Positions 1 through 64,000 of a stretch of DNA of 64,000 nucleotides are shown one piece after another. Numbering within the stretch: the first letter of the stretch is position 1; each line of letters starts with the position of its first letter. Source of the stretch: Candidatus Omnitrophota bacterium (lineage in GTDB: Bacteria; Omnitrophota; Gorgyraeia; Zapsychrales; Fredricksoniimonadaceae); the NCBI GenBank assembly GCA_903944345.1, contig CAJARJ010000012.1, positions 4,266 through 68,265 of the forward strand, in the 5' to 3' direction. The position numbers and the translations under genes were made by a program. Under the pieces are notes generated by a model. The model saw nothing but the letters and a program-made list of their open reading frames with translations. It was not told the DNA's origin and did not search any database.

Positions 1-1196
1 AATGCGGCACCGTTGTAAATATGCTCCAGGCCCTGCTCAATAAGACCATCCATCTGGAGCACCTCAATGCCTGCAGTTTTAAGAAAATCCATGGGTTTGC
101 TTCCTACAGCATTAACAAGAACGGCCCGGCAATCTTTAAAGGTGTCTGCCATCTGTTGCCAACGATCATCTCCCGCCCCTGCTGGCGGAGCCGGACGGCT
201 TTCAACCAACTCAAACCCTGAATCAGCCTGGGTAAAGACCAGAAATTCTTCTGCACGACCAAGATGCTGATTAACCAGAACGCCCTCCATGCTGGCCACT
301 GCCACATAGGGGCGCTTATCCTGCGGGTTAAGCGGAAGTCTTGCACACTCCTGCAGATCATTGACCGATTGCAAGTCCATTTCTCGTCCGATAATACCGA
401 CAGCATCTGCCCGACAACGGGCACAATGGCGCATCTGCGGCAGAAATTTGGCGGCCATGGCGCGCGCCGCCTCGTGAACAGCGGGCGAAGGCGCTGCCCG
501 TCCGCCAAACTCGGAACCCGGTGCCGGAATAAATGCCATGCAATTAAAGATATCTGCCCCCAAATCTGCAACAACCTTTGCAACGTCACCCGCGCTTTGA
601 TCGTTCACGCCAGGGATCAGAATAAAATTGATTTTAACAATCACTCCACGGGCTTTAAGCAGTTTTATGCCTTCAAGCTGTCGCTTGAGGAGAAGCTCGG
701 CACCCTCGGCACCCCGAAAGACTCGTTTTCCATCCCTGATCCATTGGTATATACCCGCACCAACCAGTGGATCAACCGCATTGACTGTTACAGTGACGTG
801 ACTTACCAGAAGATCGGCGATTCTATCTACATATTCTGGCAAAGCCAGTCCGTTGGTGGCCAGGCACAAAAGCATCTGCGGATAACGCTTGCGCACCAGC
901 TCCAGAGTGGTGAATGTTTCAACAGGATTGGCCAAAGGATCGCCGGGTCCGGCGATTCCTACAACAGAAAGATTATCCAATCGTGCGGTAACTCTTTCCA
1001 AATATGACAATGCCTGCCCTGGTGAAAGTACAACACTTGAGACTCCCGGGCGGCTTTCGTTGACACAATCATATTTACGGTCACAAAAATTGCACTGAAT
1101 GTTGCATTTGGGAGCAACGGGTAAATGCACCCGGCTGCTGGTATGTCGGGCGCTATCATCGAAGCAAGGGTGTCCTGCCCATGGTCTGGTCTTCAT
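1..1196 (-). CDS. nifB: Nitrogenase FeMo-cofactor biosynthesis radical-SAM protein NifB, 3' end (C-terminal NifX-like domain) runs off the window start
   Basis: Manual translation of the minus strand from the ATG at 1196 gives MKTRPWAGHPCFDDSARHTSSRVHLPVAPKCNIQCNFCDRKYDCVNESRPGVSSVVLSPGQA..., with the CxxxCxxC radical-SAM motif and a C-terminal MEG...VNQHLG NifX/NafY-like segment. The RBS AAAGGA lies upstream. The ORF is absent from the supplied track because it is open at position 1. Confidence 0.9.
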   Translation of the reverse strand, partial: MKTRPWAGHPCFDDSARHTSSRVHLPVAPKCNIQCNFCDRKYDCVNESRPGVSSVVLSPGQALSYLERVTARLDNLSVVGIAGPGDPLANPVETFTTLELVRKRYPQMLLCLATNGLALPEYVDRIADLLVSHVTVTVNAVDPLVGAGIYQWIRDGKRVFRGAEGAELLLKRQLEGIKLLKARGVIVKINFILIPGVNDQSAGDVAKVVADLGADIFNCMAFIPAPGSEFGGRAAPSPAVHEAARAMAAKFLPQMRHCARCRADAVGIIGREMDLQSVNDLQECARLPLNPQDKRPYVAVASMEGVLVNQHLGRAEEFLVFTQADSGFELVESRPAPPAGAGDDRWQQMADTFKDCRAVLVNAVGSKPMDFLKTAGIEVLQMDGLIEQGLEHIYNGAA

Positions 1197-1210
1197 TGGA
1201 TTATCCTTTC

Positions 1211-2581
1211 TTACAAGTAACTGTAGCCTACCTGTGAATCATCCTGCTTCTTGTCCAGGAGGGCGTTGACAATCCTGTCGTATAGTTCCAGCGCACCGCG
1301 GTATCCGTAATGAAGTATTCTTTGCGCCCCGATCCGGTCATGAACAGGAAATCCCACCCTGATCAAAGGCACATCAAGCTGCCGGGCGATATGATATCCC
1401 TTGCTGTTCCCTATCAGGATATCCGGACGCAGGCGTTTTGCTGATTCGGCGATACCGGCAAAGTCCTCATCATCAGCCGTTTCAATCCTGCCTTGCAGTT
1501 CAGGAATACGTTCCGCCAACAGCCGACGCAGATGACCGCTTTTCCCGCCCGAGGCACACAGAACAGGGATAATGCCAATTTCAGACAAAAAAGTCGCCAG
1601 CCCCAGAACCAGGTCTTCTTCACCGTAGACAAAAGCTTTCTTCTCGAATACATACTTGTGTCCGTCAACCATCGCATCTGTCAACCTGCCGCGTTCATAC
1701 AGATATTTTTCGGTAAGGGACGTACCGGAGATTTTTTCCAGCACACGCATAAATTCGTCTGTTTCACGGATTCCGACCGGCATTCCCAATGGGTGATGCG
1801 CCACCGCAGATCCATAACGCAGGAATTCTCCGGCTGTTTGCTCCTGGGCAACACAGGCTATCCGACCCAAAGTCAACGAGGCAGCAGACGAGCTCATGGA
1901 AGCAATCTCTTTAACAGAAGTACCTCCTGCGGGCAAAGCCCGGTATTCAGGCCACCCCGGGCCGTCCATGGTCTGGGAGTAATCGGGAAGAAAAACAGCG
2001 GAAAGACCAAAATCAGCAACAATCTCCTTTAAATACCGCAGGTCCGCGGGAGAACAAATACCAGGGAATATATTGATTTGATTCGGTCTTTCCGGAACAT
2101 TCTTTCTATCCGCCAGCCGCCTGACCACTGCGCGCGTTGCTGCCCAGAAACCTTCTGCATGAGATCCCGCATAGCTCGGTGTTGAAACATGCACCAGAAC
2201 AGGCGCACCGTTCAGAGAGTCTTCAGGAATGTTGCGCAGAATTCCAGCCATATCTTCACCGATTGTTTCCGAAAGACAAGTGGTCGCAATACCAATAACA
2301 TCGGGATGATACTGGGTTGCAATATTGGCAAGAGCTGCGGCAAGATTTTTCTCGCCGCCAAAGATAGCAGTCTCTTCGCTGAAGTTGGAAGAAGCGATAT
2401 CAACCGGTTCGCGAAAATGGCTTATAAGATATCGCCGGATGTAAGTCGAACAGCCCTGAGAACCATGTAAAAGAGGAACCGCGCCCTCAATACCTTTAAA
2501 CACAAGAGCGGCTCCCAGCGGAGCGCATAATTTGCACGGATTACGGGTAGAGACAAAATTTTTTCTCAGTGCGCCTTGCAT
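1211..2581 (-). CDS. nifN: Nitrogenase cofactor biosynthesis protein NifN
   Basis: 456 aa, with a NifK/NifN-family signature CAPLGAALVFKGIEGAVPLLHGSQGCSTYIRR. It sits between nifE and nifB, and its stop lies 14 nt from the nifB start. Confidence 0.9.
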   Translation of the reverse strand: MQGALRKNFVSTRNPCKLCAPLGAALVFKGIEGAVPLLHGSQGCSTYIRRYLISHFREPVDIASSNFSEETAIFGGEKNLAAALANIATQYHPDVIGIATTCLSETIGEDMAGILRNIPEDSLNGAPVLVHVSTPSYAGSHAEGFWAATRAVVRRLADRKNVPERPNQINIFPGICSPADLRYLKEIVADFGLSAVFLPDYSQTMDGPGWPEYRALPAGGTSVKEIASMSSSAASLTLGRIACVAQEQTAGEFLRYGSAVAHHPLGMPVGIRETDEFMRVLEKISGTSLTEKYLYERGRLTDAMVDGHKYVFEKKAFVYGEEDLVLGLATFLSEIGIIPVLCASGGKSGHLRRLLAERIPELQGRIETADDEDFAGIAESAKRLRPDILIGNSKGYHIARQLDVPLIRVGFPVHDRIGAQRILHYGYRGALELYDRIVNALLDKKQDDSQVGYSYL

Positions 2582-3960
2582 ACAACAGTCTCCCTGAAAG
2601 GAATATAGTCACCACCGCGACGAGATGAAAATCGCCAGACCGGACTCATCACCGATGAATAGACTTCCCGGGCAAAGTTTCTCATACCGACAAAACCGGC
2701 TAATGCTTCCTTGCGCTCATGATTGTGATCACAGAAGCCAACACCTACCTTGTAGGCAATGGGACGTTCCTTGACTCCGCCAATAAGCAGATCGACATCT
2801 TTTTCCTTAATAAATTTCGACAATTCCAGTGGATTGGCATCGTCAATGATCACAGTTCCCGGATCACATAGATCCTGCAGCTGAGCATAGTCTTTCGGAT
2901 TTCCGGTTTGCGAACCGGCCAGAACAGTTTTCATCCCCAGGAGTCTGAGCGCGCGAACCAGCGACACCGCCTTGAATGCTCCTCCGACATAAATTGCGGC
3001 TTTTTTCCCGTTCAAAGCCGTACGGTAAGCTCTGAGTTCCGGCATCAAAGCGGCCACTTCAGTTTGAACAATAACTTTAGCTTTTTCTAGAATTTGAGGA
3101 TACGCCGGGAAGAACTCTGCAACCTGGTAAAGGGCATCGGCCATATCTTCAATCCCAAAATAGGAAACCTTGATATAAGGTATTGAGTAGGTTTGTTTCA
3201 TGTGTTCTGCCAGCTTCGTCATTGATCCTGAGCACTGCACGACATTCAGCTTCGCACCATGCGCCTTGCGGATATCATCTACCCTGCCGTCGCCAGTGAT
3301 AGTAGAAACAACCTCGATGCCCATCTTCTGGTAGTATTCCTTGATCATCCAGATTTCGCCGGCCAGATTGAAATCTCCCAGAATATTGATCGAACAAGGC
3401 CCGACTCCCTGGGTTGATCCGGTTCCTGTCAGACGCGCAAGCGCATCACAGGCTGCCTGATAGCCGTCTTTCTTTGTGCCTCTGAACCCTTCTGAATGCA
3501 CCGGAAGAACAGTTATCCCTTTTTCCAGAGTGACTCTTTTACAAACCGCTTCAACATCATCACCAATCAGCCCGACAATACAGGTGGCATAAACAAAAGC
3601 TGCCTTGGGCTGATAGGTATCGATAAGCTCCACCAGAGCTGAATATAATTTGTCAGCACCGCCAAAAACAACGTCCCGTTCCTGCAGATCAGTCGAAAAA
3701 CTCATCCGATGCAACTGTCCGCCAGAGGATAAAGAACCTCGAATATCCCAGGTATAGGCCGCACACCCCACAGGGCCATGAACAAGATGGAGTGCATCGG
3801 CAATAGGATAAAGCACCACCCTTGAGCCACAAAAGACGCAAGCCCGCTGACTTACCGATCCGGCCAGGCTTTTTTTCTCGCAGAGAATCTTGAGTTCTTC
3901 TCCTGCGCTGACTTGACCAATCTGGCGCTCACGCTCTTTTAAAATACGCATTTCTGCCAT
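2566..3960 (-). CDS. nifE: Nitrogenase cofactor biosynthesis protein NifE
   Basis: 464 aa, with a NifD/NifE-family signature CVFCGSRVVLYPIADALHLVHGPVGCAAYTWDIRG. It overlaps the nifN start by 16 nt. Confidence 0.9.
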   Translation of the reverse strand: MAEMRILKERERQIGQVSAGEELKILCEKKSLAGSVSQRACVFCGSRVVLYPIADALHLVHGPVGCAAYTWDIRGSLSSGGQLHRMSFSTDLQERDVVFGGADKLYSALVELIDTYQPKAAFVYATCIVGLIGDDVEAVCKRVTLEKGITVLPVHSEGFRGTKKDGYQAACDALARLTGTGSTQGVGPCSINILGDFNLAGEIWMIKEYYQKMGIEVVSTITGDGRVDDIRKAHGAKLNVVQCSGSMTKLAEHMKQTYSIPYIKVSYFGIEDMADALYQVAEFFPAYPQILEKAKVIVQTEVAALMPELRAYRTALNGKKAAIYVGGAFKAVSLVRALRLLGMKTVLAGSQTGNPKDYAQLQDLCDPGTVIIDDANPLELSKFIKEKDVDLLIGGVKERPIAYKVGVGFCDHNHERKEALAGFVGMRNFAREVYSSVMSPVWRFSSRRGGDYIPFRETVVCKAH

Positions 3961-3976
3961 ACTTTTGTCTTCTTTC

Positions 3977-5356
3977 CTAGAACGTCAACTCAAACTTTTC
4001 CTCGGGAGCCTTACGATCGCGTTCATCAAGCAGGGCGTTCAGGAGTTTCTCAACCAGTCGTATTGCCCCCATGTAACCAACATTAGGGAAATAGGAATGT
4101 CCAACCCGGTCCATGATAGGAAAACCAAAACGAATCAAAGGTATGTTTTCGTCCCGGGAAATATATTTTCCCCAGGTATTACCAATAAGAAGATCAACCG
4201 GCTCATTCTTGATCCACTGGTGCAAAAGAAACATGTCGGCCTGGGCCCCCTGACGAAATTTAGCCCCGGGCACTCCTTTGAGAACCTCCGCCATCCGCTC
4301 ATCGAAATACTTCCCAGGGGTTCCGGTGACCACATAAACCGGCTGCATCCCGATATCCACCAGAAACTCGCAAAGCGGGACTAACTGATCCGGATCGCCG
4401 TACAACGCCACTCGCTTATTATAAAAATACTGCTCGTTATCAGTCAGAATGTCGACCAGTCGACCGCGCTCCCGTTCAATGCTCTCGGGGACAGCTACAC
4501 CGGCGGCTTCGCTTAAGGTTTTAATAAAACGATCTGTGGCCGCAAGGCCAACAGGAATATCCAATTCGTATAGTTTGACCTTGCACTTGGCGTTCAACAA
4601 TTCGCCGGCGGGGACAGAAGCGTCATGACCAAGAGCCAGAGTGGCCAGACTGTCACCTGTAGCCCGAAGCTCGTCAATAGTTGTTCCTCCGGTTCCATAC
4701 ATATCAAACTGGCCATTTTGCGGACGATCCATAGTCTCGGACGTATCCGGGAACATAATGCTGGCAACTCCCATTTCAACAGCCAGCCTTTTGATCTCCC
4801 GCATATCGGAGGGTTCTACCCAGCCCGGTATAATATTGACCTTGTTGTCCTTTACCCCGGTCGTGAGTGAAAAATATTTCACCATGCTTTTGACCATATT
4901 GGCAAAACCGGTCACATGCGAACCGATATAGCTGGGCGTATTGGCATGAATAATATATTTGTCAGCAGGGATCTTGCCCTCTTCGGCTGCTTTGGCAATG
5001 ATCTGAACAATATCATCCCCTATAGTTTCGGAAAGGCAGGTTGTATGGACTGCTATGACATCCGGTTTATAAAGCGAAAAGATGTTTTCGACCGAAGTCA
5101 GCAGGTTGGCCTGTCCGCCAAAAACCGCCGAACCCTCAGTAAAGGAGCTGGTCGTCGCCATAACCGGTTCTTTAAAATGCCGTGTCAGCATGCTGCGATG
5201 ATACGAACAGCATCCCTGCGAACCATGGCTGTGCGGCAAACAATTATGGATTCCCAACGCCGCATACATCGCCCCGATTGGCTGACAGGTTTTGGCAGGA
5301 TTAATAGTAAGCGCTTCGCGCTCTTTGATATCTTTTGGTGTATGTCGAAGCAACAT
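3977..5356 (-). CDS. nifK: Nitrogenase MoFe protein beta subunit NifK
   Basis: Signature CQPIGAMYAALGIHNCLPHSHGSQGCCSYHRSM. The start is set to the ATG at 5356 (MLLRHTPKD...), which is preceded by AGGAGG and lies 9 nt after the nifD stop, rather than the upstream ATG at 5416 that would overlap nifD by 52 nt. Confidence 0.9.
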   Translation of the reverse strand: MLLRHTPKDIKEREALTINPAKTCQPIGAMYAALGIHNCLPHSHGSQGCCSYHRSMLTRHFKEPVMATTSSFTEGSAVFGGQANLLTSVENIFSLYKPDVIAVHTTCLSETIGDDIVQIIAKAAEEGKIPADKYIIHANTPSYIGSHVTGFANMVKSMVKYFSLTTGVKDNKVNIIPGWVEPSDMREIKRLAVEMGVASIMFPDTSETMDRPQNGQFDMYGTGGTTIDELRATGDSLATLALGHDASVPAGELLNAKCKVKLYELDIPVGLAATDRFIKTLSEAAGVAVPESIERERGRLVDILTDNEQYFYNKRVALYGDPDQLVPLCEFLVDIGMQPVYVVTGTPGKYFDERMAEVLKGVPGAKFRQGAQADMFLLHQWIKNEPVDLLIGNTWGKYISRDENIPLIRFGFPIMDRVGHSYFPNVGYMGAIRLVEKLLNALLDERDRKAPEEKFELTF

Positions 5357-5364
5357 ATGCCCTC

Positions 5365-6999
5365 CTAATTCGTCTCGTTGATAAAGACTGCTGCCAAAGG
5401 TTCCTGTTTGTGCCACGGAGCACGGATATGCTTCCAGACGCGAGTATTTAACATCCGCTCGACATCGCGATAGAAATTGATTGCGCCTTCAAAGGAGGCA
5501 TAGGGTCCGCCATAATCATAGTTATGCAGTTGCTTTAACGGCATCCCCATTTTCTGAATGACGTATTTCTCCTTTATTCCGGCACAAAATATATCCGGTT
5601 TGTATTTTTCGATGATCAGCTCGGTCTCAAAGTGATTAATATCATCAATGACCAGCGTACCGGCATCCATCTCGGGCATCATGCCTTTATAATCCCTGAA
5701 CTCGAAGCCCTTGGCGGCCATGGCATCCAACTGCTCTTTTGTTTTCCGGGCACGAAACTCGCTGGGGTGAGGTTCGACATGCAATTCTTCAATATTGCGG
5801 CTGTCCGCATCGACCTTGATATCCGGAATGACGACTCGTCCCTCATAATCGTCACGATGCGCAAATTCATAACCGGCAGCGAGCACTTTCATGCCCATTT
5901 CCTTGAATAGTTCCTGATAATGATGTGCCCGTGACCCACCCACAAAAAGCATGGCTGTTTTGCCTTCCACTCTTGGTCTGATAACGGCCAGCTCTGCTTT
6001 GACCTTTTCCATCTCTTCGGCAATAACACGTTCAACTTTCTTTTTGAGCTCGGCATCTTCGAAGTAATCGGCTATCTTGCGCAGTGACTTGGCGCTAGCC
6101 TCTGCACCAATGAAGTTCACCTTGAACCAGGGCACCCCGTATTTCTTTTCGATCATATCGGCAACATAATTAATGGAACGGTGGCACATAACAACAACAA
6201 GATCAGCCAGATGTGCAGAGGCAAACTGCTCGTAAGTGGAGTTACCACTAAAAGTTGCTACCAAAGTAATACCGCATTTGGTAAACAGTTCTTCCAATGC
6301 AAAAGCATCGCCGCCGATGTTATATTCACCCAGCATCGCAACCTTGAACTTGCCTTTGGGACAGGTAGTCCCTTTCCCAACCACATGTTTAAAAAGCTGA
6401 TTATTGGCAATATGATGGCCTGCGGACTGACTTACTCCTTTGTACCCCTCGCAACTAAAACCAAAGACATTGGCCCCTGTTTTCTCGCTCATCTCTCTGG
6501 AAACGGCATGAACATCATCTCCGATCAGTCCGATAGGACAGGTGGAAAAAACGCCAACAGCCTTGGGATGGAAAATATCAACAGCCTCTTCGATTGCTTT
6601 TTTGAGTTTCTTCTCACCGCCAAAGATGATGTTTTCATCCTGCATATCAGTTGAAAGACAATAGGTCATGAAATTGTCATCAGTTTCACTCTCGGGACGG
6701 GTCTGGTTTCGTCTGGTCAGCCAGGAATAGAAACCGCAGCCGATCGGTCCATGCGTAATATTAAGAATATTACGCGTCGGGCCGAGCACCACGCCCTTGC
6801 AGCCGGCATAAGAGCATCCGCGCTGGGTGATAATGCCGGGCAAAGTGCGCACATTGGCCTGGATTTCCTGCCTGGGCTCCTGCTCGGGTTCATTAACGAC
6901 AAACTGCTTTTGTCTTTTGCGCGCCGTCTTTGTGGGATAAGCGCTCAGCATTTCGTCTTTTACCGACTGTGCTGACTTGATATCGTTTTGTGCCGACAT
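5365..6999 (-). CDS. nifD: Nitrogenase MoFe protein alpha subunit NifD (long, anaerobe-type)
   Basis: 544 aa, with signature IITQRGCSYAGCKGVVLGPTRNILNITHGPIGCGFYSW and DENIIFGGEKKL. Confidence 0.92.
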   Translation of the reverse strand: MSAQNDIKSAQSVKDEMLSAYPTKTARKRQKQFVVNEPEQEPRQEIQANVRTLPGIITQRGCSYAGCKGVVLGPTRNILNITHGPIGCGFYSWLTRRNQTRPESETDDNFMTYCLSTDMQDENIIFGGEKKLKKAIEEAVDIFHPKAVGVFSTCPIGLIGDDVHAVSREMSEKTGANVFGFSCEGYKGVSQSAGHHIANNQLFKHVVGKGTTCPKGKFKVAMLGEYNIGGDAFALEELFTKCGITLVATFSGNSTYEQFASAHLADLVVVMCHRSINYVADMIEKKYGVPWFKVNFIGAEASAKSLRKIADYFEDAELKKKVERVIAEEMEKVKAELAVIRPRVEGKTAMLFVGGSRAHHYQELFKEMGMKVLAAGYEFAHRDDYEGRVVIPDIKVDADSRNIEELHVEPHPSEFRARKTKEQLDAMAAKGFEFRDYKGMMPEMDAGTLVIDDINHFETELIIEKYKPDIFCAGIKEKYVIQKMGMPLKQLHNYDYGGPYASFEGAINFYRDVERMLNTRVWKHIRAPWHKQEPLAAVFINETN

Positions 7000-7051
7000 A
7001 GGTCACTCCTTCAGATCGTTTGATTCTCTGTTTACCCCGCAGCCCCAGGCC

Positions 7052-7435
7052 TTATTCATCCAGCACCTTGTCACCCGATTCGCCTGTTCGGACTCTGTAT
7101 GACTCCAGAATGGGAAGAACAAAAATCTTGCCGTCACCGGGTTTCCCGGTCTGATTAGCCTTGATGATGACGTCCACCGTCTTCTTGACCAGACTGTCCG
7201 GGACAACAACAGTTATAAGACGCTTGGGGATCAATCGCGGCCCGTTGGCATTCAGCTGGGAAATGGCTTCTTCCCGTCCCTCCTGTGCTCCGCTAAGAAT
7301 TCTGAAATCGACATTTCCTTTGCCGCGGCCTAAAACGCGGCCGGTCGCAGTCATCGAAGTGATCCCTGCCGCTTCCAGCGCCTTCTTGGTTTCATTCATC
7401 TTGTTAATACGAATGATCGCCATTATGTCTTTCAT
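7052..7435 (-). CDS. nifI2: PII-family nitrogenase regulatory protein NifI2 (GlnB-like)
   Basis: 127 aa PII fold (MKDIMAIIRINKMNETKKALEAAGITSMTATGRVLGRGKG...GDGKIFVLPI). It is the second of two PII genes between nifH and nifD. Confidence 0.85.
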   Translation of the reverse strand: MKDIMAIIRINKMNETKKALEAAGITSMTATGRVLGRGKGNVDFRILSGAQEGREEAISQLNANGPRLIPKRLITVVVPDSLVKKTVDVIIKANQTGKPGDGKIFVLPILESYRVRTGESGDKVLDE

Positions 7436-7447
7436 GTTTAGTCTCCG

Positions 7448-7786
7448 TTATTCATCTTTCTTGCCGGTACTGACGGTATAAACCTCTTCAACCGGAGAAA
7501 CGAATACTTTGCCATCACCGAAATTTCCCTTGGCTCCGGTCCGGGCCGCCTCCATGATGCGCTGGACAACAAATTCCTTGTCTGCCGCCGGAATAACTGT
7601 CATCAGAAGTTCTTTGGGCAGTTCGTCATAATGAATATCGCCAACCTTTAAACCTCTTTGTTTGCCGCGACCAAAAACTGAAACTTTGGTGACTGCCGGA
7701 TAACCTGCATCCAGCAAAGTTGCAAGCACCGCATCCGCCTTCTCGGGTCTTACAATAGAACGAACGAGTATATGTCCCATGACCAT
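7448..7786 (-). CDS. nifI1: PII-family nitrogenase regulatory protein NifI1 (GlnB-like)
   Basis: 112 aa PII fold (ILVRSIVRPEKADAVLATLLDAGYPAVTKVSVFGRGKQRG...GDGKVFVSPV), immediately downstream of nifH. Confidence 0.85.
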   Translation of the reverse strand: MVMGHILVRSIVRPEKADAVLATLLDAGYPAVTKVSVFGRGKQRGLKVGDIHYDELPKELLMTVIPAADKEFVVQRIMEAARTGAKGNFGDGKVFVSPVEEVYTVSTGKKDE

Positions 7787-7797
7787 CCCTCCTGTAT

Positions 7798-8739
<942 letters not shown>

Positions 8740-8875
8740 CTATGTCCTGTCTATTCTTTGCATTCAGCACAAAAGAATGACTCAAACCGAAACTGATGCT
8801 CTTTACGGCTTACACTGATACAAGTAGAAAAGATATGTTTTGGTAAGTGGTAAAGCGAAAAAAAGAGGATTATTT

Positions 8876-8892
8876 TGCTGTCGGGGCACCAG
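8876..8892 (-). promoter_or_regulatory. Candidate sigma-54 (-24/-12) promoter for the nif operon
   Basis: The minus strand reads CTGGTGCCCCGACAGCA, with GG and GC in the canonical TGGCAC-N5-TTGCA register (GG at 2-3, GC at 14-15). It lies about 240 nt upstream of the nifH ATG. No clean TGT-N10-ACA NifA UAS was found. Confidence 0.35.
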
Positions 8893-9099
8893 AGGAGCTG
8901 GATACTGCAATTTTGTTCCTGAAGTATACCCTTAGGAGGTTAATACCCCATACACCGCCACCAAGAAGAAGTGCGCCGCCCAGACCAGAAAGGCATCCGA
9001 CTGAAGGTCTTCCGCAGCAGGGACATACAGAAGAGGTAAGATAAAAAGACGAGGATATTACGCCCAACTGAACAGAGCTTTTATCAAAAAAATGCTGCT

Positions 9100-9912
9100 T
9101 CATTTCCGGCCTCGTATAAAAAAGACAACAATAAAGATCACAAAATTGGCACACACGATCGTAGCCCCTGAAGGAAGATTCCAAATATAGGAAACAAAAA
9201 TTCCCGTAATAACAGATACAACCGAAAAAACTGCCGCCAGCAAGATCGCCGCCCTGAAATTGGTAGCTACAAAAAGAGCGCTGACCGCAGGAAAAACAAT
9301 CAGGCTTGAGACCAGCATGGTTCCTACAACCTTGATCCCTAAAACAACTGTCAGAGCCGTAAGGACAATGAGTATTCTGTTAACCAGTCCCGTTCTGATC
9401 CCTGATACCTGTGCATGATCCTGATCAAAAGTCACAGCAAACAGATCGTGATAAAAGAATCTTACCAGGCCCATGATCACAAGAGAAAGAATTACCGACA
9501 GAATGACTTCTGTCTGACTGACAGAAAGAATATTCCCGAAAAGATAACTGAAAAGATCCACATTAAACCCTCCCGCCACACTGGCAATGAGAACCCCGAT
9601 GGCCACGCCCATCGCGGAAAGAAGGCCTATGGCAGCATCTCCATAAAGCAAGGATTTCTCGGTCAGTCGCAAGACCAGCAAGGCGGCCAAAACAACCAGC
9701 GGAAGTGATATAAAAATCGGGGTGACATGTACCAGAAGCCCAATGGCAATCGTTGCAAAACTTATATGCGCCAGGCCGTCTCCAATCAAGGCAAAACGCT
9801 TGAGAACAAGAAAGACGCCAAGGAATGCACAGCAAAGCGCCACAAAGCACCCGGCAATAAGGGCTCTCTGGATAAACGCGAATTGTAAAGCTTCCCGAAT
9901 ATCAGTGAACAT
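9100..9912 (-). CDS. znuB: Zinc/manganese ABC transporter permease (ZnuB family)
   Basis: Polytopic membrane protein of the ABC-3 family (FTDIREALQFAFIQRALIAGCF...). An ATG at 9912 directly follows the znuC stop in a TGATTATG arrangement. An alternative start lies at 9933. Confidence 0.8.
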   Translation of the reverse strand: MFTDIREALQFAFIQRALIAGCFVALCCAFLGVFLVLKRFALIGDGLAHISFATIAIGLLVHVTPIFISLPLVVLAALLVLRLTEKSLLYGDAAIGLLSAMGVAIGVLIASVAGGFNVDLFSYLFGNILSVSQTEVILSVILSLVIMGLVRFFYHDLFAVTFDQDHAQVSGIRTGLVNRILIVLTALTVVLGIKVVGTMLVSSLIVFPAVSALFVATNFRAAILLAAVFSVVSVITGIFVSYIWNLPSGATIVCANFVIFIVVFFIRGRK

Positions 9913-9914
9913 AA

Positions 9915-10667
9915 TCAACCGTGCCTGTGGCAAATCAGATGTTGTCCTGCACCGAAATAACGGGTCATGTCCGGGGAATGACAGAAATTATCAAACGATC
10001 CGAAAAAGACCACCTTCTTGTCCAGATAGAGAAGCTTGCTGGCGTATTTCCCCATAGTGACCGGATCGTGCGAAACAAAAAGGATGGTCGTCTTTTGTGT
10101 CTTGTTGATCTTTTGCAGCAATACGTAAAACATTTCTCGTGTTGCTGGATCAAGGGCAGTTGTAGGCTCATCCAGAAAAAGCAGTTCCGGAGCATGCACC
10201 AGCGCTCTGGCCAGCAGCACGCGTTGCTGCTGCCCTCCGGACAAGCGCCCGATCATGCGCGTGCGAAGATCCGCAATCCCCAGATCTTTTAGTATATCGG
10301 CCACACGATCCCGATCAGAAGATGTCATTTCTTTAGGATAAGGACGAGAAGCTATAAGCCCGGCCGCCACGACCTCATCGACATTGGCCGGAAAGCGCTG
10401 ATCCAGATGAGTAATACGTTGCGGAAGATACCCGATCTTTTTCCAATCTTTAAATTCCTGCTGCTCCTTGCCAAAAAGAACAACCTGACCGGAAGCCAGC
10501 GGCAAAAGACCCAGTACAGCGCGAACCAGTGTCGTTTTGCCTGATCCGTTGGGTCCGACAATACCGATGTAGTCGCCTGCATTGACCACAAGATCAATCT
10601 GGCTCAAGACTTCGGCCCCCTGATACATTACGCAAAGACTTTTAACATCGAGAGGAATTATTGACAC
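9915..10667 (-). CDS. znuC: Zinc ABC transporter ATP-binding protein (ZnuC family)
   Basis: Walker A GPNGSGKTT, ABC signature LSGGQQQR and Walker B LLFLDEPT. Confidence 0.85.
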   Translation of the reverse strand: MSIIPLDVKSLCVMYQGAEVLSQIDLVVNAGDYIGIVGPNGSGKTTLVRAVLGLLPLASGQVVLFGKEQQEFKDWKKIGYLPQRITHLDQRFPANVDEVVAAGLIASRPYPKEMTSSDRDRVADILKDLGIADLRTRMIGRLSGGQQQRVLLARALVHAPELLFLDEPTTALDPATREMFYVLLQKINKTQKTTILFVSHDPVTMGKYASKLLYLDKKVVFFGSFDNFCHSPDMTRYFGAGQHLICHRHG

Positions 10668-11617
10668 TCAAGCCCTTCCTTCAGTTTGGGCAGATTAGCT
10701 TCCATAATCTTCAGATAAGAAAGACTCGCTATTTTGTCCTTAGCAACATTGTGCGCTCCGTGGAGCAATTCAAGACGGGCGCCCGTTTCACCCGAGATCA
10801 TGCGCGCCACTTTGGGGTCGATCAACTCCTCATAATAAATCGTGTTAGAGCCAACAGACTTGATCGTATCAATGATCTCCTTGATGCTTTTAGGAGCCGG
10901 TTCCGCATCAGGGGAAAACCCTTTATAAGGAGAAACGTGGTCCAGATCGTAACGTTTAGCGAAGTAACCGAACGCAAAATGCCCGGCGTAAATGATCGTC
11001 CTGATCTGACACATGGATAAGGTTGCCGCGAAACGGGCATCCAGGTCTTTCAGCCTGGCCTTGTAGCTTTCAGCATTTGCCTGATAAAACGCGCTGTTGA
11101 GCGGATCTTTCTGAGAAAACGCCTGCGCGATCGTATCAACCATGGTCTGCGCCAACACCGGGTCAAGCCAGATGTGCGGGTCTTTCCCTTCATGACCATG
11201 ATGGGCATGCCCTTCTGGAGGCTCTTCTCCGTGCTCTTCTCCCTGCGCTTCTCCATGCTCTTCTTCATCCATCAAAGAGATCCCCGTGCTGGTATCAACC
11301 GCAACAAGCCCCTTGTTGGTCACACCTTTAAGCAGATCTGCGGCCCATGGCTCCATGAACTGGCCTGTATAAAGAAACACATCGGCCTTATTGAGCCTGA
11401 CAATATCCTGCGGTCTGGGTTCAAAAGTATGCGCTTCAACTCCCGGGGGCAACAGCATGCTTGCATCAATCCTGTCACCACCAACTTCCCGGGCAAAATC
11501 ATACAAAGGGAAAATCGTAGCGACAACCTTCAGCTTTTGATCAGCCGATGTGAAGGGAACAACAAATAGCAGGATAAACAGCGTGATGGACAACATTGCT
11601 GCAAACTGTTTCAACAT
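10658..11617 (-). CDS. znuA: Periplasmic zinc-binding protein ZnuA with a His/Glu-rich loop
   Basis: Signal peptide, cluster-9 solute-binding fold, and a flexible loop EEEHGEAQGEEHGEEPPEGHAHHGHEG typical of ZnuA. Confidence 0.85.
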   Translation of the reverse strand: MLKQFAAMLSITLFILLFVVPFTSADQKLKVVATIFPLYDFAREVGGDRIDASMLLPPGVEAHTFEPRPQDIVRLNKADVFLYTGQFMEPWAADLLKGVTNKGLVAVDTSTGISLMDEEEHGEAQGEEHGEEPPEGHAHHGHEGKDPHIWLDPVLAQTMVDTIAQAFSQKDPLNSAFYQANAESYKARLKDLDARFAATLSMCQIRTIIYAGHFAFGYFAKRYDLDHVSPYKGFSPDAEPAPKSIKEIIDTIKSVGSNTIYYEELIDPKVARMISGETGARLELLHGAHNVAKDKIASLSYLKIMEANLPKLKEGLECQ

Positions 11618-11621
11618 AAAC

Positions 11622-12056
11622 TCACCTCTTATTCTTTAAACAATCCGAGCATATTCCTTCAAGCTGAAAAAGATGGGTATCTATCCGGCAACCCAACTTT
11701 TTCTCAATAGTTTCCTGTGCACCAGCGATGCCGCAATAGTCCACATCTTCAACTCGTTGACAACTATGGCAAATAAAATGATGATGATGTTCCTGCGGTC
11801 TGCGGCAAAGCGCATACGATAAAAGCCTTTCGTCGGATAGCACAGGAATCAGAATGCCTGCCAGTGAAAACTCTTCAAGAATGCGGTAAACAGTAGGAAA
11901 TCCCAGAGGGTGTATCTGTTTTTCCAGTTGGCGATACACATCTCTGGGGGCAAGAATCCTGTTCTCTTGAAGGAAAAGTTCAATAACAGCCTTACGCTTG
12001 GGTGTAAGCTTGTAACCTTTGTTTTTAAGAATTGATAAATAAAGATCCGCAGACAT
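11622..12056 (-). CDS. zur: Fur-family metalloregulator, probably Zur
   Basis: 144 aa with Fur-family HHHHFICHSC and CxxC motifs. It is the first gene of the zur-znuACB cluster. Confidence 0.8.
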   Translation of the reverse strand: MSADLYLSILKNKGYKLTPKRKAVIELFLQENRILAPRDVYRQLEKQIHPLGFPTVYRILEEFSLAGILIPVLSDERLLSYALCRRPQEHHHHFICHSCQRVEDVDYCGIAGAQETIEKKLGCRIDTHLFQLEGICSDCLKNKR

Positions 12057-12085
12057 GATTTGAAACCGTATTTAGGAATTAGCAA

Positions 12086-12106
12086 ATGTTACTCAAATAC
12101 TAACAT
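12086..12106 (-). promoter_or_regulatory. Candidate Zur/Fur-type box upstream of zur
   Basis: A 21-bp palindrome ATGTTACTCAAATACTAACAT (outer 6 bp perfect), resembling the proteobacterial Zur box aATGTTATawtATAACATt. It lies 30 nt upstream of the zur ATG. Confidence 0.5.
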
Positions 12107-12149
12107 AAACAAGAAGGGCTGTAAATAGAACTTTTTCTATTTACAGCCC
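12100..12149 (-). terminator. Rho-independent terminator after the ferritin-like gene
   Basis: A perfect 15-bp stem GGGCTGTAAATAGAA / TTCTATTTACAGCCC with a 4-nt loop (12116-12149), followed on the minus strand by TTCTTGTTTATGTT. Confidence 0.75.
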
Positions 12150-12174
12150 GAAATACAAAAGTGAAACTTGTGTG

Positions 12175-12672
12175 TTAACGGTGCTTCATCACTATTTCCA
12201 GATCTTCCTGCAAGGACTGAAGGTCTTCCTCATGTTCAACCTCATCCTGAAGGATCTGCAAAACGATATTATACGTTACCTGATCCTTGTTGGCGGTTAA
12301 ATCCACCAAAGCCTTGTAAACACCAATCGCGCACTGCTCACCCTTGATATTTTGCTCAAGGAGTTTTTGCACAAAGGGATCTTCCGGGGCATCATAACCG
12401 CAATTGGAAAATTTGGGCCAGTCCTCAGGACGTAATACAGGCGTCCCGCCAAGTTGAATAATACGCAAAGTCAGCATATCGGCGTGACGCAATTCATCGG
12501 CCGCATGCTGAGTCAATTCGGCAATAACCGCATCTTTCATCGGGCCTTTGGCAAGTTTTGCCCCAAGCCAGTACTGGTAATAAGCCAGCCACTCGTCTGC
12601 ATAAGCCTTGTTAAGAAGCACAAGCAGCTTATCAACATCTATTCCTACAATTTCTCTTCCTCTTGTTCCCAT
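12175..12672 (-). CDS. Ferritin-like / Dps-like diiron protein
   Basis: 165 aa ferritin-like four-helix bundle (ELTQHAADELRHADMLTLRI, EDEVEHEEDL), preceded by the RBS GAGGAGG. Confidence 0.7.
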   Translation of the reverse strand: MGTRGREIVGIDVDKLLVLLNKAYADEWLAYYQYWLGAKLAKGPMKDAVIAELTQHAADELRHADMLTLRIIQLGGTPVLRPEDWPKFSNCGYDAPEDPFVQKLLEQNIKGEQCAIGVYKALVDLTANKDQVTYNIVLQILQDEVEHEEDLQSLQEDLEIVMKHR

Positions 12673-12695
12673 AACGCCTCCTCAAATATTCAAAA

Positions 12696-13313
12696 TTAAT
12701 AGTTCAACGCCCTGACCTCAAAAACAGCCTGTTGACGTTGACAGCTCGGGCAAGCAGCGGGTGCCTGTTTGGCTGTATGAATATGTCCGCACTCACGGCA
12801 TATCCAGACAATTTCCGCGTCTTTGGCAAAAACTTTACCGGATTTTACATTCTCGGCCAGTTTGCGGTAGCGGTCCTCATGTTCTTTTTCGATCTTGGCC
12901 ACCATACGAAACTGATTGGCGATTTTAATAAATCCTTCCTTCTGGGCGACATCAGCGAAATGCGGATACAATTCCATAAATTCTTCATGCTCCCCCTCGG
13001 CCGCGGCAAGAAGGTTCTCATGTGTTGTTCCGACCACGCCCGCAGGATAAGCGGCCACGATTTCTACCGGCCCACCCTCAAGAAATGCAAAGAAGATCTG
13101 CGCGTGATGGTCTTCATTATGGGCGGTTTCCTTGAAAATCGCAGATATCTGGTCAAACCCTTCTTCTTTGGCAGCTTCAGCAAACATCACATATCTGTTG
13201 CGCGCCTGGGATTCCCCGGCAAAAGCTTTGAGCAGGTTTTTTTCGGTTTCGGTTCCCTTAATCGACTTTCCCGCGCGATAAGACGCAAAACGTTCTCTTA
13301 ATTCTTTCTTCAT
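12696..13313 (-). CDS. rbr: Rubrerythrin
   Basis: Diiron ferritin-like domain (ExxH motifs) plus a C-terminal rubredoxin-like CRECG...CPSC. The start is set to the ATG at 13313, preceded by AAGGAG. Confidence 0.85.
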   Translation of the reverse strand: MKKELRERFASYRAGKSIKGTETEKNLLKAFAGESQARNRYVMFAEAAKEEGFDQISAIFKETAHNEDHHAQIFFAFLEGGPVEIVAAYPAGVVGTTHENLLAAAEGEHEEFMELYPHFADVAQKEGFIKIANQFRMVAKIEKEHEDRYRKLAENVKSGKVFAKDAEIVWICRECGHIHTAKQAPAACPSCQRQQAVFEVRALNY

Positions 13314-13379
13314 ATAAATCTCCTTTTGGTTAATAGAGTTATTGTTTAAAAGACTTGACCTGTAGAACAAAGAATAAAT

Positions 13380-13407
13380 ATTATATAACAAAACCTGTAC
13401 ATATCAA
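13380..13407 (-). promoter_or_regulatory. Candidate sigma-70 promoter with an AT-rich operator-like sequence for rubrerythrin
   Basis: Minus strand TTGATA-N16-TATAAT with an overlapping AT-rich near-palindrome (TTATATAATATTTATTC), in the position expected for PerR/Fur-type control. Confidence 0.35.
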
Positions 13408-13443
13408 AAGCTTACTCTTGACAACTGCAGCAGGGCGGGCCAG

Positions 13444-14235
13444 CTATCGGGGGCAGGATTTTTTTACTCTTCGCCGGAATTCAGCCCAGGAAAAGTTCTT
13501 GCCGGGGCATTCTGTACTGGCTCCATGAACCTGCCCATGACCATATACATGTCCATCAGGTATCCGATAGAACGTTTTTAGCTGGCAGACCAGATCCACC
13601 AGAGCATCCATCTGTCTGGCGGAAGGTCGTTCGTCGTTAAAATTCCCCACCAGACAAATCCCGATACCACGTTCATTCATTCCGTCTGCCTTGCAGTGGG
13701 CGCCAGGAAGTTGTTTGAGCCAGCGAGGAGAAACCTCGACCTGCCCGTCTTTACGGTCAAGGCTGCCATTATCTATGACAAAATGATAACCAATACCATC
13801 CCATCCCTTGTTCAAGTGAGCTTTATCAAAAAGCAGAGCATCCCCCTGATCGGTAGCACTGTGATGAACAATAATATGGGTCCAGCGTTTGGAAGGATAC
13901 AAAGAAATGACCGGTTGAACAGGGGCTGCATTCGGCACCCGGAGTTTCGAGCCTTTTTTAAGCAAGGGACTGTCGGAAAGCTTATTGGCACGCGCGATAG
14001 TCTTAGAGGGGACATCATACATCTTGCCGATACGCCAGAGAGTTTCACCCGGAGCTACAGTGTGCCAGATATCATGACGGGGTAAAAACTGCGAGGGCGG
14101 ACTGGTCAACTGTACCGGTGGTGGCAACGAATTGGGCGGTACTGTTCTAGAAGTTGAACAAGAGCTGAAAAAGAGAAGAAGAAAAAAGCACAATATATAA
14201 TTAAGATTGTTCCTTGATGCAGGGAATCCTGGCAT
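13444..14235 (-). CDS. LysM-domain N-acetylmuramoyl-L-alanine amidase lipoprotein (Amidase_2/PGRP type)
   Basis: Lipobox LFFSSC, a LysM segment (GETLWRIGKMYDVPSKTIARANKL) and an amidase_2 domain (WTHIIVHHSATD...GYHFVID...HCKADGMN). Confidence 0.75.
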   Translation of the reverse strand: MPGFPASRNNLNYILCFFLLLFFSSCSTSRTVPPNSLPPPVQLTSPPSQFLPRHDIWHTVAPGETLWRIGKMYDVPSKTIARANKLSDSPLLKKGSKLRVPNAAPVQPVISLYPSKRWTHIIVHHSATDQGDALLFDKAHLNKGWDGIGYHFVIDNGSLDRKDGQVEVSPRWLKQLPGAHCKADGMNERGIGICLVGNFNDERPSARQMDALVDLVCQLKTFYRIPDGHVYGHGQVHGASTECPGKNFSWAEFRRRVKKSCPR

Positions 14236-14472
14236 TCAGGCCTCCCGAACCATAATCTTGCAAGCCAGCTGGGCTCCGATAGCCAGGGTTGTGCCTTTAA
14301 GCACAATCATAACCGGCCCATGATCAGCATTATTAACAATCCGGAATTTCTCTCCCGGGACAAAACCCATATCCTGCAGACGCTTGACTGGACCGCCTCT
14401 GACCGTCACGAAAACAAGTGAGGCCGGATTTTTCACCGCACATAATGGCTTTAAATGTTGTTGCATGATCAC
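14236..14472 (-). CDS. feoA: FeoA-domain protein (orphan, no adjacent feoB)
   Basis: 78 aa SH3-like FeoA pattern (VKRLQDMGFVPGEKFRIVNNADHGPVMIVLKGTTLAIG). Confidence 0.6.
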   Translation of the reverse strand: MIMQQHLKPLCAVKNPASLVFVTVRGGPVKRLQDMGFVPGEKFRIVNNADHGPVMIVLKGTTLAIGAQLACKIMVREA

Positions 14473-14507
14473 ACCATAGACATAACAGACTCCAATTCCA
14501 GTGGAGT

Positions 14508-14882
14508 CTACAATAACTCGGCCAACCCCGCCCCGATCCTCAAAAGAACAAAACCGGCTCCCAGACTAAGCGCAATATTCCCGAAAGCGTAAAAATAGGA
14601 ATGACTCTTTAATAAATTGGATGACTCCAAAAGAAGCGTCGAAAAGGTGGTAAATGCGGCGCAAAATCCGCTTAGCAGTAGAACCCGGCCATTAGGGCCC
14701 AAGAAAAACTTTTTCTGCAAGAAAACGTCCAGAAAGCCAATAAGAAAGCACCCACAAAGATTGACGGCCACTGTCCCCCAGGGAAAAAATGTTCCTGCAC
14801 GCAGAGACAATGCTCCGGTTAAGAGGTAGCGTGCAAATGTTCCGGCCACTCCGCCTATCGCCAGATAAAGAAACTTTTGCAT
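14508..14882 (-). CDS. crcB: Fluoride ion channel CrcB/FluC
   Basis: 124 aa, four TM helices, CrcB-family motifs (GGVAGTFARY, FTTFSTL). Confidence 0.8.
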   Translation of the reverse strand: MQKFLYLAIGGVAGTFARYLLTGALSLRAGTFFPWGTVAVNLCGCFLIGFLDVFLQKKFFLGPNGRVLLLSGFCAAFTTFSTLLLESSNLLKSHSYFYAFGNIALSLGAGFVLLRIGAGLAELL

Positions 14883-14914
14883 TATGAATCTTTCCGCCAG
14901 AAAGAACTTTCAGT

Positions 14915-16768
14915 CTAGATCCGGGTAGCCTGTTCCATAATTTCGACCATCCGTTTGACATAATCTGCCTTGGAAGCAAGCTCCCCTTCCATCAACTGGG
15001 CACTTTCGTAAAGCTGCACAATACATTTTTGGGAAATATCATCCGATTTATTAGCCAGGAAACGACGCGAAAGATTCTGGATGACAGGATGCTCCATATT
15101 GAGTTCCATAATTTTTTTTGAAGCCGGAACCTCATGTCCCATCATTTTCATCATACGCTCCATCTGGCGATCCATACCGGAACTTCCGGTCACCAGAGTG
15201 ACCGGAGAATCAACCAAACGACGGGAGACCCGAACATCCTCGACTTGTTCCTTGAGAGATTCCTTAAAAAGAGCCAGCAAGGACTCTGAAAGCTCATCCT
15301 GATCCTTTTTCTGGGCCTGCTCAAGCTCGATATCGCCCTTGTCGATGGCCTTAAGTGCTTTTTTATCGTATTCATGAATTGAGGGGACAATGAAGATATC
15401 GACTGGCTCAACAAGTAACAGCACTTCAAGCTCATATTTGCGGAAATATTCGAGATTGGGACTGCTTTCAACCTGCAGACGAGTTTCACCGGTAATATAA
15501 TAAATCTCTTTCTGCCCTTCTTTCATCCGGCTGACATAATCACGCAAAGAAGACATTTCTCCTGCCTTGCGGGTCGAAGTCTCAAACCGCAACAATTCGA
15601 TAAGTTTGTCCCGATTGGCGAAATCAGTATTAATACCGGTCTTGACCAGTGGACCGAAATTCTTGTAGAAAGTAAGATACTTTTCTGTCTCTTTTGTGGC
15701 CAGTTTCTGCAGCCACTGAAGTATTTTAGCGGTCAAAGCTGTACGGATTTTGTTCATTGCAGCTGAAGCTTGCACCACTTCGCGCGACACATTCAGGGGC
15801 AAATCGCTTGTATCCACAATGCCGCGGATAAACTGCAGATATTCCGGCAGAATATCCTTGCAGTCATCCATAATCATAATCTTGTTTGTATAAAGCTGAA
15901 CGGTCTTCTGCTGTTGCACGCGCATCAGGTCAAAATGCGCCTTGGCAGGAATAAACAAAAGCGCCTTGAACTCTGCGCCCGCCCCTTCAACCGACAACTG
16001 CAGAAATGACAGCGGATCTTCATAATCATTGGTAACAAACTTGTAGAATTCGTTACGCTCCTCGTCCTTGACATCGGCCTCGCTCTTGCGCCAGAGAGCT
16101 TCTACTGTATTAACTTTTTCTTTGCCTATCAAAATAGGGAAATCAGCAAAATTGGAATACTTCCTGATGATCTGCCGTAATTTATTTTCGTCGGCAAATT
16201 CCTGGGCTGTTTCCTTGAATTTGAAACTGATCCGGGTTCCACGCGCCTGTCTATCGGTTTCCTCGATAGTAAAACTTGACTCACCAGATGATGTCCAGCG
16301 ATACCCCTTGGAATTGAGGTCAAAATGCCTGGTTTCAATTGTCACCTCGTCAGTAACCATAAAAACCGAATAAAAACCGACGCCAAATTGCCCGATCAGA
16401 TCCGAAACATTACTCTTCTCTTCCCTGAGTTTCTTGAGATACTCCAGAGTCCCCGAGCGGGCCACGGTCCCGATATTCTGGGTAAGATCCTCAAAGGTCA
16501 TCCCGATACCGTTGTCCTCAATGCTGAAAGTTTTCGCGGCTGCATCAACCGTAATCCTGATTTCCAGCTCCTTGCCGTGATCAAGAATCTGGTTATCAGT
16601 CAGTTGACGATAACGAATCTTGTTAAGAGCATCCGAAGCATTGGAAACCAGCTCCCGAAGATAAACTTCCGGGTGAGTATAAAGAGAATGAATAATCAGC
16701 TGAAGCAACTGCTTCATTTCTGCCTTGTATTCGAAAGTCTGAGGTGTTTTGGTCGTAGTCATATCCAT
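14915..16768 (-). CDS. htpG: Molecular chaperone HtpG (Hsp90)
   Basis: 617 aa with the LVSNASDALNKIRY GHKL ATPase motif and full-length Hsp90 architecture. Confidence 0.92.
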   Translation of the reverse strand: MDMTTTKTPQTFEYKAEMKQLLQLIIHSLYTHPEVYLRELVSNASDALNKIRYRQLTDNQILDHGKELEIRITVDAAAKTFSIEDNGIGMTFEDLTQNIGTVARSGTLEYLKKLREEKSNVSDLIGQFGVGFYSVFMVTDEVTIETRHFDLNSKGYRWTSSGESSFTIEETDRQARGTRISFKFKETAQEFADENKLRQIIRKYSNFADFPILIGKEKVNTVEALWRKSEADVKDEERNEFYKFVTNDYEDPLSFLQLSVEGAGAEFKALLFIPAKAHFDLMRVQQQKTVQLYTNKIMIMDDCKDILPEYLQFIRGIVDTSDLPLNVSREVVQASAAMNKIRTALTAKILQWLQKLATKETEKYLTFYKNFGPLVKTGINTDFANRDKLIELLRFETSTRKAGEMSSLRDYVSRMKEGQKEIYYITGETRLQVESSPNLEYFRKYELEVLLLVEPVDIFIVPSIHEYDKKALKAIDKGDIELEQAQKKDQDELSESLLALFKESLKEQVEDVRVSRRLVDSPVTLVTGSSGMDRQMERMMKMMGHEVPASKKIMELNMEHPVIQNLSRRFLANKSDDISQKCIVQLYESAQLMEGELASKADYVKRMVEIMEQATRI

Positions 16769-16907
16769 CTCTCCTGATTAGAACCCGGCAGGGCAAATTG
16801 TCACACACTATCTGGCCACACCAGAATAGCAGACACTTATCATACAACGAATGAAATAATTTTCCAGTACGGATCAATCCGTTATCTGGCAGACAGGCCG
16901 GAGCTTG

Positions 16908-18782
16908 TCAGTCCGGTTTTGAATCCTTGAAGAACAGCTCCTGAAAACAACGCACAACTTTTGAGGGGGATGTTTCGACCGGAGTCAGAAAAAGTCCATG
17001 TTTGCGGAAAAAAAGGCCTAAAGCAGGGTAACTGACAACAACCGAAATAGGCACAGCCAAAAGAAGAGGGAAAACAATGATCGAGACCCAGAAGAACAAG
17101 GTTTTATTGACCATAAAAGTTAACACCGCCCATAAAAATGCTCCAATCATTCCGGGGCCGTAAGCATGAAAAGCCTCGGCAAATGAGGTGCTTTGTGAAC
17201 GCCGCACCTGTGGTTTCCAGACCAGCTTTTGTCCAACAATATTCAAAACAACATACCAGCTGTGAAAAATCATTCTTAAAGGGGCCAACAAGGTCGAGAA
17301 AACAGTTTCCAGAATGACGCCCAGAGCCAGATTTCTAATCCCGCCGAAACGTTTGGCTTTCTCCGGCGAAAAAGCTAATAAAAGAACTCCAAGAAACTTG
17401 GGAAGAAGAAGAAAAGTTCCGGTAACCAGCAAAAGACGAAAGGAGAGCGCGTGATGCTGCACAGGCCACTGAGGAAACAGAACCTTCTCTGCACCCGGGA
17501 AATATACTATGTCCTGAAGAAAATTGGATACAGCATAAAGGGTCATCAGCAGTAAAAGAAGAAACCAGAGAAAAGATGAGAAATAGAACAGATTACCATT
17601 GAGAAAAAGAAGGCGATGGCCTACGGCGATCCCTTTCATGAATATAAGCCGCAGGTGCTGAATATTCCCCTGGCACCAGCGGCGATCCCTCTCCAGTTCT
17701 TCCAGGAGATTCGGGGGTAATTCCTCGTAACTTCCTTCAAGCTCGTAAGCAAGCCATACGCCCCATCCGGCTCGTCGCATCAAAGCGGCCTCTACAAAAT
17801 CATGACTTAAAATCTCACCTCCGAACGGAGGTCCTCCTGGAAGCTTGGGTAAGGCGCAGTACTGCATAAACGGGGCTACCCGAATGATGGCATTATGCCC
17901 CCAATATCCGGACTGATCAAGCTGCCAGTAGCGCAAACCGGAAAAAAACAAAGGGCCATAAACATGACTGGCAAACTGTTGTAAACGGGAAACCAGACTG
18001 CTCTGGTTCATGGCCACAGGAGCTGTTTGCAAGATACCGATATCATCCCTGGCTTCCATAACATTCACCATCTTGACCAGCAGCTCCCCCTCCATAAGGC
18101 TGTCAGCATCAAAAATGATCATGTATTTGTACTGACTGCCCCAGCGGCGGCAGAAATCACTCACATTCCCACTTTTCTTATGAATACGGTGTTTTCTGCG
18201 ACGATAGAAAATTCTCCCAAAACCATCGACGTCGCGGCAGAGCTCCGACCAGGCTGTTTCTTCCATAAGCACATACTCGCTCTGGACAGAATCGCTTAAT
18301 ATAAAAATATCAAACTTGTCCAGCTGTCCTGTTTCCCGGAGTGATTCATAGGTGCTTCTCAAGGAAGAATAGATGCGGGCCATTTCTTCATTATAGACCG
18401 GCATGATCAAGGCGGTCTTAGTCGCCGAGGAAACAGGCAGAGGGGAGTCTGGCAATACAAGCTCATTCTTTGCCCCACCTAATGAGGCCAGAAAACCAAA
18501 AATCACTGTCCAGAAATTAAACGATATCCAGGCAAAAAGAAAGATATAGATAGCAACAATAAAAATAGCCAGAATCGAGAACCCATGGGTGCCAATAATT
18601 GTGGCAAAGGCCGAACCGGCAATGAAAGTCGAAACGGCCACCAGAACAAAGAAGACGCTACGCCGGATAAACAAAAGAAGACTGTTGCCGGCAAGATCAT
18701 CACGGACAAAAACAGGCCGGGATAAAGGCCGATAGCCCATAGGTGTTCTGTGTAAAGGTGGCTGTTTTGCTGAGCGAATCAT
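16908..18782 (-). CDS. opgH: Glucans biosynthesis glucosyltransferase H (OpgH/MdoH)
   Basis: 624 aa polytopic GT2 protein with the OpgH-like motifs IMPVYNE and FDADSLM. Confidence 0.88.
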   Translation of the reverse strand: MIRSAKQPPLHRTPMGYRPLSRPVFVRDDLAGNSLLLFIRRSVFFVLVAVSTFIAGSAFATIIGTHGFSILAIFIVAIYIFLFAWISFNFWTVIFGFLASLGGAKNELVLPDSPLPVSSATKTALIMPVYNEEMARIYSSLRSTYESLRETGQLDKFDIFILSDSVQSEYVLMEETAWSELCRDVDGFGRIFYRRRKHRIHKKSGNVSDFCRRWGSQYKYMIIFDADSLMEGELLVKMVNVMEARDDIGILQTAPVAMNQSSLVSRLQQFASHVYGPLFFSGLRYWQLDQSGYWGHNAIIRVAPFMQYCALPKLPGGPPFGGEILSHDFVEAALMRRAGWGVWLAYELEGSYEELPPNLLEELERDRRWCQGNIQHLRLIFMKGIAVGHRLLFLNGNLFYFSSFLWFLLLLLMTLYAVSNFLQDIVYFPGAEKVLFPQWPVQHHALSFRLLLVTGTFLLLPKFLGVLLLAFSPEKAKRFGGIRNLALGVILETVFSTLLAPLRMIFHSWYVVLNIVGQKLVWKPQVRRSQSTSFAEAFHAYGPGMIGAFLWAVLTFMVNKTLFFWVSIIVFPLLLAVPISVVVSYPALGLFFRKHGLFLTPVETSPSKVVRCFQELFFKDSKPD

Positions 18783-20383
18783 GGAAAGTAAGTATAGCTC
18801 CAGGTTTCGGTCAGCGGACGACCATCACGCTTGAGAAAAGCGCGAAATTCAACAGCTGTTTTCTGGTACGGCAATACTTCCTCAATAAAATGCGGAGGAT
18901 CAAGAAGAACTCTTAAAACAAGACGTCTTCCTCCGGTAACATCATTCATGATAATCTGCGAGTTTGTGATTTGAGCTCCTTGAGCACACCAAACGTCCTC
19001 GACAAGCGTATTACCCCAAACATTATCTTTAGCCCCCTCCTTCTCAAAATCGATGAGAAAAAGAAGTTCCTTATCTTTACGAACCACCCTGGTTGCGGTG
19101 ACAATTCCTGTGGTGGGAGTTGCAGTCACTTCGCGAGTCTGCCATGAAAGGGTATACGCATAATTCACCGAATCTCCGCGCTCGAACACCTTTTCGGGAA
19201 CCCAGTAGGTCACAACATTATCATTGTATTCATTTTCAGTCGGGATTTGCACCAACTCCAGATGCCCCGCTCCCCAGTCCCCCTGCGGCGTCACCCATAC
19301 ACTGGGACGACGCTCATATCTGGCCTCCAGATCCTGATAATGATCAAAATGGCTGTCTCGCTGAAGAAGGCCAAAGCCTTGCGGCGTCCCCCCACTAAAA
19401 GAATTGATCAAGAGCCGTTGGGGATTAAGCAGCGGATGCCATATTCGTTCCCCGGAAGAAGCATGAAGCAGCAAGCCGTCCGAATCATGCACTTCAGGGC
19501 GAAAGTCACTGTTTCCCCGAAAACCCGAATCTTCACCGTAGAAAAACATTGATGTCAACGGAGCAATACCGAGTTTTTGTGACTGCCGCCGAAAGAACAA
19601 AAACATATTGACCTTCATCAAGGTCTTTTCACCTGGGATTACAGTAAATTCGTAGGCTCCGGTCAAGGTTGCACTGTCCAACAGAGCATATATGATAATC
19701 TGTTTGGCTTTGGCTGATGGCTTGACTAGCCAGAACTCACGAAAAACAGGAAATTCCTCACCATTCTCTGCGCCGGTATTGATTGCCAGACCTCTGGCCG
19801 ACAACCCATAACGAAGATTACGACCCAGTGCGCGAAAATATGAAGCTCCCAAAAACGAAAGCAATTCATCGGCATAAGCAGGAGTATTCAGAGGATAATG
19901 AAGGCGAAAACCGGCAAAACTATCATTTCCATCAGGCAAAAGCTCTTTGAGTCCAGGAGTGTCATAACGAAAGAGATCTGAAGAGAACGATATCGGATAA
20001 GTGCCCGTATTATCAACATAGTTAACCTGGACAGGATACTGATAAAGAAATCCCGGGTGAAAAAACTGGGCACTAAAGGACTCATTTCCCCACAATGCCT
20101 GGTCCGGACGATAACGGATCCCTCTCCATTGATCGTATCCCATGGTTCTGAAAGCCTCCGGGAGATCCGCAGACAGATCCTTATACGGAGTTGCAGCCAA
20201 CTGGCTGGCCTGCTCAATAATATCCTTGAAACGAACACGCGCAGAAGTACGGGCGGCAGACACATTCGAGACAGTAAAGTCAAAGAATACGCCAACAACC
20301 AACAAAGCCGTAACACATGTTCGGGCAATAAATGGAGAACGGAGAAAACCATAAGAAAAGCGTTGCCAACTTGCAGGGAACAT
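18779..20383 (-). CDS. opgG: Periplasmic glucans biosynthesis protein G (OpgG/MdoG)
   Basis: 534 aa with a signal peptide and the OpgG family pattern (FFHPGFLYQYP...RALGRNLRYGLSARGLAINTG). It overlaps the opgH start by 4 nt. Confidence 0.88.
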   Translation of the reverse strand: MFPASWQRFSYGFLRSPFIARTCVTALLVVGVFFDFTVSNVSAARTSARVRFKDIIEQASQLAATPYKDLSADLPEAFRTMGYDQWRGIRYRPDQALWGNESFSAQFFHPGFLYQYPVQVNYVDNTGTYPISFSSDLFRYDTPGLKELLPDGNDSFAGFRLHYPLNTPAYADELLSFLGASYFRALGRNLRYGLSARGLAINTGAENGEEFPVFREFWLVKPSAKAKQIIIYALLDSATLTGAYEFTVIPGEKTLMKVNMFLFFRRQSQKLGIAPLTSMFFYGEDSGFRGNSDFRPEVHDSDGLLLHASSGERIWHPLLNPQRLLINSFSGGTPQGFGLLQRDSHFDHYQDLEARYERRPSVWVTPQGDWGAGHLELVQIPTENEYNDNVVTYWVPEKVFERGDSVNYAYTLSWQTREVTATPTTGIVTATRVVRKDKELLFLIDFEKEGAKDNVWGNTLVEDVWCAQGAQITNSQIIMNDVTGGRRLVLRVLLDPPHFIEEVLPYQKTAVEFRAFLKRDGRPLTETWSYTYFP

Positions 20384-20479
20384 CCAGGCTACCCAGATAA
20401 ACTGTTAATGCATACACAAATGTATATAACAAAACGGAAAGTATCTTACTCCCGGCAAGCATTTTTGGAAAGAATTTGA

Positions 20480-21217
20480 TTAAAAAGTATAATTAACTCC
20501 AGCCAGCAACTGAATATCCGATTTCTTGCTGCCTTCAGAAGGGGCGGTGTTATAGTCGAGAATATATCGCAACTCGGTGCTTAAACGATCAGTCAAAGGG
20601 TTTGAAAAAACGGTTTCCGACCGTATAGTCGATGCCACCTGCGCTTCCAGGCCAGGATAAATAACAAAATCTTCCGATAAAAAAGCTTTGCTGAAAACTG
20701 TTTTCTTCATAAAGGTATGGACAATAGCAGTCGGGAAAACGTCGTCCTCTGAAGGATTCACTCGGTGACGCTCGAAACGAACACCGAAACCGGCATCAAC
20801 AGACCATTCCCACTCTTTCAGACGCGCCAGGTGATAACCAAAACCTGCACTGGGCGTCAGGCGGTAATGGATATCAGCAAAACGGTCATGATCCGCCAGG
20901 AATTGATAGAAAGTAAACCATTCGCCTTCCTGAATAAAGTCATAGGAGTACCGACCGAGCACATCCCATTTTTGTCCATCCATTAAATCGTTGTTGGACG
21001 AATAAGACATGCCGCCCTTTAAAGAGGCCGCATGTCGGCCAGATAACCTGCCTAAGTCCAGACGCATATTCGCCACACTCTTGTTAGTATTGCCATTGGA
21101 ACGGTTATAGCCGGCAAAAATACCGCCTGTCAACGGCGTGGACGTCTGACCGGCAGAAACAAGGTTGTTCGAAAAGAAGACCACCGACAAAATTCCGATA
21201 AACAAGACCGTCTTCAC
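20480..21217 (-). CDS. DUF481-family outer-membrane beta-barrel protein
   Basis: 245 aa with a signal peptide, alternating beta-strand pattern and C-terminal aromatic residue (YTF). GTG start. Confidence 0.6.
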   Translation of the reverse strand: MKTVLFIGILSVVFFSNNLVSAGQTSTPLTGGIFAGYNRSNGNTNKSVANMRLDLGRLSGRHAASLKGGMSYSSNNDLMDGQKWDVLGRYSYDFIQEGEWFTFYQFLADHDRFADIHYRLTPSAGFGYHLARLKEWEWSVDAGFGVRFERHRVNPSEDDVFPTAIVHTFMKKTVFSKAFLSEDFVIYPGLEAQVASTIRSETVFSNPLTDRLSTELRYILDYNTAPSEGSKKSDIQLLAGVNYTF

Positions 21218-23100
21218 TATTTATCTCCTTTCTGCAGGGATAGAAAAACCGCTGTCATAGGTGCCAAGGCAATCTGACCAGAGATGGCCGCAAGAGGTTC
21301 TTGCTGGCCTCCGGCATAGCGCACGCTGTCCGTAGTAAAAAGCAGCCGGTAATCCGCTGATAAAAATGGCAATGTCAGCGTAACCGGACGAGAAGAAAAT
21401 GAATAAATCGCCGCAAAACGCTGCCCGCGACCAACGACATACTCTGCTGCCAGCCATGCTTCAGAGTCAGGCTCAAACTGATCTGAAATAATCACTCTGA
21501 CAATACGCCGTTTTGCAGACAGATGTTTCTTCCGGAGCCTCAAAAGATCCTGATAAAGTCGCAAAAGCGCTTTATGTGAGGGCTGAGATGGCAACGTCCA
21601 GTCCAGCCTGGACGAGAGAAATGTTTGCTCGGCTTTGGGATCAGAAACGGACGTCCAGCCAAAATACAAGAAATCTCTTTGCCTGCCCTCTCGAACTGCT
21701 TGAACAAGCTGGGCATCCTCGTGGTCAATAAAGTACTGAAACGGGGCCTGCTCACCATATTCTTCCCCCATGAAAAGCAAAGGAGTATACGGTGAGAGTA
21801 AAAGGAGTGTCGCGGCAAGCTTGCGAGCCTCAAAAGACAAAAGAGAGCCAAAACGATCCCCCAAAGCACGGTTACCCACCTGATCATGGTTCTGTATGGC
21901 AACAACCAGTCTTTCGGTAGGCAAATCTTTAACCACATTCCCATGACAACGATTGCGCACTCCTGAGTAAATACCGTCATAAACAAAACCGTCTGTCAGC
22001 GCTTTAGCCAAGTTCTGAAGTGAGCCGAAATCCCGGTAATAACCTGTCGATTCTTTTGTCAACAAAGTATGGACAGAGTGATGGAAATCATCACTCCACT
22101 GGGCAGCCAGACCATAACCACCTTTATCAACCGGACGAATCAGACGAGAATCATTCAGATCGCTTTCCGCAACAACAAAGGTTTTGCGTCCATAACGTTC
22201 GCCTTCGCTTTCAACCGCGGCATTAATCTCTTCAAGAATATGACGAGCCCCGAAATCGTAGATTGCATGTACCGCATCCAGTCGCAGAGCATCAATATGG
22301 AATTCACGCACCCAGTATCTGGCATTCTCGACAAAGAATTTGCGTACCGGACCACTGCTCCAGCCGTCGAAATTGACAGCTTCGCCCCAGGGAACATGAT
22401 AACGGGAAGTAAAATATGGCCCAAACTCACGTAAATAATTTCCTTCCGGACCAAGATGGTTATAAACCACATCCAGGCAAACCGCGATTCCCTCGCGATG
22501 ACTGGCATCAACCAGCGCTTTGAGTCCCTCACTTCCGCCGTAACAAGGCTGTACAGCGAAAAGACCCGTTCCATCATAGCCCCAATTACGTTCGCCGGGG
22601 AATCTGGCCACAGGCATAATTTCCAGCACATTGACACCGAGGCTTTTGAGATATGGGAGTTTTGTGCTAACGGCAGCAAAAGTCCCCTCGGGAGTGAATG
22701 TCCCGACATGCACTTCGTAAAAGACTGCGCGGGAAAGCTGAATTCCTTTCCAATCGTGATCAGTCCATGTAAAAGAATACGGGTCAACTATTTCAGCCGG
22801 ACCGTGCGGACTAAGCGCCAGAGAACGGGCGGCGGGATCAGGGCGTTCTCTGGTTTTATCTAAAAGATAGTAATATTGCATCCCGGCTGTAGCCCTGTTG
22901 GTCTCTATCCAGAAATAACCCTCATCATCTTTGAGCATTGGCAATAAGACGTCTCCCTGGCGAGTCCGAAGTTTAAGATCCACCTCCCTGCATAAAGGAG
23001 CCCAAACTCTGAAAGAATATGTACCCTGCCCTTTATAATTGGCACCCAGATCAAAAGGTAATTCTTTAGTCAAGTGTTGTTTCATAGACGCATCCCTCAA
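21217..23100 (-). CDS. treZ: Malto-oligosyltrehalose trehalohydrolase (TreZ, GH13)
   Basis: 627 aa with GH13 catalytic regions (DVVYNH, GFRLDAVHAI, EESDLND, FIQNHD). Confidence 0.88.
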   Translation of the reverse strand: MRDASMKQHLTKELPFDLGANYKGQGTYSFRVWAPLCREVDLKLRTRQGDVLLPMLKDDEGYFWIETNRATAGMQYYYLLDKTRERPDPAARSLALSPHGPAEIVDPYSFTWTDHDWKGIQLSRAVFYEVHVGTFTPEGTFAAVSTKLPYLKSLGVNVLEIMPVARFPGERNWGYDGTGLFAVQPCYGGSEGLKALVDASHREGIAVCLDVVYNHLGPEGNYLREFGPYFTSRYHVPWGEAVNFDGWSSGPVRKFFVENARYWVREFHIDALRLDAVHAIYDFGARHILEEINAAVESEGERYGRKTFVVAESDLNDSRLIRPVDKGGYGLAAQWSDDFHHSVHTLLTKESTGYYRDFGSLQNLAKALTDGFVYDGIYSGVRNRCHGNVVKDLPTERLVVAIQNHDQVGNRALGDRFGSLLSFEARKLAATLLLLSPYTPLLFMGEEYGEQAPFQYFIDHEDAQLVQAVREGRQRDFLYFGWTSVSDPKAEQTFLSSRLDWTLPSQPSHKALLRLYQDLLRLRKKHLSAKRRIVRVIISDQFEPDSEAWLAAEYVVGRGQRFAAIYSFSSRPVTLTLPFLSADYRLLFTTDSVRYAGGQQEPLAAISGQIALAPMTAVFLSLQKGDK

Positions 23101-26100
23101 GAGTCCTCCTGACCGGACAAAAGGCCGGTGAAAATATGCCTGAACACGTCTTTGGCCATAACATAACTGCCTTCGGAAGAGCGCTGCACGGAAACTGTCT
23201 CCCCTGTTAAGACATCTTTAAGCAGAGAAGGATATCTGATCCCTTCAGGAAGAATTATTCTGGTTTCTTGCCATATTTGAGCGGAAGACCGATATCCCGC
23301 TTGAAGCGTAGTTAGTTCCGTAAAGAAACGGGCCGCAGCCGTCAAAACAATTTTACCAGCACGCAGACGAACAAAAGCCACTATGTTTCTTTTTTTCACA
23401 CCCTCACAGGAGGCAGGCAGATACTGCCCCCCGATAAAAAGTTCCTTGTTATCGCGGCGGAAGCGCAAAATCCTGGAAAGAAAGAAAAGTTTAAGTTTGT
23501 CCAGATCAACAATACCGGAAGCTGACATAGTATTGGACAGAAAACTTTCCGGGACATTTTCATTTCCAAGCTTTTCCCATAAATTCTGGCGATAATTAAA
23601 ATCCACCGGACGACGATTATCAGGATCAACCAGAGCGTAATTCCAGAGTTCATCCCCTTGGTAAATATCAACCACGCCTGGGGAGCATATCTTCAAAAGA
23701 ATAGCTGAAAATGAATTCAGCTTCCCGTAGAATGAAATTCTATTATGAAACATTTTAAAACTCTTTATAAAAGGATCTGTCTCAACCGGCTTGAGAAGAG
23801 AATCAGTAAAAGTTCTCACTGCTCCCTCATATCCCAAATCGGGCCTTATCCAGCTGGTATAAACCTTGGCCTCGCGTACCGATTTAAGGACGACCGTCCA
23901 CAATCTCTCGCGAAACGCAGGAAGGTCAGCAGCGGTTAGTCCCTGGTCGGGCCAGACTCCAAGCAAGGTTTGATAAATGGCATACTCCGTATTTCTGCGT
24001 GGCTCCAAAGTTCCCGCCAGGTCTGTTTTGCCGCTTTCGTTCATGAGAGCCCATTCGTTTATCAGGCACTGCCACTCCCCAGGGATTTCGCTCAGGACAT
24101 TAAGGCGCATGCGTACATCTTCACTCCGCTTAGTGTCATGTGTCGAAGACGCCAGGAGGCTGCACGTCCAGCATTTTGCAGCCTGGGAATTGCGAAGATG
24201 AAAATCCTCAACCGAGTACCCGAAATGCAGTGGGTCTCCCCCGACTTCATTCAGAGAGAGTAGACGGTTATAAACAAAAAAAGCAGTATCCTCGACGCCT
24301 TTAGCCATGATAGGGCCAGTCAGCTGCTGGAACCGCATCAGAAAATCCCGGAGCCTGACCTGACTATCGCTGTCTTCAGGGGAATAGGCTCGCAGCAAAA
24401 GAACATCCTGAAGAAAGTCATAAACAGCAGGATTAAGAGCCGGAGTTTTTTTCTTGGCCTTGCGAACTGCCATCTGAATATATTGAACATCTTTCTCTCC
24501 GAGCACCTGGGCTCCGGGCGAAACATAGGTTCTGTAAACGGGAAAACAGGCAATCACTTCACGGATAGCCAAAGTGAGGTCATTTCTGGTAAAGTCCCGG
24601 AAACGACGATTAGCCACAGTGATATGATCCAGCCGGTTGCCCAGGGCATTGATTTCACTGGCCATGTGCACCAGGGCAAAGAATTTCTTTTTGGAATAAA
24701 CCAGCTCCTCAAAATCAATCTTGTGACCGATAAAATCATCGTAAAGACGCGAAAAAGAACCTTCATTGTGCTGATTGACAAAAAGACCGTTGGCGGCGTT
24801 CATAAAATCGTAGCCGACAGTGCCGTGAATACTCCAGTCGCCGGGTAGTTGCTCCCGCCGGTCAAGAATTTTCTCTCCAACAACAAAGAATCCGGAGGCT
24901 ACACCTCCACCATCAAGAAGACGGTCAAGAACCTCACGCGCCGCTGCGACATCAAAAATATTACCTCCCTGCGTAAAGGCAGGATCCTGGTCACACTCTC
25001 CTAGAATCATATTCAGAAAACATTCCCGCTGAATCAACCTGAAATAGGCAGTCGGATCATAAAGACCGTCCGGATGATCAATGCGCAGGCCGGAAATTTT
25101 TCCCCGGCGAATAAGATCGAAAACATAAGCATGATAATGCAGAAAAACATTCTCGTTTTCTGTATGAATAGCCGCCAGATCATTGATATTAAAGAAACGT
25201 CTGTAGTTGATCTCCTGTGCAGCCACACTCCATAACCCCAGTCGGTACGCCTGGGCGTTAAGCAAGGCATCCAGCTGATCAAAACTGTGCTCATCCCCTT
25301 TACGACCGTTAAAGATTACAAGACGCGAGTGCACAAAGTCTCTGATTACCGGAGAAACAATTAAAAGACTGGCCAGCCGCCTTTTGGCAATTTCTTTCTC
25401 GCGATTACGCTCGGAAATTTTTTGAGGATCGGATTCACCGCGGGAAGGAAGATTCCTTAAAGCTGTGCTTATGCTCAGATATTCTTCAAGTTCTCTTTTG
25501 TCGCTCCCGAAAGAACCTATGAGATCCTGCAGCCCATATTCCAGAATCAAAGGATAAGTACGCGGATCGACCGGAAAGCAGCGTTCGTAATAATGGACTG
25601 AAAATCCTCCATCATTTAGAACCAGCCGGATCTCCTGGTTTTCCAGCACCCGTCCATAGAAGTCCCCCAGAACCGGCAAAAGAATTTTTCCGGAAAGTTT
25701 TCGGGTAGGCGGGTCCCAATCAATATCAAAAAAACCGGCATAAAGGGAACTCTGTCCATTCTCCAGAACATCCATCCACCAGCGGTTACTTTCGCCAAAT
25801 ATGCCCATATGATTGGGTACAACATCCAGAATTTGCCCCATTCCATGATCTGTCAAAACCGCACAAAAACGCTCATAATCCTCCGTGGAACCGATTTCGG
25901 GATTTAACCTGTTGGGATCAGTGACATCATAACCATGCAAACTGCCAGGAACCGCCTGAAAAAACGGCGAGCAATAAACAGCCTCAATACCAATCTCTTT
26001 TAAATACGGAATCAAAGCAAGCGCGTCGCTGAAAGTAAAATTCCTATTAAACTGGAGCCGATAAATCGAAGAAGGTATATAAAGAGAGCGAGCTTTCTTG

Positions 26101-26180
26101 ATAATCCAGGAGCTTAATTTCTCCTCACTCAAAACAATCCTGTTTTCTGCGATCACTTTATCGTTTAAATCCGCTACCAA
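23097..26180 (-). CDS. treY: Malto-oligosyltrehalose synthase (TreY)
   Basis: 1027 aa. The N terminus (YRLQFNRNFTFSDALALIPYLKEIGIEAVYCSPFFQA...GYDV) and overall length are GH13 TreY-like, with insertions. Confidence 0.85.
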   Translation of the reverse strand: MVADLNDKVIAENRIVLSEEKLSSWIIKKARSLYIPSSIYRLQFNRNFTFSDALALIPYLKEIGIEAVYCSPFFQAVPGSLHGYDVTDPNRLNPEIGSTEDYERFCAVLTDHGMGQILDVVPNHMGIFGESNRWWMDVLENGQSSLYAGFFDIDWDPPTRKLSGKILLPVLGDFYGRVLENQEIRLVLNDGGFSVHYYERCFPVDPRTYPLILEYGLQDLIGSFGSDKRELEEYLSISTALRNLPSRGESDPQKISERNREKEIAKRRLASLLIVSPVIRDFVHSRLVIFNGRKGDEHSFDQLDALLNAQAYRLGLWSVAAQEINYRRFFNINDLAAIHTENENVFLHYHAYVFDLIRRGKISGLRIDHPDGLYDPTAYFRLIQRECFLNMILGECDQDPAFTQGGNIFDVAAAREVLDRLLDGGGVASGFFVVGEKILDRREQLPGDWSIHGTVGYDFMNAANGLFVNQHNEGSFSRLYDDFIGHKIDFEELVYSKKKFFALVHMASEINALGNRLDHITVANRRFRDFTRNDLTLAIREVIACFPVYRTYVSPGAQVLGEKDVQYIQMAVRKAKKKTPALNPAVYDFLQDVLLLRAYSPEDSDSQVRLRDFLMRFQQLTGPIMAKGVEDTAFFVYNRLLSLNEVGGDPLHFGYSVEDFHLRNSQAAKCWTCSLLASSTHDTKRSEDVRMRLNVLSEIPGEWQCLINEWALMNESGKTDLAGTLEPRRNTEYAIYQTLLGVWPDQGLTAADLPAFRERLWTVVLKSVREAKVYTSWIRPDLGYEGAVRTFTDSLLKPVETDPFIKSFKMFHNRISFYGKLNSFSAILLKICSPGVVDIYQGDELWNYALVDPDNRRPVDFNYRQNLWEKLGNENVPESFLSNTMSASGIVDLDKLKLFFLSRILRFRRDNKELFIGGQYLPASCEGVKKRNIVAFVRLRAGKIVLTAAARFFTELTTLQAGYRSSAQIWQETRIILPEGIRYPSLLKDVLTGETVSVQRSSEGSYVMAKDVFRHIFTGLLSGQEDS

Positions 26181-26304
26181 AACAGCCTCCTTTGTTATCC
26201 CTGCGTCCTGACCAAAAACAATGCCAAAGATTTACCGGGAAAAGAAATTTCCGAATGTCTTTGTGGTCAGAAAAACGCTTATTGACCTGTCTTGAAGCTT
26301 ATAC

Positions 26305-27984
26305 TCACTGCCTCCGGAAACTTTGATTGAATCTGTTACAGGCGTGGCAATAGGCATTATTATTGCCCAGCTGAGTCCGGCCGGTTTCGTCACCGGCCAG
26401 TAACATCGGAACACCCTGAGATAAAATAAGTGTTGCCAGAAGATTGCGTTTTTGTTTTTCCCGTAAAGCTTTAATGGCAGGATCAGCTGTCGGGCCTTCC
26501 ACACCGCAATTCCAGCTTAAATTATCGTTTGTCCCGTCAATATTGTTATCACCATTGGCTTCATTATGTTTATGATTATAACTCACCTGATCATTAAGCG
26601 TGAAACCGTCATGGCATGTCACAAAATTAATGCTGGCTGACGGCCGACGACCGCTTGATTCATACAGATCACTGCTTCCGCTTAAACGGGTGGCAAACTC
26701 GCCCAAAGTACCTCCGTCATTCTTCCAGAAACGCCGGACTGCGTCTCGATACAAGCCATTCCACTCGGTCCAACCGACAGGAAAATTCCCAACCTGATAG
26801 CCGCCATGGCCCAAATCCCATGGTTCAGCAATCAGTTTGACCTGGGAGAGGACAGGATCCTGACAAATAACATCAAAGAAAGCACTTAACTTGTTAACTT
26901 CATACAGCTCGCGCGCCAGGGCACTGGCCAGATCAAAACGAAAACCGTCAACATGCATCTCCAGAACCCAATATCTAAGGCTGTCCATGATAAGTTGAAG
27001 AACACGCGGGTGCTGTAAGTTAAGGGTATTCCCACATCCGGTAAAATCTTCATAATAGCGGCGATTATTTCTGACCAGCCTGTAATAAGCCGCGTTATCC
27101 ACACCCCGGAAGGACAGTGTTGGCCCGAAATGATTACCCTCAGCCGTATGATTGTAAACTACATCCAGAATGACTTCAATCCCCACCAGATGAAATGAGC
27201 GGACCATCCGTTTAAACTCGTCAATGGCCCCCTGCTCAGTCCGGGAAGCCGCATAGCGCAGATCAGGAGCAAAGAAAGAAAGGGTGTTATACCCCCAGTA
27301 ATTACTTAGGCCTTTTGCCAGAAGATGACGATCATCAACAAAATGGTGCACAGGCATAAGCTCCAGCGTAGTTACACCCAGATCTTTTAGATAATGAATA
27401 ACGGCATCAGAAGATAATCCTTCATAGGTTCCCCTGAGATTCGGCGGCACCCGGGGATGTAATTTGGTAAACCCTTTCACATGCAGTTCATAAATCAGGG
27501 TACGGTGCCAGGCAACCCTGGGTGGACGATCATTTCCCCAGTCAAAATGCGGGTCAACAACCGCCGCAAGCGGAACATACGCCGCATTATCCCGCTCATC
27601 GTAAGAAAGGTCCCCCCGCGGATCTCCGATGCGATAAGCAAACAGTTCATCCTGCCATTCGAGCCTGCGGCCAATAGCCCTGGCGTAAGGATCAAGGACA
27701 ATTTTATTAGGATTAAAACGATGCCCAAGTTCCGGTTGATACGGGCCATGCACCCTGTAGCCGTAAAGAAATCCTGGCCAAGCTCCAGGCAGATAACAAT
27801 GCCAGACCTGATCGGTATGCTCCCGCATCTGAATACGGAGAACCTCTTTCGTTTTGTCTGCCGAATCAAAAAGACAAAGCTCAACCTTGGTAGCATTCTC
27901 GGAAAAAAGGGCAAAATTGACCCCTTGCTCATCGCGCGTTGCCCCTAAAGGATATGGACGTCCCGGTCAGATATTTATAGCCAT
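26305..27984 (-). pseudogene. glgX: Glycogen debranching enzyme GlgX/TreX homolog with an in-frame TGA at codon 6 and no C-terminal domain
   Basis: From the ATG at 27984 the translation reads [42 protein letters not shown]..., which then joins the track ORF ([15 protein letters not shown]... from 27828). The protein stops 13 aa after GNNNAYC, so about 100 aa of the isoamylase C-terminal domain are absent. Confidence 0.55.
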
Positions 27985-28381
27985 AAATTATTCTTTCAGT
28001 TCTTTTGTATAAAAAGCGTTTGAGTAGGATAAGCAAATTCTATCCCGCGCTTTCCGAATTCTTCCCTGATCGCAAGATTGATCTCTTGCTGGATATCCAT
28101 ATAAATATTGTAATCAGGACCCAGCACATAATAAACGATTTCAAAAACCAGACTGAAATCACCATAACTGGAAAAATGCGCGCGGTCAAAAACGCAGCCA
28201 TTTTTCCTGATAATGCTTTCCAGAACTCCCGGAATTTACTTGAATCTTTCAAGTTGCTCGCCGCCGGGCTGCGTAAGCGAGTTGCTTTAATGCCGATATA
28301 CTTGACCGTACCTATAATGAATAGCCGAGAAAGACAACGATACTGCGAGCTACCAGAAAAGCGATCGCTGCCAGCTGAACA

Positions 28382-28426
28382 GAACCCAAAAAGGCCGCCT
28401 CCGGTTAAAAAAACCAGATGGCGGCC
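28382..28426 (-). terminator. Rho-independent terminator after the ptsN-like gene
   Basis: Minus strand GGCCGCC-(20-nt loop with inner CCGGTT/AACCAG pairing)-GGCGGCC followed by TTTTTGGGTTC. Confidence 0.65.
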
Positions 28427-28480
28427 CGACCATCAATGCTCCCTCTGAAGGAAAAATTCTTCAGACCCCGTTTATCCGTT

Positions 28481-28972
28481 TCAGTCAAGAAAGAGCGCCG
28501 CAACCTCCTCAGCATTCACCGAAGCAAGAATCCGCATCCTGTTATCCTGATCCTTGACACTTCTTAGAATCTTGCCCAACAAATGAAGATATGACAACTG
28601 ATCATTCTGCGGACCGCCTATAAGAAAAACCAGATTAACCGGCTTCTGATCGGGAGCATCCCAGTTAACCGCAGAATCCACGATGGCGGTCAAAACAAAA
28701 AAACGGCTAATTCCCGAAAGACGGGCGTGCGGGATGGCAATACCATCACCAATAGCAGTACTGCAAATGCCTTCGCGGGCGTAAATCGCGGACTGAAATG
28801 AGCCAATGTCCTCAACAAGACCCAATTCGACTGCCTTTTGACACAAAGCGTCCAGCACTTCTTTCCTGGAATGCTCATACATAAAGAAAACGGTATTGCG
28901 ATTAACAAGCTGTTCTATATCCACAAGGATGCTACTCCCCTGATTTGTTTCGTTGCGGGTAACTGCCAGCAT
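28481..28972 (-). CDS. ptsN: PTS EIIA-type 2 domain protein (PtsN/EIIA-Ntr-like)
   Basis: EIIA_2 fold with the phosphorylatable His motif GDGIAIPHAR. A possible alternative start lies at 28882 (MYEHS...). Confidence 0.7.
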   Translation of the reverse strand: MLAVTRNETNQGSSILVDIEQLVNRNTVFFMYEHSRKEVLDALCQKAVELGLVEDIGSFQSAIYAREGICSTAIGDGIAIPHARLSGISRFFVLTAIVDSAVNWDAPDQKPVNLVFLIGGPQNDQLSYLHLLGKILRSVKDQDNRMRILASVNAEEVAALFLD

Positions 28973-30707
28973 AAATCAATTTCTCCTGTCCATCTAGTGT
29001 CACAATCTGGTCATCCTTAAGGTTAGACATTGCCTTAAAAGCTCCTGCCAGTGCGACCAATCTCGGGTTTATTGTAAAGATATCACTCCAACTCATCGAA
29101 GAAAACTCTTCAAGAATATAACCGCCAACTTTTTTCAAAACCGGTTCAAAGGACATATCAATATATTTCGTGAGCAGAATCTCTGTACCATCTCCGGTTA
29201 TTCTCTGCAGCGCTTCTTCCAAACCCGATACTTTGACAATACGGCCGGAAAAAGTTGAGCCATAGCCCCGCAATCCTTTACCGATAACATCCGCAACCAT
29301 GAAAACCCGGATATTGTTCACCATAATCGGTGAATCAATGGGGATGCCTGAAAGAATAACAACTTTGTCAAACGGCTTGATCACACCGTGCTGCTGACCG
29401 AGCGAAATCGCATTGGCCAAGACGGAATCCGAATCATTCTCCGTACTGGAAATAATCGGAATAACACCCCAATAAAGTAAAAGCTTGCGGCGCACATCTT
29501 CATAAGGTGTTACCGCCACAATATGCTGATCCGGACGGTACTTGCTGATCAGTTTGGGAGTATTTCCACGCAAAGTTGGCGTCACAATAGCATCGGCTTT
29601 GATATCCCTGGCCACCAGAAATGCCGAGCGGGCAACCGTATCGGCAATATTGATTTGTCTGGAATCACTAAAAAGATTTCGGGCCTTGGAATACTCTGCC
29701 GACCCCTCAATCTCAAGAGCAATCTTGTGCATCATCTGAACCGTCTGTATCGGATAAGACCCGCTGGCAGTCTCACCGGACAGCATAATAGCGTCAGTCC
29801 CGTCAAGAATAGCATTGGCCACATCCGTAATCTCGGCCCGTGTAGGCATAGGGTTGCGGATCATGGATTCAAGCATCTGGGTAGCGGTAATAACCGGTTT
29901 ATTGTTTCTGTTGCACTTCTGGATAATACGTTTCTGGGCCAGAGGGATTTCTTCAGGACGCAACTGCACCCCCAGATCCCCGCGCGCCACCATCACACCG
30001 TTCGAGACCCGGATAATCTCGTCGACATTCTGCAACCCTTCCTCATCCTCCACTTTCGCAATAATATCAACATTGCTGTCAGCGATATCAATCGCGGCAC
30101 GAATTTCCTTGATGTCGCTTGGCTTGCGGATAAAAGAAGCCGCAATAAAATCAACCCCCTGTGCTATCCCGAACATGAGGTCTTCCAGATCCTGTCCGGT
30201 GACCGCTGGCAAAGAGGTTCTGACGCCAATAACGTTGACATTTTTATAGCTTCCGATCCGGGCATCATTTTTAATCAGACAAAGGATCAGCTGACCTTCA
30301 ACTTTCTCGACTTCCAGGTTTACAAGCCCGTCCGCAATAAAGATCTGTTTGCCAGGAGAAACTTCAGTCGGCAAATTTTTGTATGAAATCCCGAGCAGCT
30401 CGGCTGTGCCTTCCACCTGCTCGGTCGTAAGCGTAATGTGTCTACCCTTGACCAGTTCGATCATTTCGTTATTTCTGGTCATGCCGGTCCGGATTTCGGG
30501 TCCCTTGGTGTCCAGAAGAAGGGCAACCGGAATTGAGGTCTTGCGACTTGCGTCCTTGACGATATCCATCCGTTCCTTATGCTGGGCATGATTGCCGTGA
30601 GAAAAATTAAACCTGGCAACATTCATCCCTGCATAAAGCAACCCCTTGACCGTCTCAATATCCTGACTCGCCGGGCCTATAGTGCAGATAATTTTTGTTT
30701 TGCGCAT
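28932..30707 (-). CDS. pyk: Pyruvate kinase with a C-terminal PEP-utilizer domain
   Basis: 591 aa, with MRKTKIICTIGPAS and the NFSHG and DTKGPEIRTG motifs. A C-terminal PEP-utilizing-enzyme-like extension (GGRTSHAA-like region) is present, as in long Pyk forms. Confidence 0.88.
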   Translation of the reverse strand: MRKTKIICTIGPASQDIETVKGLLYAGMNVARFNFSHGNHAQHKERMDIVKDASRKTSIPVALLLDTKGPEIRTGMTRNNEMIELVKGRHITLTTEQVEGTAELLGISYKNLPTEVSPGKQIFIADGLVNLEVEKVEGQLILCLIKNDARIGSYKNVNVIGVRTSLPAVTGQDLEDLMFGIAQGVDFIAASFIRKPSDIKEIRAAIDIADSNVDIIAKVEDEEGLQNVDEIIRVSNGVMVARGDLGVQLRPEEIPLAQKRIIQKCNRNNKPVITATQMLESMIRNPMPTRAEITDVANAILDGTDAIMLSGETASGSYPIQTVQMMHKIALEIEGSAEYSKARNLFSDSRQINIADTVARSAFLVARDIKADAIVTPTLRGNTPKLISKYRPDQHIVAVTPYEDVRRKLLLYWGVIPIISSTENDSDSVLANAISLGQQHGVIKPFDKVVILSGIPIDSPIMVNNIRVFMVADVIGKGLRGYGSTFSGRIVKVSGLEEALQRITGDGTEILLTKYIDMSFEPVLKKVGGYILEEFSSMSWSDIFTINPRLVALAGAFKAMSNLKDDQIVTLDGQEKLIYAGSYPQRNKSGE

Positions 30708-30715
30708 AAAATATT

Positions 30716-31411
30716 TTACCTTCCACGTTCCAGAGCATTCAACAAAGCGTTCATGACCCGGTTAATTTCCGTAAAGCGCGGGCCATCAGCCAGGATTTCT
30801 TTCTCGGCCTGGACATAGCAGGATGGAACAAGTTCCTGGCGACAATGACTGAGCATCAACCTCGCAGACTCGGGTGTTGTCTCCAGATGGAACTGTAATC
30901 CTACCACGCAACCAGCAAAAATAAAACCCTGATTTTTACAAGCATCGCTCGCGGCTATCGGCAGAGCCCCGTCAGGGATATCAAACGTGTCCCCGTGCCA
31001 GTGAAAAACCTTCAGCTTTTGCGGAAAGACAGCGTCCAAAGCCGTAGCTTCCAGTCCGGGCATACGACAGATATCAAACCATCCGATCTCGGGATATTTG
31101 TTCTTGTAAACCCTGGCGCCCAGAACTTCAGCCAGCAATTGCGCCCCCAGACAGATTCCCAGAATTGTTTTGCCCGAATCAATAGCCTTACGGATAAAAG
31201 ATTTCTCCTGCACCAGCCAGGGATACTCTTTCTCATCCCCGACGCTCATGGGGCCTCCCAACACTATCAACCAATCAACTTCCTCCAGTAAAGGCAAAGC
31301 ATCTCCCTCAAACATACGCGTACAGGATAGAGTGTGCCCTTTGCGCTCCAGTTCCGGTGCAATACTTCCCAACCCCTCAAAAGCAACATGCTGTAAATAA
31401 TGAACCCGCAT
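30716..31411 (-). CDS. Class I glutamine amidotransferase-like protein
   Basis: 231 aa GATase1 fold with ILGICLGAQLL (catalytic Cys) and FHWHGD (His). Confidence 0.75.
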   Translation of the reverse strand: MRVHYLQHVAFEGLGSIAPELERKGHTLSCTRMFEGDALPLLEEVDWLIVLGGPMSVGDEKEYPWLVQEKSFIRKAIDSGKTILGICLGAQLLAEVLGARVYKNKYPEIGWFDICRMPGLEATALDAVFPQKLKVFHWHGDTFDIPDGALPIAASDACKNQGFIFAGCVVGLQFHLETTPESARLMLSHCRQELVPSCYVQAEKEILADGPRFTEINRVMNALLNALERGR

Positions 31412-31467
31412 TCATTCCTCCTACTCGGATTTTTTGGGGAAATGGTGATCTGCTGCAAGCAGAAAAT

Positions 31468-31938
31468 CTACCAGGCAATGATCTGCTTTTCCTGCATAGC
31501 CTTTTTCTCTGGGGCCGCAGGATGCTTGCTGATAGTGACCCCCTCAGCAAACATATCTCTGGGCACAGCATCCTGGGCCTGTCTTGAAATACCAGAAGTA
31601 GCAGAAGCCTTTGCTCGTGACGAAGCCACCTCCGCCGTATTTATACCTGAAGCCGCAATTTCTTGAGAAGGCCTGGCAACAGGGTCTGGCTTGGTAATGG
31701 TGATCCCGGGCGCAGGAGAAACCGGAGCCGGATGCAACAAAGCTGGTTGTCCAGCATCCGACCTTTTTAAAGGCACCGACTGTTTATCGACTATGACCGC
31801 CGAATCAGGCATCAGTTCATGAGAGCCGGCTGGCAAAGACTCAACCTCGACTTTCTTGAAAGCGAAGTTGGTCAAGAAAGGAAGCAGTAAAGCAAAAACA
31901 AATAAAACAATAAGATATAACGGTTTCGGCCTGAACAC
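31468..31938 (-). CDS. Hypothetical membrane-anchored Pro/Ala-rich protein, last gene of the pilin-type cluster
   Basis: 156 aa with an N-terminal TM helix and a low-complexity periplasmic part. It directly follows the pilX-like gene with no gap. Confidence 0.45.
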   Translation of the reverse strand: MFRPKPLYLIVLFVFALLLPFLTNFAFKKVEVESLPAGSHELMPDSAVIVDKQSVPLKRSDAGQPALLHPAPVSPAPGITITKPDPVARPSQEIAASGINTAEVASSRAKASATSGISRQAQDAVPRDMFAEGVTISKHPAAPEKKAMQEKQIIAW

Positions 31939-33267
31939 TTAAATTTCCTCCCAGGAAAGCGTAATGTAGTCTCCAGTCGTCGGCATATATGGCGGTGGGG
32001 CACCAAGAAGCCGTGCGTCATAACCGTAATCCTTGGAATAACCCGTTGCTTTTGTTCCGGTACGACTGTCAAAAGTACCAACTGGTCCGCGTTCTTTCTG
32101 AATAATGCCTCCATAAACAGTCAAAGTCCCACGGGGAGATCCAAGCCAGTAATTTTCAAGGAGGAACGAGTCTCCCATAGACATAATACAGGAATTGATT
32201 TCCATATTTGTCGGAGCCGCATCGTCAATAACAACATCTCTTTCGGCAATAATTCCCAAAGTATCATCTGAAGCAGGATCCGTTCTGGGATCGTCTGCAT
32301 ATACCACACTGCTGGGAATAACCACGTCTTTCTGGGCTCCGACCGTAAGACGGCCATTAAGGGTTCCGGATATCGTTAAACTCCCCCCGTTACGGCAATT
32401 ACTCCCGTCGCAGACAACAAAAAGAGCACCATTGGCAGGAATAGGCATGTTCCTGTTTGTCCATCTGTTATAACTATTGGTGACATTCATTGTTCCGTTG
32501 GAGTTAAGCACAATGGTCGTATTCCCCCGCAAGGAAAGCCCTCCGCTGGAAGCAGCAGAACGCAGTCCCAAAGCCTGTGACGGCATCGTAGTGACTTCCG
32601 CGCCAAAAGTAAAGCCTTGCTGGAAATCCGGCTCGTCATTCGGGGCATTGGTAGTCTGTTGAAGATTGACTGCGGAGCCATTATTATAAAACTTGATGTA
32701 CGTATCAACCGACTGCGCCTGACTTTCAAAAACCGGATCCTGATTGATATTGAAATGCCCATTGGTGTGTGTCGGACCGTTAAGACGGTCGCCGGCGGTA
32801 AACCAGACATTCGTTCCTTCAAACAGTTCCTGATCGGTAAACCACAAATAACGGGCATAATTGTCAACCTGCAGATATTTGACGAGCACCCGGGAGGAAC
32901 CAGAATGTGTCCCGGTGGCAGTGACTTTATATCTGCGGATATTCCCGGTTGCTCCCACAAGACCAAGATCAGTGATTGTGGCACTATAAGTCCCGCCTCC
33001 CAGCGCCTGCGTTCCTCCCCATGGATTGGTATAATTTCCAGTTGGAGGTGCGGACTGAGCCCGCAACCAGACAACTGCTCGGGCAAGCCCGGATTCCGCC
33101 AAACTAAACGACTTGGCTCGTTGCGCGGAACTCATGGCCAAAAGATTCTGACTCACACCGGTGGCCAGAAAAGCCGCCCCGTAAACCACCAGAAGACTGG
33201 TGATAATCAGACTAAACGCCAGGGCGATTCCTCTGTTATTCCTAAGCCGGTGCTCAATACATCGCAT
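31939..33267 (-). CDS. pilX: PilX-like type IV pilus minor pilin/assembly protein (PilX_N domain)
   Basis: The N terminus MRCIEHRLRNNRGIALAFSLIITSLLVVYGAAFLATGVSQ matches the PilX N-terminal hydrophobic segment. 442 aa with a Gly/Thr/Asn-rich body. Confidence 0.65.
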   Translation of the reverse strand: MRCIEHRLRNNRGIALAFSLIITSLLVVYGAAFLATGVSQNLLAMSSAQRAKSFSLAESGLARAVVWLRAQSAPPTGNYTNPWGGTQALGGGTYSATITDLGLVGATGNIRRYKVTATGTHSGSSRVLVKYLQVDNYARYLWFTDQELFEGTNVWFTAGDRLNGPTHTNGHFNINQDPVFESQAQSVDTYIKFYNNGSAVNLQQTTNAPNDEPDFQQGFTFGAEVTTMPSQALGLRSAASSGGLSLRGNTTIVLNSNGTMNVTNSYNRWTNRNMPIPANGALFVVCDGSNCRNGGSLTISGTLNGRLTVGAQKDVVIPSSVVYADDPRTDPASDDTLGIIAERDVVIDDAAPTNMEINSCIMSMGDSFLLENYWLGSPRGTLTVYGGIIQKERGPVGTFDSRTGTKATGYSKDYGYDARLLGAPPPYMPTTGDYITLSWEEI

Positions 33268-33269
33268 AA

Positions 33270-33788
33270 CTAGTTCCTCATCCTTACCTTAAGCTGCGAA
33301 GAATCCTGCATGGTTCGGCCCGCATCGGAAATCTTGCTGGCTGTAATATCAATCTGCAAAATGTCGGCCGGGGAATTTGACCGGGTAAATTGCAGGCTCG
33401 AGATGTTTCGAGCCACAACCGAGGTTGTGCCGGCAAAAGTTCTGGTGATCTGACCTGAACCGTCGAGAGCATACACAATATCAGCAGACCACTCGATGTA
33501 ACCTGAAGCATCTAGAATAGTGCCATCATTATTGGTATCCTGAGGAATACGAAAGGTCAACGAATTCGAAGAGGCTCCGCTGCCGAGACTGATCTGGGCC
33601 GGGCGGGTCTTTTTAAGATCCAGTTCCATCCTGGAAAATGATCTGACCAGCTCCTGGCGCAACTGCACAGACACATCACTGGTCAGCCAGTTCTTGGCTC
33701 CGATATCCATAATCTGGAACGATCCAAGCATGAGGATAACCAGAATGGACAAGGAAAGCAGAAGTTCTACCAGCGTCATACCCTTCAT
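33270..33788 (-). CDS. Prepilin-type N-terminal cleavage/methylation domain protein (minor pilin or pseudopilin)
   Basis: MKG|MTLVELLLSLSILVILMLG is the class III signal and methylation motif. 172 aa. Confidence 0.7.
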   Translation of the reverse strand: MKGMTLVELLLSLSILVILMLGSFQIMDIGAKNWLTSDVSVQLRQELVRSFSRMELDLKKTRPAQISLGSGASSNSLTFRIPQDTNNDGTILDASGYIEWSADIVYALDGSGQITRTFAGTTSVVARNISSLQFTRSNSPADILQIDITASKISDAGRTMQDSSQLKVRMRN

Positions 33789-33791
33789 GTG

Positions 33792-34310
33792 TCATCCATT
33801 CGAAATCAGGGTTACAAGTTTTACCGGTGACTCAAGAATTCCGTCTGCATCAGCACGTTCTCCGGTATCCAGCCGGCCATTAAGATTGGTATCCCCGCCA
33901 ATAATTCTGTTCCCCTGCCGCCAGCTGAGAGTAATGGTGACCTTGACCAGCTCGGAATTGCTGTCATCTACAAACACCGCACCCCGGCTTTCAGGAATAT
34001 CGTTGAGAACAAAAGTTACCTGATCGTAGTTATCGACAAGATTGACAAATGAACTGGCCCGAATCTCTTCCATAAAAGAAGCAGCGGCATTGGCGGCTGT
34101 ATTGGTATTTCGGGCAATACTTATCAAGGCGGCACAGGAAATAAAGGCCCCGACAATAGCACAAAGGACGCCAGCCAGAATAGCAGTAGCTACAAGCACC
34201 TCGACAAGAGTGATTCCGCGACATGATGCTCGGCAAGATTTCTGAAAGAAGAAAAGGATGCTCACGGGGCCTCCATCGCACGAAGTCAGGAAAGTCGTAC
34301 GCGTGCACAA
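33792..34310 (-). CDS. Prepilin-type minor pilin or pseudopilin with an unusually long leader
   Basis: RG|ITLVEVLVATAILAGVL is the prepilin motif, preceded by a 32-aa leader if the ATG at 34310 is used. No closer in-frame ATG, GTG or TTG is present. Confidence 0.6.
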   Translation of the reverse strand: MCTRTTFLTSCDGGPVSILFFFQKSCRASCRGITLVEVLVATAILAGVLCAIVGAFISCAALISIARNTNTAANAAASFMEEIRASSFVNLVDNYDQVTFVLNDIPESRGAVFVDDSNSELVKVTITLSWRQGNRIIGGDTNLNGRLDTGERADADGILESPVKLVTLISNG

Positions 34311-34526
34311 GGATCCCGGCCCTGATTGCCTGACCCCTGCTACAAGTCTAGCTTCCGTTGCAAGGTAAAATCAAGGCTATTCTCATAAACTCGAATGGCG
34401 CCATAGCCGCTCAATAACCACGAAGCCGCTTGTACCAATAGATGGGCTTGAATTCAACTCAGCATACAACAATGTTAACGTCGAGGAAAGGTGTGATTCA
34501 GGCAGGATTTAACTCTCCCTGCACCT

Positions 34527-37349
34527 TTACAGGCCCAAGAACACAAACAATGTTGTATCGGCCGGGCGGATATCAATTATGAAGGGAGCAAGCCCTGCAG
34601 CGAAACGGATTGCCTGGGCTTTCACGGGATCAAACACGATACTATTGCCAACTTCTTGAGTCAGAATCTGCAAACCTGATCTGTCAGGGGCAAGATCAAT
34701 GCCGCCTTTCTGATCCGGAGAAATCTTGGACTCCTCGTGGAGATGCACTCCGGAATCATCCACACTTATCCATGTATAAGTCTGCTCTCCCGGAGTATCG
34801 TGGCGACCCCATTCATTGCAGTTTGACCATGTGCCGGAGTTGACATACTGCCAGGCAGTCTCCCCCTCAAGAAGCATCCCCAGAAAACCCTCCCCCGGCT
34901 TCTGGGGTTCATGAGTATGGCCATAAACAATATAACGCTTCCATTGCTCAACAGGAATGTCCTTAAACAAATCCGGGTAAAGATACGGCAGAAGCTCGTC
35001 CCATAACTCGCCCAACTGTCTGATCCTTTTCTTCTGGGCACTAACCAGAAACAGCTGGAACCCGGAAACATTCTTTATCATAAAGGTCATAAAAGGGAAA
35101 AACATATCATTCTCGACAAACTGATTTAGAGTCCCCCAATGACGGTTTGACAACGCACTCATGAAGTTATCAAGGACACTTCCCCCTGCCTGTTTATTAT
35201 TAAACTTGTCGGGAACATGTCCGTGTTCAAAGTGCAGGATCTGACCTGCGGCAGGACGGACAATAACCACATACCGGCTGATAATCATTCTGTCTTTCCG
35301 GTCTTTATTCACCACTTCAAGAAGTTTATGTCCGATATCATCATTGAGGTCCGCTATCATTTTCTGTACATACAACACAGCCTTCGCCAGGGGCATCGAA
35401 AGGACAGAGTCGTCAAACCAGACATATCCTTCTTTGTCCATAACCGGGCCATAAGGCAGCTTCGCCCGGGTAAGCCTGGCAATATCTTTGGCCTTGGCCG
35501 CCCGGATAATGTTCTGAAGTTGTTGCGTGCGGGCAAAATCGGTAATCTCCAGATTTTGAGCCATCTTGGCCAGATGACGCCTCTTTTTTGCGAGACGTTC
35601 CTTGAGGATAACATCATCGTGATTACCTGCAACATAAAACACCTTGTCACAACGGGCTAAAGCTTCAAAGAAAACCTGATAGGACTGATAGACATCGCCG
35701 TAGCGATTCTTCTGAAGCTCGAGGATATCGCCATTGAGCACAACCACCTGTTTCTCTTCTGCCGCAATGCGCAACAGGTCAAGCAATTCCGGTAAACGCC
35801 CGGCAAAAGCGTCATGCGAATCTCCTGCCCCCAGGTGAATATCAGAAAGATTCAGAACCTCCTGATCGGTTCTGTAAATAAAGGTTCTTTGCTTTTTGCT
35901 CCAGCGCTTTACCTCCTCAAGCAAGGCCTCCGCCCGCTTGGCAAGCCTGGGATGCCGCTTCATTCGTTTGCCGAAAAAAGCATCCACTTTCCCGTTATGA
36001 ATGGAGAACAATATGGACTCCTTCTTATACTTCTCCTGCCAGAACCAGCCACCCGCAATCGCCTGCTGAATAAAACGTACGACTTGCTTCTTCTTGTCAC
36101 CGGTAACCCCCAGCCACTGGTCTTGCGATCCGTTATGAAAAAGCATCAAAGGGTTCTTTTCGGCAACCTTGCGCCAGGCTCTGGCTGGCGAAGAAGATAG
36201 TGCCTCGTCTGGCTCTGCCGACTGCGAAAAATCAGCCCTGTCGTCCGGAACAATTTGCATGGCCGTGCGAATGATCATGGTTCGCCCGGAAAACCCGGGA
36301 AGGGATACATCCTCGGAAAAAGGGCGAATATCCATAGCGGCGTCCACTCCCAGATCAAATCCTCCGGAAAAATATTTTCTCGGCAGTGGCTGACCGCCAG
36401 AAGAATCCGGATCTTCTGCAATATGCGTATAGGCACCCGTATTAAATCCCTGAGCATACCGCTTCCATATGTCATGCGGTTCTTGCGGATTGGCAATACT
36501 TACTCCGGCAGTTTTGGCGCGATCTGCATACTCCTGTGACAACACAGACTGCTTCATTTTGATCTTGTACCAGGCGGCAAGAATCAGGGAATGATACACC
36601 TGACGTAATTGGGCAAAATAGCTGCCTTCATTAACCTCTTTTTCTATAACCGGGATAACGACCTCGCGTAAAACAGAAACAGCCATAGAGGAAATTTCAG
36701 AAGTGGTATCAACGCTCGCAGCGTTATAATCCCTGTCAAGGATCACTTCAAGCCGGGCTTCGGCCACATACGCCGCTCCGGCATTTTCATAGACCACAGC
36801 TTTGCGGGGAACAATCCAGACCTTATTGATCAGCTCTAATGGAATATCGGTGGTGCCGTACTTTTGCTGTGCCAAAGCATATATCTTTTGCCAGAACTTC
36901 TCACCAGTCTTGTCTTGCGGGAACAACAAGGCCGTCGTTAACTGTTTAAGCAGATAATCCTGGGCCAGAAGATCGCGTCCCATCTCCGTCAGGCCGAAAG
37001 TTGGAGGAATAACACGATTTTCTTCGTACGGGCTCAGGTTAACCCACAGATCATGCTCGGGAATGGTCAAAGCGGCCAAAAAGTACTTAAGCAAACGGGT
37101 GGAGTCAACCCTGATATCATTAAATGAAATATTGGCATCCCCTTTATCAAGAATGAAATCAAACCTTAAGGGTTCATCCGGATAAATTTTTATGCCTTGA
37201 AGAAGGGGGGGATTAAGTGCCTGGCTTGGGGCCGACACCTGGCCGGGAAAAAGGTCGACTCCTGCCTCAAGAGGAGACAAGTTAACAGACACAAATACCA
37301 ACAAAATGATAAAAGTTAAGAACTTCATCACAAAAACCGGGAATGCCAA
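34527..37349 (-). CDS. Large secreted protein, paralog 1: novel conserved N-terminal domain, calcineurin-like metallophosphoesterase module and conserved C-terminal tail
   Basis: 940 aa with a signal peptide MKFLTFIILLVFVSVNLSPLEA. The N-domain motifs LRFDFILDKGD, WVNLSPYE, TEMGRDLLAQDY, GTTDIP, LAAWYK and RKYFSGGFD are shared with the 851-aa and frameshifted paralogs. The metallophosphoesterase motifs are SDIHLG, NGDILE, GNHD, HFEHGH and GHTHEP. The tail is GGIDL...AGLAPFIIDIRP. Confidence 0.8.
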   Translation of the reverse strand: MAFPVFVMKFLTFIILLVFVSVNLSPLEAGVDLFPGQVSAPSQALNPPLLQGIKIYPDEPLRFDFILDKGDANISFNDIRVDSTRLLKYFLAALTIPEHDLWVNLSPYEENRVIPPTFGLTEMGRDLLAQDYLLKQLTTALLFPQDKTGEKFWQKIYALAQQKYGTTDIPLELINKVWIVPRKAVVYENAGAAYVAEARLEVILDRDYNAASVDTTSEISSMAVSVLREVVIPVIEKEVNEGSYFAQLRQVYHSLILAAWYKIKMKQSVLSQEYADRAKTAGVSIANPQEPHDIWKRYAQGFNTGAYTHIAEDPDSSGGQPLPRKYFSGGFDLGVDAAMDIRPFSEDVSLPGFSGRTMIIRTAMQIVPDDRADFSQSAEPDEALSSSPARAWRKVAEKNPLMLFHNGSQDQWLGVTGDKKKQVVRFIQQAIAGGWFWQEKYKKESILFSIHNGKVDAFFGKRMKRHPRLAKRAEALLEEVKRWSKKQRTFIYRTDQEVLNLSDIHLGAGDSHDAFAGRLPELLDLLRIAAEEKQVVVLNGDILELQKNRYGDVYQSYQVFFEALARCDKVFYVAGNHDDVILKERLAKKRRHLAKMAQNLEITDFARTQQLQNIIRAAKAKDIARLTRAKLPYGPVMDKEGYVWFDDSVLSMPLAKAVLYVQKMIADLNDDIGHKLLEVVNKDRKDRMIISRYVVIVRPAAGQILHFEHGHVPDKFNNKQAGGSVLDNFMSALSNRHWGTLNQFVENDMFFPFMTFMIKNVSGFQLFLVSAQKKRIRQLGELWDELLPYLYPDLFKDIPVEQWKRYIVYGHTHEPQKPGEGFLGMLLEGETAWQYVNSGTWSNCNEWGRHDTPGEQTYTWISVDDSGVHLHEESKISPDQKGGIDLAPDRSGLQILTQEVGNSIVFDPVKAQAIRFAAGLAPFIIDIRPADTTLFVFLGL

Positions 37350-37370
37350 ATTAAATAAAACTTACTACCT

Positions 37371-39926
37371 CTATTGGAAGATGGAAACAGCCGGATCAAC
37401 TATCCGGTCGATCCCGATAATCCGCGGTGAAAGTCCTGCTCTTACGGCCGGCAGAGTGGCTGAATCGATATTAAAATGAATCGGTCCACCATCATTAGCG
37501 ATATCCAGCTTCATATTGCGAGTGGACATATCAATACCACCCACCGGCTCAACCGCCTGACTCGCATCGGCTATTCTTTTATGCAAAACATCCTGACTCC
37601 AGTGATCCTTACTGTCTTTCACTGACCGATAATCGTTAGCGATGGCCTCAAGAGACTCTGCAATCGTTCTGTCCCACCCACCCCATGTGCCCGCAAACTC
37701 TGGAATCAATCCCCTTGAATATTTCAACGCCAGATCATACGGATTGGAATTTGCGTATTCAACAAGATCCGCATCGACAATCAAAACTTCCGGAGTCCCG
37801 TCCTGGGCGGACTGAAGAATAAAATTCGCAGCTCGGGGGTCATTTATCAGGATTCCTCTGCCTACAAGTGTACGGAACAGACGGATAAGAGCCTTGATAA
37901 TGTCCTCGTTCATTGTACCGGCGGCAATCACCTTATCCAGAGAGTCACCTGACATCCATTCCACAGCCAGAAGTTCTCTGCCATTGGTAGCCTTGATCAC
38001 TGCAACCCATGCCGGACCAACTCCCTCTTGTTCGACTATTCTGAAACCGTCTTTAATCTCCTTAAGAACAGTATCCATCCTGATCGGCGCCCGAATAGCC
38101 ATATGCTGGTTTTTATAGACATCATGGTTACCGCCAGATCCGACATATTCCTGCTGAACCCCTTTCATAATCAAGGTTTTTTCTCTTCCCTCAACCTGAA
38201 CGGGTTTCGACCGGCCCAGATGAATCAGCTGGGAGAACCGCTTGAGAGAAAAATTCATTAAAACACGCTGAAGCTGTCGTTCTAAAGAGGAATCATCTAT
38301 CTCCAGCACAACCTGATGAACACCAGGCCCCAGAGCAGGCAAAACCAGGTCATTAAGAAGAAGATAGTTCATCGGTTGTTGCCAATATTGACGCCAGAGT
38401 TCTTTATTGGTTATCTTCCTGATAATGATCATTTTCTCACCATACTGCCCGGCATACACGTCTTCGTTATCAGAAGACTTCAATAATCTGGTCTTCTCGA
38501 CATTATCTGTCACAAAACCACGTAAAAAACGCCGCCTTGTATTCTCAAGATCTTCATTAAAAGCAGCCACAGATGTCCCGAGCGAATCAAAAAAAGTCGC
38601 CATGCCCGGACTAGTGCGCTGATAAAGAAAGGTTTTAACAACTACCTGGCTTAACCTGAGAATATAATCCGGGGTAGCCTCTCTCCTTGAAATATCCGGT
38701 TTCTGCGCCATATCTGTCGATATATCCGAACGGCTGTCCTGAGGCTCTACCAAAACTCCTACTCTTATCAACCCTTGCGGATTATTAGCAAAAAGATTGC
38801 TGGAAATCTCCTGTAGGGATGCACGTTCCATCGCTTTATCGAAGTCCGGCGCAAACCCGCCCGAGAAATATTTGCGCAATAGCGGGTCACCCGAAAAAGG
38901 ATCCGCCTCTTCTTTGATATAACTAAAAACACCCTGCCTGAAAGCGGCCATGTATTGCTGGTAAATTTCATTAAGTACTTTGGGATCTCTAAGATTAACT
39001 CCATCCGTCTTGCCTTTGTCAACGTACTGATCGTACAAGATACCTTCCTTGACCTTGCGCTTGTACCATGCCGCCAACGCCATGGAGTAATAAATCTTGC
39101 GCAACAAGGCGAAACTTTCACCATCATTGATTTCTTTCTCGATAACAGGAAGAATAATTTCACGCAACCCGGGTTGAACCTGATTTTCTTCGGCCTCGTT
39201 ATGGACACTATTGCCAGATTGCACCTTCTCCGCCAGATAATCGCGCTCCAGCGCGACTTTCATCCTGGCATTCGCCAGCATGGCTATATTTCCATTCTCA
39301 TAAAACGCCGCTTTGTCCGGGCTGATCCAGACTTTATTGAAAACATCAAACGGAATATCAGTAGTTCCAAAGGCTTCCTGCGCACGCCGATAAACGTCAG
39401 TCCAGAATTTCTTCCCCAACGGTGCCTCGGGGTATACAAGAGAAGCCATAATCTGTTTGAGCATATAATCCTGAGCCAACAGGTCACGCCCCATCTCGGT
39501 ACGGGCAAAATTTTCACTAACAATCCGCTTATCTTCATAAGGAGAAAGGTTGACCCACTGCTCCTCTTCCGGAACAGTCATTGCTGCCAGAAAATATTTA
39601 ACCAGTCTCTCGGATTCAGCGGTCAGCGCCTCACCGGAAAGCAGCTCGTCTCCCTGATCCATAAAGAAATTAAAACGAAAAGGATTATTGATGTCCACCT
39701 GAATGCCAACCAGGCAAGCGGGCTTGAACCCGTGGCTGACATCAACCATAGATCCCGGCAACGGCAAGGCTACGCCTTCAATGGCATATACCGGCAAAGA
39801 ATTGATGAATAACACCTGAACAATAATAATATGAAATAGAATGCGAAACATCAGTTTCTCCCAAACATTCAAACTTTCAGAATTATGAAACTTACCACCC
39901 GATAATAAATATAATATATATATCAA
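37371..39926 (-). CDS. Large secreted protein, paralog 2: same N-terminal domain and C-terminal tail, with a putative kinase-like internal module
   Basis: 851 aa with a signal peptide. The N-domain is FRFNFFMDQGD, WVNLSPYEDKR, TEMGRDLLAQDYMLKQ, GTTDIP, LAAWYKRK and RKYFSGGFA. The internal region has a Gly-rich loop VGSGGNHDVY, ILINDPRAANFIL and LIVDADLV, which suggests a kinase-like fold. The tail is GGIDM...AGLSPRIIGIDR. Confidence 0.8.
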   Translation of the reverse strand: MIYILYLLSGGKFHNSESLNVWEKLMFRILFHIIIVQVLFINSLPVYAIEGVALPLPGSMVDVSHGFKPACLVGIQVDINNPFRFNFFMDQGDELLSGEALTAESERLVKYFLAAMTVPEEEQWVNLSPYEDKRIVSENFARTEMGRDLLAQDYMLKQIMASLVYPEAPLGKKFWTDVYRRAQEAFGTTDIPFDVFNKVWISPDKAAFYENGNIAMLANARMKVALERDYLAEKVQSGNSVHNEAEENQVQPGLREIILPVIEKEINDGESFALLRKIYYSMALAAWYKRKVKEGILYDQYVDKGKTDGVNLRDPKVLNEIYQQYMAAFRQGVFSYIKEEADPFSGDPLLRKYFSGGFAPDFDKAMERASLQEISSNLFANNPQGLIRVGVLVEPQDSRSDISTDMAQKPDISRREATPDYILRLSQVVVKTFLYQRTSPGMATFFDSLGTSVAAFNEDLENTRRRFLRGFVTDNVEKTRLLKSSDNEDVYAGQYGEKMIIIRKITNKELWRQYWQQPMNYLLLNDLVLPALGPGVHQVVLEIDDSSLERQLQRVLMNFSLKRFSQLIHLGRSKPVQVEGREKTLIMKGVQQEYVGSGGNHDVYKNQHMAIRAPIRMDTVLKEIKDGFRIVEQEGVGPAWVAVIKATNGRELLAVEWMSGDSLDKVIAAGTMNEDIIKALIRLFRTLVGRGILINDPRAANFILQSAQDGTPEVLIVDADLVEYANSNPYDLALKYSRGLIPEFAGTWGGWDRTIAESLEAIANDYRSVKDSKDHWSQDVLHKRIADASQAVEPVGGIDMSTRNMKLDIANDGGPIHFNIDSATLPAVRAGLSPRIIGIDRIVDPAVSIFQ

Positions 39927-40015
39927 TAAAATGAAAGGGAAGCGAATAAAACACTTCGAGTGTCATAATATGGCATAATCATGAATGATATGCGCTTAGG
40001 CGTCATTAATCGGAT

Positions 40016-40834
40016 TTACGATTGGCTTCCGGAAACAAACCAGCGGATTAGATCGGCAGAAAGTGATCGTCTTTGCGGGACTTTCGGCAAGGCATTGGCT
40101 TTAAACCATCCGGCTTCAGCTATCTCGACATTGTCTATCCGGATGGAACCGCTGAGATAATCTGCCGTAAAACCAATCATAAGACTATCAGGAAAGGGCC
40201 ACGGTTCACTTTTGAAATAACGAATATTCGTGAGCGTAATCCCCACCTCTTCCATCACCTCACGTCGGACTGCCTCTTCCAGCGACTCGCCCGGTTCGAC
40301 AAAGCCGGCCAGAACACTGTACATTTCTTTATCAGAGAAATTATGTGCCCGTGCCAGAAGGATCTGATCCTCCTTGACCACAGCCACGATCACTGCAGGG
40401 GATATTCTTGGATAATTGACAGAATGACACTGTGGACATTGGCGAGCATGCTCATCGGACAAAAATATTGTAGGAGTGCCGCAGCGTCCACAGAAACGAA
40501 AATTGCTTTCCCAGGAGGCAAGCTGCCGTGCGTACCCGGCAACACACGAAAGTTCGGCATCACTCTCCAGGTACACGTCTCTCAGGGCAGACCATTCGTA
40601 ACCATCTAGAGGAATCTTCTGCGTTGCAGTCGCACAATAACAAGGCTTATTGTCCAGAAAACCGATAAAGTATGCATCGCTGAAACCGGAAGCCGCAGCC
40701 TGCTGCGGAGTGAGCAGAGGAAAGGTTTTGAGTTCTCCCTCAAGACGAACAAGAACCTCTGCTTCGACAAAGCAAAAATACCAAGCCTGGTCAAACAACT
40801 GATCCGGCTTTTGCGTTGACTTGAGAAAGCGCAT
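40016..40834 (-). CDS. nudC: NADH pyrophosphatase NudC (Nudix plus zinc ribbon)
   Basis: 272 aa with a zinc ribbon CGRCG...CPQC and the Nudix box GFVEPGESLEEAVRREVMEEVGI. Confidence 0.85.
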   Translation of the reverse strand: MRFLKSTQKPDQLFDQAWYFCFVEAEVLVRLEGELKTFPLLTPQQAAASGFSDAYFIGFLDNKPCYCATATQKIPLDGYEWSALRDVYLESDAELSCVAGYARQLASWESNFRFCGRCGTPTIFLSDEHARQCPQCHSVNYPRISPAVIVAVVKEDQILLARAHNFSDKEMYSVLAGFVEPGESLEEAVRREVMEEVGITLTNIRYFKSEPWPFPDSLMIGFTADYLSGSIRIDNVEIAEAGWFKANALPKVPQRRSLSADLIRWFVSGSQS

Positions 40835-40875
40835 TTATTAAGTGTCCTCCTCTGTACGCACAAGGCAAGGAATGA

Positions 40876-41157
40876 TCAGCCTCTTTTGTTGATATAAATC
40901 AGATGGTACCCGAACTGTGTTTTGACCGGCCCCTGAACCTTGCCAACCTCGGCGGAAAACACAACCTGGTCAAACTCCGGGACCATCATGCCCTGGGAGA
41001 ACTCGCCCAGGTCTCCACCGTCTTTTCCTGAGGGGCAGAGAGAATGTTTTCTGGCTACTGCGGAGAAAAATGCCCCGGCTTCGATCTGCTGTTTGAGCTT
41101 GAGACACTCTTCTTCAGAATTGACGAGAATATGACTTGCGCTTGCGATGACCGCCAT
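40876..41157 (-). CDS. ppiC: Parvulin-type peptidyl-prolyl isomerase (PpiC)
   Basis: 93 aa parvulin fold (ASHILV, GGDLGEFSQGMMVPEFD, GYHLIYI). Confidence 0.85.
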   Translation of the reverse strand: MAVIASASHILVNSEEECLKLKQQIEAGAFFSAVARKHSLCPSGKDGGDLGEFSQGMMVPEFDQVVFSAEVGKVQGPVKTQFGYHLIYINKRG

Positions 41158-41250
41158 GTTGTCTCCTTTTTTTATCGGATAAAAACATAATTAATTTGGA
41201 CAGTTTGCCTAAATCCTGTGAACTTGTCAATATTTTTGAAACACACATCT

Positions 41251-41943
41251 TTAACCCGGATCTCCCAGAAGAATGACCGGATTCTGATCTGTCTCGAGCC
41301 AGTTGAGCAGTCGGCGCAATCGCCAGCGGTCCACGCCAACGCAACCAGAGGTCGGGGCACGCCCGCGGTCACGCCAGATATGCATAAAAATCGCACTGCC
41401 GTCACCCGGCACAACCGGACTGGTATTGTATTCAATAATCAACCCCATCTCGTACAAACCGTCCGGGCGAAGCATGTATTCAAATGACGCGGCAGTCACA
41501 GGCAGTTTGACCCAGCGATTATAATCAGCTGAAGCGGGATCGTCTATCCAGATATCATCTGCGTTTACCTGACGATAAGCCAAGCCGGTTGCAATAAGAT
41601 TGCGTTCACCAAAAGCGCCACCCAAAGCATAAACTCCGGAGGGAGTTCTCCCGTCGCCCTCCCTTTTGCTTCCCCGGGGAGCAAATCCGTTACGACCCAC
41701 CACTACAGGCCAGGGACCCAAAATCTTTCGCCAGGCATCCTGACGATAATCCCAGGCAGTTAGCACTGCCTGAAAAGGATGCACCCCGCCGGCAGGCCTG
41801 ACCTCGATAACCTGTCGACTAACTGCGGAATCGAACGAAAATGGCATCACCGGAACAGGACGAACACTGCCTGAAAGAGAGGTACACGCCGCACCCGTCG
41901 ATGTCAGAACCAGCAATAGAAACAAACGCCAAATATTTGTCAT
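41251..41943 (-). CDS. L,D-transpeptidase-family lipoprotein (YkuD domain)
   Basis: Signal peptide with lipobox (GAAC). The catalytic region FMHIW...SGCVGV matches the L,D-transpeptidase H..SHGC motif. Confidence 0.65.
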   Translation of the reverse strand: MTNIWRLFLLLVLTSTGAACTSLSGSVRPVPVMPFSFDSAVSRQVIEVRPAGGVHPFQAVLTAWDYRQDAWRKILGPWPVVVGRNGFAPRGSKREGDGRTPSGVYALGGAFGERNLIATGLAYRQVNADDIWIDDPASADYNRWVKLPVTAASFEYMLRPDGLYEMGLIIEYNTSPVVPGDGSAIFMHIWRDRGRAPTSGCVGVDRWRLRRLLNWLETDQNPVILLGDPG

Positions 41944-43145
41944 GAGACCGGCGGGTTTGCGGAGGAAAGCCAGTTAGAGCCATAAAGCTTGCGTGAAAGC
42001 AACGTACACGTCACATTGTCCCCAACCGCATTGATCATGGTTGCCGGAGGATCAATGATAGTTCCGATCATAGTGATCAACGGAAGGGCCTCCAGCGGAA
42101 AGCCATAAAGTGTCACAATAAGCAGCTCACCGATCATCCCTCCGGCTGGAATACCACTTATAACAGTTCCGGAAAGAACCGCTATCGCGATTGCCGTAAG
42201 CCAGACCTGCCAACCGGTAAACGGTATCTGAAAGATTCCGAACAAAAAAGCTATCTTGACTATAGCACCAAGGCATGAGCCTTCCATATGAATGGTAGCC
42301 CCCAGGGGAATAACAACATCCCGGATATCCTCCCTGACCCCAATCTTGCGGGCGGCTTCAAGATTAACCGGAATAGTCGCAACACTGCTGCCGGTTGCCA
42401 GGGCTGTCAGAGCTGTTGAAGGTATATTACGCCAGAACACTCGAAGTCCTTTAAGGGATGCCGCCCAATAAACATAAAGGGAAAAAGCGACAAAAAAATA
42501 AACTATGGCGACAGGATAATATACAACAAAAATCCGTGCATAAGAGCCCATAACCTGCGGCCCCATGGTGCCCACAAGATACGCCAGATAAGCTCCCAGG
42601 CCTATGGGCGCATAAAGCATGATAAATCCGATCACACGCCCCATCACGACGTTGGCCGAAACAAGAAACCGTGAAAACGCCGCACCTTTCTCACCTGAAG
42701 AGGCCGTGGCCATTCCCACCAGAAAAGCAAACAGGATCAAAGGCAACATGTTCTTTCTGGAAAGCAATCCCAGAAAATCCGGGGTGGTAAACGTCCTGAC
42801 CAAAGTATCGGCCGCACTTAAAGAGTCAAGCGCCGTCCGTTCCGGAAGATTCCAGGGCGTGCCCGCGAAGGGAGGGAATACCTGCACAGCAAAAATCATA
42901 ATAATCGAGGCCAATATCCCCGTCAGAACAAAAAAGAACAGCATCCAGCCCATAACCCGCGCGAGACGACGCGAGTCACCCATTGAGGCAATCGCAGAAG
43001 CTATGGAAAAAAAGACCAACGGAACCACTGCGGTAAAAAGGAGATTCAAAAAGATATCCCCCAGGGGCTTGAGTACCCCGGCCTTCGACCCAAAGAACAG
43101 CCCTGCCAACACACCAAAGCTAATTCCAATAATAATAGCTATCAT
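41940..43145 (-). CDS. Dicarboxylate/amino acid:cation symporter (DAACS/GltP-SstT family)
   Basis: 401 aa polytopic protein with SDF-family reentrant-loop motifs (ATGSSVATIP, GATIHMEG, DPPATMINAVGD). Confidence 0.8.
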   Translation of the reverse strand: MIAIIIGISFGVLAGLFFGSKAGVLKPLGDIFLNLLFTAVVPLVFFSIASAIASMGDSRRLARVMGWMLFFFVLTGILASIIMIFAVQVFPPFAGTPWNLPERTALDSLSAADTLVRTFTTPDFLGLLSRKNMLPLILFAFLVGMATASSGEKGAAFSRFLVSANVVMGRVIGFIMLYAPIGLGAYLAYLVGTMGPQVMGSYARIFVVYYPVAIVYFFVAFSLYVYWAASLKGLRVFWRNIPSTALTALATGSSVATIPVNLEAARKIGVREDIRDVVIPLGATIHMEGSCLGAIVKIAFLFGIFQIPFTGWQVWLTAIAIAVLSGTVISGIPAGGMIGELLIVTLYGFPLEALPLITMIGTIIDPPATMINAVGDNVTCTLLSRKLYGSNWLSSANPPVS

Positions 43146-43154
43146 GGCAAACGC

Positions 43155-43970
43155 TTATTCGTGCTTGTATAAATGGATATCTCTTTGCGGGAAAGGAATA
43201 ACAATCCCGGCCTTCTCCAAATCCAGTTTGGCCTGCTCGGTGACATCAAAAAGTACCTTCCAGTAGTCGTCCGGTTTGACCCAGGGACGGCAGACCAGAT
43301 TGACACTGCTCTCAGCCAATTCAGATACCGCCACAACAGGTTCGGGGTCTTTAAGGATACGGGGATCAGCAAGCAGGATATTCATCAACACCTCTTTGGC
43401 CTTTTTCATATCCGAAGTGTAGGAAATACCAAACACCATGTCGATACGCCTGCGGTCAATAGCCGAAAAATTGGTGACATTATCTCCGGTGATCTTCGAA
43501 TTGGGAACAATTTCCCTGCGATTATCAGGAGCATTCAGAATCGTATTAAAAATCTGAATCTCCTCAACCGTGCCCATAACACCGCCTGCTGATATAAAAT
43601 CTCCAACCTTGAACGGACGAAAAAGAATAATCATAACCCCGGCCGCAAAGTTGGAGAGCGATCCCTGCAGAGCCAGACCAACCGCAAGGCCGGCAGCACC
43701 CAGAAGAGCAATAAATGATGTTGTTTCAACCCCGATTTTGTTAAGAGCGGCCGTACAGACAAAAACAAACATAACCCAGTAAACAACATTTCTGATAAAT
43801 CTGGCGAGAGTCTTGTCGATATTGGCTTTATCCAGTGCCCTGGACACCAGATCGGAAAGCAGCCCTATCGCCCATCTGCCAATAAAAAATATGAGCAGTG
43901 CCGCCAGCAGATTAAAGGCATTTCTCATGCAGACTTCATAAACTTTATCCCACAAACCTTCCATAGACAT
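43155..43970 (-). CDS. mscS: Small-conductance mechanosensitive channel (MscS family)
   Basis: 271 aa with three TM helices, the conserved pore helix region (GAAGLAVGLALQGSLSNFAAGVMI) and an FRPFKVGD beta domain. Confidence 0.85.
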   Translation of the reverse strand: MSMEGLWDKVYEVCMRNAFNLLAALLIFFIGRWAIGLLSDLVSRALDKANIDKTLARFIRNVVYWVMFVFVCTAALNKIGVETTSFIALLGAAGLAVGLALQGSLSNFAAGVMIILFRPFKVGDFISAGGVMGTVEEIQIFNTILNAPDNRREIVPNSKITGDNVTNFSAIDRRRIDMVFGISYTSDMKKAKEVLMNILLADPRILKDPEPVVAVSELAESSVNLVCRPWVKPDDYWKVLFDVTEQAKLDLEKAGIVIPFPQRDIHLYKHE

Positions 43971-44255
43971 TTCCCCCTTTAGACAACAACAAACCCTTCT
44001 GGACGTTTAATACACAATAGACCTATTATACCGGCAGAAATAAAAAAGCCAGCCCTGATTGTATCAATTATTAAATCCGGATTTTTCTTCAGAAAAGTCA
44101 ATGATATGCATGATCGGACAGCGAAAAAGCACGGCATTCCTGACCGGATTCTCATCCGGGAAATCACTCTAATCCATGACCACAAGACGGGGCGTAATAA
44201 TCTGTCTATGATTATGCCCCACCGATAAAGCTACAGCGTTATTGCGGGCCAGGCG

Positions 44256-45302
44256 TCAAAAGCAGCGCTGCTTGTTTTTCTTCACGCAGTTTTTCTCACA
44301 GCGATAGCAAATTTCATTAGGAAGAAAACCTCCGCGCAGATAATCCTGAATATTATCCAACGTCGTGCGTGCAATACTTTCCATAGCATCCCTGGTGAAA
44401 AACGCCTGATGCGCCGTAATAATAACATTGGGAAAGGTCAGCAAGCGTGCCAGAACGTCATCAGCCACTACCTTGGAGGACAAGTCTTCAAAGAAATATT
44501 CACCTTCCTCCTCATAGACATCAAGTCCCGCAGCCCCCACCCGGCCGGACTTAAGGGCTCTTATCAGCGCACGGGTATCAAGTAACTCTCCACGTCCGGT
44601 GTTAATGAGCATGACGCCGTCACGCATCTGTTCAAAAGCCTGGTCGTTAACCAGATGCCTGGTCTGGGGAGTCAGCGGACAGTGCAAGGAAATAATCTGC
44701 GCCTCCCGGTAAATCGTAGGTAAATCCACATACGAAACGCCAGTCTCTGCGGCATAAGTCTGATCAGGAAAAGCGTCATAGGCCAGTATTTTCATACCGA
44801 ATCCCTTCAGAATGTTCACCAGACAACGGCCAATTCTTCCGGTTCCGATAATGCCGGCCGTACGCCCGTGGAGGTCATAACCAAGAAGTCCATCAAGCGT
44901 AAAATTACCGTCACGCACACGATTATAAGCACGATGTGTCTTGCGGTTAAGTGTAAGAACAAGAGCCGCGGCATGCTCGGCCACAGCATATGGCGAATAG
45001 GCAGGCACACGCACTACGTGCATGGCGCCATAGGCCGCCTTAAGATCCACATTATTGTACCCGGCACAACGCATGGCCACCAGCCCCACCTTGCTCTCCC
45101 GAAGAGCGGCAATTGTTTCACTGTCCACGGTATCGTTAACAAACACACACGCCGCCACACAGTCTTTAGCCATGCCCGCGGTATCGGCTGAAAGGTGCAC
45201 AGACAAAAACCTGATATCAAAAGGGTAATCTTTCAGAATGGCCGAGAAGAACTCGCGATCATAACTGCGGGTATCATAAAAAGCGATCACAGGCTTGCTC
45301 AT
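44256..45302 (-). CDS. ldhA: D-isomer-specific 2-hydroxyacid dehydrogenase (D-lactate dehydrogenase-like)
   Basis: 348 aa with the NAD-binding GIIGTGRIG, catalytic R...E...H (MLINTGRG, HQAF), and a Cys-rich C-terminal tail. Confidence 0.8.
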   Translation of the reverse strand: MSKPVIAFYDTRSYDREFFSAILKDYPFDIRFLSVHLSADTAGMAKDCVAACVFVNDTVDSETIAALRESKVGLVAMRCAGYNNVDLKAAYGAMHVVRVPAYSPYAVAEHAAALVLTLNRKTHRAYNRVRDGNFTLDGLLGYDLHGRTAGIIGTGRIGRCLVNILKGFGMKILAYDAFPDQTYAAETGVSYVDLPTIYREAQIISLHCPLTPQTRHLVNDQAFEQMRDGVMLINTGRGELLDTRALIRALKSGRVGAAGLDVYEEEGEYFFEDLSSKVVADDVLARLLTFPNVIITAHQAFFTRDAMESIARTTLDNIQDYLRGGFLPNEICYRCEKNCVKKNKQRCF

Positions 45303-45317
45303 AAGAACTCCTTTTTT

Positions 45318-46253
45318 CTAGAACAACGGTCCGGCCAGACGATTAACCAGAGCGATGAACACCGGTATAGTGACAATCGAAAAGACCGTACTGACAAAAA
45401 CACAGCGTGAAGCCAGGGCCGTATCAGAACCAAATTTCTCGGCAAAAGCCGCAGTATTGGCCGCCACAGGCATAGCCAGACTCAACACACAAACCCCCAG
45501 TGCCAGTCCGCGCACCCCGCAAACATACATTCCGCCCAAAGCTATCGCGGGGACTAAAAGCAGGCGAACAAAAGCGGCATAATAAACCTTCCTGTCGCCA
45601 ATAACCTCGCGAAAAGGCATCCCGGCCAGCATGGAGCCGATAAGGATCATGGACAAGGGCGTTGTCGTGGCTCCCAGCATATCAAACGCTTTCGCTACTG
45701 GAGAGGGCAAATGCCACGACAGAAAAAACATGACCAGTCCCGCCAGCACAGCAAGCAGTCCCGGATTAAAAAATACCTTTCCCCAGGACACCTTTTCTTT
45801 ATCACTTCGAAAGAGATATATCCCCAGGGTCCAGAGCGAAATAATAAACGGGACTGTAAAGACCGAACCATAGAAAACGCCGATCTTGCCATACAGACTG
45901 TACAGGACAGGATAGCCCATAAATGCACAATTGGAGAAAATCGCTGTAAATCGCAAAACCTGACGCTCTTGCCCCGAGTAGCGGCGAAAAAGGAAGCCGC
46001 CAAGATAGAAACTGAAAGTATGAAAGAAGGCGGAAAACAGGAATACCTTGAGCGCAGTAGCTGCCATGTCCGCGTCAAAGGCAATATTAAACGCACCAAG
46101 GATCATAAGGGGCATGGTAACATTCAACAGCAACTCTGCCAGCCCGCGGTTCATTCCGGGATCTATCAATCCGCGCCACCGAGCCAACGCCCCGACTGAA
46201 ATTAAAAGAAAAAGAATAAGCACCTCATTAACCACACCCATGAAACACTCCAT
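45318..46253 (-). CDS. AEC-family (auxin efflux carrier / malate permease-like) transporter
   Basis: 311 aa, 10 TM, AEC membrane transport fold. Confidence 0.75.
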   Translation of the reverse strand: MECFMGVVNEVLILFLLISVGALARWRGLIDPGMNRGLAELLLNVTMPLMILGAFNIAFDADMAATALKVFLFSAFFHTFSFYLGGFLFRRYSGQERQVLRFTAIFSNCAFMGYPVLYSLYGKIGVFYGSVFTVPFIISLWTLGIYLFRSDKEKVSWGKVFFNPGLLAVLAGLVMFFLSWHLPSPVAKAFDMLGATTTPLSMILIGSMLAGMPFREVIGDRKVYYAAFVRLLLVPAIALGGMYVCGVRGLALGVCVLSLAMPVAANTAAFAEKFGSDTALASRCVFVSTVFSIVTIPVFIALVNRLAGPLF

Positions 46254-46387
46254 TCATCGTTATGCCAGAAAAAATATCCCTGAAGATTGGTCGGTGGCAG
46301 GTTAAGTACCTGACGAGTATAATATATCCTACTCTATGTATTAACAAAGGCAAAAAGCCCATCCAGCAGTATGGACAGGCTTTGGAA

Positions 46388-48668
46388 TCAATAATTCTGT
46401 GTGTCACTAATTATTTTATACGGATCTATAGAGATAATAACCGGTGAGAATCCGGCAGCGTTCTGCATCTGCTGAAGCTGCTCAGAGGTCAGGTCTACCT
46501 CGATTGCAGTGCTATTATTCCGTGTCTCAAACTGGGCATTGTCGGGGTTCAGGTTAATACCACCGACTGCTTCCTGCCCAGGCAGAGAAGACAAGGGCTT
46601 TTCCATCAAAATTCCCCATTCTTCATTCATCCTCCGGGACAACTCCCAGGATTTCTGCAACAAACTTCCTCTATTGCGGCTCTTGAGCAGCGCAAGAACT
46701 TCTTCCGCATAAAATTGCTGATCCTTATCAAGAACAAGTGGTTTATACCCCAACATTCTATACAAAACAAAATTGGCTAATCCGTGAGGCAAAGTGCTGC
46801 CAATTACAAGAGAATCATAACCAGACTCGACTGCCAGTTCCTCGAGAGACTTAAGAATACTTTTAAATAATGCGCCCGCGTAAGGGAAAGATGGATACAT
46901 CTGTGACGGATACAACATGCGTTCCTCGTTTCGCAAGCGCTCCAGCAACAACTGCACGTTTGTATCATCGTCTTTCACCTTCAGAGCCGATTCAATTTGC
47001 GTTTGTCTCAGGCCCACGCTGGCCTCAGCAAAAGAAAGAAGAACTTTGCGATCCTGCCAGTCAAACTGCGGTAAAGCTTGCATAAACACGCCCTTTAACT
47101 GCTCCAAAACTTTCTCCAAATTACGCTTTCCCCACTCATCTGACCCCATCCAGATTTTCTGCGTCAGGATTACAGGTGACGAGGTGGTCATCTCCAGATG
47201 GGCCCGGCCGATGATTAACGAGTTGCGATCAAAACCACGACCATTCAATAAATTAAATTGGATAAAAACACCCTGATTATTCCTGTAGACAAGATCGTAA
47301 CTGTCGAAATCATCGGACTGGATTATCTCTCCCAGAAGCGTACGGGTTGTAAGCGTTCGCCCGGGGCCTCTTAAGATATCAACTTGCGGCTCATCATAAT
47401 ACTGCGACAATATCCCCTCCAGACGCTCTTTCTGACGTTCAATCAGCCGGCTAAACTGCTCTCTATCCGCTCTGGAACGTTTAACCTTCAGTTTGGGTAA
47501 AACAGACTCCTGAGCCGGATCTCCTGGCAGAACAGAGGTCTCTTCACGAACAATCACCAGTCTGTCAGCAGCACTCGGCCCCAGGTCAACCGGCCATACG
47601 TCCGATTTTACTGTCAGAGAACTATCCATTGCCCAATCAATACCGCCGGAAAAATATTTTCTGACCAACACTTCGTCAAACAATGCATCAGGTTCTTCCT
47701 TAATAAAATCATACGCGCCCTTGCGGAAGGAAACGACATAATCCTTCCAAATACGGTCCACTTCCCCGGGGTCTGGAATATTTATTCCGGCAACCTTATT
47801 CCGGTCAACGTAAACAGCGGACAATAATGATTGTCTGATCTTTCGTTTATACCAGGCGGCAAGAATCAAAGACTGATAAACCTGTCTGAGCGTCGCAAAG
47901 TTCTTACCTTCATTAACCTCTCGCTCCAGTTCAGGAATGACCATCGTACGTAAAGCTTCCTCCATCATCATATGATCCGGACTTGCGGTTTGGGGCACCG
48001 CACTTTTTTCTTGTGCCAGATAATCACTTTCCAGCTTAACCTCCAAGTGAGATTCGGTTACATAAGCCAGCCCCATCTCGCCATTCTCAAATACTACAGC
48101 TTTTCCAGGAACAATCCAAACCTTGTTCAACGTATCAAGCGGAATATCCGTAGTGCCATATTTTTCCAGGATCCGGGCGTAAATTCTCTTCCAGAATACT
48201 TTTCCAATCTCCCCTTCAGGGTTAAGAGTCTTTGCGGTGATTTGCTTGAGAAAATAATCCTGCACCAGTAAATCTCGCCCCATCACAGTCTGCCCAAAGG
48301 CTGGGGGAACGATGCGATTTCTTTCATATGGACTCAGGTTAACCCAGAGGTCATTTTCAGGAATTGTCAGGCTGGCAAAAAAAATATTTAATCAGACGGG
48401 TTGATTCACTTTTGATCTGGTCATTAGTAATTCTTTCATCGCCTTTATCAAGAATAAAATCAAACCTGAGCGGATTTCGAGGATATACCCTAATTCCTTT
48501 TAATACAGGCGGATTGAACGCCGGACTTAAAGACACCACCTGACCACCGGGAGGAGTCAAAATCGGCTCCCCGGCATACAGAATAACTGGGCTCAAAACA
48601 TGTGCCAGAACTATCCAAATGATGACAAATTTTCTTAGAAACATGAAGGAAAGATACCTGACCAACAC
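46388..48668 (-). pseudogene. Large secreted protein, paralog 3: frameshifted in an A8 homopolymer, with its 3' end overwritten by an element terminal repeat
   Basis: The N-terminal ORF 48357-48668 (signal peptide, then LRFDFILDKGDE...KYFFCQPDNS-stop) and the ORF 46388-48286 (MMGRDLLVQDY...) are joined by a +1 shift inside a run of 8 A (48377-48384). With 7 A the reading is KYFFASLTIPENDLWVNLSPYERNRIVPPAFGQTVMGRDLLVQDY, collinear with paralogs 1 and 2. The last 9 codons (KIISDTQNY-stop) are encoded by the element TIR at 46391-46415. Confidence 0.7.
46391..46415. repeat. Solo terminal inverted repeat of the 133-bp element (inverted left end)
   Basis: AATTCTGTGTGTCACTAATTA matches 21 of 21 of the reverse complement of the element's left end (AATTAATTAGTGACACACAGAATT). 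No internal element sequence follows. Confidence 0.6.
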
Positions 48669-48742
48669 CTGTTTTGCAAATATTTATAATACGAAGCCAA
48701 GTTGCAGTGATGCTGGAGGACATGTCTTATAGCGTAAAGCAA

Positions 48743-48775
48743 TGACACAGAATACAATAAAACAATTCTGCGTGA
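48743..48775. repeat. Collapsed mini-copy of the element: both TIR halves separated by 8 bp
   Basis: TGACACAGAAT-ACAATAAA-ACAATTCTGCGTG, about 70-110 nt upstream of the paralog 3 start. Confidence 0.5.
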
Positions 48776-48836
48776 TAATCATTAACAGAGCTTCCTCCCT
48801 TATGGAAAATTGCGGACGGTCTATGGGGGGGACTAA

Positions 48837-49175
48837 TTATTTAATGCTCAGAAAATTGTTCAGATTATCATCTCCAGCCAGAACGATTGCGATATCCCCC
48901 GCCGTCGTTATTTCCCGCACGGTATCTACCTCGCCCCTTAACGTCACAATCTCCCTTTCAACAGTAACATCAATGTTGTCCAGCACCCCAGACAAGGACG
49001 TTTCCCGACCTAAAGCATCTTGAATATCTATAGCCAGGTCATTATCGATTCCCGTTGTATTCATCCTTGATCCGTCTTTAAGGTCTGCCAGAATTTTTGC
49101 ATTCTGCGAATCTTCATTTAACTTTTCATTTCTCTCCAACGATAACCCTGTCAAAACTGCCTGGGAATTTAACAT
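48837..49175 (-). CDS. BON-domain (OsmY-like) protein
   Basis: 112 aa BON domain pattern (LADLKDGSRMNTTGIDNDLAIDI...GEVDTVRE), preceded by the RBS AAGGAGAA. Confidence 0.65.
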   Translation of the reverse strand: MLNSQAVLTGLSLERNEKLNEDSQNAKILADLKDGSRMNTTGIDNDLAIDIQDALGRETSLSGVLDNIDVTVEREIVTLRGEVDTVREITTAGDIAIVLAGDDNLNNFLSIK

Positions 49176-49226
49176 TGTATTCTCCTTGATAAAGTTGAAT
49201 AAAACCGGGACTCCCGCCTCTTAAGA

Positions 49227-49264
49227 CTATTCTAGGACGCAGCCGGAATGTATCAATTGTACCG
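49227..49264 (-). promoter_or_regulatory. Conserved promoter motif copy A (TTGATA-N16-TAGAAT with a conserved spacer), upstream of the BON gene
   Basis: Minus strand CGGTACAATTGATACATTCCGGCTGCGTCCTAGAATAG, identical at 32 of 38 positions to the motif at 53292-53329. Confidence 0.55.
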
Positions 49265-49299
49265 GGGTTTAACAAATGAAACCTGGACGCACCACCCCC

Positions 49300-49962
49300 T
49301 CAGGGCTGTTGAATCCTGCCATCCTTCAAAAGAATCTGTCGCCGGGCAAGTCTGGCAAAATCCGGCTCATGCGTCACTAACACAACCGTAGTCTTGTTCT
49401 TTAGATTGACATCGATAAATATTTTCATAACTATATCGCCATTGACACTGTCCAGGCTACCGGTCGGTTCATCGGCAAAAAGGTATTGCGGTTCCATCAC
49501 AAGCGCCCGGGCGATGGCTACCCGTTGCTGTTCCCCGCCCGAAAGCTGACGCGGCAAGCGGGCCATCTTCTCTTTGAGTCCGAACTGCTCCAACAACGAC
49601 TCCGCGGCAGGCCGCCGTTTTTCCTTCTGATGAAGTTTTACTGTAGGCATAAGTACATTCTCGAGCGCGGTTAACTCTGCGATCAGATAATGAAACTGAA
49701 AAACAAACCCCATATGCCGGTTACGAAAAAGGTGAAGATCGTCGGAATTCAATTTCTGCAAATCTTTCCCGGATATTTCAATCTTTCCTTCACTGGGTGT
49801 ATCCAGACTGCTTAAAAGGTACAAGAGCGTGCTTTTCCCCGATCCGGAGCGTCCGGTCAATGCAACAAATTCACCGTCCTGTATCTCCAAAGAAATATCG
49901 CTCAGAACCCGGCTTGGCGGAACACCTATCTCTTTCCCGGCATGTTGAACCACAATACTCAT
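49300..49962 (-). CDS. ABC transporter ATP-binding protein (LolD/MacB-ATPase type)
   Basis: 220 aa with Walker A GRSGSGKST, signature LSGGEQQR and Walker B LFADEPT. Confidence 0.85.
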   Translation of the reverse strand: MSIVVQHAGKEIGVPPSRVLSDISLEIQDGEFVALTGRSGSGKSTLLYLLSSLDTPSEGKIEISGKDLQKLNSDDLHLFRNRHMGFVFQFHYLIAELTALENVLMPTVKLHQKEKRRPAAESLLEQFGLKEKMARLPRQLSGGEQQRVAIARALVMEPQYLFADEPTGSLDSVNGDIVMKIFIDVNLKNKTTVVLVTHEPDFARLARRQILLKDGRIQQP

Positions 49963-51213
49963 CTAAGCTCCTGAGCGAATAATCTGAATAGGAGTAAATC
50001 TGCTGGCAGCGAGGGCCGGCAGGATGCTTGCAAAAGACGATGAAAAAAGCGACAAGAACAATGCCTGGACATAAATCCCGGGAGAGAGTGAAATTTGCAG
50101 GTGTGCCTGGGGATCATACGAACTACCGCCTGAGAAAGGAATAGTTTGCAAATACAGGCATAGAAAATACCCGCATACCAGCCCCAGCAGGCCACCACAA
50201 ATGCCAATAATAATCCCCTGTGAGAAAAACAGTACAACCACATCATATGTGTCATACCCCATTGAGCGCAAAATCGCAATGTCCTGCCTTTTCTGCGTAA
50301 CTGTCATGTTTAGAATATTGTAAATACCAAAACCCGCTACAATTATGACCGTCATTGTCATGGTCCAGCGCAGAATAGTTTGCAATCTGATAACCGAAAG
50401 AATGCTGGCATTCTGCTGGTCCCAACTTTCAGTGCGTTCCGGCGCAATTCTGGACCAGTTGGTGGCTATGGCGGCCGCCTGAGTGTAATCGCTCAGGCGC
50501 ACCCCGATCTCATTAACCTGATTGGGAGTCCCGTTCAGCTTCTGAACGTCATTTAAAGCCCCGTAAGCCTGCGTATCGCTCCCCCGATTTCCTGTCCGAA
50601 ATCGGCCCACAACTTTGAAAGGCACAGGCAAGCCGGTTTTAACCGCCACCAAGAGGGTCTGATCAATGCCGGCTCCAAGGCGTTTCATCAATTCATCTCC
50701 CAGAATAATCCGGTTCCCTCCCGCTCCAATATCGGAAAACTCGCCTTCAATCATGTAATTGGCAATACTTGTCACCTTGCCTTGCTGTTTCGGGTCACAA
50801 CCGACCAGATTGGCTGAAACAGAAACTTTAGCCAAGGTGAATAAAGCCGGAGCTGTCAATAACGGAGCAAAAGCCTCAACCCGCGGATCCGCCTTCAGTC
50901 GTTCATACCAGCTTTGAGGATTCTGAATCCCCAAATAACCGTGTACTCCTGATGGCGGAGATCTCCAGAAGACGTATCGGAACTCCTGGTTGTAAAATGC
51001 TTCGTCAAGTTGATGCTCAGTCAGATAATCTTGCCGGGCCTCGATATGTATCTGTGCCGAATTATTAACAAGCTGCTGAATCATGAATGTCTGAAAACCC
51101 GTAAAAAAACCGGTGACCGCGACATAAGCCAGAGCACCTAAAAAGACACCCAGCAACGTAAAGATCGTCTGCTTTCTGCGTTCCAGAAGATAGCGGATAG
51201 CCAGATAAATCAT
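49963..51213 (-). CDS. FtsX-family ABC transporter permease (LolCE/MacB-type, one periplasmic domain)
   Basis: 416 aa with four TM helices and a large periplasmic loop between TM1 and TM2, the FtsX/MacB-type permease architecture. Confidence 0.8.
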   Translation of the reverse strand: MIYLAIRYLLERRKQTIFTLLGVFLGALAYVAVTGFFTGFQTFMIQQLVNNSAQIHIEARQDYLTEHQLDEAFYNQEFRYVFWRSPPSGVHGYLGIQNPQSWYERLKADPRVEAFAPLLTAPALFTLAKVSVSANLVGCDPKQQGKVTSIANYMIEGEFSDIGAGGNRIILGDELMKRLGAGIDQTLLVAVKTGLPVPFKVVGRFRTGNRGSDTQAYGALNDVQKLNGTPNQVNEIGVRLSDYTQAAAIATNWSRIAPERTESWDQQNASILSVIRLQTILRWTMTMTVIIVAGFGIYNILNMTVTQKRQDIAILRSMGYDTYDVVVLFFSQGIIIGICGGLLGLVCGYFLCLYLQTIPFSGGSSYDPQAHLQISLSPGIYVQALFLSLFSSSFASILPALAASRFTPIQIIRSGA

Positions 51214-52022
51214 TTGTTAAGGTCTTTCCGCACAAGAACACGATCACCAACCCGAAGATCCCCGGAGACAATTTCACTCATAGCCTTGTCGATGATCCCT
51301 GTCTTGACTTCTGCTCGTCTGGGAATTTCATTCCCACGCTTTCGCCAAACATATTGTCCCTGCTCCAGCGCGGCAACCGGCACAAGCAGCACATCCGGAT
51401 GCGTTGCTATTTCGATAGCCACATCCCCGGTCATATCCGGTAATATTCTTAATGGCAAATCCGGAACGCTGATGCGAGCCAGAAAATTACTGTCATTGGG
51501 ATACACCGATTCGACAAGGCCGTTGTAACTCTGACTGCGAATCGTATCGAAACTGACCTTTACCTGCTGCCCTGCCTTGACCTGTAACGCTCCCTGTTGC
51601 TCCAGAGACACCATCAGATATCGTTCCCGCAAATCCACCAGAGAAAGGGCTGAACTCTGCGGATACACATTCTCGCCGACCTTATAAGGAAGAAATGTCA
51701 CGGTTCCGTCAAAGGGAGCCGAAAAAACATTCTCATCAAGATTTATCAGCGGATCACCTTTTTTTACGGCATCACCTTCTTTTACATACAAGGCCATAAC
51801 TGTGCAAATCAGCCCCGGGCGCAGCTGATAACTGTTGCGGGCGGTAACCGTGCCAATACCGTAAACCGACTCGACAATCGTTCCCTTTTGCAAAGGTTCG
51901 GACAAATCACCCGCTGATCGTGCCTTAACAATATTGAGCAGCCAAAACCCCGCCAACAGGAGCACCGCAAATAGCACACTCCAGAAACGATGCGTACTGA
52001 TCCAGATTAAAATAGCTCGCAA
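51210..52022 (-). CDS. Efflux transporter periplasmic adaptor (short HlyD/MacA-like membrane fusion protein)
   Basis: 270 aa with an N-terminal TM anchor, biotin-lipoyl-like and beta-barrel segments (YVKEGDAVKKGDPLINLD...), directly upstream of the FtsX permease and ATPase. Confidence 0.7.
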   Translation of the reverse strand: MRAILIWISTHRFWSVLFAVLLLAGFWLLNIVKARSAGDLSEPLQKGTIVESVYGIGTVTARNSYQLRPGLICTVMALYVKEGDAVKKGDPLINLDENVFSAPFDGTVTFLPYKVGENVYPQSSALSLVDLRERYLMVSLEQQGALQVKAGQQVKVSFDTIRSQSYNGLVESVYPNDSNFLARISVPDLPLRILPDMTGDVAIEIATHPDVLLVPVAALEQGQYVWRKRGNEIPRRAEVKTGIIDKAMSEIVSGDLRVGDRVLVRKDLNK

Positions 52023-52064
52023 TATTCCCGCCTCAAATTGACGTTATCCAGTCCGGCATACAAT

Positions 52065-52265
52065 TTAACAGCTGCATAAATACTTCCGGCCACCGTTATT
52101 GACCATATGCACATGTCCTTCTCTGACCAGCCAGCCGATGCCCATATCTGTCAGACCTTCCGCATTGTTCAAATGTGATCGCACCTCTTCAAGACTGACC
52201 GGACGTTTCTTTTGATCGATAAGATTCAGAATATCCCCGGAAGCAATACCAATTTGTGTCATCAT
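52065..52265 (-). CDS. Small hypothetical protein (possible winged-helix fold)
   Basis: 66 aa with no strong family signature. Weak confidence. Confidence 0.35.
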   Translation of the reverse strand: MMTQIGIASGDILNLIDQKKRPVSLEEVRSHLNNAEGLTDMGIGWLVREGHVHMVNNGGRKYLCSC

Positions 52266-52408
52266 CTTTCTCTCCGTTTCTTTATACCCTTATTAGTTGT
52301 CGTAGCAAAGAATCAGCACCATCCGGATCGGTCGACACCAGATGCATTAGTAATTCTAAAGCAGGAAAAAAAGAAGACAATTAGACCGGGGTATAACTGA
52401 GAAAACAC

Positions 52409-53197
52409 TTATCTACAACCACCGCGTGAATTCTTTTCCGGGGTTGCCGATGGTTTGCCATACCAATACGCCTGACGCTCATAATGTTTATGCAGTTGTT
52501 CCTCATAATCACGGGTAGGCAAAGACTCCGCCGTGTATTCCGGAGATTTCTTGATAGTCTCGACTGAAAGACTTATATAAACTTTCGACTCATCCCAACT
52601 CACGCGCTCGATCCATTGTGGCGCCACCAGAACTTTTTTCCCGTGCCACCAATTCTTTGTATCAACGACCAGATAACGAATTGCCCAGGACGCTTCATCA
52701 ATAATAAAATCATCGATATGGCCGATCTCTCCATCCATGGCCTGAATGTGATACCCGCTTACGCTTTGCGTGCTACGCAAATGCGGATCCCACCCTTTCC
52801 CGGTTTGCACAGACTTCTTCCATTGCGTCTGATCACGCACAATACCGGGATACCCGCCCCACATAAATGGACCTTCCCAGTACACAGGATATCCATAATA
52901 TTTATGATAAACATCCTCGAACTGTCGTGAAACAGGCTTGTCGCTATCGAGCGAGGGACTATCCTCAATCTGCTTTCTGCTAAGACCAACAACAATACAC
53001 TGCTCCTCCTCCATCACGGCGCCCAACGCATACGGGGAGATCAAAACCTGCCGGCCTACGAGCCAATTGCCTGTGTCCGCTACCAGATAGCGAATCGTCC
53101 AGTGCTGATCATCGAAATAGAATTCCTTGACCCTGCCAATCTCCTTGCCATCATTGTTTAATTTGAAACCGTTTAGTGTTTTGGCTTTATAGAGCAT
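52409..53197 (-). CDS. Tandem PRC-barrel domain protein
   Basis: 262 aa with two repeats of the PRC-barrel pattern (WTIRYLVADTGNWLVGRQVLISP and WAIRYLVVDTKNWWHGKKVLVAP). Confidence 0.7.
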   Translation of the reverse strand: MLYKAKTLNGFKLNNDGKEIGRVKEFYFDDQHWTIRYLVADTGNWLVGRQVLISPYALGAVMEEEQCIVVGLSRKQIEDSPSLDSDKPVSRQFEDVYHKYYGYPVYWEGPFMWGGYPGIVRDQTQWKKSVQTGKGWDPHLRSTQSVSGYHIQAMDGEIGHIDDFIIDEASWAIRYLVVDTKNWWHGKKVLVAPQWIERVSWDESKVYISLSVETIKKSPEYTAESLPTRDYEEQLHKHYERQAYWYGKPSATPEKNSRGGCR

Positions 53198-53291
53198 TCC
53201 GAACCTTTCTGTTATCCAATTTCCTCTGTGAGAGAATATACGAGCCGCCCAACAGAGCGGACGGGTTAGATCGAAACTTTCTCTCGTAATT

Positions 53292-53329
53292 CTATTCTAG
53301 GAAGGATCAGGAATGGTTCAATTGTACCG
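53292..53329 (-). promoter_or_regulatory. Conserved promoter motif copy B (TTGAAC-N16-TAGAAT), upstream of the PRC-barrel gene
   Basis: Minus strand CGGTACAATTGAACCATTCCTGATCCTTCCTAGAATAG, paralogous to the motif at 49227-49264. Confidence 0.55.
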
Positions 53330-53410
53330 AAGTATTACTGCGAAGAAACTGAACAAATGCCACTTTCAGAACGGGCTGATCGCCCCGGACAACAGCCAGC
53401 GTAAATCTAT

Positions 53411-54235
53411 TTAATTCTGTAACTGTTTCTGGATTAAATTCCTGATTTTCTCTGAAACAATCTCCCGGCCCATTTGAGGACTCTCAAGATCAACAACCAA
53501 AACCGTTTGGGGATCATCCCAATTAAACTTTTTGTCATTATTTATATCACGCACGATTTCAATAAAAAGCTTGCGAACTTTCTCGTCGAAATACCATGCT
53601 TTCATCTGGGCATTTTCCGGTGTAACCTGGGTCAGCTTCAAACCACCCAAAGCCGCGATAAATCCTGCTGAAGCGTCAATCTGATTAATGACACCATCAT
53701 TATTCGTATCGTACCGGGCCATTTCGATCAACATAAAAGTTGGCCGGACGGCGTCTTTTTCTTTGTTATAATTCTTTTCAGGAAAATAAATACTGGTAAT
53801 ATACCCATTATCAGCAAGAAGCGCCCTGGACTCACCTGTCAGCTTGTTAACAAAGATTAAATTGTAATATGGTCCACCGTAACCATAGGAATAGCTCCCC
53901 CGCCCCCAACTATCACCGTCGTAACTCTTTGATGCCGAGGCCCTTGAATAGAGACCTATTCTCTCTTCTCCATATTTTCTTTTCTCCAGCCTGACAGGGA
54001 CAATAAAATGATCCAATTCGCTTACCGATAAAGGTAAGCCGAATTCAACAGATAACTTCAACTCCTCATCGCTGCTGCGCGAATCGACTGCAAGCCCCTC
54101 AACGTGATGCCTTTTATGTCCAACAAACGAAAACAACATGCCGACGACCATAATTAGAAAGCCCGCAAGGAAAACAACTCCGACGGAAATACCCACAATT
54201 CTCCAGATCCGGGACAATATTTTATCAAAATCCAT
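53411..54235 (-). CDS. Hypothetical membrane-anchored protein with a Gly/Tyr/Ser-rich segment
   Basis: 274 aa with an N-terminal TM helix and a low-complexity SYSYGYGGPYY stretch. No family recognised. Confidence 0.45.
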   Translation of the reverse strand: MDFDKILSRIWRIVGISVGVVFLAGFLIMVVGMLFSFVGHKRHHVEGLAVDSRSSDEELKLSVEFGLPLSVSELDHFIVPVRLEKRKYGEERIGLYSRASASKSYDGDSWGRGSYSYGYGGPYYNLIFVNKLTGESRALLADNGYITSIYFPEKNYNKEKDAVRPTFMLIEMARYDTNNDGVINQIDASAGFIAALGGLKLTQVTPENAQMKAWYFDEKVRKLFIEIVRDINNDKKFNWDDPQTVLVVDLESPQMGREIVSEKIRNLIQKQLQN

Positions 54236-54366
54236 AACGACTTTCCTTTCGGGGCACCACTGATTTCAAACTTGTCCTGATTTCATGCGTGTTGAATTCT
54301 ACCGGCGCTTTTCAGCGTCATATATGCAACATAAACATAGCATATCAACGTTATTACATCAAAACG

Positions 54367-57300
54367 TTAGCATAACTGCCCCTTTGCACTCTCGGGAACA
54401 TAGCCGACGGCTTTGGCCAATCTTGTACCGACCCAAATTCTCAACCGATCGATATATGAGAACGTTGCCGGAACAACGATCAGAGTCAACAGAGTCGAAC
54501 TAATCAACCCGCCAATAATAGCCACTCCCATGCTTGTCCTTTGACTAGATGTCGCGCTTAAACCAACAGCAACAGGAATCATCCCGGCAATAAGCGCAAA
54601 TGAAGTCATCAAGATCGGCCTTAGCCGTATCTTGCAGGCCTGAACCGTTGCCTCTGGACGACTCAATCCTTCTCGCATTTTATGACAAATGTAATCGACG
54701 AGAAGAATCGAATTCTTACACGCCACACCCAGCAACATGATCATCCCCAGGAATGTAAACATACTCATCGACTGATGAGTTACCCAAAGGGCCACAAAAG
54801 CACCGCAAATAGCAAGCGGCAACGCCAGCATAATGGCAAACGGCATAATAAACGATTCGTACAAACTGGCCAACACCAAATAGATAAACAGGATTCCCAT
54901 CCCCACCGCTGTCATCATAGATCCCAGCATTTCCTGGTAACGTTCGGACTCTCCCCCATAGATGACCCGAACCCCTTCCGGCGGAGGCAATTCTTTTTTC
55001 ATCATAACATCCACATCTCTCATCACATCGCCCAGACCAACACCGGGATTCAATCCTGCTGTAACCTGAACATACCGACCACGATCCATGCGCTTGATAG
55101 ATGCGGCCCCTCGCTCTTGATTAATGTCGGCTACGTCGGTCAATTTGATGAGTCTGCCGTTAACATTGGGAACATAAATCTCGCCATAATTCTGGCTCAA
55201 ATCCCTCTGCTCCGGGAGCAACCGCACGCGGATGTCATACTCCTGCCCGTTTTCTCTGAACTTTGCCGGCTTATCTCCCTCAATCTGGGCATGAATCTCA
55301 TTGCCAAGCGTTTTGGTATTTATCCCATAAACCCTGGCCTTTTCCGCATTCAACTTGATCTGGATTTCCGGCTTACCCAACCGGGCATTGGAATCAACGT
55401 CTTTAAGCCGTTTATCTTCATTCAACTTTGCCAGAAGTTTTAAGACATATTCATCCAGCACCTTTGTGTTTGTCGAAACAAGATTCAACGTAAACGGCTG
55501 GTCTCCGCCCCCGCCAACCGGATCATAATTATTGACCTTCGGATTAGCTGAGGCCAAAACTTTTAATTTTTCACGGAGATCGACCTTGGTCTTCTCCGTT
55601 GAAGTCGAACGTGCTTTTCCCTCTTTAAGTTTGACATAAATGCTGGCTTTATACGGCTCGTTGTTGCTTCCGCCGATCTTTAATTCCGTCAACTCTACAT
55701 CGCTGTTCTGATGAATAATCTCATCTGCCTGTTTACCAACCCGGTTCATGGCATCGAGATTTATTCCCGGTGAAAGTTCCAAAGAGACTGTGAACTGTCC
55801 GTTATCAGCCGTCGGCATAAAGTTTAACGGAACCTTGGCCAGGGAGCTACATGCCACAATAAAAACCAGAAAACTGATCAGCAATGTTCGTTTGGGATAC
55901 TGCACAACCCAACGAAGAATGACTTCATAATACTTTTCAAGCCAGTCCTGAAAAGCGCTAAAGGCGGACAACAATCTGCCAACGGTCTTGTCCCATAAAG
56001 AAAGTTTATGCGCCCCTTCTTTCTTATTTGTACCGACAGCAAGGTAAGTTGACAGCATCGGGGCAATCGTCAATGAATCAAATAAGGAAATCAGCATAGC
56101 AAAACACACTGTTAAGCCGAACTGTCGCATAAAAGTCCCCATCATGCCACTCATAAGGCCAACAGGGGCAAAGGTCGAAAGGACAACCAATGTTGTCGCC
56201 ACAACCGCCAACTGAACCTCCTGTGTTCCTTTAATCGAAGCCTCCCTAGGACTCATTCCCCCTTCAATCTTCCTAAAAATATTTTCACGAACAACAATGG
56301 CATCATCTATTAAAAGGCCGACTGCCAGACTCAGCGCCAACAAACTTATCACATTGAGCGAAAACCCGGCAACAGCCATCAAAATAAATGAACCGATCAG
56401 GGAGTTTGGAAGGGCAAGTCCGGTAATTATAGTCGAGCGGCCATTTGCCAAGAAGAAATAGACAACGAAAATCGTAAGGAAGATACCGATGAGAATTGTT
56501 TCTTCAACGTCTTTAATATTATCCCGGATCTCTTCGCTGGAATCTTGCAAGACCTCAATCTTCGGCTTTCCGGCCATTAAATCGAGCGTCGGTTGAAGTT
56601 TCCTGATCTGCGACATAACGCCATCAGCCACCGAAACGGTATTGGTTCCCGACTGACGGTATACTTCGATCAACAAGGCTTTCTTGCCGTTAACATAAAC
56701 ACGGGATGTTTCATCCTGTAATGTGTCCTGGACTATCCCAAGGTCGGAAACTCTTGTTGCCACCTCATTGTTATAAAGAGTTACCATTGTTTTTCCAATA
56801 TCATCAACATTGGAAAACTCGCCAAGGCTACGAAAAGTCGTTTCATTGTCGCCCTGATTAACAGTACCTCCGGGGACGTTCTCTCCAGTTGACGACAAGC
56901 GAGCGGCTATATCTGTGACCGTCAATTCCCGGTCTTTCAGAATCTTTCGGTCAAGCGTGACATGGATTTCTCTCTTTCTGCCACCGATAATCTTGACCGA
57001 CCCCACGTTCTCCACCCGCTCCAATTCCGGTTTTATCGTCTGGTCGGCGACATCGTACAGCTTGCCATCATCCAGATCACCTGACACGACCAGCTGAAAA
57101 ATAGCCTGGCCTGCCGGATCCATCTTGGTGATCGTTGATTCATCCACACTATCGGGAAGTTGCGGCTTTACCTTGCTGACCTTGTCCCTGACCTTCTGCT
57201 CAATTAGCCGTGAATCAACGCTCATTTGAAACTCAGCTGTAACCTGACTTGTTCCTTCCATGCTCGTTGATGTGATCCGCTTGAGCCCCGCAATCGTGCT

Positions 57301-57513
57301 GATCTCATCTTCCAATGGTTTTGTAACCAACGTTTCAATTTCTGTTGGACCAGCTCCCGGATACGTTGTTGTAACCGTAACTGTTGGAAAACTTGTGTCC
57401 GGGAATTTATCGACACTCAACGTCTGAAAACAGTGAATACCGACTACAATCATGGCCAAGACAAGACAGGTTATAAAAACCGGCCGCTTGATAGCAAGTT
57501 CTGCAAGGCTCAT
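54367..57513 (-). CDS. RND efflux transporter permease (AcrB/HAE1 family)
   Basis: About 1048 aa with 12 TM and two large periplasmic loops, typical of AcrB. The start is set to the ATG at 57513, preceded by AGGAGA and overlapping the TolC-like stop as ATGA. Confidence 0.88.
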   Translation of the reverse strand: MSLAELAIKRPVFITCLVLAMIVVGIHCFQTLSVDKFPDTSFPTVTVTTTYPGAGPTEIETLVTKPLEDEISTIAGLKRITSTSMEGTSQVTAEFQMSVDSRLIEQKVRDKVSKVKPQLPDSVDESTITKMDPAGQAIFQLVVSGDLDDGKLYDVADQTIKPELERVENVGSVKIIGGRKREIHVTLDRKILKDRELTVTDIAARLSSTGENVPGGTVNQGDNETTFRSLGEFSNVDDIGKTMVTLYNNEVATRVSDLGIVQDTLQDETSRVYVNGKKALLIEVYRQSGTNTVSVADGVMSQIRKLQPTLDLMAGKPKIEVLQDSSEEIRDNIKDVEETILIGIFLTIFVVYFFLANGRSTIITGLALPNSLIGSFILMAVAGFSLNVISLLALSLAVGLLIDDAIVVRENIFRKIEGGMSPREASIKGTQEVQLAVVATTLVVLSTFAPVGLMSGMMGTFMRQFGLTVCFAMLISLFDSLTIAPMLSTYLAVGTNKKEGAHKLSLWDKTVGRLLSAFSAFQDWLEKYYEVILRWVVQYPKRTLLISFLVFIVACSSLAKVPLNFMPTADNGQFTVSLELSPGINLDAMNRVGKQADEIIHQNSDVELTELKIGGSNNEPYKASIYVKLKEGKARSTSTEKTKVDLREKLKVLASANPKVNNYDPVGGGGDQPFTLNLVSTNTKVLDEYVLKLLAKLNEDKRLKDVDSNARLGKPEIQIKLNAEKARVYGINTKTLGNEIHAQIEGDKPAKFRENGQEYDIRVRLLPEQRDLSQNYGEIYVPNVNGRLIKLTDVADINQERGAASIKRMDRGRYVQVTAGLNPGVGLGDVMRDVDVMMKKELPPPEGVRVIYGGESERYQEMLGSMMTAVGMGILFIYLVLASLYESFIMPFAIMLALPLAICGAFVALWVTHQSMSMFTFLGMIMLLGVACKNSILLVDYICHKMREGLSRPEATVQACKIRLRPILMTSFALIAGMIPVAVGLSATSSQRTSMGVAIIGGLISSTLLTLIVVPATFSYIDRLRIWVGTRLAKAVGYVPESAKGQLC

Positions 57514-58967
57514 ATTTTTTCTCCTGTCTTTGCAATAGACCAATGGGCCGGATCATTCCGATACAAATTAATCTGCGCCACAAGGTTCAAGACTTCATAC
57601 CCGGCACTTGCGCGAGAATACTCGGCATCAAGATAATCCTTCTCGAATTGCAAAACCTGATAAGTCGTCGTTCTCCCCCGTTTCAAACGTTCCCTTTCAT
57701 ACTCCAATTTTTCTTTCTGTGCTGACTCAATAGTAAAGGTCATTTCAAAACGCTCCCGTGCGTTCTTCAGCTTCTCTTTCAAATCACGCCAATCACTTTC
57801 CTGATCACGTAATTTCTGTTGATACGCCAATCCTGCCGCATCAGCCTTCTTTCGAGCCCCCGCACGGACACTGCCGGAAGCCCCCAGATTTAGAGGGACT
57901 GAAAACTTGAGACCTACTGTCGTTGTCGGATCTTCAGAAGAGAACGAATTCGAAATTGCATCCGAAGACTGCGTTGCACCGCCATTCCAAGCGTAATCAA
58001 CATATAAATTCAATGAGGCTTTATTATCTTCTTCCTTCATCTTGGCATTTGCCGCCGTTGCCTTAGCCGCTGCCTCTGCCGCTTTAACATCTGCCCTTGC
58101 ATCAAAAGAATCTATTTCTACTGGCAAAATTACCTTAACCCTATCCCAATTGATCTGTTCAATGATTGGGCTGTCTTCAACGCTATTGCGATAAGCATTA
58201 AAACTTCGAAGCGCCGCACTTTCATTGTCTTTGGCAGTTTTAAAATCCAGCTTTTTGGATTCAAGATTGGCTTTGGCCTGTAAAACATCTGCCTTATCCT
58301 TTAAGTTCATTCCGGCCTGTTTGGCATCATAATCGTAAATCGCTTGCGAGGCTTCAACTCCACTCCTTTGAATCTCGACCAACTCCCGCATGACCGCCAG
58401 CTTCCAATAATTAATTTCCGCATTTACTAAAAGTATTCTACGGTCATTCTCGGCCTTCCATAGATCCTGTTGGGACTGTGCTCGGGTTGCTTCTTCATTA
58501 GCTCGGTCAGAACAACCAAATCCGTTCTTCCAAACGGGCAAAGAAAGCTCCACTACCGGACTGGCTTCTGAATATTTGTTGGAACCGGTTACAGAAGAAT
58601 ATTGAGTGTCATCAAAAGCATAATAAAGTTTACTCTGAAATCCGTAGCGGCTGGTTTGGCTGATACCAGAAGAGTACGTTTGACTTTCTGTTTTGTTATA
58701 AAGAGAACCGTAGCCCTGCTTCTCATCACTTTTCGCCTCAACATTCGTAAAAAAAGATGGACTGAAGATCAAATCAGCCTCCCTTCCAATCTGCTTAGAG
58801 GCTTCTCTTAATTCTACAGAGCTACGATAAGTGCCATTCTTGACCTGAACCTCTTGTAAATAATCAGGCAATGAAAGCACAGTGCTTGCAGGCGCTTCTC
58901 CCCAGGCTAATGCGGGCGTTACCAGAAGACCGATTCCCAGAAGTACTATCTGTATTTTATTGATCAT
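57510..58967 (-). CDS. TolC-family outer-membrane efflux protein
   Basis: 485 aa with a signal peptide and the two-repeat OEP architecture with long coiled-coil segments. Confidence 0.85.
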   Translation of the reverse strand: MINKIQIVLLGIGLLVTPALAWGEAPASTVLSLPDYLQEVQVKNGTYRSSVELREASKQIGREADLIFSPSFFTNVEAKSDEKQGYGSLYNKTESQTYSSGISQTSRYGFQSKLYYAFDDTQYSSVTGSNKYSEASPVVELSLPVWKNGFGCSDRANEEATRAQSQQDLWKAENDRRILLVNAEINYWKLAVMRELVEIQRSGVEASQAIYDYDAKQAGMNLKDKADVLQAKANLESKKLDFKTAKDNESAALRSFNAYRNSVEDSPIIEQINWDRVKVILPVEIDSFDARADVKAAEAAAKATAANAKMKEEDNKASLNLYVDYAWNGGATQSSDAISNSFSSEDPTTTVGLKFSVPLNLGASGSVRAGARKKADAAGLAYQQKLRDQESDWRDLKEKLKNARERFEMTFTIESAQKEKLEYERERLKRGRTTTYQVLQFEKDYLDAEYSRASAGYEVLNLVAQINLYRNDPAHWSIAKTGEKI

Positions 58968-59031
58968 ATACTATCTCCAATGCCACAAGTAATCGAACAC
59001 TTACTATAAGCATACGGCCCGTAGTTGCATT

Positions 59032-59059
59032 TGTCAAGTATGTACTCGATTACTTGACA
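59032..59059. promoter_or_regulatory. Candidate TetR operator palindromes in the tetR / tolC-RND divergent region
   Basis: TGTCAAGTA-N10-TACTTGACA is a perfect 9-bp inverted repeat. A second inverted pair CAAGTAATCGA (58986-58996) / TCGATTACTTG (59046-59056) lies nearby. Confidence 0.55.
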
Positions 59060-59103
59060 AGCTGATTATTTCAACATAAACTTACTTTCAAGGAGATCCC
59101 ATT

Positions 59104-59718
59104 ATGGATAATGCATTAACGCCCCGGCCAAAACAGAAACGCAATCGCGAAGACAGTAAACAACGCATTCTAAAAGCGGCTTTGGAGACTTTTTCTGAGG
59201 TCGGCTATGATGCGGCTACAACGAAAATGATTTCACTGCGGGCTGGATTAAACGAATCACTAATTCAGCGTTATTTTCAAAGCAAATTCAACTTGCTGGT
59301 AGAAGTGACCCATTCCTCTATGGAAGCCATGCGATTAAAGACACCCCCACCCCCTGCCGCCACACCGGAAGAGGAAATCTGTAACTTCCTGATTAACAAA
59401 CTAGAACACGATTCTCAAAATCAAGGATTCTTAAAGATTCTTTTTTCCAGGCTTCTCATTGACCCGGAGGTTCGAACTGAATTAAAGAAACGTCAGGGAG
59501 GAATGCCGCCAAACTTATTTTTAAAAGATCGCCTCGTAGCATTCCAAAAAAAAGGGCAAATAAGAAATGACATCAACATCGACACTTTAATACAATCTTT
59601 ATTAGCCCAGTCCATCTCTGCCGGTCTATTTGAACGAATATTCTTTGAGAAAGATATTGAAACCTGCAAAGAGCAGTTTCGACAATTTACAAAAAATATT
59701 GTTAAAGGGATTTGTTAG
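59104..59718 (+). CDS. TetR-family transcriptional regulator
   Basis: 204 aa with the N-terminal HTH (ILKAALETFSEVGYDAATTKMISLRAGLNESLIQRYFQSK), divergent from tolC-RND. Confidence 0.85.
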   Translation: MDNALTPRPKQKRNREDSKQRILKAALETFSEVGYDAATTKMISLRAGLNESLIQRYFQSKFNLLVEVTHSSMEAMRLKTPPPPAATPEEEICNFLINKLEHDSQNQGFLKILFSRLLIDPEVRTELKKRQGGMPPNLFLKDRLVAFQKKGQIRNDINIDTLIQSLLAQSISAGLFERIFFEKDIETCKEQFRQFTKNIVKGIC

Positions 59719-59745
59719 AAATACGACCGGAATTTCTTCTGACGG

Positions 59746-59878
59746 AATTAATTAGTGACACACAGAATTGTTTCTTGACATTCTTTACGACAATTAAACT
59801 TGTTGCAGGTCTGGATTTTTTCATTGCAATAGAATGTAACAGAATGTGATAGAACAATTCTGTGTGTCCCCGATTATT
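59746..59878. mobile_element. 133-bp MITE-like element, copy A, with 18-bp terminal inverted repeats
   Basis: AATTAATTA-GTGACACACAGAATTGTT...(about 100 bp)...AACAATTCTGTGTGTCCC-CGATTATT. It is 98% identical to copy B at 61822-61954 and lies between tetR and tacA. Confidence 0.7.
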
Positions 59879-59994
59879 TTTCTGTACGTAATCGATCCGG
59901 CCTCAAAGACGGCGGTGTTATGATCATAAATTATTTAGTGTGGACAAAGTGTGTACGGAATGGTATCCTTGAATCGTAAAAGAAAGGATCACCT

Positions 59995-60270
59995 ATGCCA
60001 GTTATACAAAAAGACACCCGCATTGACCTGAGGATCGAGAACTCCCAAAAGGACTTCCTGGTCTATGCCGCAGGTCTCAAAAACATGAAGCTCTCCGCTT
60101 TTGTATTAAACAGCGCGATCAAGGAAGCCGAGGATCTGGTGGCCAGCAAGACCCAGTTTGCACTGCCAGATGCCCAATGGAAGGCCTTTAGCGCGGCTTT
60201 GGACCGCCCTGCGCGCGAGAACCCCAAGCTCAAGAAACTCTTCAAGTCAGCCGATGTTTTCCATGGATAA
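59995..60270 (+). CDS. tacA: DUF1778/TacA-family ribbon-helix-helix antitoxin
   Basis: 91 aa (RIDLRIENSQKDFLVYAAGLKNMKLSAFVLNSAIKEA), preceded by the RBS AAGGA. Its stop overlaps the toxin start as ATGGATAA. Confidence 0.8.
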   Translation: MPVIQKDTRIDLRIENSQKDFLVYAAGLKNMKLSAFVLNSAIKEAEDLVASKTQFALPDAQWKAFSAALDRPARENPKLKKLFKSADVFHG

Positions 60271-60766
60271 GCTTAAAAACCCTGTCCTTCTGGACCAGCA
60301 CCATGATGTCGATGATTTCGACTGCGGTGCTGAGCCTTTAAACAATTACCTTAAGAACTTTGCTCTCACCAACAATCAGAACGGATCGGCCAGGACATAC
60401 ATTACGACCAGATCCGGTAAGGTTGTCGGCTACTATACATTGACCCCAGGCTCGGTCATCAAGGCCACAACACCGCAACGTGTCGGCAAAGGCCTCGCTA
60501 ACCACCCGGTACCCGTCATTGTCATCGCCCGTCTGGCCGTTGATAAGACTGAACAAGGCCACGGCATCGGTAAAGCGCTTGTCCGCGACGCACTGTTAAG
60601 GATCGTTGACGCCGCCGAAATTATTGGAGGCCGCGCCGTTCTCGTCAACGCAAAAGACGCACAGGCTAAACGTTTCTACGAGCAACTGGGCTTTGATCCA
60701 TCCCCCATCGACCCGCTTCATCTTTATTTACTCATCAAAGATATTCAGAAGACAATCGGACTTTAA
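60263..60766 (+). CDS. tacT: GNAT-family acetyltransferase toxin (TacT-like)
   Basis: 167 aa GNAT fold (VIVIARLAVDKTEQGHGIGKALVRDALLRI). The start is set to MDKLKNPVLL, overlapping the tacA stop. The track ORF extends further upstream, out of frame with tacA. Confidence 0.8.
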   Translation: MDKLKNPVLLDQHHDVDDFDCGAEPLNNYLKNFALTNNQNGSARTYITTRSGKVVGYYTLTPGSVIKATTPQRVGKGLANHPVPVIVIARLAVDKTEQGHGIGKALVRDALLRIVDAAEIIGGRAVLVNAKDAQAKRFYEQLGFDPSPIDPLHLYLLIKDIQKTIGL

Positions 60767-60909
60767 TTCTTTAAACTATTTGACGAATACCAACGGGCAT
60801 CTTTGACTTATCACCGACATTGGCGAAGGCTCAGGAAGCCCGTCAGCGGTGATCCTAGCTAATCAGAAAACCCGGCTTTGCTCCCGGATAGGCCGGAGCC
60901 TCGAGAACC

Positions 60910-61809
60910 TCACCGATTATATTCGTAGTGCACACTCCGTCCGCCGCCGGAGGCTTGCCGTAACAAGCCTTTTTCGACCATATCCGAGATCTCACGGAAC
61001 GCGGTCGCCCTGCTCGTGCTCCCAAGGCTCACATATTTCCGGGTCGTCAAACCACCGACAAATTCACCCGGCCCGGCATCCAGCATCCGATTAAGGATCT
61101 TCTTTTGACGCTCATTGAGCTGAACTTGCGCGTGCTCTGCCCAAAAATCCGCCTTCAAAAGGACCTTGCCCATTATCTTTTCCGACTTCCCGATGGCGCG
61201 CTGATAACACCCAAGGAACCACGAGAGCCAGCCTGTGAGGTCCAGATCAGCTGTCTTCGAGTTCTTCTCGAGGATCTTGTAATAGTCATCCCGCTCTTCC
61301 ATGATCTGGGATGAAAAGCTGTAGTATCTCACCTTGAGTTTCTCGTCCTGCGCGAGCGCCATATCAGTAAGGCTCCGGGCAATACGCCCATTGCCATCCT
61401 CAAAAGGATGGATCGTCAGAAAATAAAAATGCGCCACCCCCGCGCGCAGAAGCCCGTCCACACTGCCGTGGCTTTCCTTCCACCACTGAAGGAATCTTTT
61501 CATTTCACCATCGACCTCGTCCCCGGGAGGCGCCTCAAAATGGATACGTTCACGCCCCACTGGCCCCGAAACAACGCGCATAGGGTCGTCGTGGCCTCTC
61601 CATTGAGCGACGCGGATCTTATGAAGTCCCGAGTACCCTGTCGGAAAAAGAGCGCCATGCCATCCAAAAAGCCTCTGCTTATTCAAAGAAATATCGAATT
61701 TCCGGGTCGCGTCCAGAACAACCTCGACGAGCCCATCAACAGACCTGGATGAACCCCCGAGACCCGCTGTGGGAAGCCCCAGGTGCCTTGCCACTGAGGA
61801 GCGGACCAT
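60910..61809 (-). CDS. fic: Fic/DOC-family protein (AMPylator-type) with a C-terminal winged-helix domain
   Basis: Fic motif HPFEDGNGRIARSL. The first ATG is at 61809 (MVRSS...). The track uses a TTG at 61821 that abuts the element. Confidence 0.8.
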   Translation of the reverse strand: MVRSSVARHLGLPTAGLGGSSRSVDGLVEVVLDATRKFDISLNKQRLFGWHGALFPTGYSGLHKIRVAQWRGHDDPMRVVSGPVGRERIHFEAPPGDEVDGEMKRFLQWWKESHGSVDGLLRAGVAHFYFLTIHPFEDGNGRIARSLTDMALAQDEKLKVRYYSFSSQIMEERDDYYKILEKNSKTADLDLTGWLSWFLGCYQRAIGKSEKIMGKVLLKADFWAEHAQVQLNERQKKILNRMLDAGPGEFVGGLTTRKYVSLGSTSRATAFREISDMVEKGLLRQASGGGRSVHYEYNR

Positions 61810-61821
61810 CTGCAAATTCAA

Positions 61822-61954
61822 AATTAATTAGTGACACACAGAATTGTTTCTTGACATTCTTTACGACAATTAAACTTGTTGCGGGTCTGGATTTTTTCAT
61901 TGCAATAGAATGTAACAGAATGTGATAGAACAATTCTGTGTGTCACCGATTATT
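61822..61954. mobile_element. 133-bp MITE-like element, copy B, with perfect 18-bp TIRs
   Basis: Same sequence as copy A with 2 mismatches, and perfect TIRs GTGACACACAGAATTGTT / AACAATTCTGTGTGTCAC. It is followed by a tandem 11-bp duplication CCGATTATTCC x2 (61946-61967) that overlaps the stop of the Ank-RES gene. Confidence 0.7.
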
Positions 61955-61960
61955 CCCCGA

Positions 61961-63985
61961 TTATTCCACCGCCTCGCTCGACTGCTTCCAACGATCCCAC
62001 GATGAGCGCCTACCGCACTTTAGGCATTCGTGACCAGGGCCGATGTATGGCACGTCCAAAACATCCAAGAGGCGGAATACTCTCACAAGCTCAGAACTGC
62101 TATGCTGAAAGTACCGATAGCCACATTCCGGACATACCACTTCCACGTAGTTCGGATTTCGGTCGGAACCGCCCAACCGGTTGGCCGTGACGCCAGATGA
62201 CAGCAGATCCAAGTAGAGCACCTTCTCCTGACACTGAAGGGTAACTGTCATGATGGAATCCATGTAACGTATCGGCGACAACACCATGTGTTCTTTAGGC
62301 GGGGCGTAGTTCACCCTGCCGTCGGCTACCTCACTGAATGTCAGAATGCACTCTGCTTCAACAAGTTGCCCTTGCCCGTCCGTTTTGGTCACTCGAAACA
62401 CGTTGACGGCTGCAACCCCCAGCTTGCTATCCACCTCCTCTGGCTTTATTGCCAAGTTTTCGTATGCCACAGGCGAATCAGTTCTTCGGATCGATGGGTA
62501 TAAAAAGCCTGAATTGCCAGGAAAATCGAAGTAGGTGTCAATGATCTCATTGGTAAGCTTGTAATACTTCTCGTCAGTGCGCGTCAGAGTGAAAAGACCA
62601 TTGAGGAACTCATTGGTTCTCACAAGCGCACGCTTTCTCTCCTCGGTGACCGGGATGTCTGCTATTTCGGCCAGCATTTCGATGCCGATCGGCGCCACGG
62701 TGAGTGACATCCCGTCCCGAATAACGTAGGAAACCATAGTGAAAACTTCACCTATATGCATCTCGCCCACCTCAAAGATTGGTGCGATGGGATTTGTCGA
62801 CGCGTACAGCAAGGGTGCGTGCGGCCTGTTGCATCTGCCGTACGACTTGCATGACTGTGCAGGCGGATAAAAGAGATCAGCCACTTGGTGGAAGGCATCA
62901 ACCCCATGATTCTTCCTGATCCTGTAGAAACTCATCTGCCCCGGGGACACGTTAACACTGCCAGCAACTACTTCCGGCATGATCTCGACAAGAATCTCAC
63001 GGATCGTTGGCCATGGCTCCGCTCTATCAAGGCAGTCGTTGAAATCTGCGATTGCCACCTCTCTGCGCCGAACTGAAATTGGGAGTGGGAATTTCACATC
63101 CGCGCTCGCACCCGAACTGGCTAGAAGTTGTACTATTTCAGTATATCCGTTAAGAGTGGCAATCTTGAGCGCAGTAAAACCGTTATGGCAAGGCAGGTCT
63201 GGGTTTGCTCCAGCCTTCAATAGGAACGCGGCGACTTCGTACCGACCCCAGCAGCATGCGGTCATCAACGCTGTAGAACCCCTTTTATTCGTCGCATTCA
63301 GATACGCGCCGTTCTTGACGAGAAGTTCGACTACGCCGACATGCCCGAATTGAGAGGCAACGTGAAGAGCCGCGCTTTGGTTTTCTTTGGTCAGACGCCT
63401 GCCAACATCTGCACCATTACTCAGAAGAAGACGCACGACACTCTCTTGTCCGCCCTGCGATGCCATGAACAATGGGGTTGCACCGTCGTTCCGGAGTGAC
63501 AAGTCAACTTTGGCGCCGAGAGCAAGCAGGAGCTGTGCGGTCTCGAGTCTATTCTCCTGGCACGCTACGGAGAGAGGCGTTGCTGTGCCCATGTCAGGGT
63601 CTGCACCGGCTTCGACCAACATGCGGACCACTTCCGAATAGCCATTCTCGCTGGCGATATACAGCGCCGTTAGCATTGCTACACTTATCATCCGTATATT
63701 TGGGTCTACCTCCCGCTCGACGAGGTCCTTACGATATTGTGCTCCGTCTACTTCTGCCTCAATATATGAAAGACCGTTTGGATCAGCCCCGTTCCGGAGC
63801 AGGAGCGTTACGATCTCAGAGGAATTCGCCTGCGCGGCTGCATATAAGGGCAGAAATTTGCCGGAATGGGTTTCGTAGATTTCGTTGACAATCCCTGGAT
63901 TCAACGTAAGGGCAACACGCACGCCCGTGGGGTTCCCTTGGAGAATCGCTTTTATCAACGCGTCAGTGGCAAAACGTTTCATCAT
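61961..63985 (-). CDS. Ankyrin-repeat protein fused to a RES-domain (NAD-targeting toxin-like) module and a C-terminal zinc ribbon
   Basis: 674 aa with about 8 ankyrin repeats (TPLxxAxxxGHxxVVxLLLxxGAD pattern). It then has a RES-like core (SFYRIRKNHGVD...GRCNRPHAPLLYASTNPIAPIFEVGEM...YPSIRR) and ends in CPECGYRY...CLKCG. Confidence 0.7.
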   Translation of the reverse strand: MMKRFATDALIKAILQGNPTGVRVALTLNPGIVNEIYETHSGKFLPLYAAAQANSSEIVTLLLRNGADPNGLSYIEAEVDGAQYRKDLVEREVDPNIRMISVAMLTALYIASENGYSEVVRMLVEAGADPDMGTATPLSVACQENRLETAQLLLALGAKVDLSLRNDGATPLFMASQGGQESVVRLLLSNGADVGRRLTKENQSAALHVASQFGHVGVVELLVKNGAYLNATNKRGSTALMTACCWGRYEVAAFLLKAGANPDLPCHNGFTALKIATLNGYTEIVQLLASSGASADVKFPLPISVRRREVAIADFNDCLDRAEPWPTIREILVEIMPEVVAGSVNVSPGQMSFYRIRKNHGVDAFHQVADLFYPPAQSCKSYGRCNRPHAPLLYASTNPIAPIFEVGEMHIGEVFTMVSYVIRDGMSLTVAPIGIEMLAEIADIPVTEERKRALVRTNEFLNGLFTLTRTDEKYYKLTNEIIDTYFDFPGNSGFLYPSIRRTDSPVAYENLAIKPEEVDSKLGVAAVNVFRVTKTDGQGQLVEAECILTFSEVADGRVNYAPPKEHMVLSPIRYMDSIMTVTLQCQEKVLYLDLLSSGVTANRLGGSDRNPNYVEVVCPECGYRYFQHSSSELVRVFRLLDVLDVPYIGPGHECLKCGRRSSWDRWKQSSEAVE

Positions 63986-64000
63986 TATTGACCTTCTGTC

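Follow-up and report, generated by a model that had tools for sequence, protein, structure and literature searches.

A frameshift inside an eight-base T run splits a gene of an exported-protein family in Omnitrophota, a probable young pseudogene

Introduction

Pseudogenes produced by a frameshift in a homopolymer are an already known kind of event. Slippage frameshift pseudogenes at short bacterial homopolymers have a single-base indel, a premature stop a few codons on, intact paralogs, and fixation in the sampled population, and the gene that we present here, paralog 3, is like them in each of these respects. It is unlike them in being apparently so freshly broken that neither a second lesion nor a clear relaxation of constraint is visible, and in its host, an uncultured member of the Omnitrophota, where we read the gene from its sequence alone. 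The Omnitrophota are a phylum suspected of host-dependent lifestyles.

Contingency loci are the poly-G, poly-C and long poly-A/T tracts in genes for surface proteins of Neisseria, Haemophilus, Campylobacter and Helicobacter. Paralog 3 resembles these loci in having a homopolymer early in the gene of an exported, multi-copy, variable protein, with a frame that one base can switch. It departs from them in that its tract is short (A/T 8), is not length-polymorphic in assemblies and is not conserved, and in that there is no enrichment of such repeats across the genome or the family. Slippage during the transcription of A/T runs serves to rescue or regulate genes in Shigella type III secretion (mxiE and the spa genes), Thermus dnaX, and IS elements (reviewed in PMC5009743). 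In paralog 3, the A/T run at the exact junction could similarly give a minority of frame-restored mRNA and protein, but here the site is unconserved, is without stimulators, stands at the lower length limit, and carries no sign of selection.

The family to which paralog 3 belongs has its closest described counterpart in the polymorphic toxins and effectors, which join a conserved N-terminal trafficking domain to a variable C-terminal domain (PMC3482391). Both have a conserved N-module, diverse enzymatic cargos, many copies, and turnover by disruption. In the Omnitrophota family, unlike in polymorphic toxins, the variable domain is central, lying between the N-domain and a 58-aa C-tail, no known trafficking domain or secretion-system marker is matched, and most cargos have the folds of ordinary enzymes (methyltransferase, kinase, HAD, GNAT, phosphoesterase) rather than being classic toxins.

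Results

A frame break within a run of eight Ts

The window is the whole stretch of 64,000 nucleotides of a Candidatus Omnitrophota bacterium that we analysed. All coordinates below refer to it, and all the features are on the minus strand.

34527..37349, minus strand: paralog 1, an intact comparator of 940 aa, with N-domain, calcineurin-like phosphoesterase cargo and C-tail
37371..39926, minus strand: paralog 2, an intact comparator of 851 aa, with N-domain, weak ABC1 kinase-like cargo, and C-tail without the FLGL ending
48357..48668, minus strand: upstream ORF including the alternative GTG start at 48668; 103 aa, ending in ...STRLIKYFFCQPDNS and a stop
48357..48644, minus strand: 5' fragment of paralog 3, which starts at the ATG at 48644 and is 95 aa long; public assemblies annotate it as a gene of that length
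48377..48384, minus strand: T8 homopolymer (A8 on the plus strand), where one added base interrupts the frame between Y95/F96-F97 and A98
46388..48376, minus strand: 3' part of paralog 3 in the +1 frame, with the remaining N-domain, the cargo, the C-tail and the stop at 46388-46390
46388..48286, minus strand: downstream ORF of 632 aa; gene callers give 625-632 aa from an internal GTG/ATG at about 48286
47633..48644, minus strand: N-domain of about 340 aa, interrupted by T8 and ending in RKYFSGGID
46565..47515, minus strand: variable cargo domain of 317 aa, a rare module of about 290 aa with a probable GNAT/acetyltransferase-like fold
46391..46564, minus strand: C-terminal tail, GGINLNPDN...AAGFSPVIISIDP followed by YKIISDTQNY, covering the first 48 of the 58 profile positions
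46344..46383, minus strand: terminator-like hairpin, a 12-bp stem and then a T-rich tail, beginning 5 nt past the stop codon

The plus strand at 48377-48384 is exactly AAAAAAAA, which makes a T8 on the coding strand, where the codons over the tract are AAA TAT TTT TTT TGC CAG CCT GAC AAT TCC TGA. This run divides paralog 3, which lies between a BON-domain gene and a Mem_trans gene, into a fragment of 95 aa and an ORF of 632 aa. The fragment, made up of a Sec-type signal peptide (MFLRKFVIIWIVLAHVLSPVILYA/GE) and about 70 initial residues of the N-domain, ends at an out-of-frame TGA (48357-48359); the ORF has a near-identical public match (P0001, 99% identity, 631 aa). When one T is deleted, an open frame of 759 aa results (751 or 759 aa, depending on the start), which reads ...LIKYFFASLTIPENDLWVNLSPYERNRIVPPAFGQTVMGRDLL... 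and is collinear with paralogs 1 and 2 and with more than 100 relatives. By tblastn, the repaired paralog 3 is 52% identical to paralog 1 and 44% identical to paralog 2 over approximately 350-380 aa. The alignment has invariant residues on both sides of the tract (K94, Y95, F96, A98, T101, P103, E104 and W108-E115). Because K-Y requires the upstream frame, A-S-L-T requires the downstream frame, and the downstream frame is closed by a TGA just 5' of AAA TAT, the shift must fall within the Ts.

The frame break in paralog 3 is real, and it is located inside T8. This confirms what the original prediction had proposed, a gene split within an eight-base run for which seven bases instead of eight give back a continuous protein collinear with its two paralogs. 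Its term, a +1 frameshift, is correct as to the frameshift, and is put more exactly as a +1 insertion in the coding-strand T run relative to the intact frame. For runs of other lengths, T7 or T10 would give a full-length protein (predicted 751 and 752 aa), and T8, T9 and T11 would give stubs of 92-96 aa (predicted 92 aa for T9). The predicted junction peptide is YFFASLTIPENDLWVNLSPYER in the rescued frame and YFFCQPDNS in the truncated one. Runs of A8/T8 occur 3 times in the 64-kb window, compared with 13.2 +/- 4.5 in dinucleotide shuffles; what is non-random about this T8 is its exact coincidence with the frame break, and not that such a tract occurs.

A family of exported proteins with variable cargos

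Members of the family have a signal peptide, an N-domain, a variable cargo, and the C-tail. Four motifs mark the N-domain of about 340 aa (WVNLSPYE, MGRDLL.QDY.LKQ, NKVWI and RKYFSGG), and all four are found in the repaired paralog 3, which is 44-72% identical to its more than 100 relatives. The C-tail, with consensus GGIDL...ApGf.PvIinIqP...FLGl over about 58 aa, is present in paralogs 1, 2 and 3. Sequence searches of Pfam, NCBIfam and PDB return no match for the N-domain; its AF2 model is of low confidence (pLDDT 61), and Foldseek with that model finds no fold match. An earlier homologue search with the cargo of paralog 3 by itself gave no match, missing even the near-identical P0001. A phmmer search against 1.84 billion representatives gives 12 matches to the cargo at 29-35% identity, several of which also carry the N-domain motif, the C-tail, or both. 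The AF2 model of this cargo (pLDDT 80.8, pTM 0.78) has almost exclusively acetyltransferases as its best Foldseek matches, all weak (E of at least 8e-3), and as modelled it is a probable GNAT/acetyltransferase-like fold.

The family comprises over 2,700 protein clusters, is seen in more than 597 genomic stretches, and has many copies per MAG. Our searches of the Omnitrophota literature found no description of it, and we define it here as a family that appears, from the sequences collected, to be Omnitrophota-specific and undescribed in the literature searched. Other MAGs also have split copies, about 4 in some 43 complete copies (L014, L021, L030 and L073), or about 10%. Such frequent splitting fits with birth-and-death turnover. 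Together, the copy number, the swappable cargos and the roughly 10% of disrupted copies suggest that the exported repertoire may evolve by rapid birth and death. The frameshift in paralog 3 matters little in itself, and its value is indirect, in the attention that it draws to this large family.

The same run in public assemblies

We reached independent copies of the T8 locus through look-ups of the exact proteins; pattern scans with the flanks of the tract returned no match in the metagenome and genome contig collections, from both of which the strain is absent. All 10 of the retrieved loci (L001-L005 and L087-L091) have T8. They come from 8 assemblies, namely JGI 3300045671 and 3300045717; ENA ERZ18659518, ERZ18659709, ERZ18659942, ERZ27313537 and ERZ27313539; and Logan ERR4221774. 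The assembly types comprise MEGAHIT-style k141 contigs, JGI, BUCK21 scaffolds and Logan, and the loci include 3 genotypes that differ by SNPs. The exact 95-aa product of T8 is on 11 + 1 contigs, with 12-13 contig records overall, while among approximately 15 billion proteins there is none that a T7, T9 or T10 would give. In the 90% cluster of the 3' ORF, all members are 625 or 631 aa long, apart from one fragment of 72 aa. Across the 8 assemblies and 12-13 contigs we see no variation in tract length, at the resolution of consensus assemblies, which would hide minority lengths. As a point of annotation, the public 95-aa and 625/631-aa "hypothetical proteins" are the halves of one disrupted gene.

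To compare related strains was a proposal of the original prediction, for which a shared interruption of uniform length would speak against phase variation. At the level of assemblies, all the related ones carry the same interrupted gene, without length variation.

A probable young pseudogene

We think it probable that a T7 to T8 frameshift, recent and now fixed, has made paralog 3 a young pseudogene of a birth-and-death family. The pseudogene reading follows from the lack of tract-length variation and from the same interruption being present in all related assemblies. The lesion is taken to be young because it is the sole disruption and the remaining gene still resembles a functional family member. 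What we infer is that the mutation went from T7 to T8, that the gene lost its function, and that this happened recently. In the proposed course of events, the T run would have its origin in paralog 3 encoding K-Y-F-F-A (TAT TTT TTT G, a T7) where the family norm is K-Y-F-L-A. No relative examined has so long a T run at this site, and a T7 there would be a likely mutational hotspot. Replication slippage in this short run would have added one T, and the T8 would then have been fixed in the population. With T8, translation would end seven codons on and leave a 95-aa signal-peptide fragment, the residual 630 codons would be without the signal peptide and the first third of the N-domain, and this family member would be inactive.

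The rest of the gene is well preserved. We see no second lesion in paralog 3, and its stop codon and terminator-like hairpin are intact. Against the tail HMM, the C-tail scores 65 bits (positions 1-50), compared with about 40 for paralogs 1 and 2. All that paralog 3 misses of the tail is its last 10 or so residues, with the FLGL ending, which the intact paralog 2 likewise lacks. The cargo keeps 16/16 of its invariant columns. The original prediction had the gene losing its native 3' end, and found decay favoured on that ground. Pseudogenization is indeed the best reading, and the argument from a lost 3' end has to be dropped: C-tail, stop and terminator are all there, the cargo recurs in other members, and the middles of the three paralogs differ as is expected of a family whose cargo domain varies.

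We considered several possible signs of decay and rejected each one. A second 3' lesion, in the form of a 33-nt in-frame insertion with a stop that displaces an FLGL remnant (FQSLSILLDGL) past the stop, is a poor candidate, as removing the insertion gains only 5.6 bits; the presumed remnant is the stem of the terminator-like hairpin, and not a displaced FLGL. An excess loss of conserved residues is not seen either. At the 108 N-domain columns with at least 95% conservation, paralog 3 has 9 deviations, fewer than the 15 and 18 of the intact paralogs, a comparison that speaks neither for nor against decay. All 7 of the SNPs within paralog 3 are nonsynonymous, two of them at the family-invariant R240 and E250. 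A dN/dS-type argument from these SNPs is too weak, in that the sole flanking SNP is also nonsynonymous and 5 of the 7 lie clustered within 67 bp of one contig. As far as the sequence goes, there is, apart from the SNPs, no positive evidence of relaxed constraint on paralog 3.

Phase variation, recoding and artefact

An alternative that we judge unlikely is a phase-variable contingency switch, in which slipped-strand mispairing would toggle a secreted protein between ON (T7 or T10) and OFF (T8 or T9), with OFF in the majority in all sampled lakes. A signal peptide, a multi-copy family and a variable cargo do describe the type of gene that is often phase-variable. A one-base change in the homopolymer restores the full ORF, paralog 3 is otherwise undamaged, and a family member in a different MAG (L021) is split at a G11 tract. 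Against the switch stand the uniform T8 of the 8 assemblies and 12-13 contigs, with no T7, T9 or T10 product in the protein collection, and the comparison with relatives. In 73 relatives, the homologous codons have runs of T2-T6 and never of T7 or longer. KYFLA is the sequence at the site in 64 of the relatives, and KYFFA occurs in only one other, with T6. The best 80 genome loci match in one frame across the site, with no run there as long as 7. The collections hold no protein with the cargo of paralog 3 at intermediate divergence (the next best is 69% identical, in the N-domain only), so the ancestral tract length is not directly readable.

Nor do long homopolymers seem to be favoured in this setting. 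The window has fewer A/T8 runs than expected (3 against 13.2), and the family genes (249 kb), with 20 A/T8 and 9 G/C runs of at least 7, are not enriched over their flanks (222 kb), with 23 A/T runs of at least 8 and 5 G/C runs of at least 7. Slippage is far weaker in A/T runs of 8 than in the tracts of established contingency loci, which are G/C runs of at least 8 or longer A/T runs, and a tract of this length would be among the shortest for a phase-variation switch. The original prediction's view of such tracts as "classic" switches is thus overstated for an A/T 8 tract conserved in 0 of 73 relatives.

Quite unlikely as well is a gene kept functional by recoding, either through U7 transcripts that arise when RNA polymerase slips on the A8 template or through a ribosomal +1 shift on UUU-UUU-U, so that some full-length protein is made by programmed or leaky rescue. 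The P-site tRNA-Phe could re-pair perfectly in the +1 frame on the U8 (UAU UUU UUU U), the 8-nt A/T run at the frame junction is a possible site of RNA polymerase slippage, and the 630 downstream codons are wholly open and family-like. With 8 bases, the run stands at the lower limit for efficient slippage by the polymerase. Restoring the frame requires a one-base deletion or a two-base insertion, and the site is conserved in no paralog or relative. The elements expected to stimulate recoding are missing too: the run with its surroundings and 3' side (111 nt) is less stably folded than shuffled sequences (z = +2.05), which leaves no 3' stimulatory structure, no Shine-Dalgarno-like element is found 5' of the run, and the 0-frame A-site codon is UGC (Cys) and not a stop. 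Slippage at A/T runs does have precedents (PMC5009743), and the U8 run could allow low-level rescue by RNA polymerase or ribosome slippage.

We give very little probability to the more far-reaching reading that T8 acts as an ON/OFF or leaky-recoding switch in a member of a hitherto undescribed, Omnitrophota-wide family of exported proteins that would display or deliver interchangeable enzyme cargos set between the N-domain and the C-tail. If it were such a switch, an uncultured and possibly host-dependent phylum would vary its effector repertoire through homopolymer slippage, and the G11-split copy in the other MAG (L021) would be a second example.

The option of a sequencing or assembly artefact, with a true T7 genome and an intact gene, which the original prediction had also raised, is effectively refuted and has almost no probability left: indel errors are known to occur in homopolymers and only one base is at stake, but the identical T8 comes from 10 loci in 8 assemblies of various samples and pipelines, SNP-distinct genotypes included, the T7 product is nowhere in the protein collection, and, as internal controls, other 8-base runs of the window are in frame within conserved genes, the A8/T8 at 15112-15119 being within the domain match of htpG (HSP90).

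The third A8/T8 of the window is at 59546-59553.

The frame break in paralog 3

The AAAAAAAA run occupies window positions 48377-48384 within a minus-strand gene, paralog 3, where the coding strand reads AAA TAT TTT TTT TGC CAG CCT GAC AAT TCC TGA (T8 on this strand). Two open reading frames meet at the run:

48357..48668, minus strand: upstream ORF, 103 aa from GTG or 95 aa from the ATG at 48644, with its stop seven codons past the run
46388..48286, minus strand: downstream ORF, 632 aa, in the +1 frame

Removing one T gives an unbroken 759-aa frame (751 aa counted from the ATG) that contains ...RLIKYFFASLTIPENDLWVNLSPYERNRIVPPAFGQTVMGRDLL.... By tblastn, the window has two further copies, paralog 1 at 34527..37349(-) with 52% identity and paralog 2 at 37371..39926(-) with 44%, identities that span the first ~350-380 residues. 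In the three-paralog alignment, invariant residues flank the run (K94 Y95 F96 before it; A98 T101 P103 E104 W108-E115 after it). The upstream frame alone gives K-Y, the downstream frame alone gives A-S-L-T, and the downstream frame is shut by a TGA immediately 5' of AAA TAT, so the frame change is confined to the T run. The original prediction had paralog 3 split at this A8 of the forward strand, with seven bases instead of eight restoring a continuous protein collinear with paralogs 1 and 2; the 759-aa frame, the tblastn matches and the alignment bear out both points.

The run by itself is no statistical oddity. A8/T8 runs are strongly depleted in the window: dinucleotide shuffles give 13.2 +/- 4.5, the window itself three. 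Besides the paralog 3 run, these are:

15112-15119: in frame within the HSP90 domain match of htpG
59546-59553: within the open frame of a 204-aa ORF

The surrounding genes are ordinary housekeeping genes (glycogen enzymes, MdoG, a family-2 glycosyltransferase, HtpG, pyruvate kinase, AcrB and a MacAB-like ABC exporter).

A modular family of exported proteins

The repaired protein has matches in more than 2,718 protein clusters, practically all of which derive from MAGs of Candidatus Omnitrophota, and the similarity extends only over its first 40-60%. Scanning the GTDB species representatives, we find more than 597 stretches with family matches, of which we kept 80 loci from Omnitrophota-type MAGs (some deposited as 'uncultured Planctomycetales'). 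MAGs carry many copies each, JABDGZ01 for instance at least 9. One architecture, in which a variable middle domain (the cargo) separates two conserved parts, is common to the three paralogs of the window and almost every relative:

N part: Sec-type signal peptide and a ~340-aa N-domain ending RKYFSGG-x-D
C-tail: ~58 aa, GGIDLtpa...LqqlqnApGfvPvIinIqPl..l..FLGl

In the family, the N-domain ends RKYFSGG(I/V)D and the C-tail begins GGIDL; in paralog 3 these two places lie at window ~47633-47660 and 46540-46564. Pfam domains in the C-terminal parts of relatives include methyltransferases, kinases, HAD, GNAT, glycosyltransferase, PP2C, DnaJ, TPR/HEAT, adenosine deaminase, guanylate kinase and others; a phosphoesterase is also among the cargos. 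Neither the N-domain nor the C-tail has a sequence match in Pfam, NCBIfam or PDB. The AF2 model of the N-domain has low confidence (pLDDT 61), and a fold search with it returns no match. To judge from the sequences, the cargo seems to interrupt a formerly unbroken ...YFSGGIDL..., so the N-domain and C-tail may form one fold. The literature searched holds no description of the family. This by-product, an apparently undescribed exported Omnitrophota family with modular cargo, outweighs the frameshift in interest.

Cargo and 3' end of paralog 3

The paralogs differ in their 3' parts because the family cargo is modular. The relevant features of paralog 3 are:

46565-47515, minus strand: cargo, a rare domain of ~290 aa
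46391-46420, minus strand: last ten codons (YKIISDTQNY)
46388-46390, minus strand: stop codon

Searching 1.84 billion representatives exhaustively with phmmer gives 12 cargo matches at 29-35% identity over ~290 aa. The search recovers P0001 (a cluster of near-identical public copies of the downstream ORF) and 11 relatives. A separate homologous-protein search with the 340-aa cargo region found no match and missed even P0001, in which the query is present at ~100% identity. Several of the matching proteins also have the N-domain motif, the C-tail or both, and the cargo there usually follows a SAM-methyltransferase domain. Paralog 3 keeps 16/16 invariant cargo-domain columns, and the AF2 model is confident (pLDDT 80.8, pTM 0.78); its closest structural neighbours are almost all acetyltransferases (GNAT/p300-like), a weak but consistent signal (E >= 8e-3). 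The middle region is a genuine but rare domain. Its nearly invariant YDGRS motif is changed to LNGRG in paralog 3.

A profile of 93 family tails scores the paralog 3 tail at 65 bits and those of the intact paralogs 1 and 2 at about 40. The paralog 3 tail is missing only the last ~10 profile positions (..FLGL), as is paralog 2. A terminator-like hairpin, with a stem of 12 bp and T-rich sequence behind it, begins 5 nt after the stop codon. The 3' end is native; the claim that the gene had lost it is not supported, given the tail score, the stop codon followed by the hairpin, and the genuine cargo domain. The last ten codons stand in place of the ..L..FLGL ending and include a small inverted repeat, ATAATT-N12-AATTAT. 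An FLGL-like peptide in frame past the stop is accounted for by the hairpin, and we rejected it as a remnant of the family ending.

A fixed insertion and a probable young pseudogene

Members of P0001 are 625/631 aa long, plus one 72-aa fragment, and none has the full-length form. We compared the DNA of all accessible contigs carrying the locus (L001-L005 and L087-L091), from eight assemblies: JGI 3300045671 and 3300045717; ENA ERZ18659518, ERZ18659709, ERZ18659942, ERZ27313537 and ERZ27313539; and Logan ERR4221774. Over up to 7.9 kb, these contigs match the window at 99.8-100% identity; three SNP-distinct genotypes are among them, and every contig has exactly T8. An exact-sequence look-up places the 95-aa T8 product on 11 contigs, and one further contig has the S26R variant. 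Among about 15 billion proteins there is none of the products that T7 (751 aa), T9 (92 aa) or T10 (752 aa) would give. The htpG 8-mer serves as an internal control and keeps frame inside its domain match. Since T8 is identical in eight assemblies, the T7 product is missing and the control is in frame, a sequencing or assembly error, as the original prediction had allowed, is effectively excluded.

We conclude that a real, population-fixed T7-to-T8 insertion truncates paralog 3 after 95 residues. An intact T7 ancestor would have gained one T, cutting the product. With T8 real and its length invariant among assemblies, the pseudogene option is the most likely reading, and paralog 3 is probably a young pseudogene. 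The frameshift phenomenon is ordinary and already known.

Decay signals are weak. All 7/7 SNPs inside paralog 3 are nonsynonymous, and so is the lone flanking SNP. Those inside are S26R, T441S and a cluster within 67 bp of contig L001. The cluster (JGI 3300045671 versus window 47883-47950) comprises five substitutions, which read A>T or C>A in the coding sense; the family-invariant R240 and E250 are among the residues hit. It may be one event or an artefact, and recombination, decay specific to the strain and faulty assembly are all candidate sources of the patch. At the 108 N-domain columns conserved at >=95%, paralog 3 has 9 deviations, versus 15 in intact paralog 1 and 18 in intact paralog 2. 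Among about 43 complete family copies in other MAGs, about 4 are disrupted:

L021 (CAIOPG010000018.1, Omnitrophica bin Umea1p4_bin-199): broken into two frames precisely at G11, nt 4309-4319
L030: three pieces, with breaks near nt 4443-4470 (with A7) and 5143-5156
L073: split at 5928-5958
L014: in-frame stop at ~2906

The G11 run codes for EIGGGGGDL, and the C-tail falls in the second of the two frames. Either the run is a true contingency tract of long poly-G or the assembly is wrong at the poly-G. The other three consist of 2-3 consecutive ORFs, the last piece holding the C-tail. With the usual MAG-quality caveat, the disrupted copies fit rapid birth-and-death turnover.

Phase variation and recoding

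That T8 is a contingency switch is unlikely. Populations may hold a minority of T7 cells, tract lengths being known from consensus assemblies; those assemblies show no variation, and T7, T9 and T10 products are missing. Related genomes with the same interrupted gene and a constant tract, the check set beforehand, are what we find among them. The K-Y-F-x-A codons of 73 relatives have T runs of 2-6, with 0/73 reaching 7 or more; 64/73 encode KYFLA, and only one encodes KYFFA, with T6. By this comparison, the tract is not a family feature. The T7 ancestor (TAT TTT TTT G) would have had the longest run at the site, which suggests a mutational hotspot and not a selected switch. Long homopolymers are no commoner within family genes (20 A/T8 and 9 G/C>=7 in 249 kb) than in their flanks (23 A/T>=8 and 5 G/C>=7 in 222 kb). 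In five family genes of other MAGs, T8 occurs right at the 5' end of the gene or shortly ahead of it (start/signal-peptide region):

L026, nt 3005
L031, nt 3046
L060, nt 2981
L061, nt 3009
L070, nt 3025

Leaky or functional recoding at U8 is improbable as well. tRNA-Phe could re-pair in +1 on U8, and for slippage of RNA polymerase an A/T 8-mer is marginal (such mechanisms are reviewed in PMC5009743). However, the A-site codon UGC is neither a stop nor evidently slow, no SD-like element is found upstream of the run, the 111 nt around and downstream of it fold worse than shuffles (z = +2.05), and no relative conserves the T8 frameshift arrangement. Adventitious low-level rescue of paralog 3 is possible.

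Follow-up and report, generated by a model that had tools for sequence, protein, structure and literature searches.

The 3′ end of paralog 3, a gene on the minus strand of the window (the whole 64,000-nt stretch of Omnitrophota DNA that we analyzed), is homologous to the end of a 133-bp palindromic repeat, and resemblance to the rest of the gene family stops at the same place. The protein lacks the conserved motif with which its relatives end, and this state is fixed in all assemblies that we sampled. The explanation that we favor, and hold to be quite likely as a whole, is that insertion of a MITE-like element, followed by loss of most of its interior, rewrote the end of the gene. The features on which our analysis rests are collected in Table 1.

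Table 1. Positions of the paralog 3 locus, its relatives and the copies of the 133-bp element (window coordinates; copies without coordinates lie outside the window)
Feature	Position	Strand	Remarks
Paralog 1, 940 aa	34527..37349	-	metallophosphatase middle domain; ends ...FIIDIRPADTTLFVFLGL
Paralog 2, 851 aa	37371..39926	-	ends ...RIIGIDRIVDPAVSIFQ
Possible displaced native tail, 15 codons + TAG	46334..46381	-	in frame after TGA and two codons (F, Q): SLSILLDGLFAFVNT-stop
Hairpin, 12 pairs, then T-run	46354..46383	-	begins 4 nt after TGA; looks like an intrinsic terminator
TGA stop in use, paralog 3	46388..46390	-	at the junction of element-derived and flanking sequence
Paralog 3 main ORF, 632 aa	46388..48286	-	family N-terminal domain, private middle domain, C-terminal domain up to ...GFSPVIISIDPYK
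28-nt stretch resembling element ends	46390..46417	-	palindromic outer AATAATT/AATTATT, 12-nt core
Exact copy of left terminal inverted repeat, 21 nt	46393..46413	-	gene strand reads TAATTAGTGACACACAGAATT
Paralog 3 end codons	K624 46415-46417; I625 46412-46414; I626 46409-46411; S627 46406-46408	-	
Paralog 3 end codons, continued	D628 46403-46405; T629 46400-46402; Q630 46397-46399; N631 46394-46396; Y632 46391-46393	-	
Paralog 3 N-terminal fragment ORF, 103 aa	48357..48668	-	signal-peptide-like start and beginning of conserved domain
T8 run with frameshift	48377..48384	-	T7 would restore KYFFASLTIPE
Element copy c1, full 133 bp	59746..59878	+	between TetR gene and tacA-tacT genes
Fic-family gene	60910..61821	-	lacks ~72 N-terminal codons, cut exactly at left end of c2
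Element copy c2, full 133 bp	61822..61954	+	98% identical to c1; left end adjoins truncated Fic gene
Element copy c3, 90-bp variant			different center; between ankyrin gene and AbiJ-like gene
Element copy c4, right end cut			adjoins partial repeat of tRNA-like 3′ end
Element copy c5, full			94.7% identical to c1; contigs from other metagenome samples, different defense-type genes
Element copies c6 and c7, truncated			other contexts, other metagenome contigs

The 21-mer AATTCTGTGTGTCACTAATTA occupies positions 46393-46413 of the plus strand, and exact copies of its reverse complement lie at 59749-59769 and 61825-61845, where two 133-bp repeats (c1 and c2) have their left ends. The right ends of these repeats also match, with 3 mismatches at 59856-59876 and 2 mismatches at 61932-61952. 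In all, the window holds 5 matches to the 21-mer at three or fewer mismatches, where 0.00 were expected (100 shuffles). An initial observation that 21 of 21 nucleotides at the end of paralog 3 match the inverted left end of the element, made in a first-pass annotation of this DNA, is confirmed, and the shuffles gave no match. A longer but imperfect similarity extends over 28 nt (46390-46417), of which 26 are complementary to the c2 left end. The first-pass annotation had derived the last nine codons of the gene from the terminal inverted repeat, which holds for the 28-nt stretch only; the exact 21-mer spans six whole codons, I626-N631, plus parts of I625 and Y632. No part of the TGA stop belongs to the exact match, and the 28-nt stretch takes in just its final A. 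In total, the 21–24 nt that remain of the element supply the tail IISDTQNY, the eight codons that precede the stop.

The full copies c1 and c2 are direct repeats of one another, each bounded by imperfect terminal inverted repeats of 36–39 nt that are 79–83% complementary and share the core TAAT[TC][AG]GTGACACACAGAATTG. The element is predicted to fold as one long hairpin (−51.2 kcal/mol, z −7.3). An Rfam scan of positions 45000-64000 gave no match on either 133-bp copy, the element has no Pfam match and is crossed only by spurious small ORFs, and a consensus scan found no outward promoter within it. At 133 bp, or 90 bp in c3, it is short and without coding capacity of its own, as MITEs are. 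The family has at least seven copies, several of them truncated at one end. Copies c1 to c4 and the leftover in paralog 3 are found in assemblies of the source organism, with c3 and c4, which lie just outside the window, reached through look-ups of neighboring proteins; c5 was found by searching with the peptide that the element would encode. Copies c5 to c7 are 92–95% identical and have different neighboring genes, so that the family, again like a MITE, occupies multiple loci. Assemblies often break, or scaffold through runs of N, inside the element. ARAGORN detected no tRNA next to c4, whether or not introns were allowed.

The flanks of c1, c2, c3 and c5 show no variable direct repeat. Both element ends carry a constant TTA/TA, which could be a duplication of a fixed target or part of the repeat itself, and the flanks of c2 and c3 are rearranged; at c2, the right end leads into a tandem repeat of CCGATTATTCC (61946-61956 and 61957-61967). 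We know of no transposase gene whose ends match. Exact 18–20-mers of the repeat had 0 real matches in 185,579 GTDB species genomes, an exact scan of JGI metagenomes for the repeat end returned 26 matches that were all due to chance, viral contigs contained no match to the repeat end, and plasmids and phages gave no BLAST match to the element. Given the outcome of these searches, the argument for mobility comes from the multiple contexts of the copies and from nothing else, and since we found neither a clear target duplication nor a parent transposase, we use the label MITE-like. In two cases the left end of a copy adjoins a gene fragment. For the Fic-family gene next to c2, alignment to PDB 8cil_A does not begin until residue 73, and the left end of c3 adjoins a C-terminal fragment of an IS3-type transposase (rve_2). 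The element family is thus repeatedly associated with cut genes.

To place the altered end of paralog 3, it helps to consider the family to which the gene belongs. A search for this family returned 784 matches at E ≤ 1e-5, with 45–62% identity over the N-terminal third. Its members are mainly from Candidatus Omnitrophica/Omnitrophota, and among the matches listed, all source names that carry a taxon are Omnitrophica. They consist of a conserved N-terminal region of ~300 aa, a highly variable middle domain (metallophosphatase, kinase-like, methyltransferase, GNAT, M23 and others) and a C-terminal domain of ~60 aa; the conserved parts have no Pfam or NCBIfam model. Close to the C-terminus, the family pattern is GGID/N...GF.PVII.I.P, then [LM].[DNS]L..FLG[LIV], plus a short tail. 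Among 160 retrieved homologues, 126 have the G..P.II motif near the C-terminus, and in 114 of these an F[LFM]G-type motif comes next; a related hydrophobic motif is present in 11 of the remaining 12. The columns after the conserved P are L or M, T or K, D, N or S, L (96/127), two variable positions, F (108), L (102), G (91) and then L, I or V.

Paralog 3 matches this consensus through IDPYK and diverges where the repeat end starts. The first part of the C-terminal domain is present, and [LM].[DNS]L..FLG[LIV] is missing from the ORF, which ends ...GFSPVIISIDPYKIISDTQNY-TGA. Scored with a profile HMM of the family C-terminus, the real protein reaches 68.2 bits, and truncating it at PYK leaves the score unchanged; the element-derived tail thus contributes nothing. 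The position-matrix score of IISDTQNY, −17.8 bits, places it at the 44th percentile among random 8-mers. Fourteen residues follow G..P.II in paralog 3; the family median is 20. Family homology ends within two residues of the start of the repeat and within one codon of the outer boundary of the element-derived stretch, and this boundary was set independently, as the point at which c1 to c5 and c7 cease to resemble each other (between ...N and TTAATTAG). Two members of the family, P0010 and P0020, also end early, and do so without any known element. As no insert-free allele or ortholog was found, our view of the ancestral 3′ end comes from the family consensus only.

According to the first-pass annotation, the new tail had replaced an I[D/R]P end seen in the other paralogs. 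However, paralog 3 retains IDP and lacks the segment after IDPYK, and both other paralogs continue past I[D/R]P for 10–11 residues, to ...IRPADTTLFVFLGL and ...IDRIVDPAVSIFQ.

The altered 3′ end is not the only lesion in this gene. A +1 frameshift, due to an extra T in the T8 run, separates the 103-aa N-terminal ORF from the main ORF and splits the family N-terminal domain, of which the conserved sequence (...LWVNLSPYE...GRDLL.QDY...RKYFSGG) is present. The T8 run also occurs in an independent contig, and all gene calls in the 90% cluster begin after it. The remaining 632 codons are still open. A full HMMER scan found no ortholog of the middle domain above 34% identity; a word-index search with this domain also gave no match, but it missed the gene's own cluster as well and is hence not trusted. 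Reading of TGA as a sense codon was considered and rejected, since 14 of the 39 large ORFs of the window terminate in TGA. With two separate lesions, the T8 frameshift and the element-derived 3′ end, paralog 3 looks like a decaying paralog and is probably a pseudogene. Annotations should mark it as probably pseudogenic, with both lesions noted.

How might the present end have arisen? On the gene strand, the sequence reads ...CCG TAT AAA / ATA ATT AGT GAC ACA CAG AAT TAT TGA / TTC CAA AGC CTG..., with slashes marking the limits of the leftover and the stop. The outer seven bases on each side of the leftover are inverted copies of one another (AATAATT ... AATTATT) and could form a small hairpin, and a c5-type copy likewise has AATTATT as its right terminus (CACCAATTATT). 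Judged by its sequence, the leftover resembles an element that has undergone internal deletion but retains a left terminus (21–24 nt) and a right terminus (ATT/ATTATT). We infer both the order of events, insertion and then deletion, and the deletion mechanism. A 133-bp hairpin-forming MITE-like copy would have landed in the last few dozen coding bases of paralog 3, right after K624. Later, slippage or deletion at a short AATT repeat, spanning the long palindrome, would probably have removed most of the inserted element. A deletion from the AATT of the left repeat (between CAGAATT and G) to the AATT/GATT of the right terminus would produce precisely ...CACAGAATT-ATT, with loss of ~110 internal bases and retention of both tips. 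Read in frame, the leftover would then supply I-I-S-D-T-Q-N-Y followed by TGA at the junction, resulting in a protein without the conserved end of its C-terminal domain. Internal loss of this kind is consistent with the instability of long palindromes and with the many truncated copies in the family.

The proposal that the element, or a recombination at its terminal inverted repeat, truncated the gene needs to be qualified accordingly by what is seen at the junction. The repeat-derived tail, the stop of homology at that point and the missing C-terminal motif all agree with it. However, the length of the protein is barely reduced, and the leftover seems to be an internally deleted copy with both termini rather than a bare left repeat.

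The junction itself is the same wherever the locus was found: in JGI, Logan and ENA assemblies, in 6 of 6 members of the 90% cluster and in three 99%-identical contigs (L001, L028 and L029); the cluster members and these contigs also have the same frameshift. At least four assemblies, from different pipelines and different samples, share it, and the junction is therefore not an assembly artifact. Among the assemblies found, including those from look-ups of neighboring proteins, none has an empty site or an intact allele at paralog 3. Nor did we see presence/absence polymorphism: all assemblies around paralog 3, TetR-TacA and Ank carry the same copies, in a narrow sampling that probably represents a single population.

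Several other origins for the match can be weighed against element insertion. If the similarity were due to chance or convergence, or if the element had copied its repeat from the 3′ end of paralog 3, the AT-richness of the outer bases would be the only point in favor. Against these readings stand the empty shuffles, the occurrence of the same core at both ends of every copy, which makes the core a feature of the element, and the misfit of the encoded residues to the family profile; we see almost no room for either. A chimera of contigs mis-joined at a short shared repeat is scarcely credible too. This repeat family does break assemblies elsewhere, but the stretch shared here is just 21–28 nt, below the k of 141 nt to which the names of the MEGAHIT contigs (k141_...) point and probably also below the k-mers of the other assemblers, and the differently made assemblies agree on the junction. 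It is harder to dismiss, though still improbable, that the 133-bp repeats are recombination sites, integron-like or otherwise site-specific, that bound cassettes in a tRNA-adjacent defense island, with the 21-mer in paralog 3 as a recombination scar. Four copies in the same orientation divide ~12.5 kb into blocks (HTH/M78-SMODS...AbiJ; Ank; Fic′-TacTA), no copy has a variable target duplication, one scaffold joins c1 (right half) and c4 (left half), as would be expected of a circle or a tandem copy, and the right terminus and its flank are tandemly duplicated at c2 and c3. However, the chance of finding four copies in one orientation is 1 in 8, and the scaffold join runs through 100 N inside the repeat and so may be an artifact. 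The 22 kb examined contain no integrase or recombinase gene, direct reading of the element ends shows no attC cores (RYYYAAC/GTTRRRY), and the Rfam scan of 45000-64000, made with whichever integron-site models that library includes, had no match to the repeats. Furthermore, each block contains between one and about twelve genes, these lie on both strands, the repeat has cut one gene, and copies with truncated ends also occur in unrelated contexts. An integron attC array in particular was rejected, as there is no IntI in those 22 kb, no core site and no Rfam match on the repeats. It is likewise improbable, in our view, that the repeats go beyond selfish MITEs and serve as recombination substrates of an integrase-less cassette shuffling that rebuilds the tRNA-adjacent defense island, with the scar in paralog 3 as collateral damage. 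For such shuffling, the four same-orientation copies would bound SMODS/AbiJ, ankyrin and Fic/TacAT blocks, and a c1/c4 circle junction is suggested by the one scaffold.

If, as we favor, an element inserted in paralog 3 and then lost its interior, what became of the native tail? We give about an even chance to its having been deleted together with the interior of the element, in which case the hairpin just downstream is the true terminator. That the tail survives in frame just after the stop is possible, but we are inclined to doubt it. Read past TGA in the same frame, the sequence gives F Q S L S I L L D G L F A F V N T, with TAG at 46334-46336. In-frame removal of 33 nt restores ...IDPYK-SLSILLDGLFAFVNT and raises the HMM score from 68.2 to 73.5 bits (removal of 24 nt gives 69.5 bits), SLSILLDG, placed where the profile would have it, gains +6.5 bits (P = 5e-4 against all six-frame 8-mers), and the closest middle-domain relatives end in N[IL]PLLLG. 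With a 33-nt insert and an intact native tail, the uninterrupted sequence would read ...CCGTATAAAAGCCTGTCC..., and with a 24-nt insert, ...TATAAAAGATTCC.... Against survival, the DNA of the possible tail (46354-46383) is a 12-pair hairpin with a T-run. Only two such sites occur in the window, with none inside 55.8 kb of same-strand coding DNA, and among 200,000 simulated family-type tails, back-translated with the codon usage of the window, such a hairpin arose in 6.5e-5 (12 pairs) to 4.3e-4 (10 pairs). Given this rarity, the hairpin is probably a real terminator outside the native coding region, and a real terminator should not lie 14 nt upstream of a stop codon. A coding-tail hairpin as a trait of the family was also considered; the closest middle-domain relative, P0121, has no hairpin in its coding tail. 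The peptide match and the hairpin statistics thus point in opposite ways with similar weight. The same hairpin, with its scarcity in the window and in the simulated tails, would also suit a gene that had already ended ...IDPYK-TGA, into which a 24-nt leftover was inserted in frame before the stop to add eight residues. The uninterrupted sequence would then read ...TATAAATGATTCC.... Removal of ATAATTAGTGACACACAGAATTAT does leave ...CCG TAT AAA TGA TTCC and then the hairpin, a textbook gene end. Such an extension is nonetheless unlikely: the FLG-type motif is missing in only 1–2 of 126 family members, insertion must have struck the exact boundary between last codon and stop, and the in-frame SLSILLDG after the stop would have to be a coincidence, at the P per 8-mer given above. 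Whether the native tail was deleted or displaced, the element cost the protein its conserved end.

Paralog 3 illustrates on a small scale how a mobile palindromic repeat can rewrite a protein's C-terminus and all but disappear afterwards, with 21–24 easily missed bases as its trace. The element seems to represent an undescribed MITE-like family of Omnitrophota; a full-text literature search found no paper describing MITEs in this phylum. The element is similar to integron attC sites, which are imperfect palindromes of 57–141 bp that are highly similar within an array and often have toxin-antitoxin cassettes between them; it differs in having no IntI and no R″/R′ core sites, and in bounding multi-gene blocks on both strands, with one gene truncated by the repeat. 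Like the Correia elements of Neisseria, ERIC and BOX, which are bacterial MITE-like repeats of intergenic regions (PMC10969869), it falls within 100–200 bp, has terminal inverted repeats and multiple copies, would form hairpins in transcripts and affects neighboring genes. Correia elements have a defined TA duplication as well as functional promoter, IHF and RNase III sites, whereas the promoter scan of the 133-bp element was negative.

The closest parallels concern the event itself, which is of a type already known and opens no new question, since the same effect is documented for the QMITEs of Coxiella and the palindromic elements of Rickettsia. In Coxiella burnetii, insertions of QMITE1 and QMITE2 in the 3′ ends of functional genes contribute both stop codons and C-terminal residues, and protein length changes little (PMC5896051). 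The element described here resembles them as a small, palindromic, non-coding repeat with terminal inverted repeats and many truncated copies. In contrast, QMITE2 has unique 7–9-bp direct repeats at each copy and a link to IS1111, and here neither a target duplication nor a partner IS is seen; moreover, the copy in the gene is reduced to 21–24 nt, the host belongs to the Omnitrophota and the sequences share no similarity. Rickettsia palindromic elements are repeats of ~150 bp that lie inside protein-coding genes and are translated in frame (PMC10969869). In that case, whole elements add an internal peptide and the host gene stays open, whereas in paralog 3 a fragment alone is left and the reading frame has been ended.

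A defence-type island that starts in the window and continues on contig L040 holds, in a stretch of about 12.5 kb, four copies of the 133-bp hairpin-forming MITE-like element, all in the same orientation. The island encodes an HTH_31/Peptidase_M78 protein, two SMODS-domain proteins, AbiJ_NTD4, a 674-amino-acid ankyrin protein, Fic' and TacAT, and is flanked by recR on one side and a TetR/RND operon on the other. The Fic-family gene lacks approximately 72 N-terminal residues (alignment to PDB 8cil_A begins at residue 73), the cut falling precisely at the left end of c2, a full element copy. An intact tacA-tacT pair adjoins this truncated gene.

At two copies, c2 and the 90-bp variant c3, the terminal 9–10 bases of the element's right end, together with 2–4 flanking bases, are tandemly doubled. 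Since the repeat units differ, these duplications look like independent events. Copy c3 also contains the start of a 79-amino-acid ORF with an rve_2 fragment, corresponding to the C-terminal part of an IS3-type transposase; this ORF and the beginning of the ankyrin gene overlap. A single scaffold, L039 (listed a second time as L043), runs from the right half of c1, the other full copy, through 100 N into the left half of c4, the copy whose right end is cut. This join could represent a circle or tandem junction, or it could be a scaffolding error.

Rfam places a group I catalytic intron approximately 8.5 kb past the window end (60.9 bits versus a gathering score of 50), and a tRNA-like 3′ end, GGTTCGAGCCCTCGCGGGGGAG, follows it. 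ARAGORN called no tRNA at this site, whether or not introns were allowed. About 20 nt of the tRNA-like end are repeated approximately 200 bp away, adjoining c4, in a manner that resembles the attachment-site repeat of an island.

Coordinates of the element-associated features and of the paralog family
Feature	Sequence	Position	Strand	Detail
Paralog-adjacent pilin-like genes	window	33270-34310		
Paralog 1	window	34527-37349	-	
Paralog 2	window	37371-39926	-	
Paralog 3	window	46388-48668	-	main ORF 46388-48286; N-terminal ORF 48357-48668
T8 run	window	48377-48384		
Defence-type island	window; L040	59746-64000 and beyond; 1-14300		
tacA-tacT	window	59995-60766		
Fic-family gene	window	60910-61821	-	junction with c2 at 61821/61822
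Tandem duplication at c2	window	61946-61967		CCGATTATTCC, x2
Tandem duplication at c3	L036	~9207-9232		ACCGATTATCTTT, x2
rve_2 ORF	window; L038	63963-64000; 4869-5108		79 aa
Group I intron	L040	1275-1530	+	

The 103 N-terminal codons of paralog 3 are out of frame with its main ORF as a result of a T8 run; a T7 run in its place restores KYFFASLTIPE. An independent contig carries the T8 run too, and every gene call of the paralog 3 cluster begins downstream of this run. It may represent either a fixed lesion of a pseudogene or a slippery, phase-variable tract.

A full HMMER scan with the 354-amino-acid middle domain of paralog 3 recovered its own cluster plus relatives at 26–34% identity, and a whole-protein search likewise recovered the 99–100% identical cluster. 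A word-index search with the same domain returned zero matches; because it missed even this known cluster, that negative is untrustworthy.

The three paralogs belong to a large family whose members come mainly from Omnitrophota, and pilin-like genes lie directly upstream of paralogs 1 and 2. Family members consist of a conserved N-terminal region of approximately 300 amino acids and a C-terminal domain of approximately 60, neither matched by a Pfam or NCBIfam model, between which an enzymatic middle domain is freely swapped. This architecture of conserved ends and exchanged middles is similar to that of polymorphic effector families.

Follow-up and report, generated by a model that had tools for sequence, protein, structure and literature searches.

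Which sigma factor co-regulates BON-domain and PRC-barrel genes differs between Proteobacteria, Firmicutes and Cyanobacteria. The sigma-S (RpoS) regulon of E. coli, of which osmY is a classic member, brings OsmY-like BON, ferritin/Dps-like and superoxide dismutase (SOD) genes under one promoter type. The alphaproteobacterial EcfG/RpoE2 (PhyR-NepR) response has PRC-barrel, receiver and small DUF-type members, among them a PRC-barrel gene in the S. meliloti RpoE2 regulon (PMC6180224), and in Nostoc BON, PRC-barrel and CsbD genes are co-induced (PMC7660261). The Bacillus sigma-B regulon takes in CsbD, YsnF, YflT and Dps. Other systems act through short palindromes on the near-consensus promoters of dispersed stress genes (HrcA/CIRCE, Deinococcus DdrO/RDRM, PerR and LexA), or through palindromic boxes that overlap or abut the -35 hexamer (class-II CRP/FNR, LuxR-type, NarL 7-2-7 and DosR). 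DosR controls a stress/dormancy regulon.

Here we describe an element of about 55 bp from a 64-kb stretch of DNA (the window) of Omnitrophota, a widespread and almost entirely uncultured phylum. The element resembles each of these systems in part. As in the sigma-S regulon, OsmY-like BON, ferritin/Dps-like and SOD genes lie behind one promoter type, and the hexamers are sigma-70-like. A C immediately precedes the -10 in 9 of 15 sites, which is the position favouring RpoS in E. coli. RpoS promoters differ in having a poorly conserved -35 and no fixed upstream palindrome, whereas conservation in the element takes in the 27 bp ahead of the spacer, in fixed register; RpoS is not known outside Proteobacteria. 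With the EcfG/RpoE2 response the element shares kinds of target gene, and with the sigma-B regulon it shares overlapping gene families in the relatives and the window, but neither promoter type recurs: the element's hexamers are sigma-70-like, the EcfG promoter GGAAC-N16-17-(C)GTT scored 0/15 on both strands, and the sigma-B promoter GTTTAA-N12-15-GGGWAW scored 0/15. The RpoH promoter CTTGAA-N13-17-CCCCAT and the sigma-28 promoter TAAA-N15-GCCGATAA also scored 0/15, as did the sigma-54 promoter TGGCAC-N5-TTGCW, in which GG and GC lie 10 nt apart (GG and TTG of the element are only 7 nt apart). For an ECF-like GGAAT-N17-GTT read on the opposite strand there is no gene to drive, and GGAAC-N15-18-GTT is present in 0/15.

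As with HrcA/CIRCE, DdrO/RDRM, PerR and LexA, a short palindrome sits on near-consensus promoters of stress genes dispersed across a lineage, and we consider a repressor-operated architecture of this kind the most likely one here. The element's sequence is unrelated to theirs, however, and its palindrome directly adjoins the upstream side of the -35, where theirs cover the -10 or the start. The CIRCE operator TTAGCACTC-N9-GAGTGCTAA is present in 0/15 sites, and the heat-shock loci (HSP20-htpG) are without the element. In its strict -35 register and its centre about 42–44 bp upstream the element follows the class-II type of box, and its inverted heptamers are laid out 7-2-7 as in NarL sites; its half-site TTATACC, though, matches none of TGTGA, TTGAT, TACYYMT and the Dos box, and its TTG is invariant, whereas promoters activated in the class-II manner usually have a weak -35.

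Copies of the element in the window

The original prediction was of a nearly identical 38-nt promoter-like motif upstream of a BON-domain and a PRC-barrel gene. Read directly from the sequence, the two copies agree at 32/38 positions, and the degenerate 38-mer matches the window twice where 100 dinucleotide-preserving shuffles give an expectation of 0.00, which confirms the pair. A repeat finder extended the ungapped similarity to 56 nt (77% identity), where it ends; since the flanks outside these 56 nt are unrelated, there is no long duplication. Both copies are intergenic and directed at a minus-strand gene, copy 1 ending 51 nt before the BON start codon and copy 2 ending 94 nt before that of the PRC-barrel gene. 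Pfam bears out both gene assignments. JGI names the BON protein 'osmotically-inducible protein OsmY' and the PRC-barrel homologues YsnF or YrrD; the latter are about 70% identical across several phyla and therefore of no use for choosing close relatives.

The -35 part of the predicted form TTGAyn-N16-TAGAAT does not hold exactly, as copy 2 has TTGAAC; a promoter consensus scan independently calls the two copies as TTGATA-16-TAGAAT and TTGAAC-16-TAGAAT. The conservation over 38 nt is real, and the conserved element is longer, reaching 9–11 nt further upstream and, downstream, as far as a TTA. The two copies are also joined by a third, weaker one at 52353-52396(-). The window features are as follows, with scores from the position weight matrix (PWM) described below.

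49227-49264, minus strand: 38-mer copy 1, CGGTACAATTGATACATTCCGGCTGCGTCCTAGAATAG
53292-53329, minus strand: 38-mer copy 2, CGGTACAATTGAACCATTCCTGATCCTTCCTAGAATAG
48837-49175, minus strand: BON-domain (OsmY-like) protein, 112 aa (Pfam PF04972, E=3.7e-9)
52409-53197, minus strand: PRC-barrel protein (YrrD/YsnF-like), 262 aa (Pfam PF05239, E=1.2e-13, two matched stretches)
49222-49274, minus strand: site 1, complete element before the BON gene (PWM score 54.2)
49272-49257, minus strand: site 1 palindrome, TTAAACC-CC-GGTACAA
49256-49251, minus strand: site 1 -35, TTGATA, followed by a 16-nt spacer opening CATTCC
49234-49229, minus strand: site 1 -10, TAGAAT
49222, minus strand: site 1 predicted start A (predicted 5′ UTR about 47 nt)
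53287-53339, minus strand: site 2, complete element before the PRC-barrel gene (PWM score 43.1)
53337-53322, minus strand: site 2 palindrome, TAATACT-TC-GGTACAA
53321-53316, minus strand: site 2 -35, TTGAAC, followed by a 16-nt spacer
53299-53294, minus strand: site 2 -10, TAGAAT, with a second, overlapping TAGAAT 5 nt downstream
53287, minus strand: site 2 predicted start A (predicted 5′ UTR about 90 nt)
52346-52398, minus strand: site 3, weaker copy of the element, motif 52353-52396 (PWM score 22.6)
52396-52381, minus strand: site 3 palindrome, TTATACC-CC-GGTCTAA
52380-52375, minus strand: site 3 -35, TTGTCT, followed by a T-rich spacer of 16 nt (17 nt in some strains)
52358-52353, minus strand: site 3 -10, TAGAAT, with a predicted start near 52347
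49300-52265, minus strand: predicted operon behind site 3
52065-52265, minus strand: DUF2582 winged-helix protein (Pfam)
51210-52022, minus strand: HlyD-type adaptor (Pfam)
49963-51213, minus strand: MacB-type permease (Pfam)
49300-49962, minus strand: ABC ATPase (Pfam)

Site 3 lies 13 nt past the PRC stop codon and 87 nt ahead of the DUF2582 start codon, has a single mismatch to TTATACCNNGGTATAA and was also called by the promoter scan. A search of the window with the palindrome only returned exactly these three sites and one probable chance match. The DUF2582, HlyD, MacB and ABC genes are separated by gaps of at most 42 nt or overlap. With site 3 in front of this operon, the region from 48.8 to 53.3 kb becomes a three-promoter island in the order PRC-barrel, DUF2582-HlyD-MacB-ABC (MacAB-like efflux) and BON, predicted to be under a common signal. 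At the Rfam gathering score none of the sites had a match; the sole Rfam match in the window is nhaA-I at 28416-28468. Elsewhere the window carries nifHDKEN, znuABC, ferritin, rubrerythrin, htpG, mdoGH, amylase-family, pyruvate kinase and RND pump genes.

All named close homologues of the window HtpG (66–77% identity) come from Candidatus Omnitrophica/Omnitrophota. Identical copies of the BON and PRC proteins turn up on a dozen metagenome contigs (ENA 'BUCK21-1' assemblies from stratified lakes, JGI, NCBI and Logan), and the identical proteins and uniform gene order indicate one species. Across independent assemblies of this population site 1 is invariant in 9 contigs and site 2 in 10; the site 3 spacer is 16 nt long (T7) in seven contigs and 17 nt long (T8) in another four (L003, L009, L011 and L012).

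Recurrence in related genomes

Among 5.8 billion protein clusters, the BON protein has only 13 homologues (56–72% identity). From the contigs carrying such homologues we took L136, L137, L138/L139, L140, L141/L142, L199 and L200 and scanned them with the -35-side block of the element, GGTACAATTGATTCATT. The matches were bimodal, with 0–3 mismatches on one side and a background-like 4–5 on the other, and every good match had TAnnnT 16–17 nt after TTGnnn. The site at L141 652 was accepted despite 4 mismatches, its -10 being correctly placed. In six of these contigs the element stands directly upstream of the BON homologue or at the head of its operon.

Two further scans used DNA patterns. In a genome collection, GGTACAATTGANNCATTCC, from the 5′ half of the motif, hit at least 118 loci, mostly conserved Cys-rich coding sequence of Bacteroidota; among the matches listed, the only relevant one was L126, from a Candidatus Omnitrophica MAG, where AGGTACAATTGATTCATTCCTGATCTCTCCTTAAGAT is intergenic. 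In metagenomes, TACAATTGANNCATTCCNNNNNNNTCCT matched five loci, of which only L134 was real, with the same sequence as L126. The L134 site was thus found by DNA pattern alone, with no use of BON. Altogether, about seven related uncultured genomes contribute 12 sites to those of the window, bringing the total to 15. All 12 are intergenic and oriented toward the downstream gene:

L136, 459: receiver, BON and START genes downstream
L136, 7567: 70-aa ORF and methyltransferase downstream
L138, 4901: receiver and small ORFs downstream, one of them DUF2934-like
L138, 6444: DUF5670, hydrolase, ferritin, TPP enzyme and BON genes downstream
L138, 13012: DUF748 gene downstream
L138, 14139: contig end downstream
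L140, 7189: BON gene downstream
L141, 1299: receiver and BON genes downstream
L141, 652: receiver gene downstream
L199, 828: BON gene downstream, in the same ABC-to-BON gene order as in the window with the element between
L137, 9651: BON gene downstream (PWM score 30.6, outside the training set)
L134 (14-kb contig): site heading a cluster of Cys-rich 115-aa protein, ferritin-like, Fe/Mn SOD, rubrerythrin-like, CDGSH and rubredoxin-like genes

The element therefore recurs with the same architecture well beyond the two reported copies, and the case named at the outset as counting against a regulon, two sites only arising by local duplication, is contradicted by the 12 outside sites and the third window site. 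It has the features looked for in the cis-element of a regulon: several unlinked units of related function have it upstream, and it is retained in front of a homologous gene elsewhere. The downstream genes are mostly of stress type: BON, PRC-barrel, ferritin/Dps-like, Fe/Mn SOD, rubrerythrin, DUF2934-like and single-domain receivers. The share of BON genes is inflated because most loci were reached through BON homologues; found independently of this bias were the oxidative-stress cluster of L134, the PRC gene, the efflux operon, and the DUF748, DUF5670 and receiver genes. Judged by its occurrence, the element appears to mark a subset of promoters that is dominated by families belonging to general-stress regulons elsewhere.

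Architecture and specificity of the element

Alignment of the sites places the 38-mer in the middle of the element of about 55 bp. From 13 aligned sites the consensus is TnTTATACC-NN-GGTACAA, directly followed by TTGATT, CATTy-N-CC, TAnAAT and, after N4, TTA. No gaps are needed to align these 13 sites (window, L134, L136, L138, L140, L141 and L199) as far as the spacer. The part upstream of the 38-mer completes the left arm of an imperfect 16-bp palindrome, TTATACC-NN-GGTACAA, with a 7-2-7 layout, whose register to the -35 does not vary at all among sites. The core promoter is TTGATT-N16/17-TAnAAT, with CATTy conserved directly behind the -35 and a spacer of 16 or 17 nt; the A of the conserved downstream TTA is the seventh nucleotide past the -10. 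Most positions of TTATACC..GGTACAATTGATTCATT carry 1.4–2.0 bits of information, and T1, A2, A5 and T6 of the -10 each carry 2.0 bits in the 13 sites.

Within the 38-mer alone the only palindromic stretch is CAATTG, and a meaningful dyad became visible only once sites of other genomes were aligned. We scanned all possible centres in 15 aligned sites without the consensus as a guide. The best centre of symmetry fell between the two N of the palindrome, where 71% of pairs in 7-bp arms are complementary against 25% by chance. The dyad is thus conserved across sites, the general mark of an operator for a dimeric regulator. It is perfect in L134 (TTGTACC-CA-GGTACAA), and the least symmetric left arms are those of window sites 1 and 2, which match the consensus arm at 6/7 and 5/7 positions. 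A second, weaker dyad, AATTGA-T-TCATTT, is centred on the -35 (58% complementary pairs). Counted from the predicted start A, the 16-bp palindrome would span about -51 to -36, with its centre near -43.

We infer from this sequence pattern that the element is a promoter. TTGnnn-N16-17-TAnnnT is present on the coding strand in 15/15 sites and on the opposite strand in 0/15. In two receiver-BON operons (L136 and L141) the annotated ATG lies exactly 7 nt past the -10, which fits a real start at that position; those transcripts would then be leaderless. There is an alternative ATG 39 nt downstream of the annotated one.

The PWM combines the 30-nt upstream block with a CC and -10 block and was trained on the 13 sites, which score 43–57, while the maximum in shuffles of the window is 11.9. 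It detected two sites outside its training set, one in L137 (30.6) and one at window position 52387(-) (22.6). In 153 kb of Omnitrophota DNA 15 positions score at least 20, 13 of them being training sites that match by construction; 1.36 Mb of control DNA contained one such score, with a maximum of 21.1. The control loci are unrelated and were pre-selected as already containing 16–19 nt of the motif, and site 3 is just above the best of them (22.6 versus 21.1). In viral contigs the 16-mer GTACAATTGATTCATT has 56 chance occurrences, and a correctly spaced TAnnnT accompanies only 3 of them; its pairing with a -10 is thus specific to the lineage.

No window sequence matches between 16/23 and 23/23 consensus positions, and the element occupies only three of roughly 20 window intergenic regions of at least 60 nt. 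It is absent from the others, including those of nifH, znuA, htpG, mdoG, the MscS gene, pyk and the RND operon, and from about 25 kb of htpG-anchored Omnitrophota DNA with HSP20, M48 protease, hemerythrin and an ECF sigma/anti-sigma pair. Elsewhere in the lineage, sequences that look like promoters have the plain form TTGACA-N17/18-TATnnT, as in the TetR/RND intergenic region and at lexA of L136. The 153-kb sample covers parts of each genome, with ribosomal and other highly expressed promoters lying outside it.

Candidate regulator and competing explanations

We hold with moderate confidence that the 38-mer forms the core of a composite promoter-operator, one that belongs to a stress regulon specific to this Omnitrophota lineage. 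For the fuller reading, in which the element would be the cis-signature of an undescribed general-stress or dormancy-like Omnitrophota regulon whose putative regulator reads the 7-2-7 palindrome, we find the case evenly poised. A dedicated regulator or sigma factor with a small stress regulon had been proposed from the two copies alone; recurrence of the element supports this, while the gene content points to general and oxidative stress rather than to a purely envelope or osmotic response.

A putative dimeric DNA-binding regulator would occupy the palindrome and contact or occlude RNA polymerase at the -35. In this genome it would co-ordinate transcription of three units, namely the BON gene, the PRC-barrel gene and the DUF2582/MacAB-like efflux operon; its targets in relatives would be receiver-BON operons, clusters that include ferritin/Dps genes and the SOD/rubrerythrin cluster. 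The holoenzyme probably contains the housekeeping sigma factor or a close group-2 relative, since the hexamers resemble those of seemingly ordinary promoters of the same genome. This resemblance, together with a 7-2-7 palindrome that abuts the -35, leads us to favour a transcription factor over a sigma factor as the candidate regulator. As the core promoter is near consensus, we lean towards a repressor released under stress, which would block the -35 as well as contacts by the alpha subunit; the geometry would suit an activator in a class-II position equally well. The conserved -35 and the 5 nt that follow it go beyond what a simple 16-bp operator explains. CATTy and the second dyad suggest a footprint exceeding 16 bp, and a larger or different protein footprint could account for them.

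Recognition of the whole block by an alternative sigma factor (group-2 RpoS-like or group-3), acting without a separate transcription factor through an extended -35 (GGTACAATTGATTCATT) and an extended -10 (CCTAnAAT), is in our view unlikely, although several features would suit it. Conservation covers both hexamers and the bases next to them, the 16–17-nt spacing is typical of the sigma-70 family, a C precedes the -10 in 9 of 15 sites, and the gene set parallels the sigma-S, sigma-B and EcfG regulons, with single-domain receiver genes among the targets; elsewhere such receivers act in partner-switching stress pathways. However, contacts with some 27 contiguous bp (-51 to -25) are known for no sigma factor, the dyad symmetry of the upstream portion is the signature of a dimeric regulator and not of sigma region 4, and the hexamers resemble the plain TTGACA/TATnnT found elsewhere in the genome. 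The weaker sites also argue against it: in L137 (TTGTGT) and window site 3 (TTGTCT) the -35 has drifted whereas the palindrome and the -10 are retained, which points to a dimeric regulator on the palindrome. No stress sigma gene was seen in the sampled DNA, and its one ECF pair (L202) belongs to a locus free of the motif. A still less probable reading, and one we would think surprising, makes the element simply the strongest form of ordinary housekeeping promoter, with a UP-element-like extension and highly expressed genes behind it, and with neither a stress link nor a dedicated regulator. The near-consensus -35 and -10 would agree with this, and ribosomal and rRNA promoters fall outside the sample; yet the extension is a GC-containing palindrome where a UP element would be an A-tract, stress-type genes make up most of the targets, the window scores are bimodal, and there are only three sites in roughly 20 intergenic regions and none in the 25 kb around htpG.

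The palindrome might also be a LexA-type (SOS) operator, as its core (A/G)TAC-N4-GTAC has the 4-4-4 layout of the cyanobacterial LexA box AGTACWNWTGTACT (PMC3091678), control of non-SOS genes by LexA is reported from cyanobacteria, and in L136 lexA (8696-9298, minus strand) lies beside the element-bearing 70-aa/methyltransferase unit. This is very improbable, given that 0/15 sites meet RGTACNNNDGTWCB or the Cheo box (GAAC-N4-GTTC) and none of the sites stands before a DNA-repair gene. LexA normally autoregulates, whereas the promoter of the L136 lexA, TTGACA-N18-TATTAT, is without the palindrome. That the element is a by-product of local duplication, or a small mobile repeat without regulatory meaning, is hardly credible and is already contradicted by the cross-genome conservation. 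The reported copies lie only 4 kb apart and have in common the spacer bases CATTCC.G.T.C.TCC, which are not conserved in all other genomes. Against this, the similarity ends at 56 nt with unrelated flanks and genes beyond, the spacer start CATTCCTG also occurs in L134 and L140, the orientation and the distance to the -10 are fixed, and other genomes have the element before BON homologues (56–72% protein identity) as well as before unrelated genes.

For the favoured transcription factor, two genes were considered as the source. Neither the DUF2582 winged-helix protein nor a truncated FixJ-like gene (L141, 268-624) recurs near sites in other loci, and both serve as leads only.

A promoter-operator of a regulon is well known as a kind; the sequence, the lineage and the putative regulator are new, and full-text literature yielded nothing on the motif or on Omnitrophota regulons and promoters. 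If the fuller reading is true, this would be the first regulon of this uncultured phylum that is recognisable from sequence alone, and its regulator might belong to a type that has so far had no connection with stress control. BON and PRC-barrel genes, joined in relatives by ferritin and SOD genes, would then come under yet another signal here, a further case of convergent general-stress regulons by a mechanism that is not of a new kind. The value of the element of about 55 bp would lie in giving an entry point into gene regulation of the phylum: a PWM scan would list the stress regulon in any Omnitrophota genome, and the regulator could be found by matching its presence and absence to those of the motif. 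The element would also provide a functional label for several small protein families, assigning DUF5670, DUF748, the Cys-rich 115-aa protein and ORFs of 59 to 122 aa to stress protection.

In one relative a CsbD/DUF2934/DUF3309 cluster is found next to the BON gene, and in L141 a YflT-like gene follows BON.

Putative promoter variants and the PRC-barrel protein

The copy of the putative promoter-operator element that precedes the PRC-barrel gene contains two overlapping -10 hexamers (TAGAATAGAAT, 53289-53299, minus strand), which give alternative -35/-10 spacers of 16 and 21 nt. In the weaker copy, which lies before the DUF2582/MacAB-like operon, the spacer (52359-52374) is 16 nt long and includes a run of seven Ts in the window and six contigs, and a version with eight Ts (17 nt) is found in four contigs of the same species (L003, L009, L011 and L012; three other assemblies). 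This T7/T8 difference may reflect variation between strains that adjusts the strength of the promoter, or else a homopolymer error of assembly.

Thousands of homologues share about 70% identity with the PRC-barrel protein (52409-53197); the genomes that carry them include ones labelled Thermodesulfovibrionales, Dissulfurispiraceae and Deltaproteobacteria. Such conservation across phyla is unusually high for a protein without known function.

The 19-mer GGTACAATTGAYRCATTCC also lies inside a stretch conserved across more than 100 Bacteroidota genomes among the matches listed from the genome-collection scan (L013-L130; for example, L063 2883 and L099). Since this stretch varies mainly at every third base, it looks protein-coding, and we rejected these matches as copies of the motif, the resemblance being pure coincidence.

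Stress-type genes and start codons in related genomes

In relatives, the BON genes are adjoined by clusters of small genes of general-stress type (contig z7URCm30; L138 4981-6415; L141 2222-2764), with the families DUF2934, DUF3309, CsbD, YflT/ActD-like, DUF5670 and DUF6496. Single-domain receiver genes also occur near BON, in runs of up to three, and a FixJ-like gene (L141 268-624) is apparently cut off inside its helix-turn-helix. Several genes, namely lexA and two receiver genes, have their ATG placed exactly 6 nt past the -10 hexamer:

L136 9298-9345, minus strand: lexA upstream region, TTGACA-N18-TATTAT-TGCTTC-ATG
L136 500: receiver gene with ATG 6 nt after the -10 hexamer
L141 1341: receiver gene with ATG 6 nt after the -10 hexamer

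Leaderless mRNAs may be common in this lineage. Upstream of lexA in L136 there are also two direct repeats, CCATACATAYG.ATAG.

Other features of the window

Two further features were annotated in the window:

1211-8730, minus strand: nitrogenase-type gene set, one NifH-family gene plus four Oxidored_nitro genes
28416-28468, minus strand: nhaA-I RNA (Rfam RF03057), 45.1 bits versus a gathering score of 37

The order of the four Oxidored_nitro genes resembles nifD, K, E and N, and this complete set, which may encode either a true nitrogenase or a group of nif-like paralogues, sits in an otherwise Omnitrophota genome. The nhaA-I RNA is followed by nothing but short broken ORFs (27830-28410), including a 43-aa fragment, and the adjoining amylase-family ORF (26305-27828) has at its extreme N-terminus a CBM48 match covering only the C-terminal half of the model; the region looks decayed or frameshifted.

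Between the divergent TetR and OEP-RND genes (58986-59060), a perfect 10-bp inverted repeat, TTGTCAAGTA...TACTTGACAA, is enclosed by 20-nt arms and overlaps a TTGACA-N17-TATGCT promoter; this repeat is probably the TetR operator. Finally, 36-nt inverted repeats with 83% complementarity and a gap of 56 nt between them take up the intergenic region at 61825-61952, upstream of a Fic-domain gene and beside an ankyrin-repeat gene.

Follow-up and report, generated by a model that had tools for sequence, protein, structure and literature searches.

A 131-bp non-coding palindromic repeat at the joints between gene modules in a lake Omnitrophota genome

A lake Omnitrophota genome harbors a previously undescribed, non-coding palindromic repeat of 131 bp, whose existence we confirm here. 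Two directly oriented copies bracket a segment with a tacAT toxin-antitoxin pair and a fragment of a fic gene in the window, i.e., the whole stretch of 64,000 nucleotides that was analyzed. We favor, with an even chance of being correct, the explanation that this is a non-autonomous element which builds arrays of gene modules through circular units of element plus adjacent DNA and through recombination between its copies, similar to IS26. The features of the window on which the argument draws, with the strand where one is assigned, are the following:

46390..46417: solo terminal repeat, 27 nt, 1 mismatch in the 18-mer (repeat scan, comparison with a third lineage)
48741..48785, + strand: degenerate remnant resembling the right part of the element (sequence comparison)
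59104..59718, + strand: tetR regulator to the left of c1; final gene of the efflux block, module M2 (protein match)
59746..59878 (exact 59748-59878), + strand: copy c1 (sequence comparison, repeat scan, flank comparison)
59879..61821: bracketed segment, module M3, a mosaic of 1,943 bp (composition and DNA matches)
59995..60270, + strand: tacA antitoxin gene, intact (Pfam TacA1, E = 3e-21)
60263..60766, + strand: tacT, GNAT toxin of 167 aa, intact, its start overlapping the end of tacA (profile and homologue matches)
60828..60917: fragment of a TfoX_N gene (matches to contigs L029, 6320-6447, annotated TfoX_N, and L028, 1502-1530)
60910..61809, - strand: fic fragment, 299 aa (comparison with full-length relatives)
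61822..61954 (exact 61824-61954), + strand: copy c2, its left terminus joined to fic codon 73 (sequence comparison)
61955..61965, + strand: partial tandem duplicate of the right terminus after c2, 11 nt, CC + CCGATTATT (sequence)
61961..63985, - strand: ankyrin-repeat gene on the right flank of c2, module M4 (protein match)

An earlier note on the window had described c1 and c2 as two 133-bp copies at 59746-59878 and 61822-61954, and direct comparison bears this out: the copies are identical at 131 of 133 positions, with 2 positions differing, and lie 2,076 bp apart in direct orientation. Comparison of five different flanks sets the exact left terminus (TTAATTAG...) at 59748 in c1 and 61824 in c2, and the exact right terminus (...CCGATTAT(T)) at 59878 and 61954, respectively. 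The 18-bp inverted repeats of the same description are present, but they form the perfect core of a terminal inverted repeat of about 27 nt (AATTAATTAGTGACACACAGAATTGTT versus AATAATCGGTGACACACAGAATTGTT), and the arms of the element pair over 36-39 nt at 79-83%. The 18-mer GTGACACACAGAATTGTT occurs at five sites in the window when up to 3 mismatches are allowed, versus 0.03 expected from shuffles; the fifth site is the solo repeat (46390-46407). Read directly, the sequence of each repeat contains an internal dyad (AATAAT/AATTAAT ... ATTGTT) whose center is asymmetric. Folded as a hairpin, c2 reaches -50.4 kcal/mol as RNA (z -9) and -24.8 kcal/mol as DNA (z -5.8). Stops in five of the six frames of each of the two copies preclude coding, and the single open frame found no match in a search of a protein database (5.8 billion protein clusters), so the claim that neither copy encodes a protein holds. 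The short subtype c3 retains the terminal repeats around a different interior, which suggests that the repeats are the functional part.

Every copy detected so far falls within a single part of the chromosome. Copy c1 begins 28 nt past the tetR stop codon and 117 nt ahead of tacA. Just past the end of the window the ankyrin gene is followed by a remnant of the C-terminus of an IS3-family transposase and then by c3, and a fourth full copy, c4, also lies just outside the window. This lineage has four full copies and two remnants, all within a variable region of ~26 kb that ends at an intron-split tRNA gene; a scan of ~56 kb of flanking core DNA returned zero copies, versus the six copies and remnants in the ~26 kb of variable DNA. 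The orientation is the same in all full copies, of which this lineage has four and the sister species three. They are located at the joints between the efflux operon, the tacAT mosaic, the ankyrin gene with the IS3 remnant, the AbiJ/SMODS defense genes, and the tRNA gene, and separate blocks of different origin. These modules span 2-11 kb and include whole operons as well as gene fragments.

The solo repeat that had been noticed near 46391-46415 was recovered as a 27-nt repeat starting at 46390; its position coincides exactly with the junction of a 6.8-kb indel that separates this genome from a third lineage, and core synteny stops there. A derivative proposed at 48743-48775 corresponds to the weak remnant at 48741-48785, which has 79% identity to the right part of the element over 34 nt and 4 mismatches among the 18 positions of the repeat, and which most resembles the short c3 subtype; that both terminal repeats collapsed here is possible, although not demonstrable. 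The 11-nt duplicate behind c2 contains the stop codon of the ankyrin ORF (61961-61963). Analogous partial terminal duplicates are found at other copies; their breakpoints recur and are mirror-symmetric, at distances of 9, 11-12, and 19 nt from either terminus, and their number differs between populations of the sister species.

What had been called a tacAT-fic cassette is a patchwork, in which the tacAT pair is intact and fic lacks its 72 N-terminal codons and last few codons. The G+C content of M3 (~0.52) is above that of the DNA to its left (0.39-0.46), and its content comprises tacAT, the TfoX fragment, and the fic fragment. The tacAT module (59931-60766) matches modules of toxin-antitoxin arrays from other contigs, of metagenomes and MAGs, at 88-90% DNA identity. 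Full-length relatives of the fic gene encode 371-380 aa at 92-98% identity; the fragment lacks residues 1-72, which include a TSEIEG inhibitory-type motif, and its last residues are replaced, while the active-site motif HPFEDGNGR is still present.

The junctions carry much of the argument. Five unrelated sequences adjoin the left terminus, and five or six the right terminus; that the same exact ends recur on so many flanks speaks for an enzyme that joins ends and against random breakage. Three times the left end abuts a gene truncated at its 5' end, namely fic and two different orfB genes of IS3-family transposases. Homology to intact fic DNA ends within 2 nt of the left terminus of c2, and in all three cases the missing part of the gene is absent across the element. 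The check for target-site duplications proposed in the earlier note came out negative: no direct repeats of at least 2 nt occur at the exact termini of c1, c2, c3, c4, and two copies from the sister species, and none surrounds the c1...c2 structure as a whole.

Three further copies are found in the sister species, among different genes. The copies are 94-97% identical between the two species, versus 84-90% for core DNA, and the surrounding genes differ; the element is a repeat family and not a local duplication. The same arrangement of c1 and c2 recurs in more than 10 independent assemblies, among them k=141 contigs that span the repeat from end to end. A search via the ankyrin, TacT, and outer-membrane proteins found no cassette-free or single-copy variant among the assemblies examined, nor was a circle junction or an empty site seen in these assemblies. 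One apparent variant (L043) is a scaffold that joins c1 and c4 across 100 N. At this locus metagenome assemblies are broken and mis-joined, with short contigs breaking within the repeat.

A search of ~82 kb of this genome revealed no transposase, recombinase, or autonomous partner able to act on the element, and the public collections likewise yielded no cognate transposase with matching repeats. Scans for the exact repeat in 185,579 species-representative GTDB genomes, JGI metagenomes, and IMG/VR returned only single chance matches that barely extend past the 18-mer (longest, 22 nt), and a blastn search of plasmid and phage collections with the element returned no matches. IS3, IS30, and IS66 were rejected as parents: all three are truncated, and the neighboring IS3 remnant ends in a sequence of its own that is unrelated to the element. 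Reading of ORFs identified the IS66 and IS30 remnants, both of them fragmentary and neither with a matching repeat seen next to it. A full-text literature search for MITEs together with Omnitrophota found no paper.

The element resembles IS26 (IS6 family) in that unrelated segments lie between directly oriented copies with no target duplication, neighboring genes are cut exactly at the element end, and a segment plus one copy forms a unit (PMC4196232). In IS26 arrays, insertion takes place beside a copy already in place (PMC4196232). However, IS26 is 820 bp long and has its own DDE transposase, whereas the element is 131 bp long and non-coding. Its repeats are not known to be related to the terminal repeats of IS26; the element is IS26-like in behavior, but not a member of the family. 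In the array-building explanation, the terminal repeats of ~27 bp are probably recognized by an enzyme encoded elsewhere, and the element would spread not by simple cut-and-paste but through precise fusion of its ends to new DNA, with no target duplication arising. One end of a copy already in place would attack nearby DNA and thereby delete or circularize one element together with the adjacent segment; for its re-entry at a different copy, the circle could rely on the same enzyme or on ordinary homologous recombination between the 131-bp sequences. Repeated cycles would produce a series of gene modules with directly oriented copies between them, comparable to the translocatable units of IS26. 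The structure c1-tacAT-tfoX'-fic'-c2 would represent one such unit, whose far edge would have been cut in a donor fic gene at codon 72/73, and which then may have inserted at a copy that already separated tetR from the ankyrin gene. What we infer here is the enzyme, the circular intermediate, and the sequence of events; the architecture itself agrees better with modules being inserted or deleted by recombination at the element than with a classical composite transposon or with two transpositions that occurred independently.

The analogy has its limits. The conservative reaction of IS26 requires an active transposase gene in both partners (PMC4196232), which a 131-bp element cannot supply, and the analogy is therefore mechanistically incomplete. 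The short tandem terminal duplicates are not predicted by an IS26-like model, and co-orientation and missing duplications are equally expected of a site-specific recombination site. Because the ~10 known copies all come from a single chromosomal neighborhood, selection or plain homologous recombination could also generate much of the pattern.

An unlikely alternative is close to what the earlier note had proposed: the element would be a classical MITE, moved through cut-and-paste by the DDE transposase of a related IS, and two chance insertions would have bracketed tacAT-fic and formed a pair that is now mobile as a composite transposon. This proposal is partly supported. The element is small, with terminal inverted repeats at exact termini, and forms a discrete non-coding family of several copies whose subtypes have repeats in common; it occurs in several contexts and in a second species, is more conserved between the species than the core, and its remnants mark rearrangement junctions. 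Correia and ERIC elements, the 439-bp Acinetobacter MITE, and the TIME-COMPs are similar in size, terminal inverted repeats, hairpin potential, and lack of coding capacity, and likewise occur in several copies, with subtypes that have common ends and with pairs that bracket genes (PMC10969869, PMC3934969, PMC13367494); gene-mobilizing MITE pairs are known (PMC3934969, PMC13367494). However, neither the copies examined nor the pair are flanked by target-site duplications; the Acinetobacter MITE pair has 5-bp repeats (PMC3934969). Furthermore, fic is cut at c2 with its 5' part absent from the other side, random insertion does not predict the uniform orientation, and neither an autonomous partner nor a parent IS was identified in the ~82 kb of genome sequence or the collections searched. 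The restriction of the copies seen to one variable region of ~26 kb and the partial tandem terminal duplicates also set the element apart from MITEs.

A second explanation to which we assign a low probability is that the 27-bp repeats are core sites for an Xer-like or integrase-like tyrosine recombinase, with the blocks between alternately oriented sites being exchangeable; plasmid dif modules, integron cassettes, and elements stacked at a tRNA gene would be the comparators. The lack of duplications, the strictly uniform orientation, the location of sites at module boundaries, the internal dyad in each repeat, and the recurrent mirror-symmetric breakpoints of the partial duplicates all agree with this explanation, as does the strong single-strand hairpin of the element. 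Attachment sites that fold as single-strand hairpins are found in integrons (attC) and in the CTX phage. The element resembles the recombination sites of pdif modules and attC arrays, which are likewise short and structured, flank toxin-antitoxin and accessory modules in ordered orientation without duplications, and can form single-strand hairpins. However, genes for an integrase or a recombinase are absent from the ~26-kb region. The element has no match to the integron core motifs RYYYAAC/GTTRRRY, which attC sites carry at the outer ends of the hairpin; as read from the sequence, its GTT/AAC triplets have the opposite arrangement and sit at the inner ends of the perfect stem. Sites of the Xer/dif type are 28 bp long, with 11-bp XerC and XerD arms around a 6-bp spacer, and are bound by the Xer proteins of the host; inspection of the repeat reveals, besides its dyad, no recognizable 11-6-11 or dif consensus. 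Three junctions cut genes, which is unusual for cassette systems, and the modules reach 11 kb and carry whole operons, unlike the short integron cassettes, which mostly hold a single promoterless gene.

The variable region abuts the tRNA gene and contains a 17-bp repeat of the tRNA 3' end, only 14 nt from c4, as would be expected for a tRNA-linked integration hot spot or accretion island; in related genomes, repeated units of ~200 bp, each a tRNA end plus downstream sequence, lie between toxin-antitoxin modules. However, the element shares no sequence with the tRNA, its 17-bp end repeat, or the ~200-bp units, and c4 is the only copy that adjoins the tRNA-derived repeat. Neither the tRNA-end 17-mer (up to 3 mismatches) nor a 22-mer extending into the tRNA has a match in the window. 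If the 27-bp repeats nevertheless were tyrosine-recombinase cores, which in this more specific form we consider rather doubtful, then Omnitrophota would exchange chromosomal modules between co-oriented elements at a new hairpin site of ~130 nt, in parallel with integron cassettes or plasmid dif modules, and trade toxin-antitoxin and defense genes at a tRNA hot spot, and the stuttered duplicates would be scars of aberrant strand exchange.

It is quite improbable that the element is a passive palindromic repeat without a dedicated enzyme, which spread once and whose modules were then shuffled through RecA recombination, hairpin-induced slippage, and breakage. Near-identity over 131 bp suffices for homologous recombination, a long hairpin could stall replication, and populations differ in how many tandem terminal duplicates they carry, as would be the case for products of slippage; however, random breakage would not yield one and the same terminal nucleotide at five unrelated junctions per side, and passive decay leaves the high identity of the copies between species, relative to the core, unexplained.

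A very improbable explanation is that selection maintains the element between genes as a functional RNA or regulatory hairpin, such as a terminator, processing site, small RNA, or operator. The fold of the + strand is very stable, and the element is always intergenic and strongly conserved. However, most neighboring genes lie on the strand with the weaker fold (-41.6 versus -50.4 kcal/mol), and these genes are functionally unrelated. An Rfam search found no family above noise, only plant microRNA hairpins below threshold, and a promoter and terminator scan found no such site inside the element. Copies and subtypes vary mainly in the loop, with too few substitutions for covariation, and the truncated genes at the element ends would remain unexplained. 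An operator for the neighboring TetR is rejected because copies adjoin unrelated genes in another species. We also rejected repeats of a diversity-generating retroelement, since the differences between c1 and c2 are not one-directional adenine changes and a reverse transcriptase is absent, and an invertible promoter switch, as no assembly contains an inverted interior. A simple segmental duplication or assembly artifact, to which the near-identical direct copies, the contigs that end in the repeat, and the scaffold gap might point, is refuted by the read-through contigs, the independent assemblies, and the copies in unrelated contexts and another species; the outcome that the earlier note had named as its refutation, a local operator or such a duplication, is excluded.

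The Omnitrophota are an uncultured and poorly studied phylum, and this element appears to organize a hot spot for the exchange of toxin-antitoxin, Fic, ankyrin, and anti-phage genes. It has the appearance of a small DNA parasite by which gene modules are rearranged, yet the target duplications of a textbook MITE are missing. If a non-coding element of 131 bp builds IS26-like arrays, or if it represents a new type of recombination site, then the shuffling of modules familiar from clinical resistance plasmids would also take place in environmental genomes and would extend to non-autonomous elements.

The two direct copies of the element, reported earlier at 59746-59878 and 61822-61954, are indeed identical at 131 of 133 positions, with a spacing of 2,076 bp. 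With up to three mismatches allowed, the window has five occurrences of the 18-mer GTGACACACAGAATTGTT (0.03 expected from shuffles). The copies do carry inverted repeats, but the 18 bp first assigned to them is too short: they measure about 27 nt (left, AATTAATTAGTGACACACAGAATTGTT; right, AATAATCGGTGACACACAGAATTGTT), and the arms pair across 36-39 nt. Folded as DNA, the element gives a long hairpin (-24.8 kcal/mol, z -5.8). That it is non-coding is borne out by stops in all but one of the six reading frames of either copy, and a protein database search returned no counterpart of the remaining open frame. Further copies lie beyond the window end.

Copies and remnants of the element in the window lineage
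59746-59878, first full copy (c1)
61822-61954, second full copy (c2)
About 130 bp beyond the window end, c3, a short subtype of about 90 bp that shares the terminal repeats and has a different interior
L046 (a contig of the same lineage) 9752-9888, about 8 kb further on than c3, fourth full copy (c4)
46390, solo terminal repeat
48741-48785, degenerate piece

The window belongs to an uncultured Omnitrophota bacterium of stratified-lake metagenomes, and its pyruvate kinase shares 80% identity with proteins of Omnitrophota MAGs. The same locus is present at about 99.9% identity in more than ten independent assemblies, and a sister species has three more copies in wholly different gene surroundings. 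Independent assemblies, together with copies in other contexts and in a second species, exclude both an assembly artefact and the segmental duplication that the earlier note had named as a refuting outcome. Between the two species the copies are 94-97% identical, whereas core DNA is 84-90% identical; the element is thus better conserved than the core. In a third lineage the matching 20 kb are free of copies. Scans for the exact repeat in GTDB representative genomes, JGI metagenomes and IMG/VR turned up single chance matches only, and plasmid and phage collections gave none. The copy count drew on some 82 kb from this genome, 21 kb from the sister species and 20 kb from the third lineage. It confirms a family with more members than the original pair, but not its dispersal: all six copies and remnants of the window lineage lie inside one variable region of about 26 kb, and none in the roughly 56 kb of readable flanking core. 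The repeat has also broken contigs and misled scaffolding in several assemblies (L015, L016 and L039 among them); one public scaffold (L043 4301-4400) joins c1 to c4 through 100 N, skipping about 12 kb.

Core synteny with the sister species and the third lineage stops at 46349-46383, and the variable region runs from there to about 72,400 (window-equivalent), ending at a tRNA gene that adjoins recR. Within it, element copies are the boundaries between blocks of differing origin:
a paralogue fragment
an 11-kb efflux block (BON, MacB/HlyD, AcrB, OEP, TetR)
the tacAT segment
an ankyrin gene with an IS3 remnant
AbiJ and SMODS-type defence genes with an HTH/M78 pair

The solo repeat at 46390 lies exactly where the window lineage is without 6.8 kb held by the third lineage (L050 838-7650 versus window 46384-46418; three genes, one encoding a protein of 1,481 aa), and its 27 nt are all that the window has at this position. 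The defence cluster follows the ankyrin gene past the window end (L010 14251-20285, L046 10001-17443) and encodes AbiJ_NTD4, two SMODS-domain nucleotidyltransferases (CBASS-like) and an HTH_31 and Peptidase_M78 pair. Three paralogous large proteins are encoded on the minus strand (34527-37349, 37371-39926 and 46388-48286; mutual DNA similarity 66-75%); the first has a calcineurin-like phosphoesterase domain, and the third, which is shorter and lies between the two remnants, has no Pfam match. The window also holds an nhaA-I riboswitch (28416-28468, minus strand; Rfam RF03057, 45.1 bits, above the gathering score).

Alignment of all copies with their flanks fixes the exact termini. The left terminus, TTAATTAG..., is joined to five unrelated sequences and the right, ...CCGATTAT(T), to five or six. 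A target-site duplication is absent from all copies and from around the c1...c2 pair. In three cases with constant geometry a 5'-truncated gene abuts the left end of the element (fic once, and twice an IS3-family orfB, a different one each time), and in the sister species a partial copy cuts an IS66-type gene pair identified by ORF reading. All full copies in both species have the same orientation relative to the chromosome. The sister variable region in L034 (1-330, 5829-6443 and 6600-6745) holds truncated IS66 and IS30 genes, identified by ORF reading, and a truncated IS3 gene, identified by Pfam rve/rve_3, along with a zeta-toxin fragment (8422-8748); several of these remnants are cut at or close to element copies.

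The segment between c1 and c2 had been described as a tacAT-fic cassette. Both sequences are present; the segment, however, is a patchwork in which fic is truncated.

Parts of the bracketed segment
59931-60766, promoter region with tacA and tacT, sharing 88-90% DNA identity with tacAT modules from the toxin-antitoxin arrays of other metagenome and MAG contigs
60828-60917, TfoX_N gene fragment
60923-61823, fic-homologous DNA, 95.6% identical to intact fic genes
60910-61809, minus strand, fic fragment

Intact Fic relatives have 371-380 aa. The window copy begins at their residue 73, its last few residues are replaced too, and homology to intact fic DNA ends no more than 2 nt from the left terminus of c2. 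The missing 5' part is absent on the far side of c2, where an 11-nt duplicate of the terminus is followed by the end of the ankyrin ORF, whose stop codon lies within the duplicate. The lost residues 1-72 include TSEIEG, which fits the Fic autoinhibitory motif [ST]xxxE[GN], and the active-site motif HPFEDGNGR is retained. The fragment could encode a deregulated AMPylating toxin or could just be a dead gene.

Neither separate cut-and-paste insertions nor a composite transposon of the classical kind fits the junctions, the orientation and the missing duplications. The same features match the arrays built by IS26, whose translocatable unit consists of one element and adjacent DNA, has as its far edge the point attacked by the element end, often within a gene, and inserts beside a copy already in place, in the same orientation and with no duplication (PMC4196232). 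We therefore favour, at about even odds and on the evidence of about ten copies, a non-autonomous element that is acted on in trans and builds IS26-like arrays. An enzyme supplied in trans would release a circle of one element with its adjacent segment, which would re-enter at a resident copy, possibly by homologous recombination across the 131 bp; we infer this enzyme and circle, as well as the sequence of events. Such a process would explain why the module runs on without a break from the right flank of c1, why fic is truncated where it meets the left end of c2, and why foreign blocks lie on both sides of every copy. A cognate transposase was sought, and neither it nor a circle junction or single-copy allele was found in the 82 kb and the assemblies compared.

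The recR-adjacent tRNA gene (L046 8920-9546, about 8.4 kb past the window end) is interrupted by a group I intron (Rfam RF00028, 60.9 bits); ARAGORN did not detect the split gene. The intron region has a 98-aa ORF that looks by eye like an HNH endonuclease; it has no recorded domain match. The 3' end of the tRNA recurs as a 17-bp repeat 190 bp downstream (L046 9529-9545 and 9735-9751), and c4 lies 14 nt past the downstream repeat. In relatives the repeat extends to a unit of about 200 bp (tRNA end, CCA and terminator) between toxin-antitoxin modules (L034 1919-2110 and 8803-8932; L029, a toxin-antitoxin-array contig, 710-851 and 4196-4374), which suggests that this tRNA has been an integration target repeatedly, and independently of the 131-bp element. 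A tyrosine-recombinase site would account equally well for this tRNA-linked setting, the uniform orientation and the lack of duplications, and each repeat has an internal dyad about an asymmetric centre; yet no recombinase gene was found, attC and dif motifs are absent, and the junctions cut genes, so we regard such a site as unlikely. A classical MITE, the earlier reading, is just as doubtful, as it fails on duplications and orientation. Still less probable is a passive palindrome shuffled by host recombination alone, which leaves the identical terminal nucleotides across many junctions and the conservation between species unaccounted for. An RNA or regulatory hairpin, for which the fold (RNA, plus strand -50.4, minus strand -41.6 kcal/mol) is the sole argument, is very improbable.

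The trans-acted, IS26-like mechanism leaves the stuttered termini unexplained. Several copies are preceded or followed by short tandem partial repeats of their own terminus, usually a C filler with the last 9, 11-12 or 19 nt, and the breakpoints are mirror-symmetric between the two ends. Beside one copy, unit number varies among sister-species populations (seven in L034, 8085-8170, versus three in L035-L038), and the L034 array terminates in an abutted right-end/left-end-like junction, CCGATTAT|TTAATTAA.

Among known systems, IS26 translocatable units are the closest in working, although the element, having no transposase, falls outside that family. It resembles a MITE in looks but lacks the duplications, a known parent and demonstrated dispersal, and its geometry is that of dif modules and attC arrays, whose motifs it lacks. 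The repeat family is genuinely new and unusual in its architecture, and the phylum that carries it is understudied.
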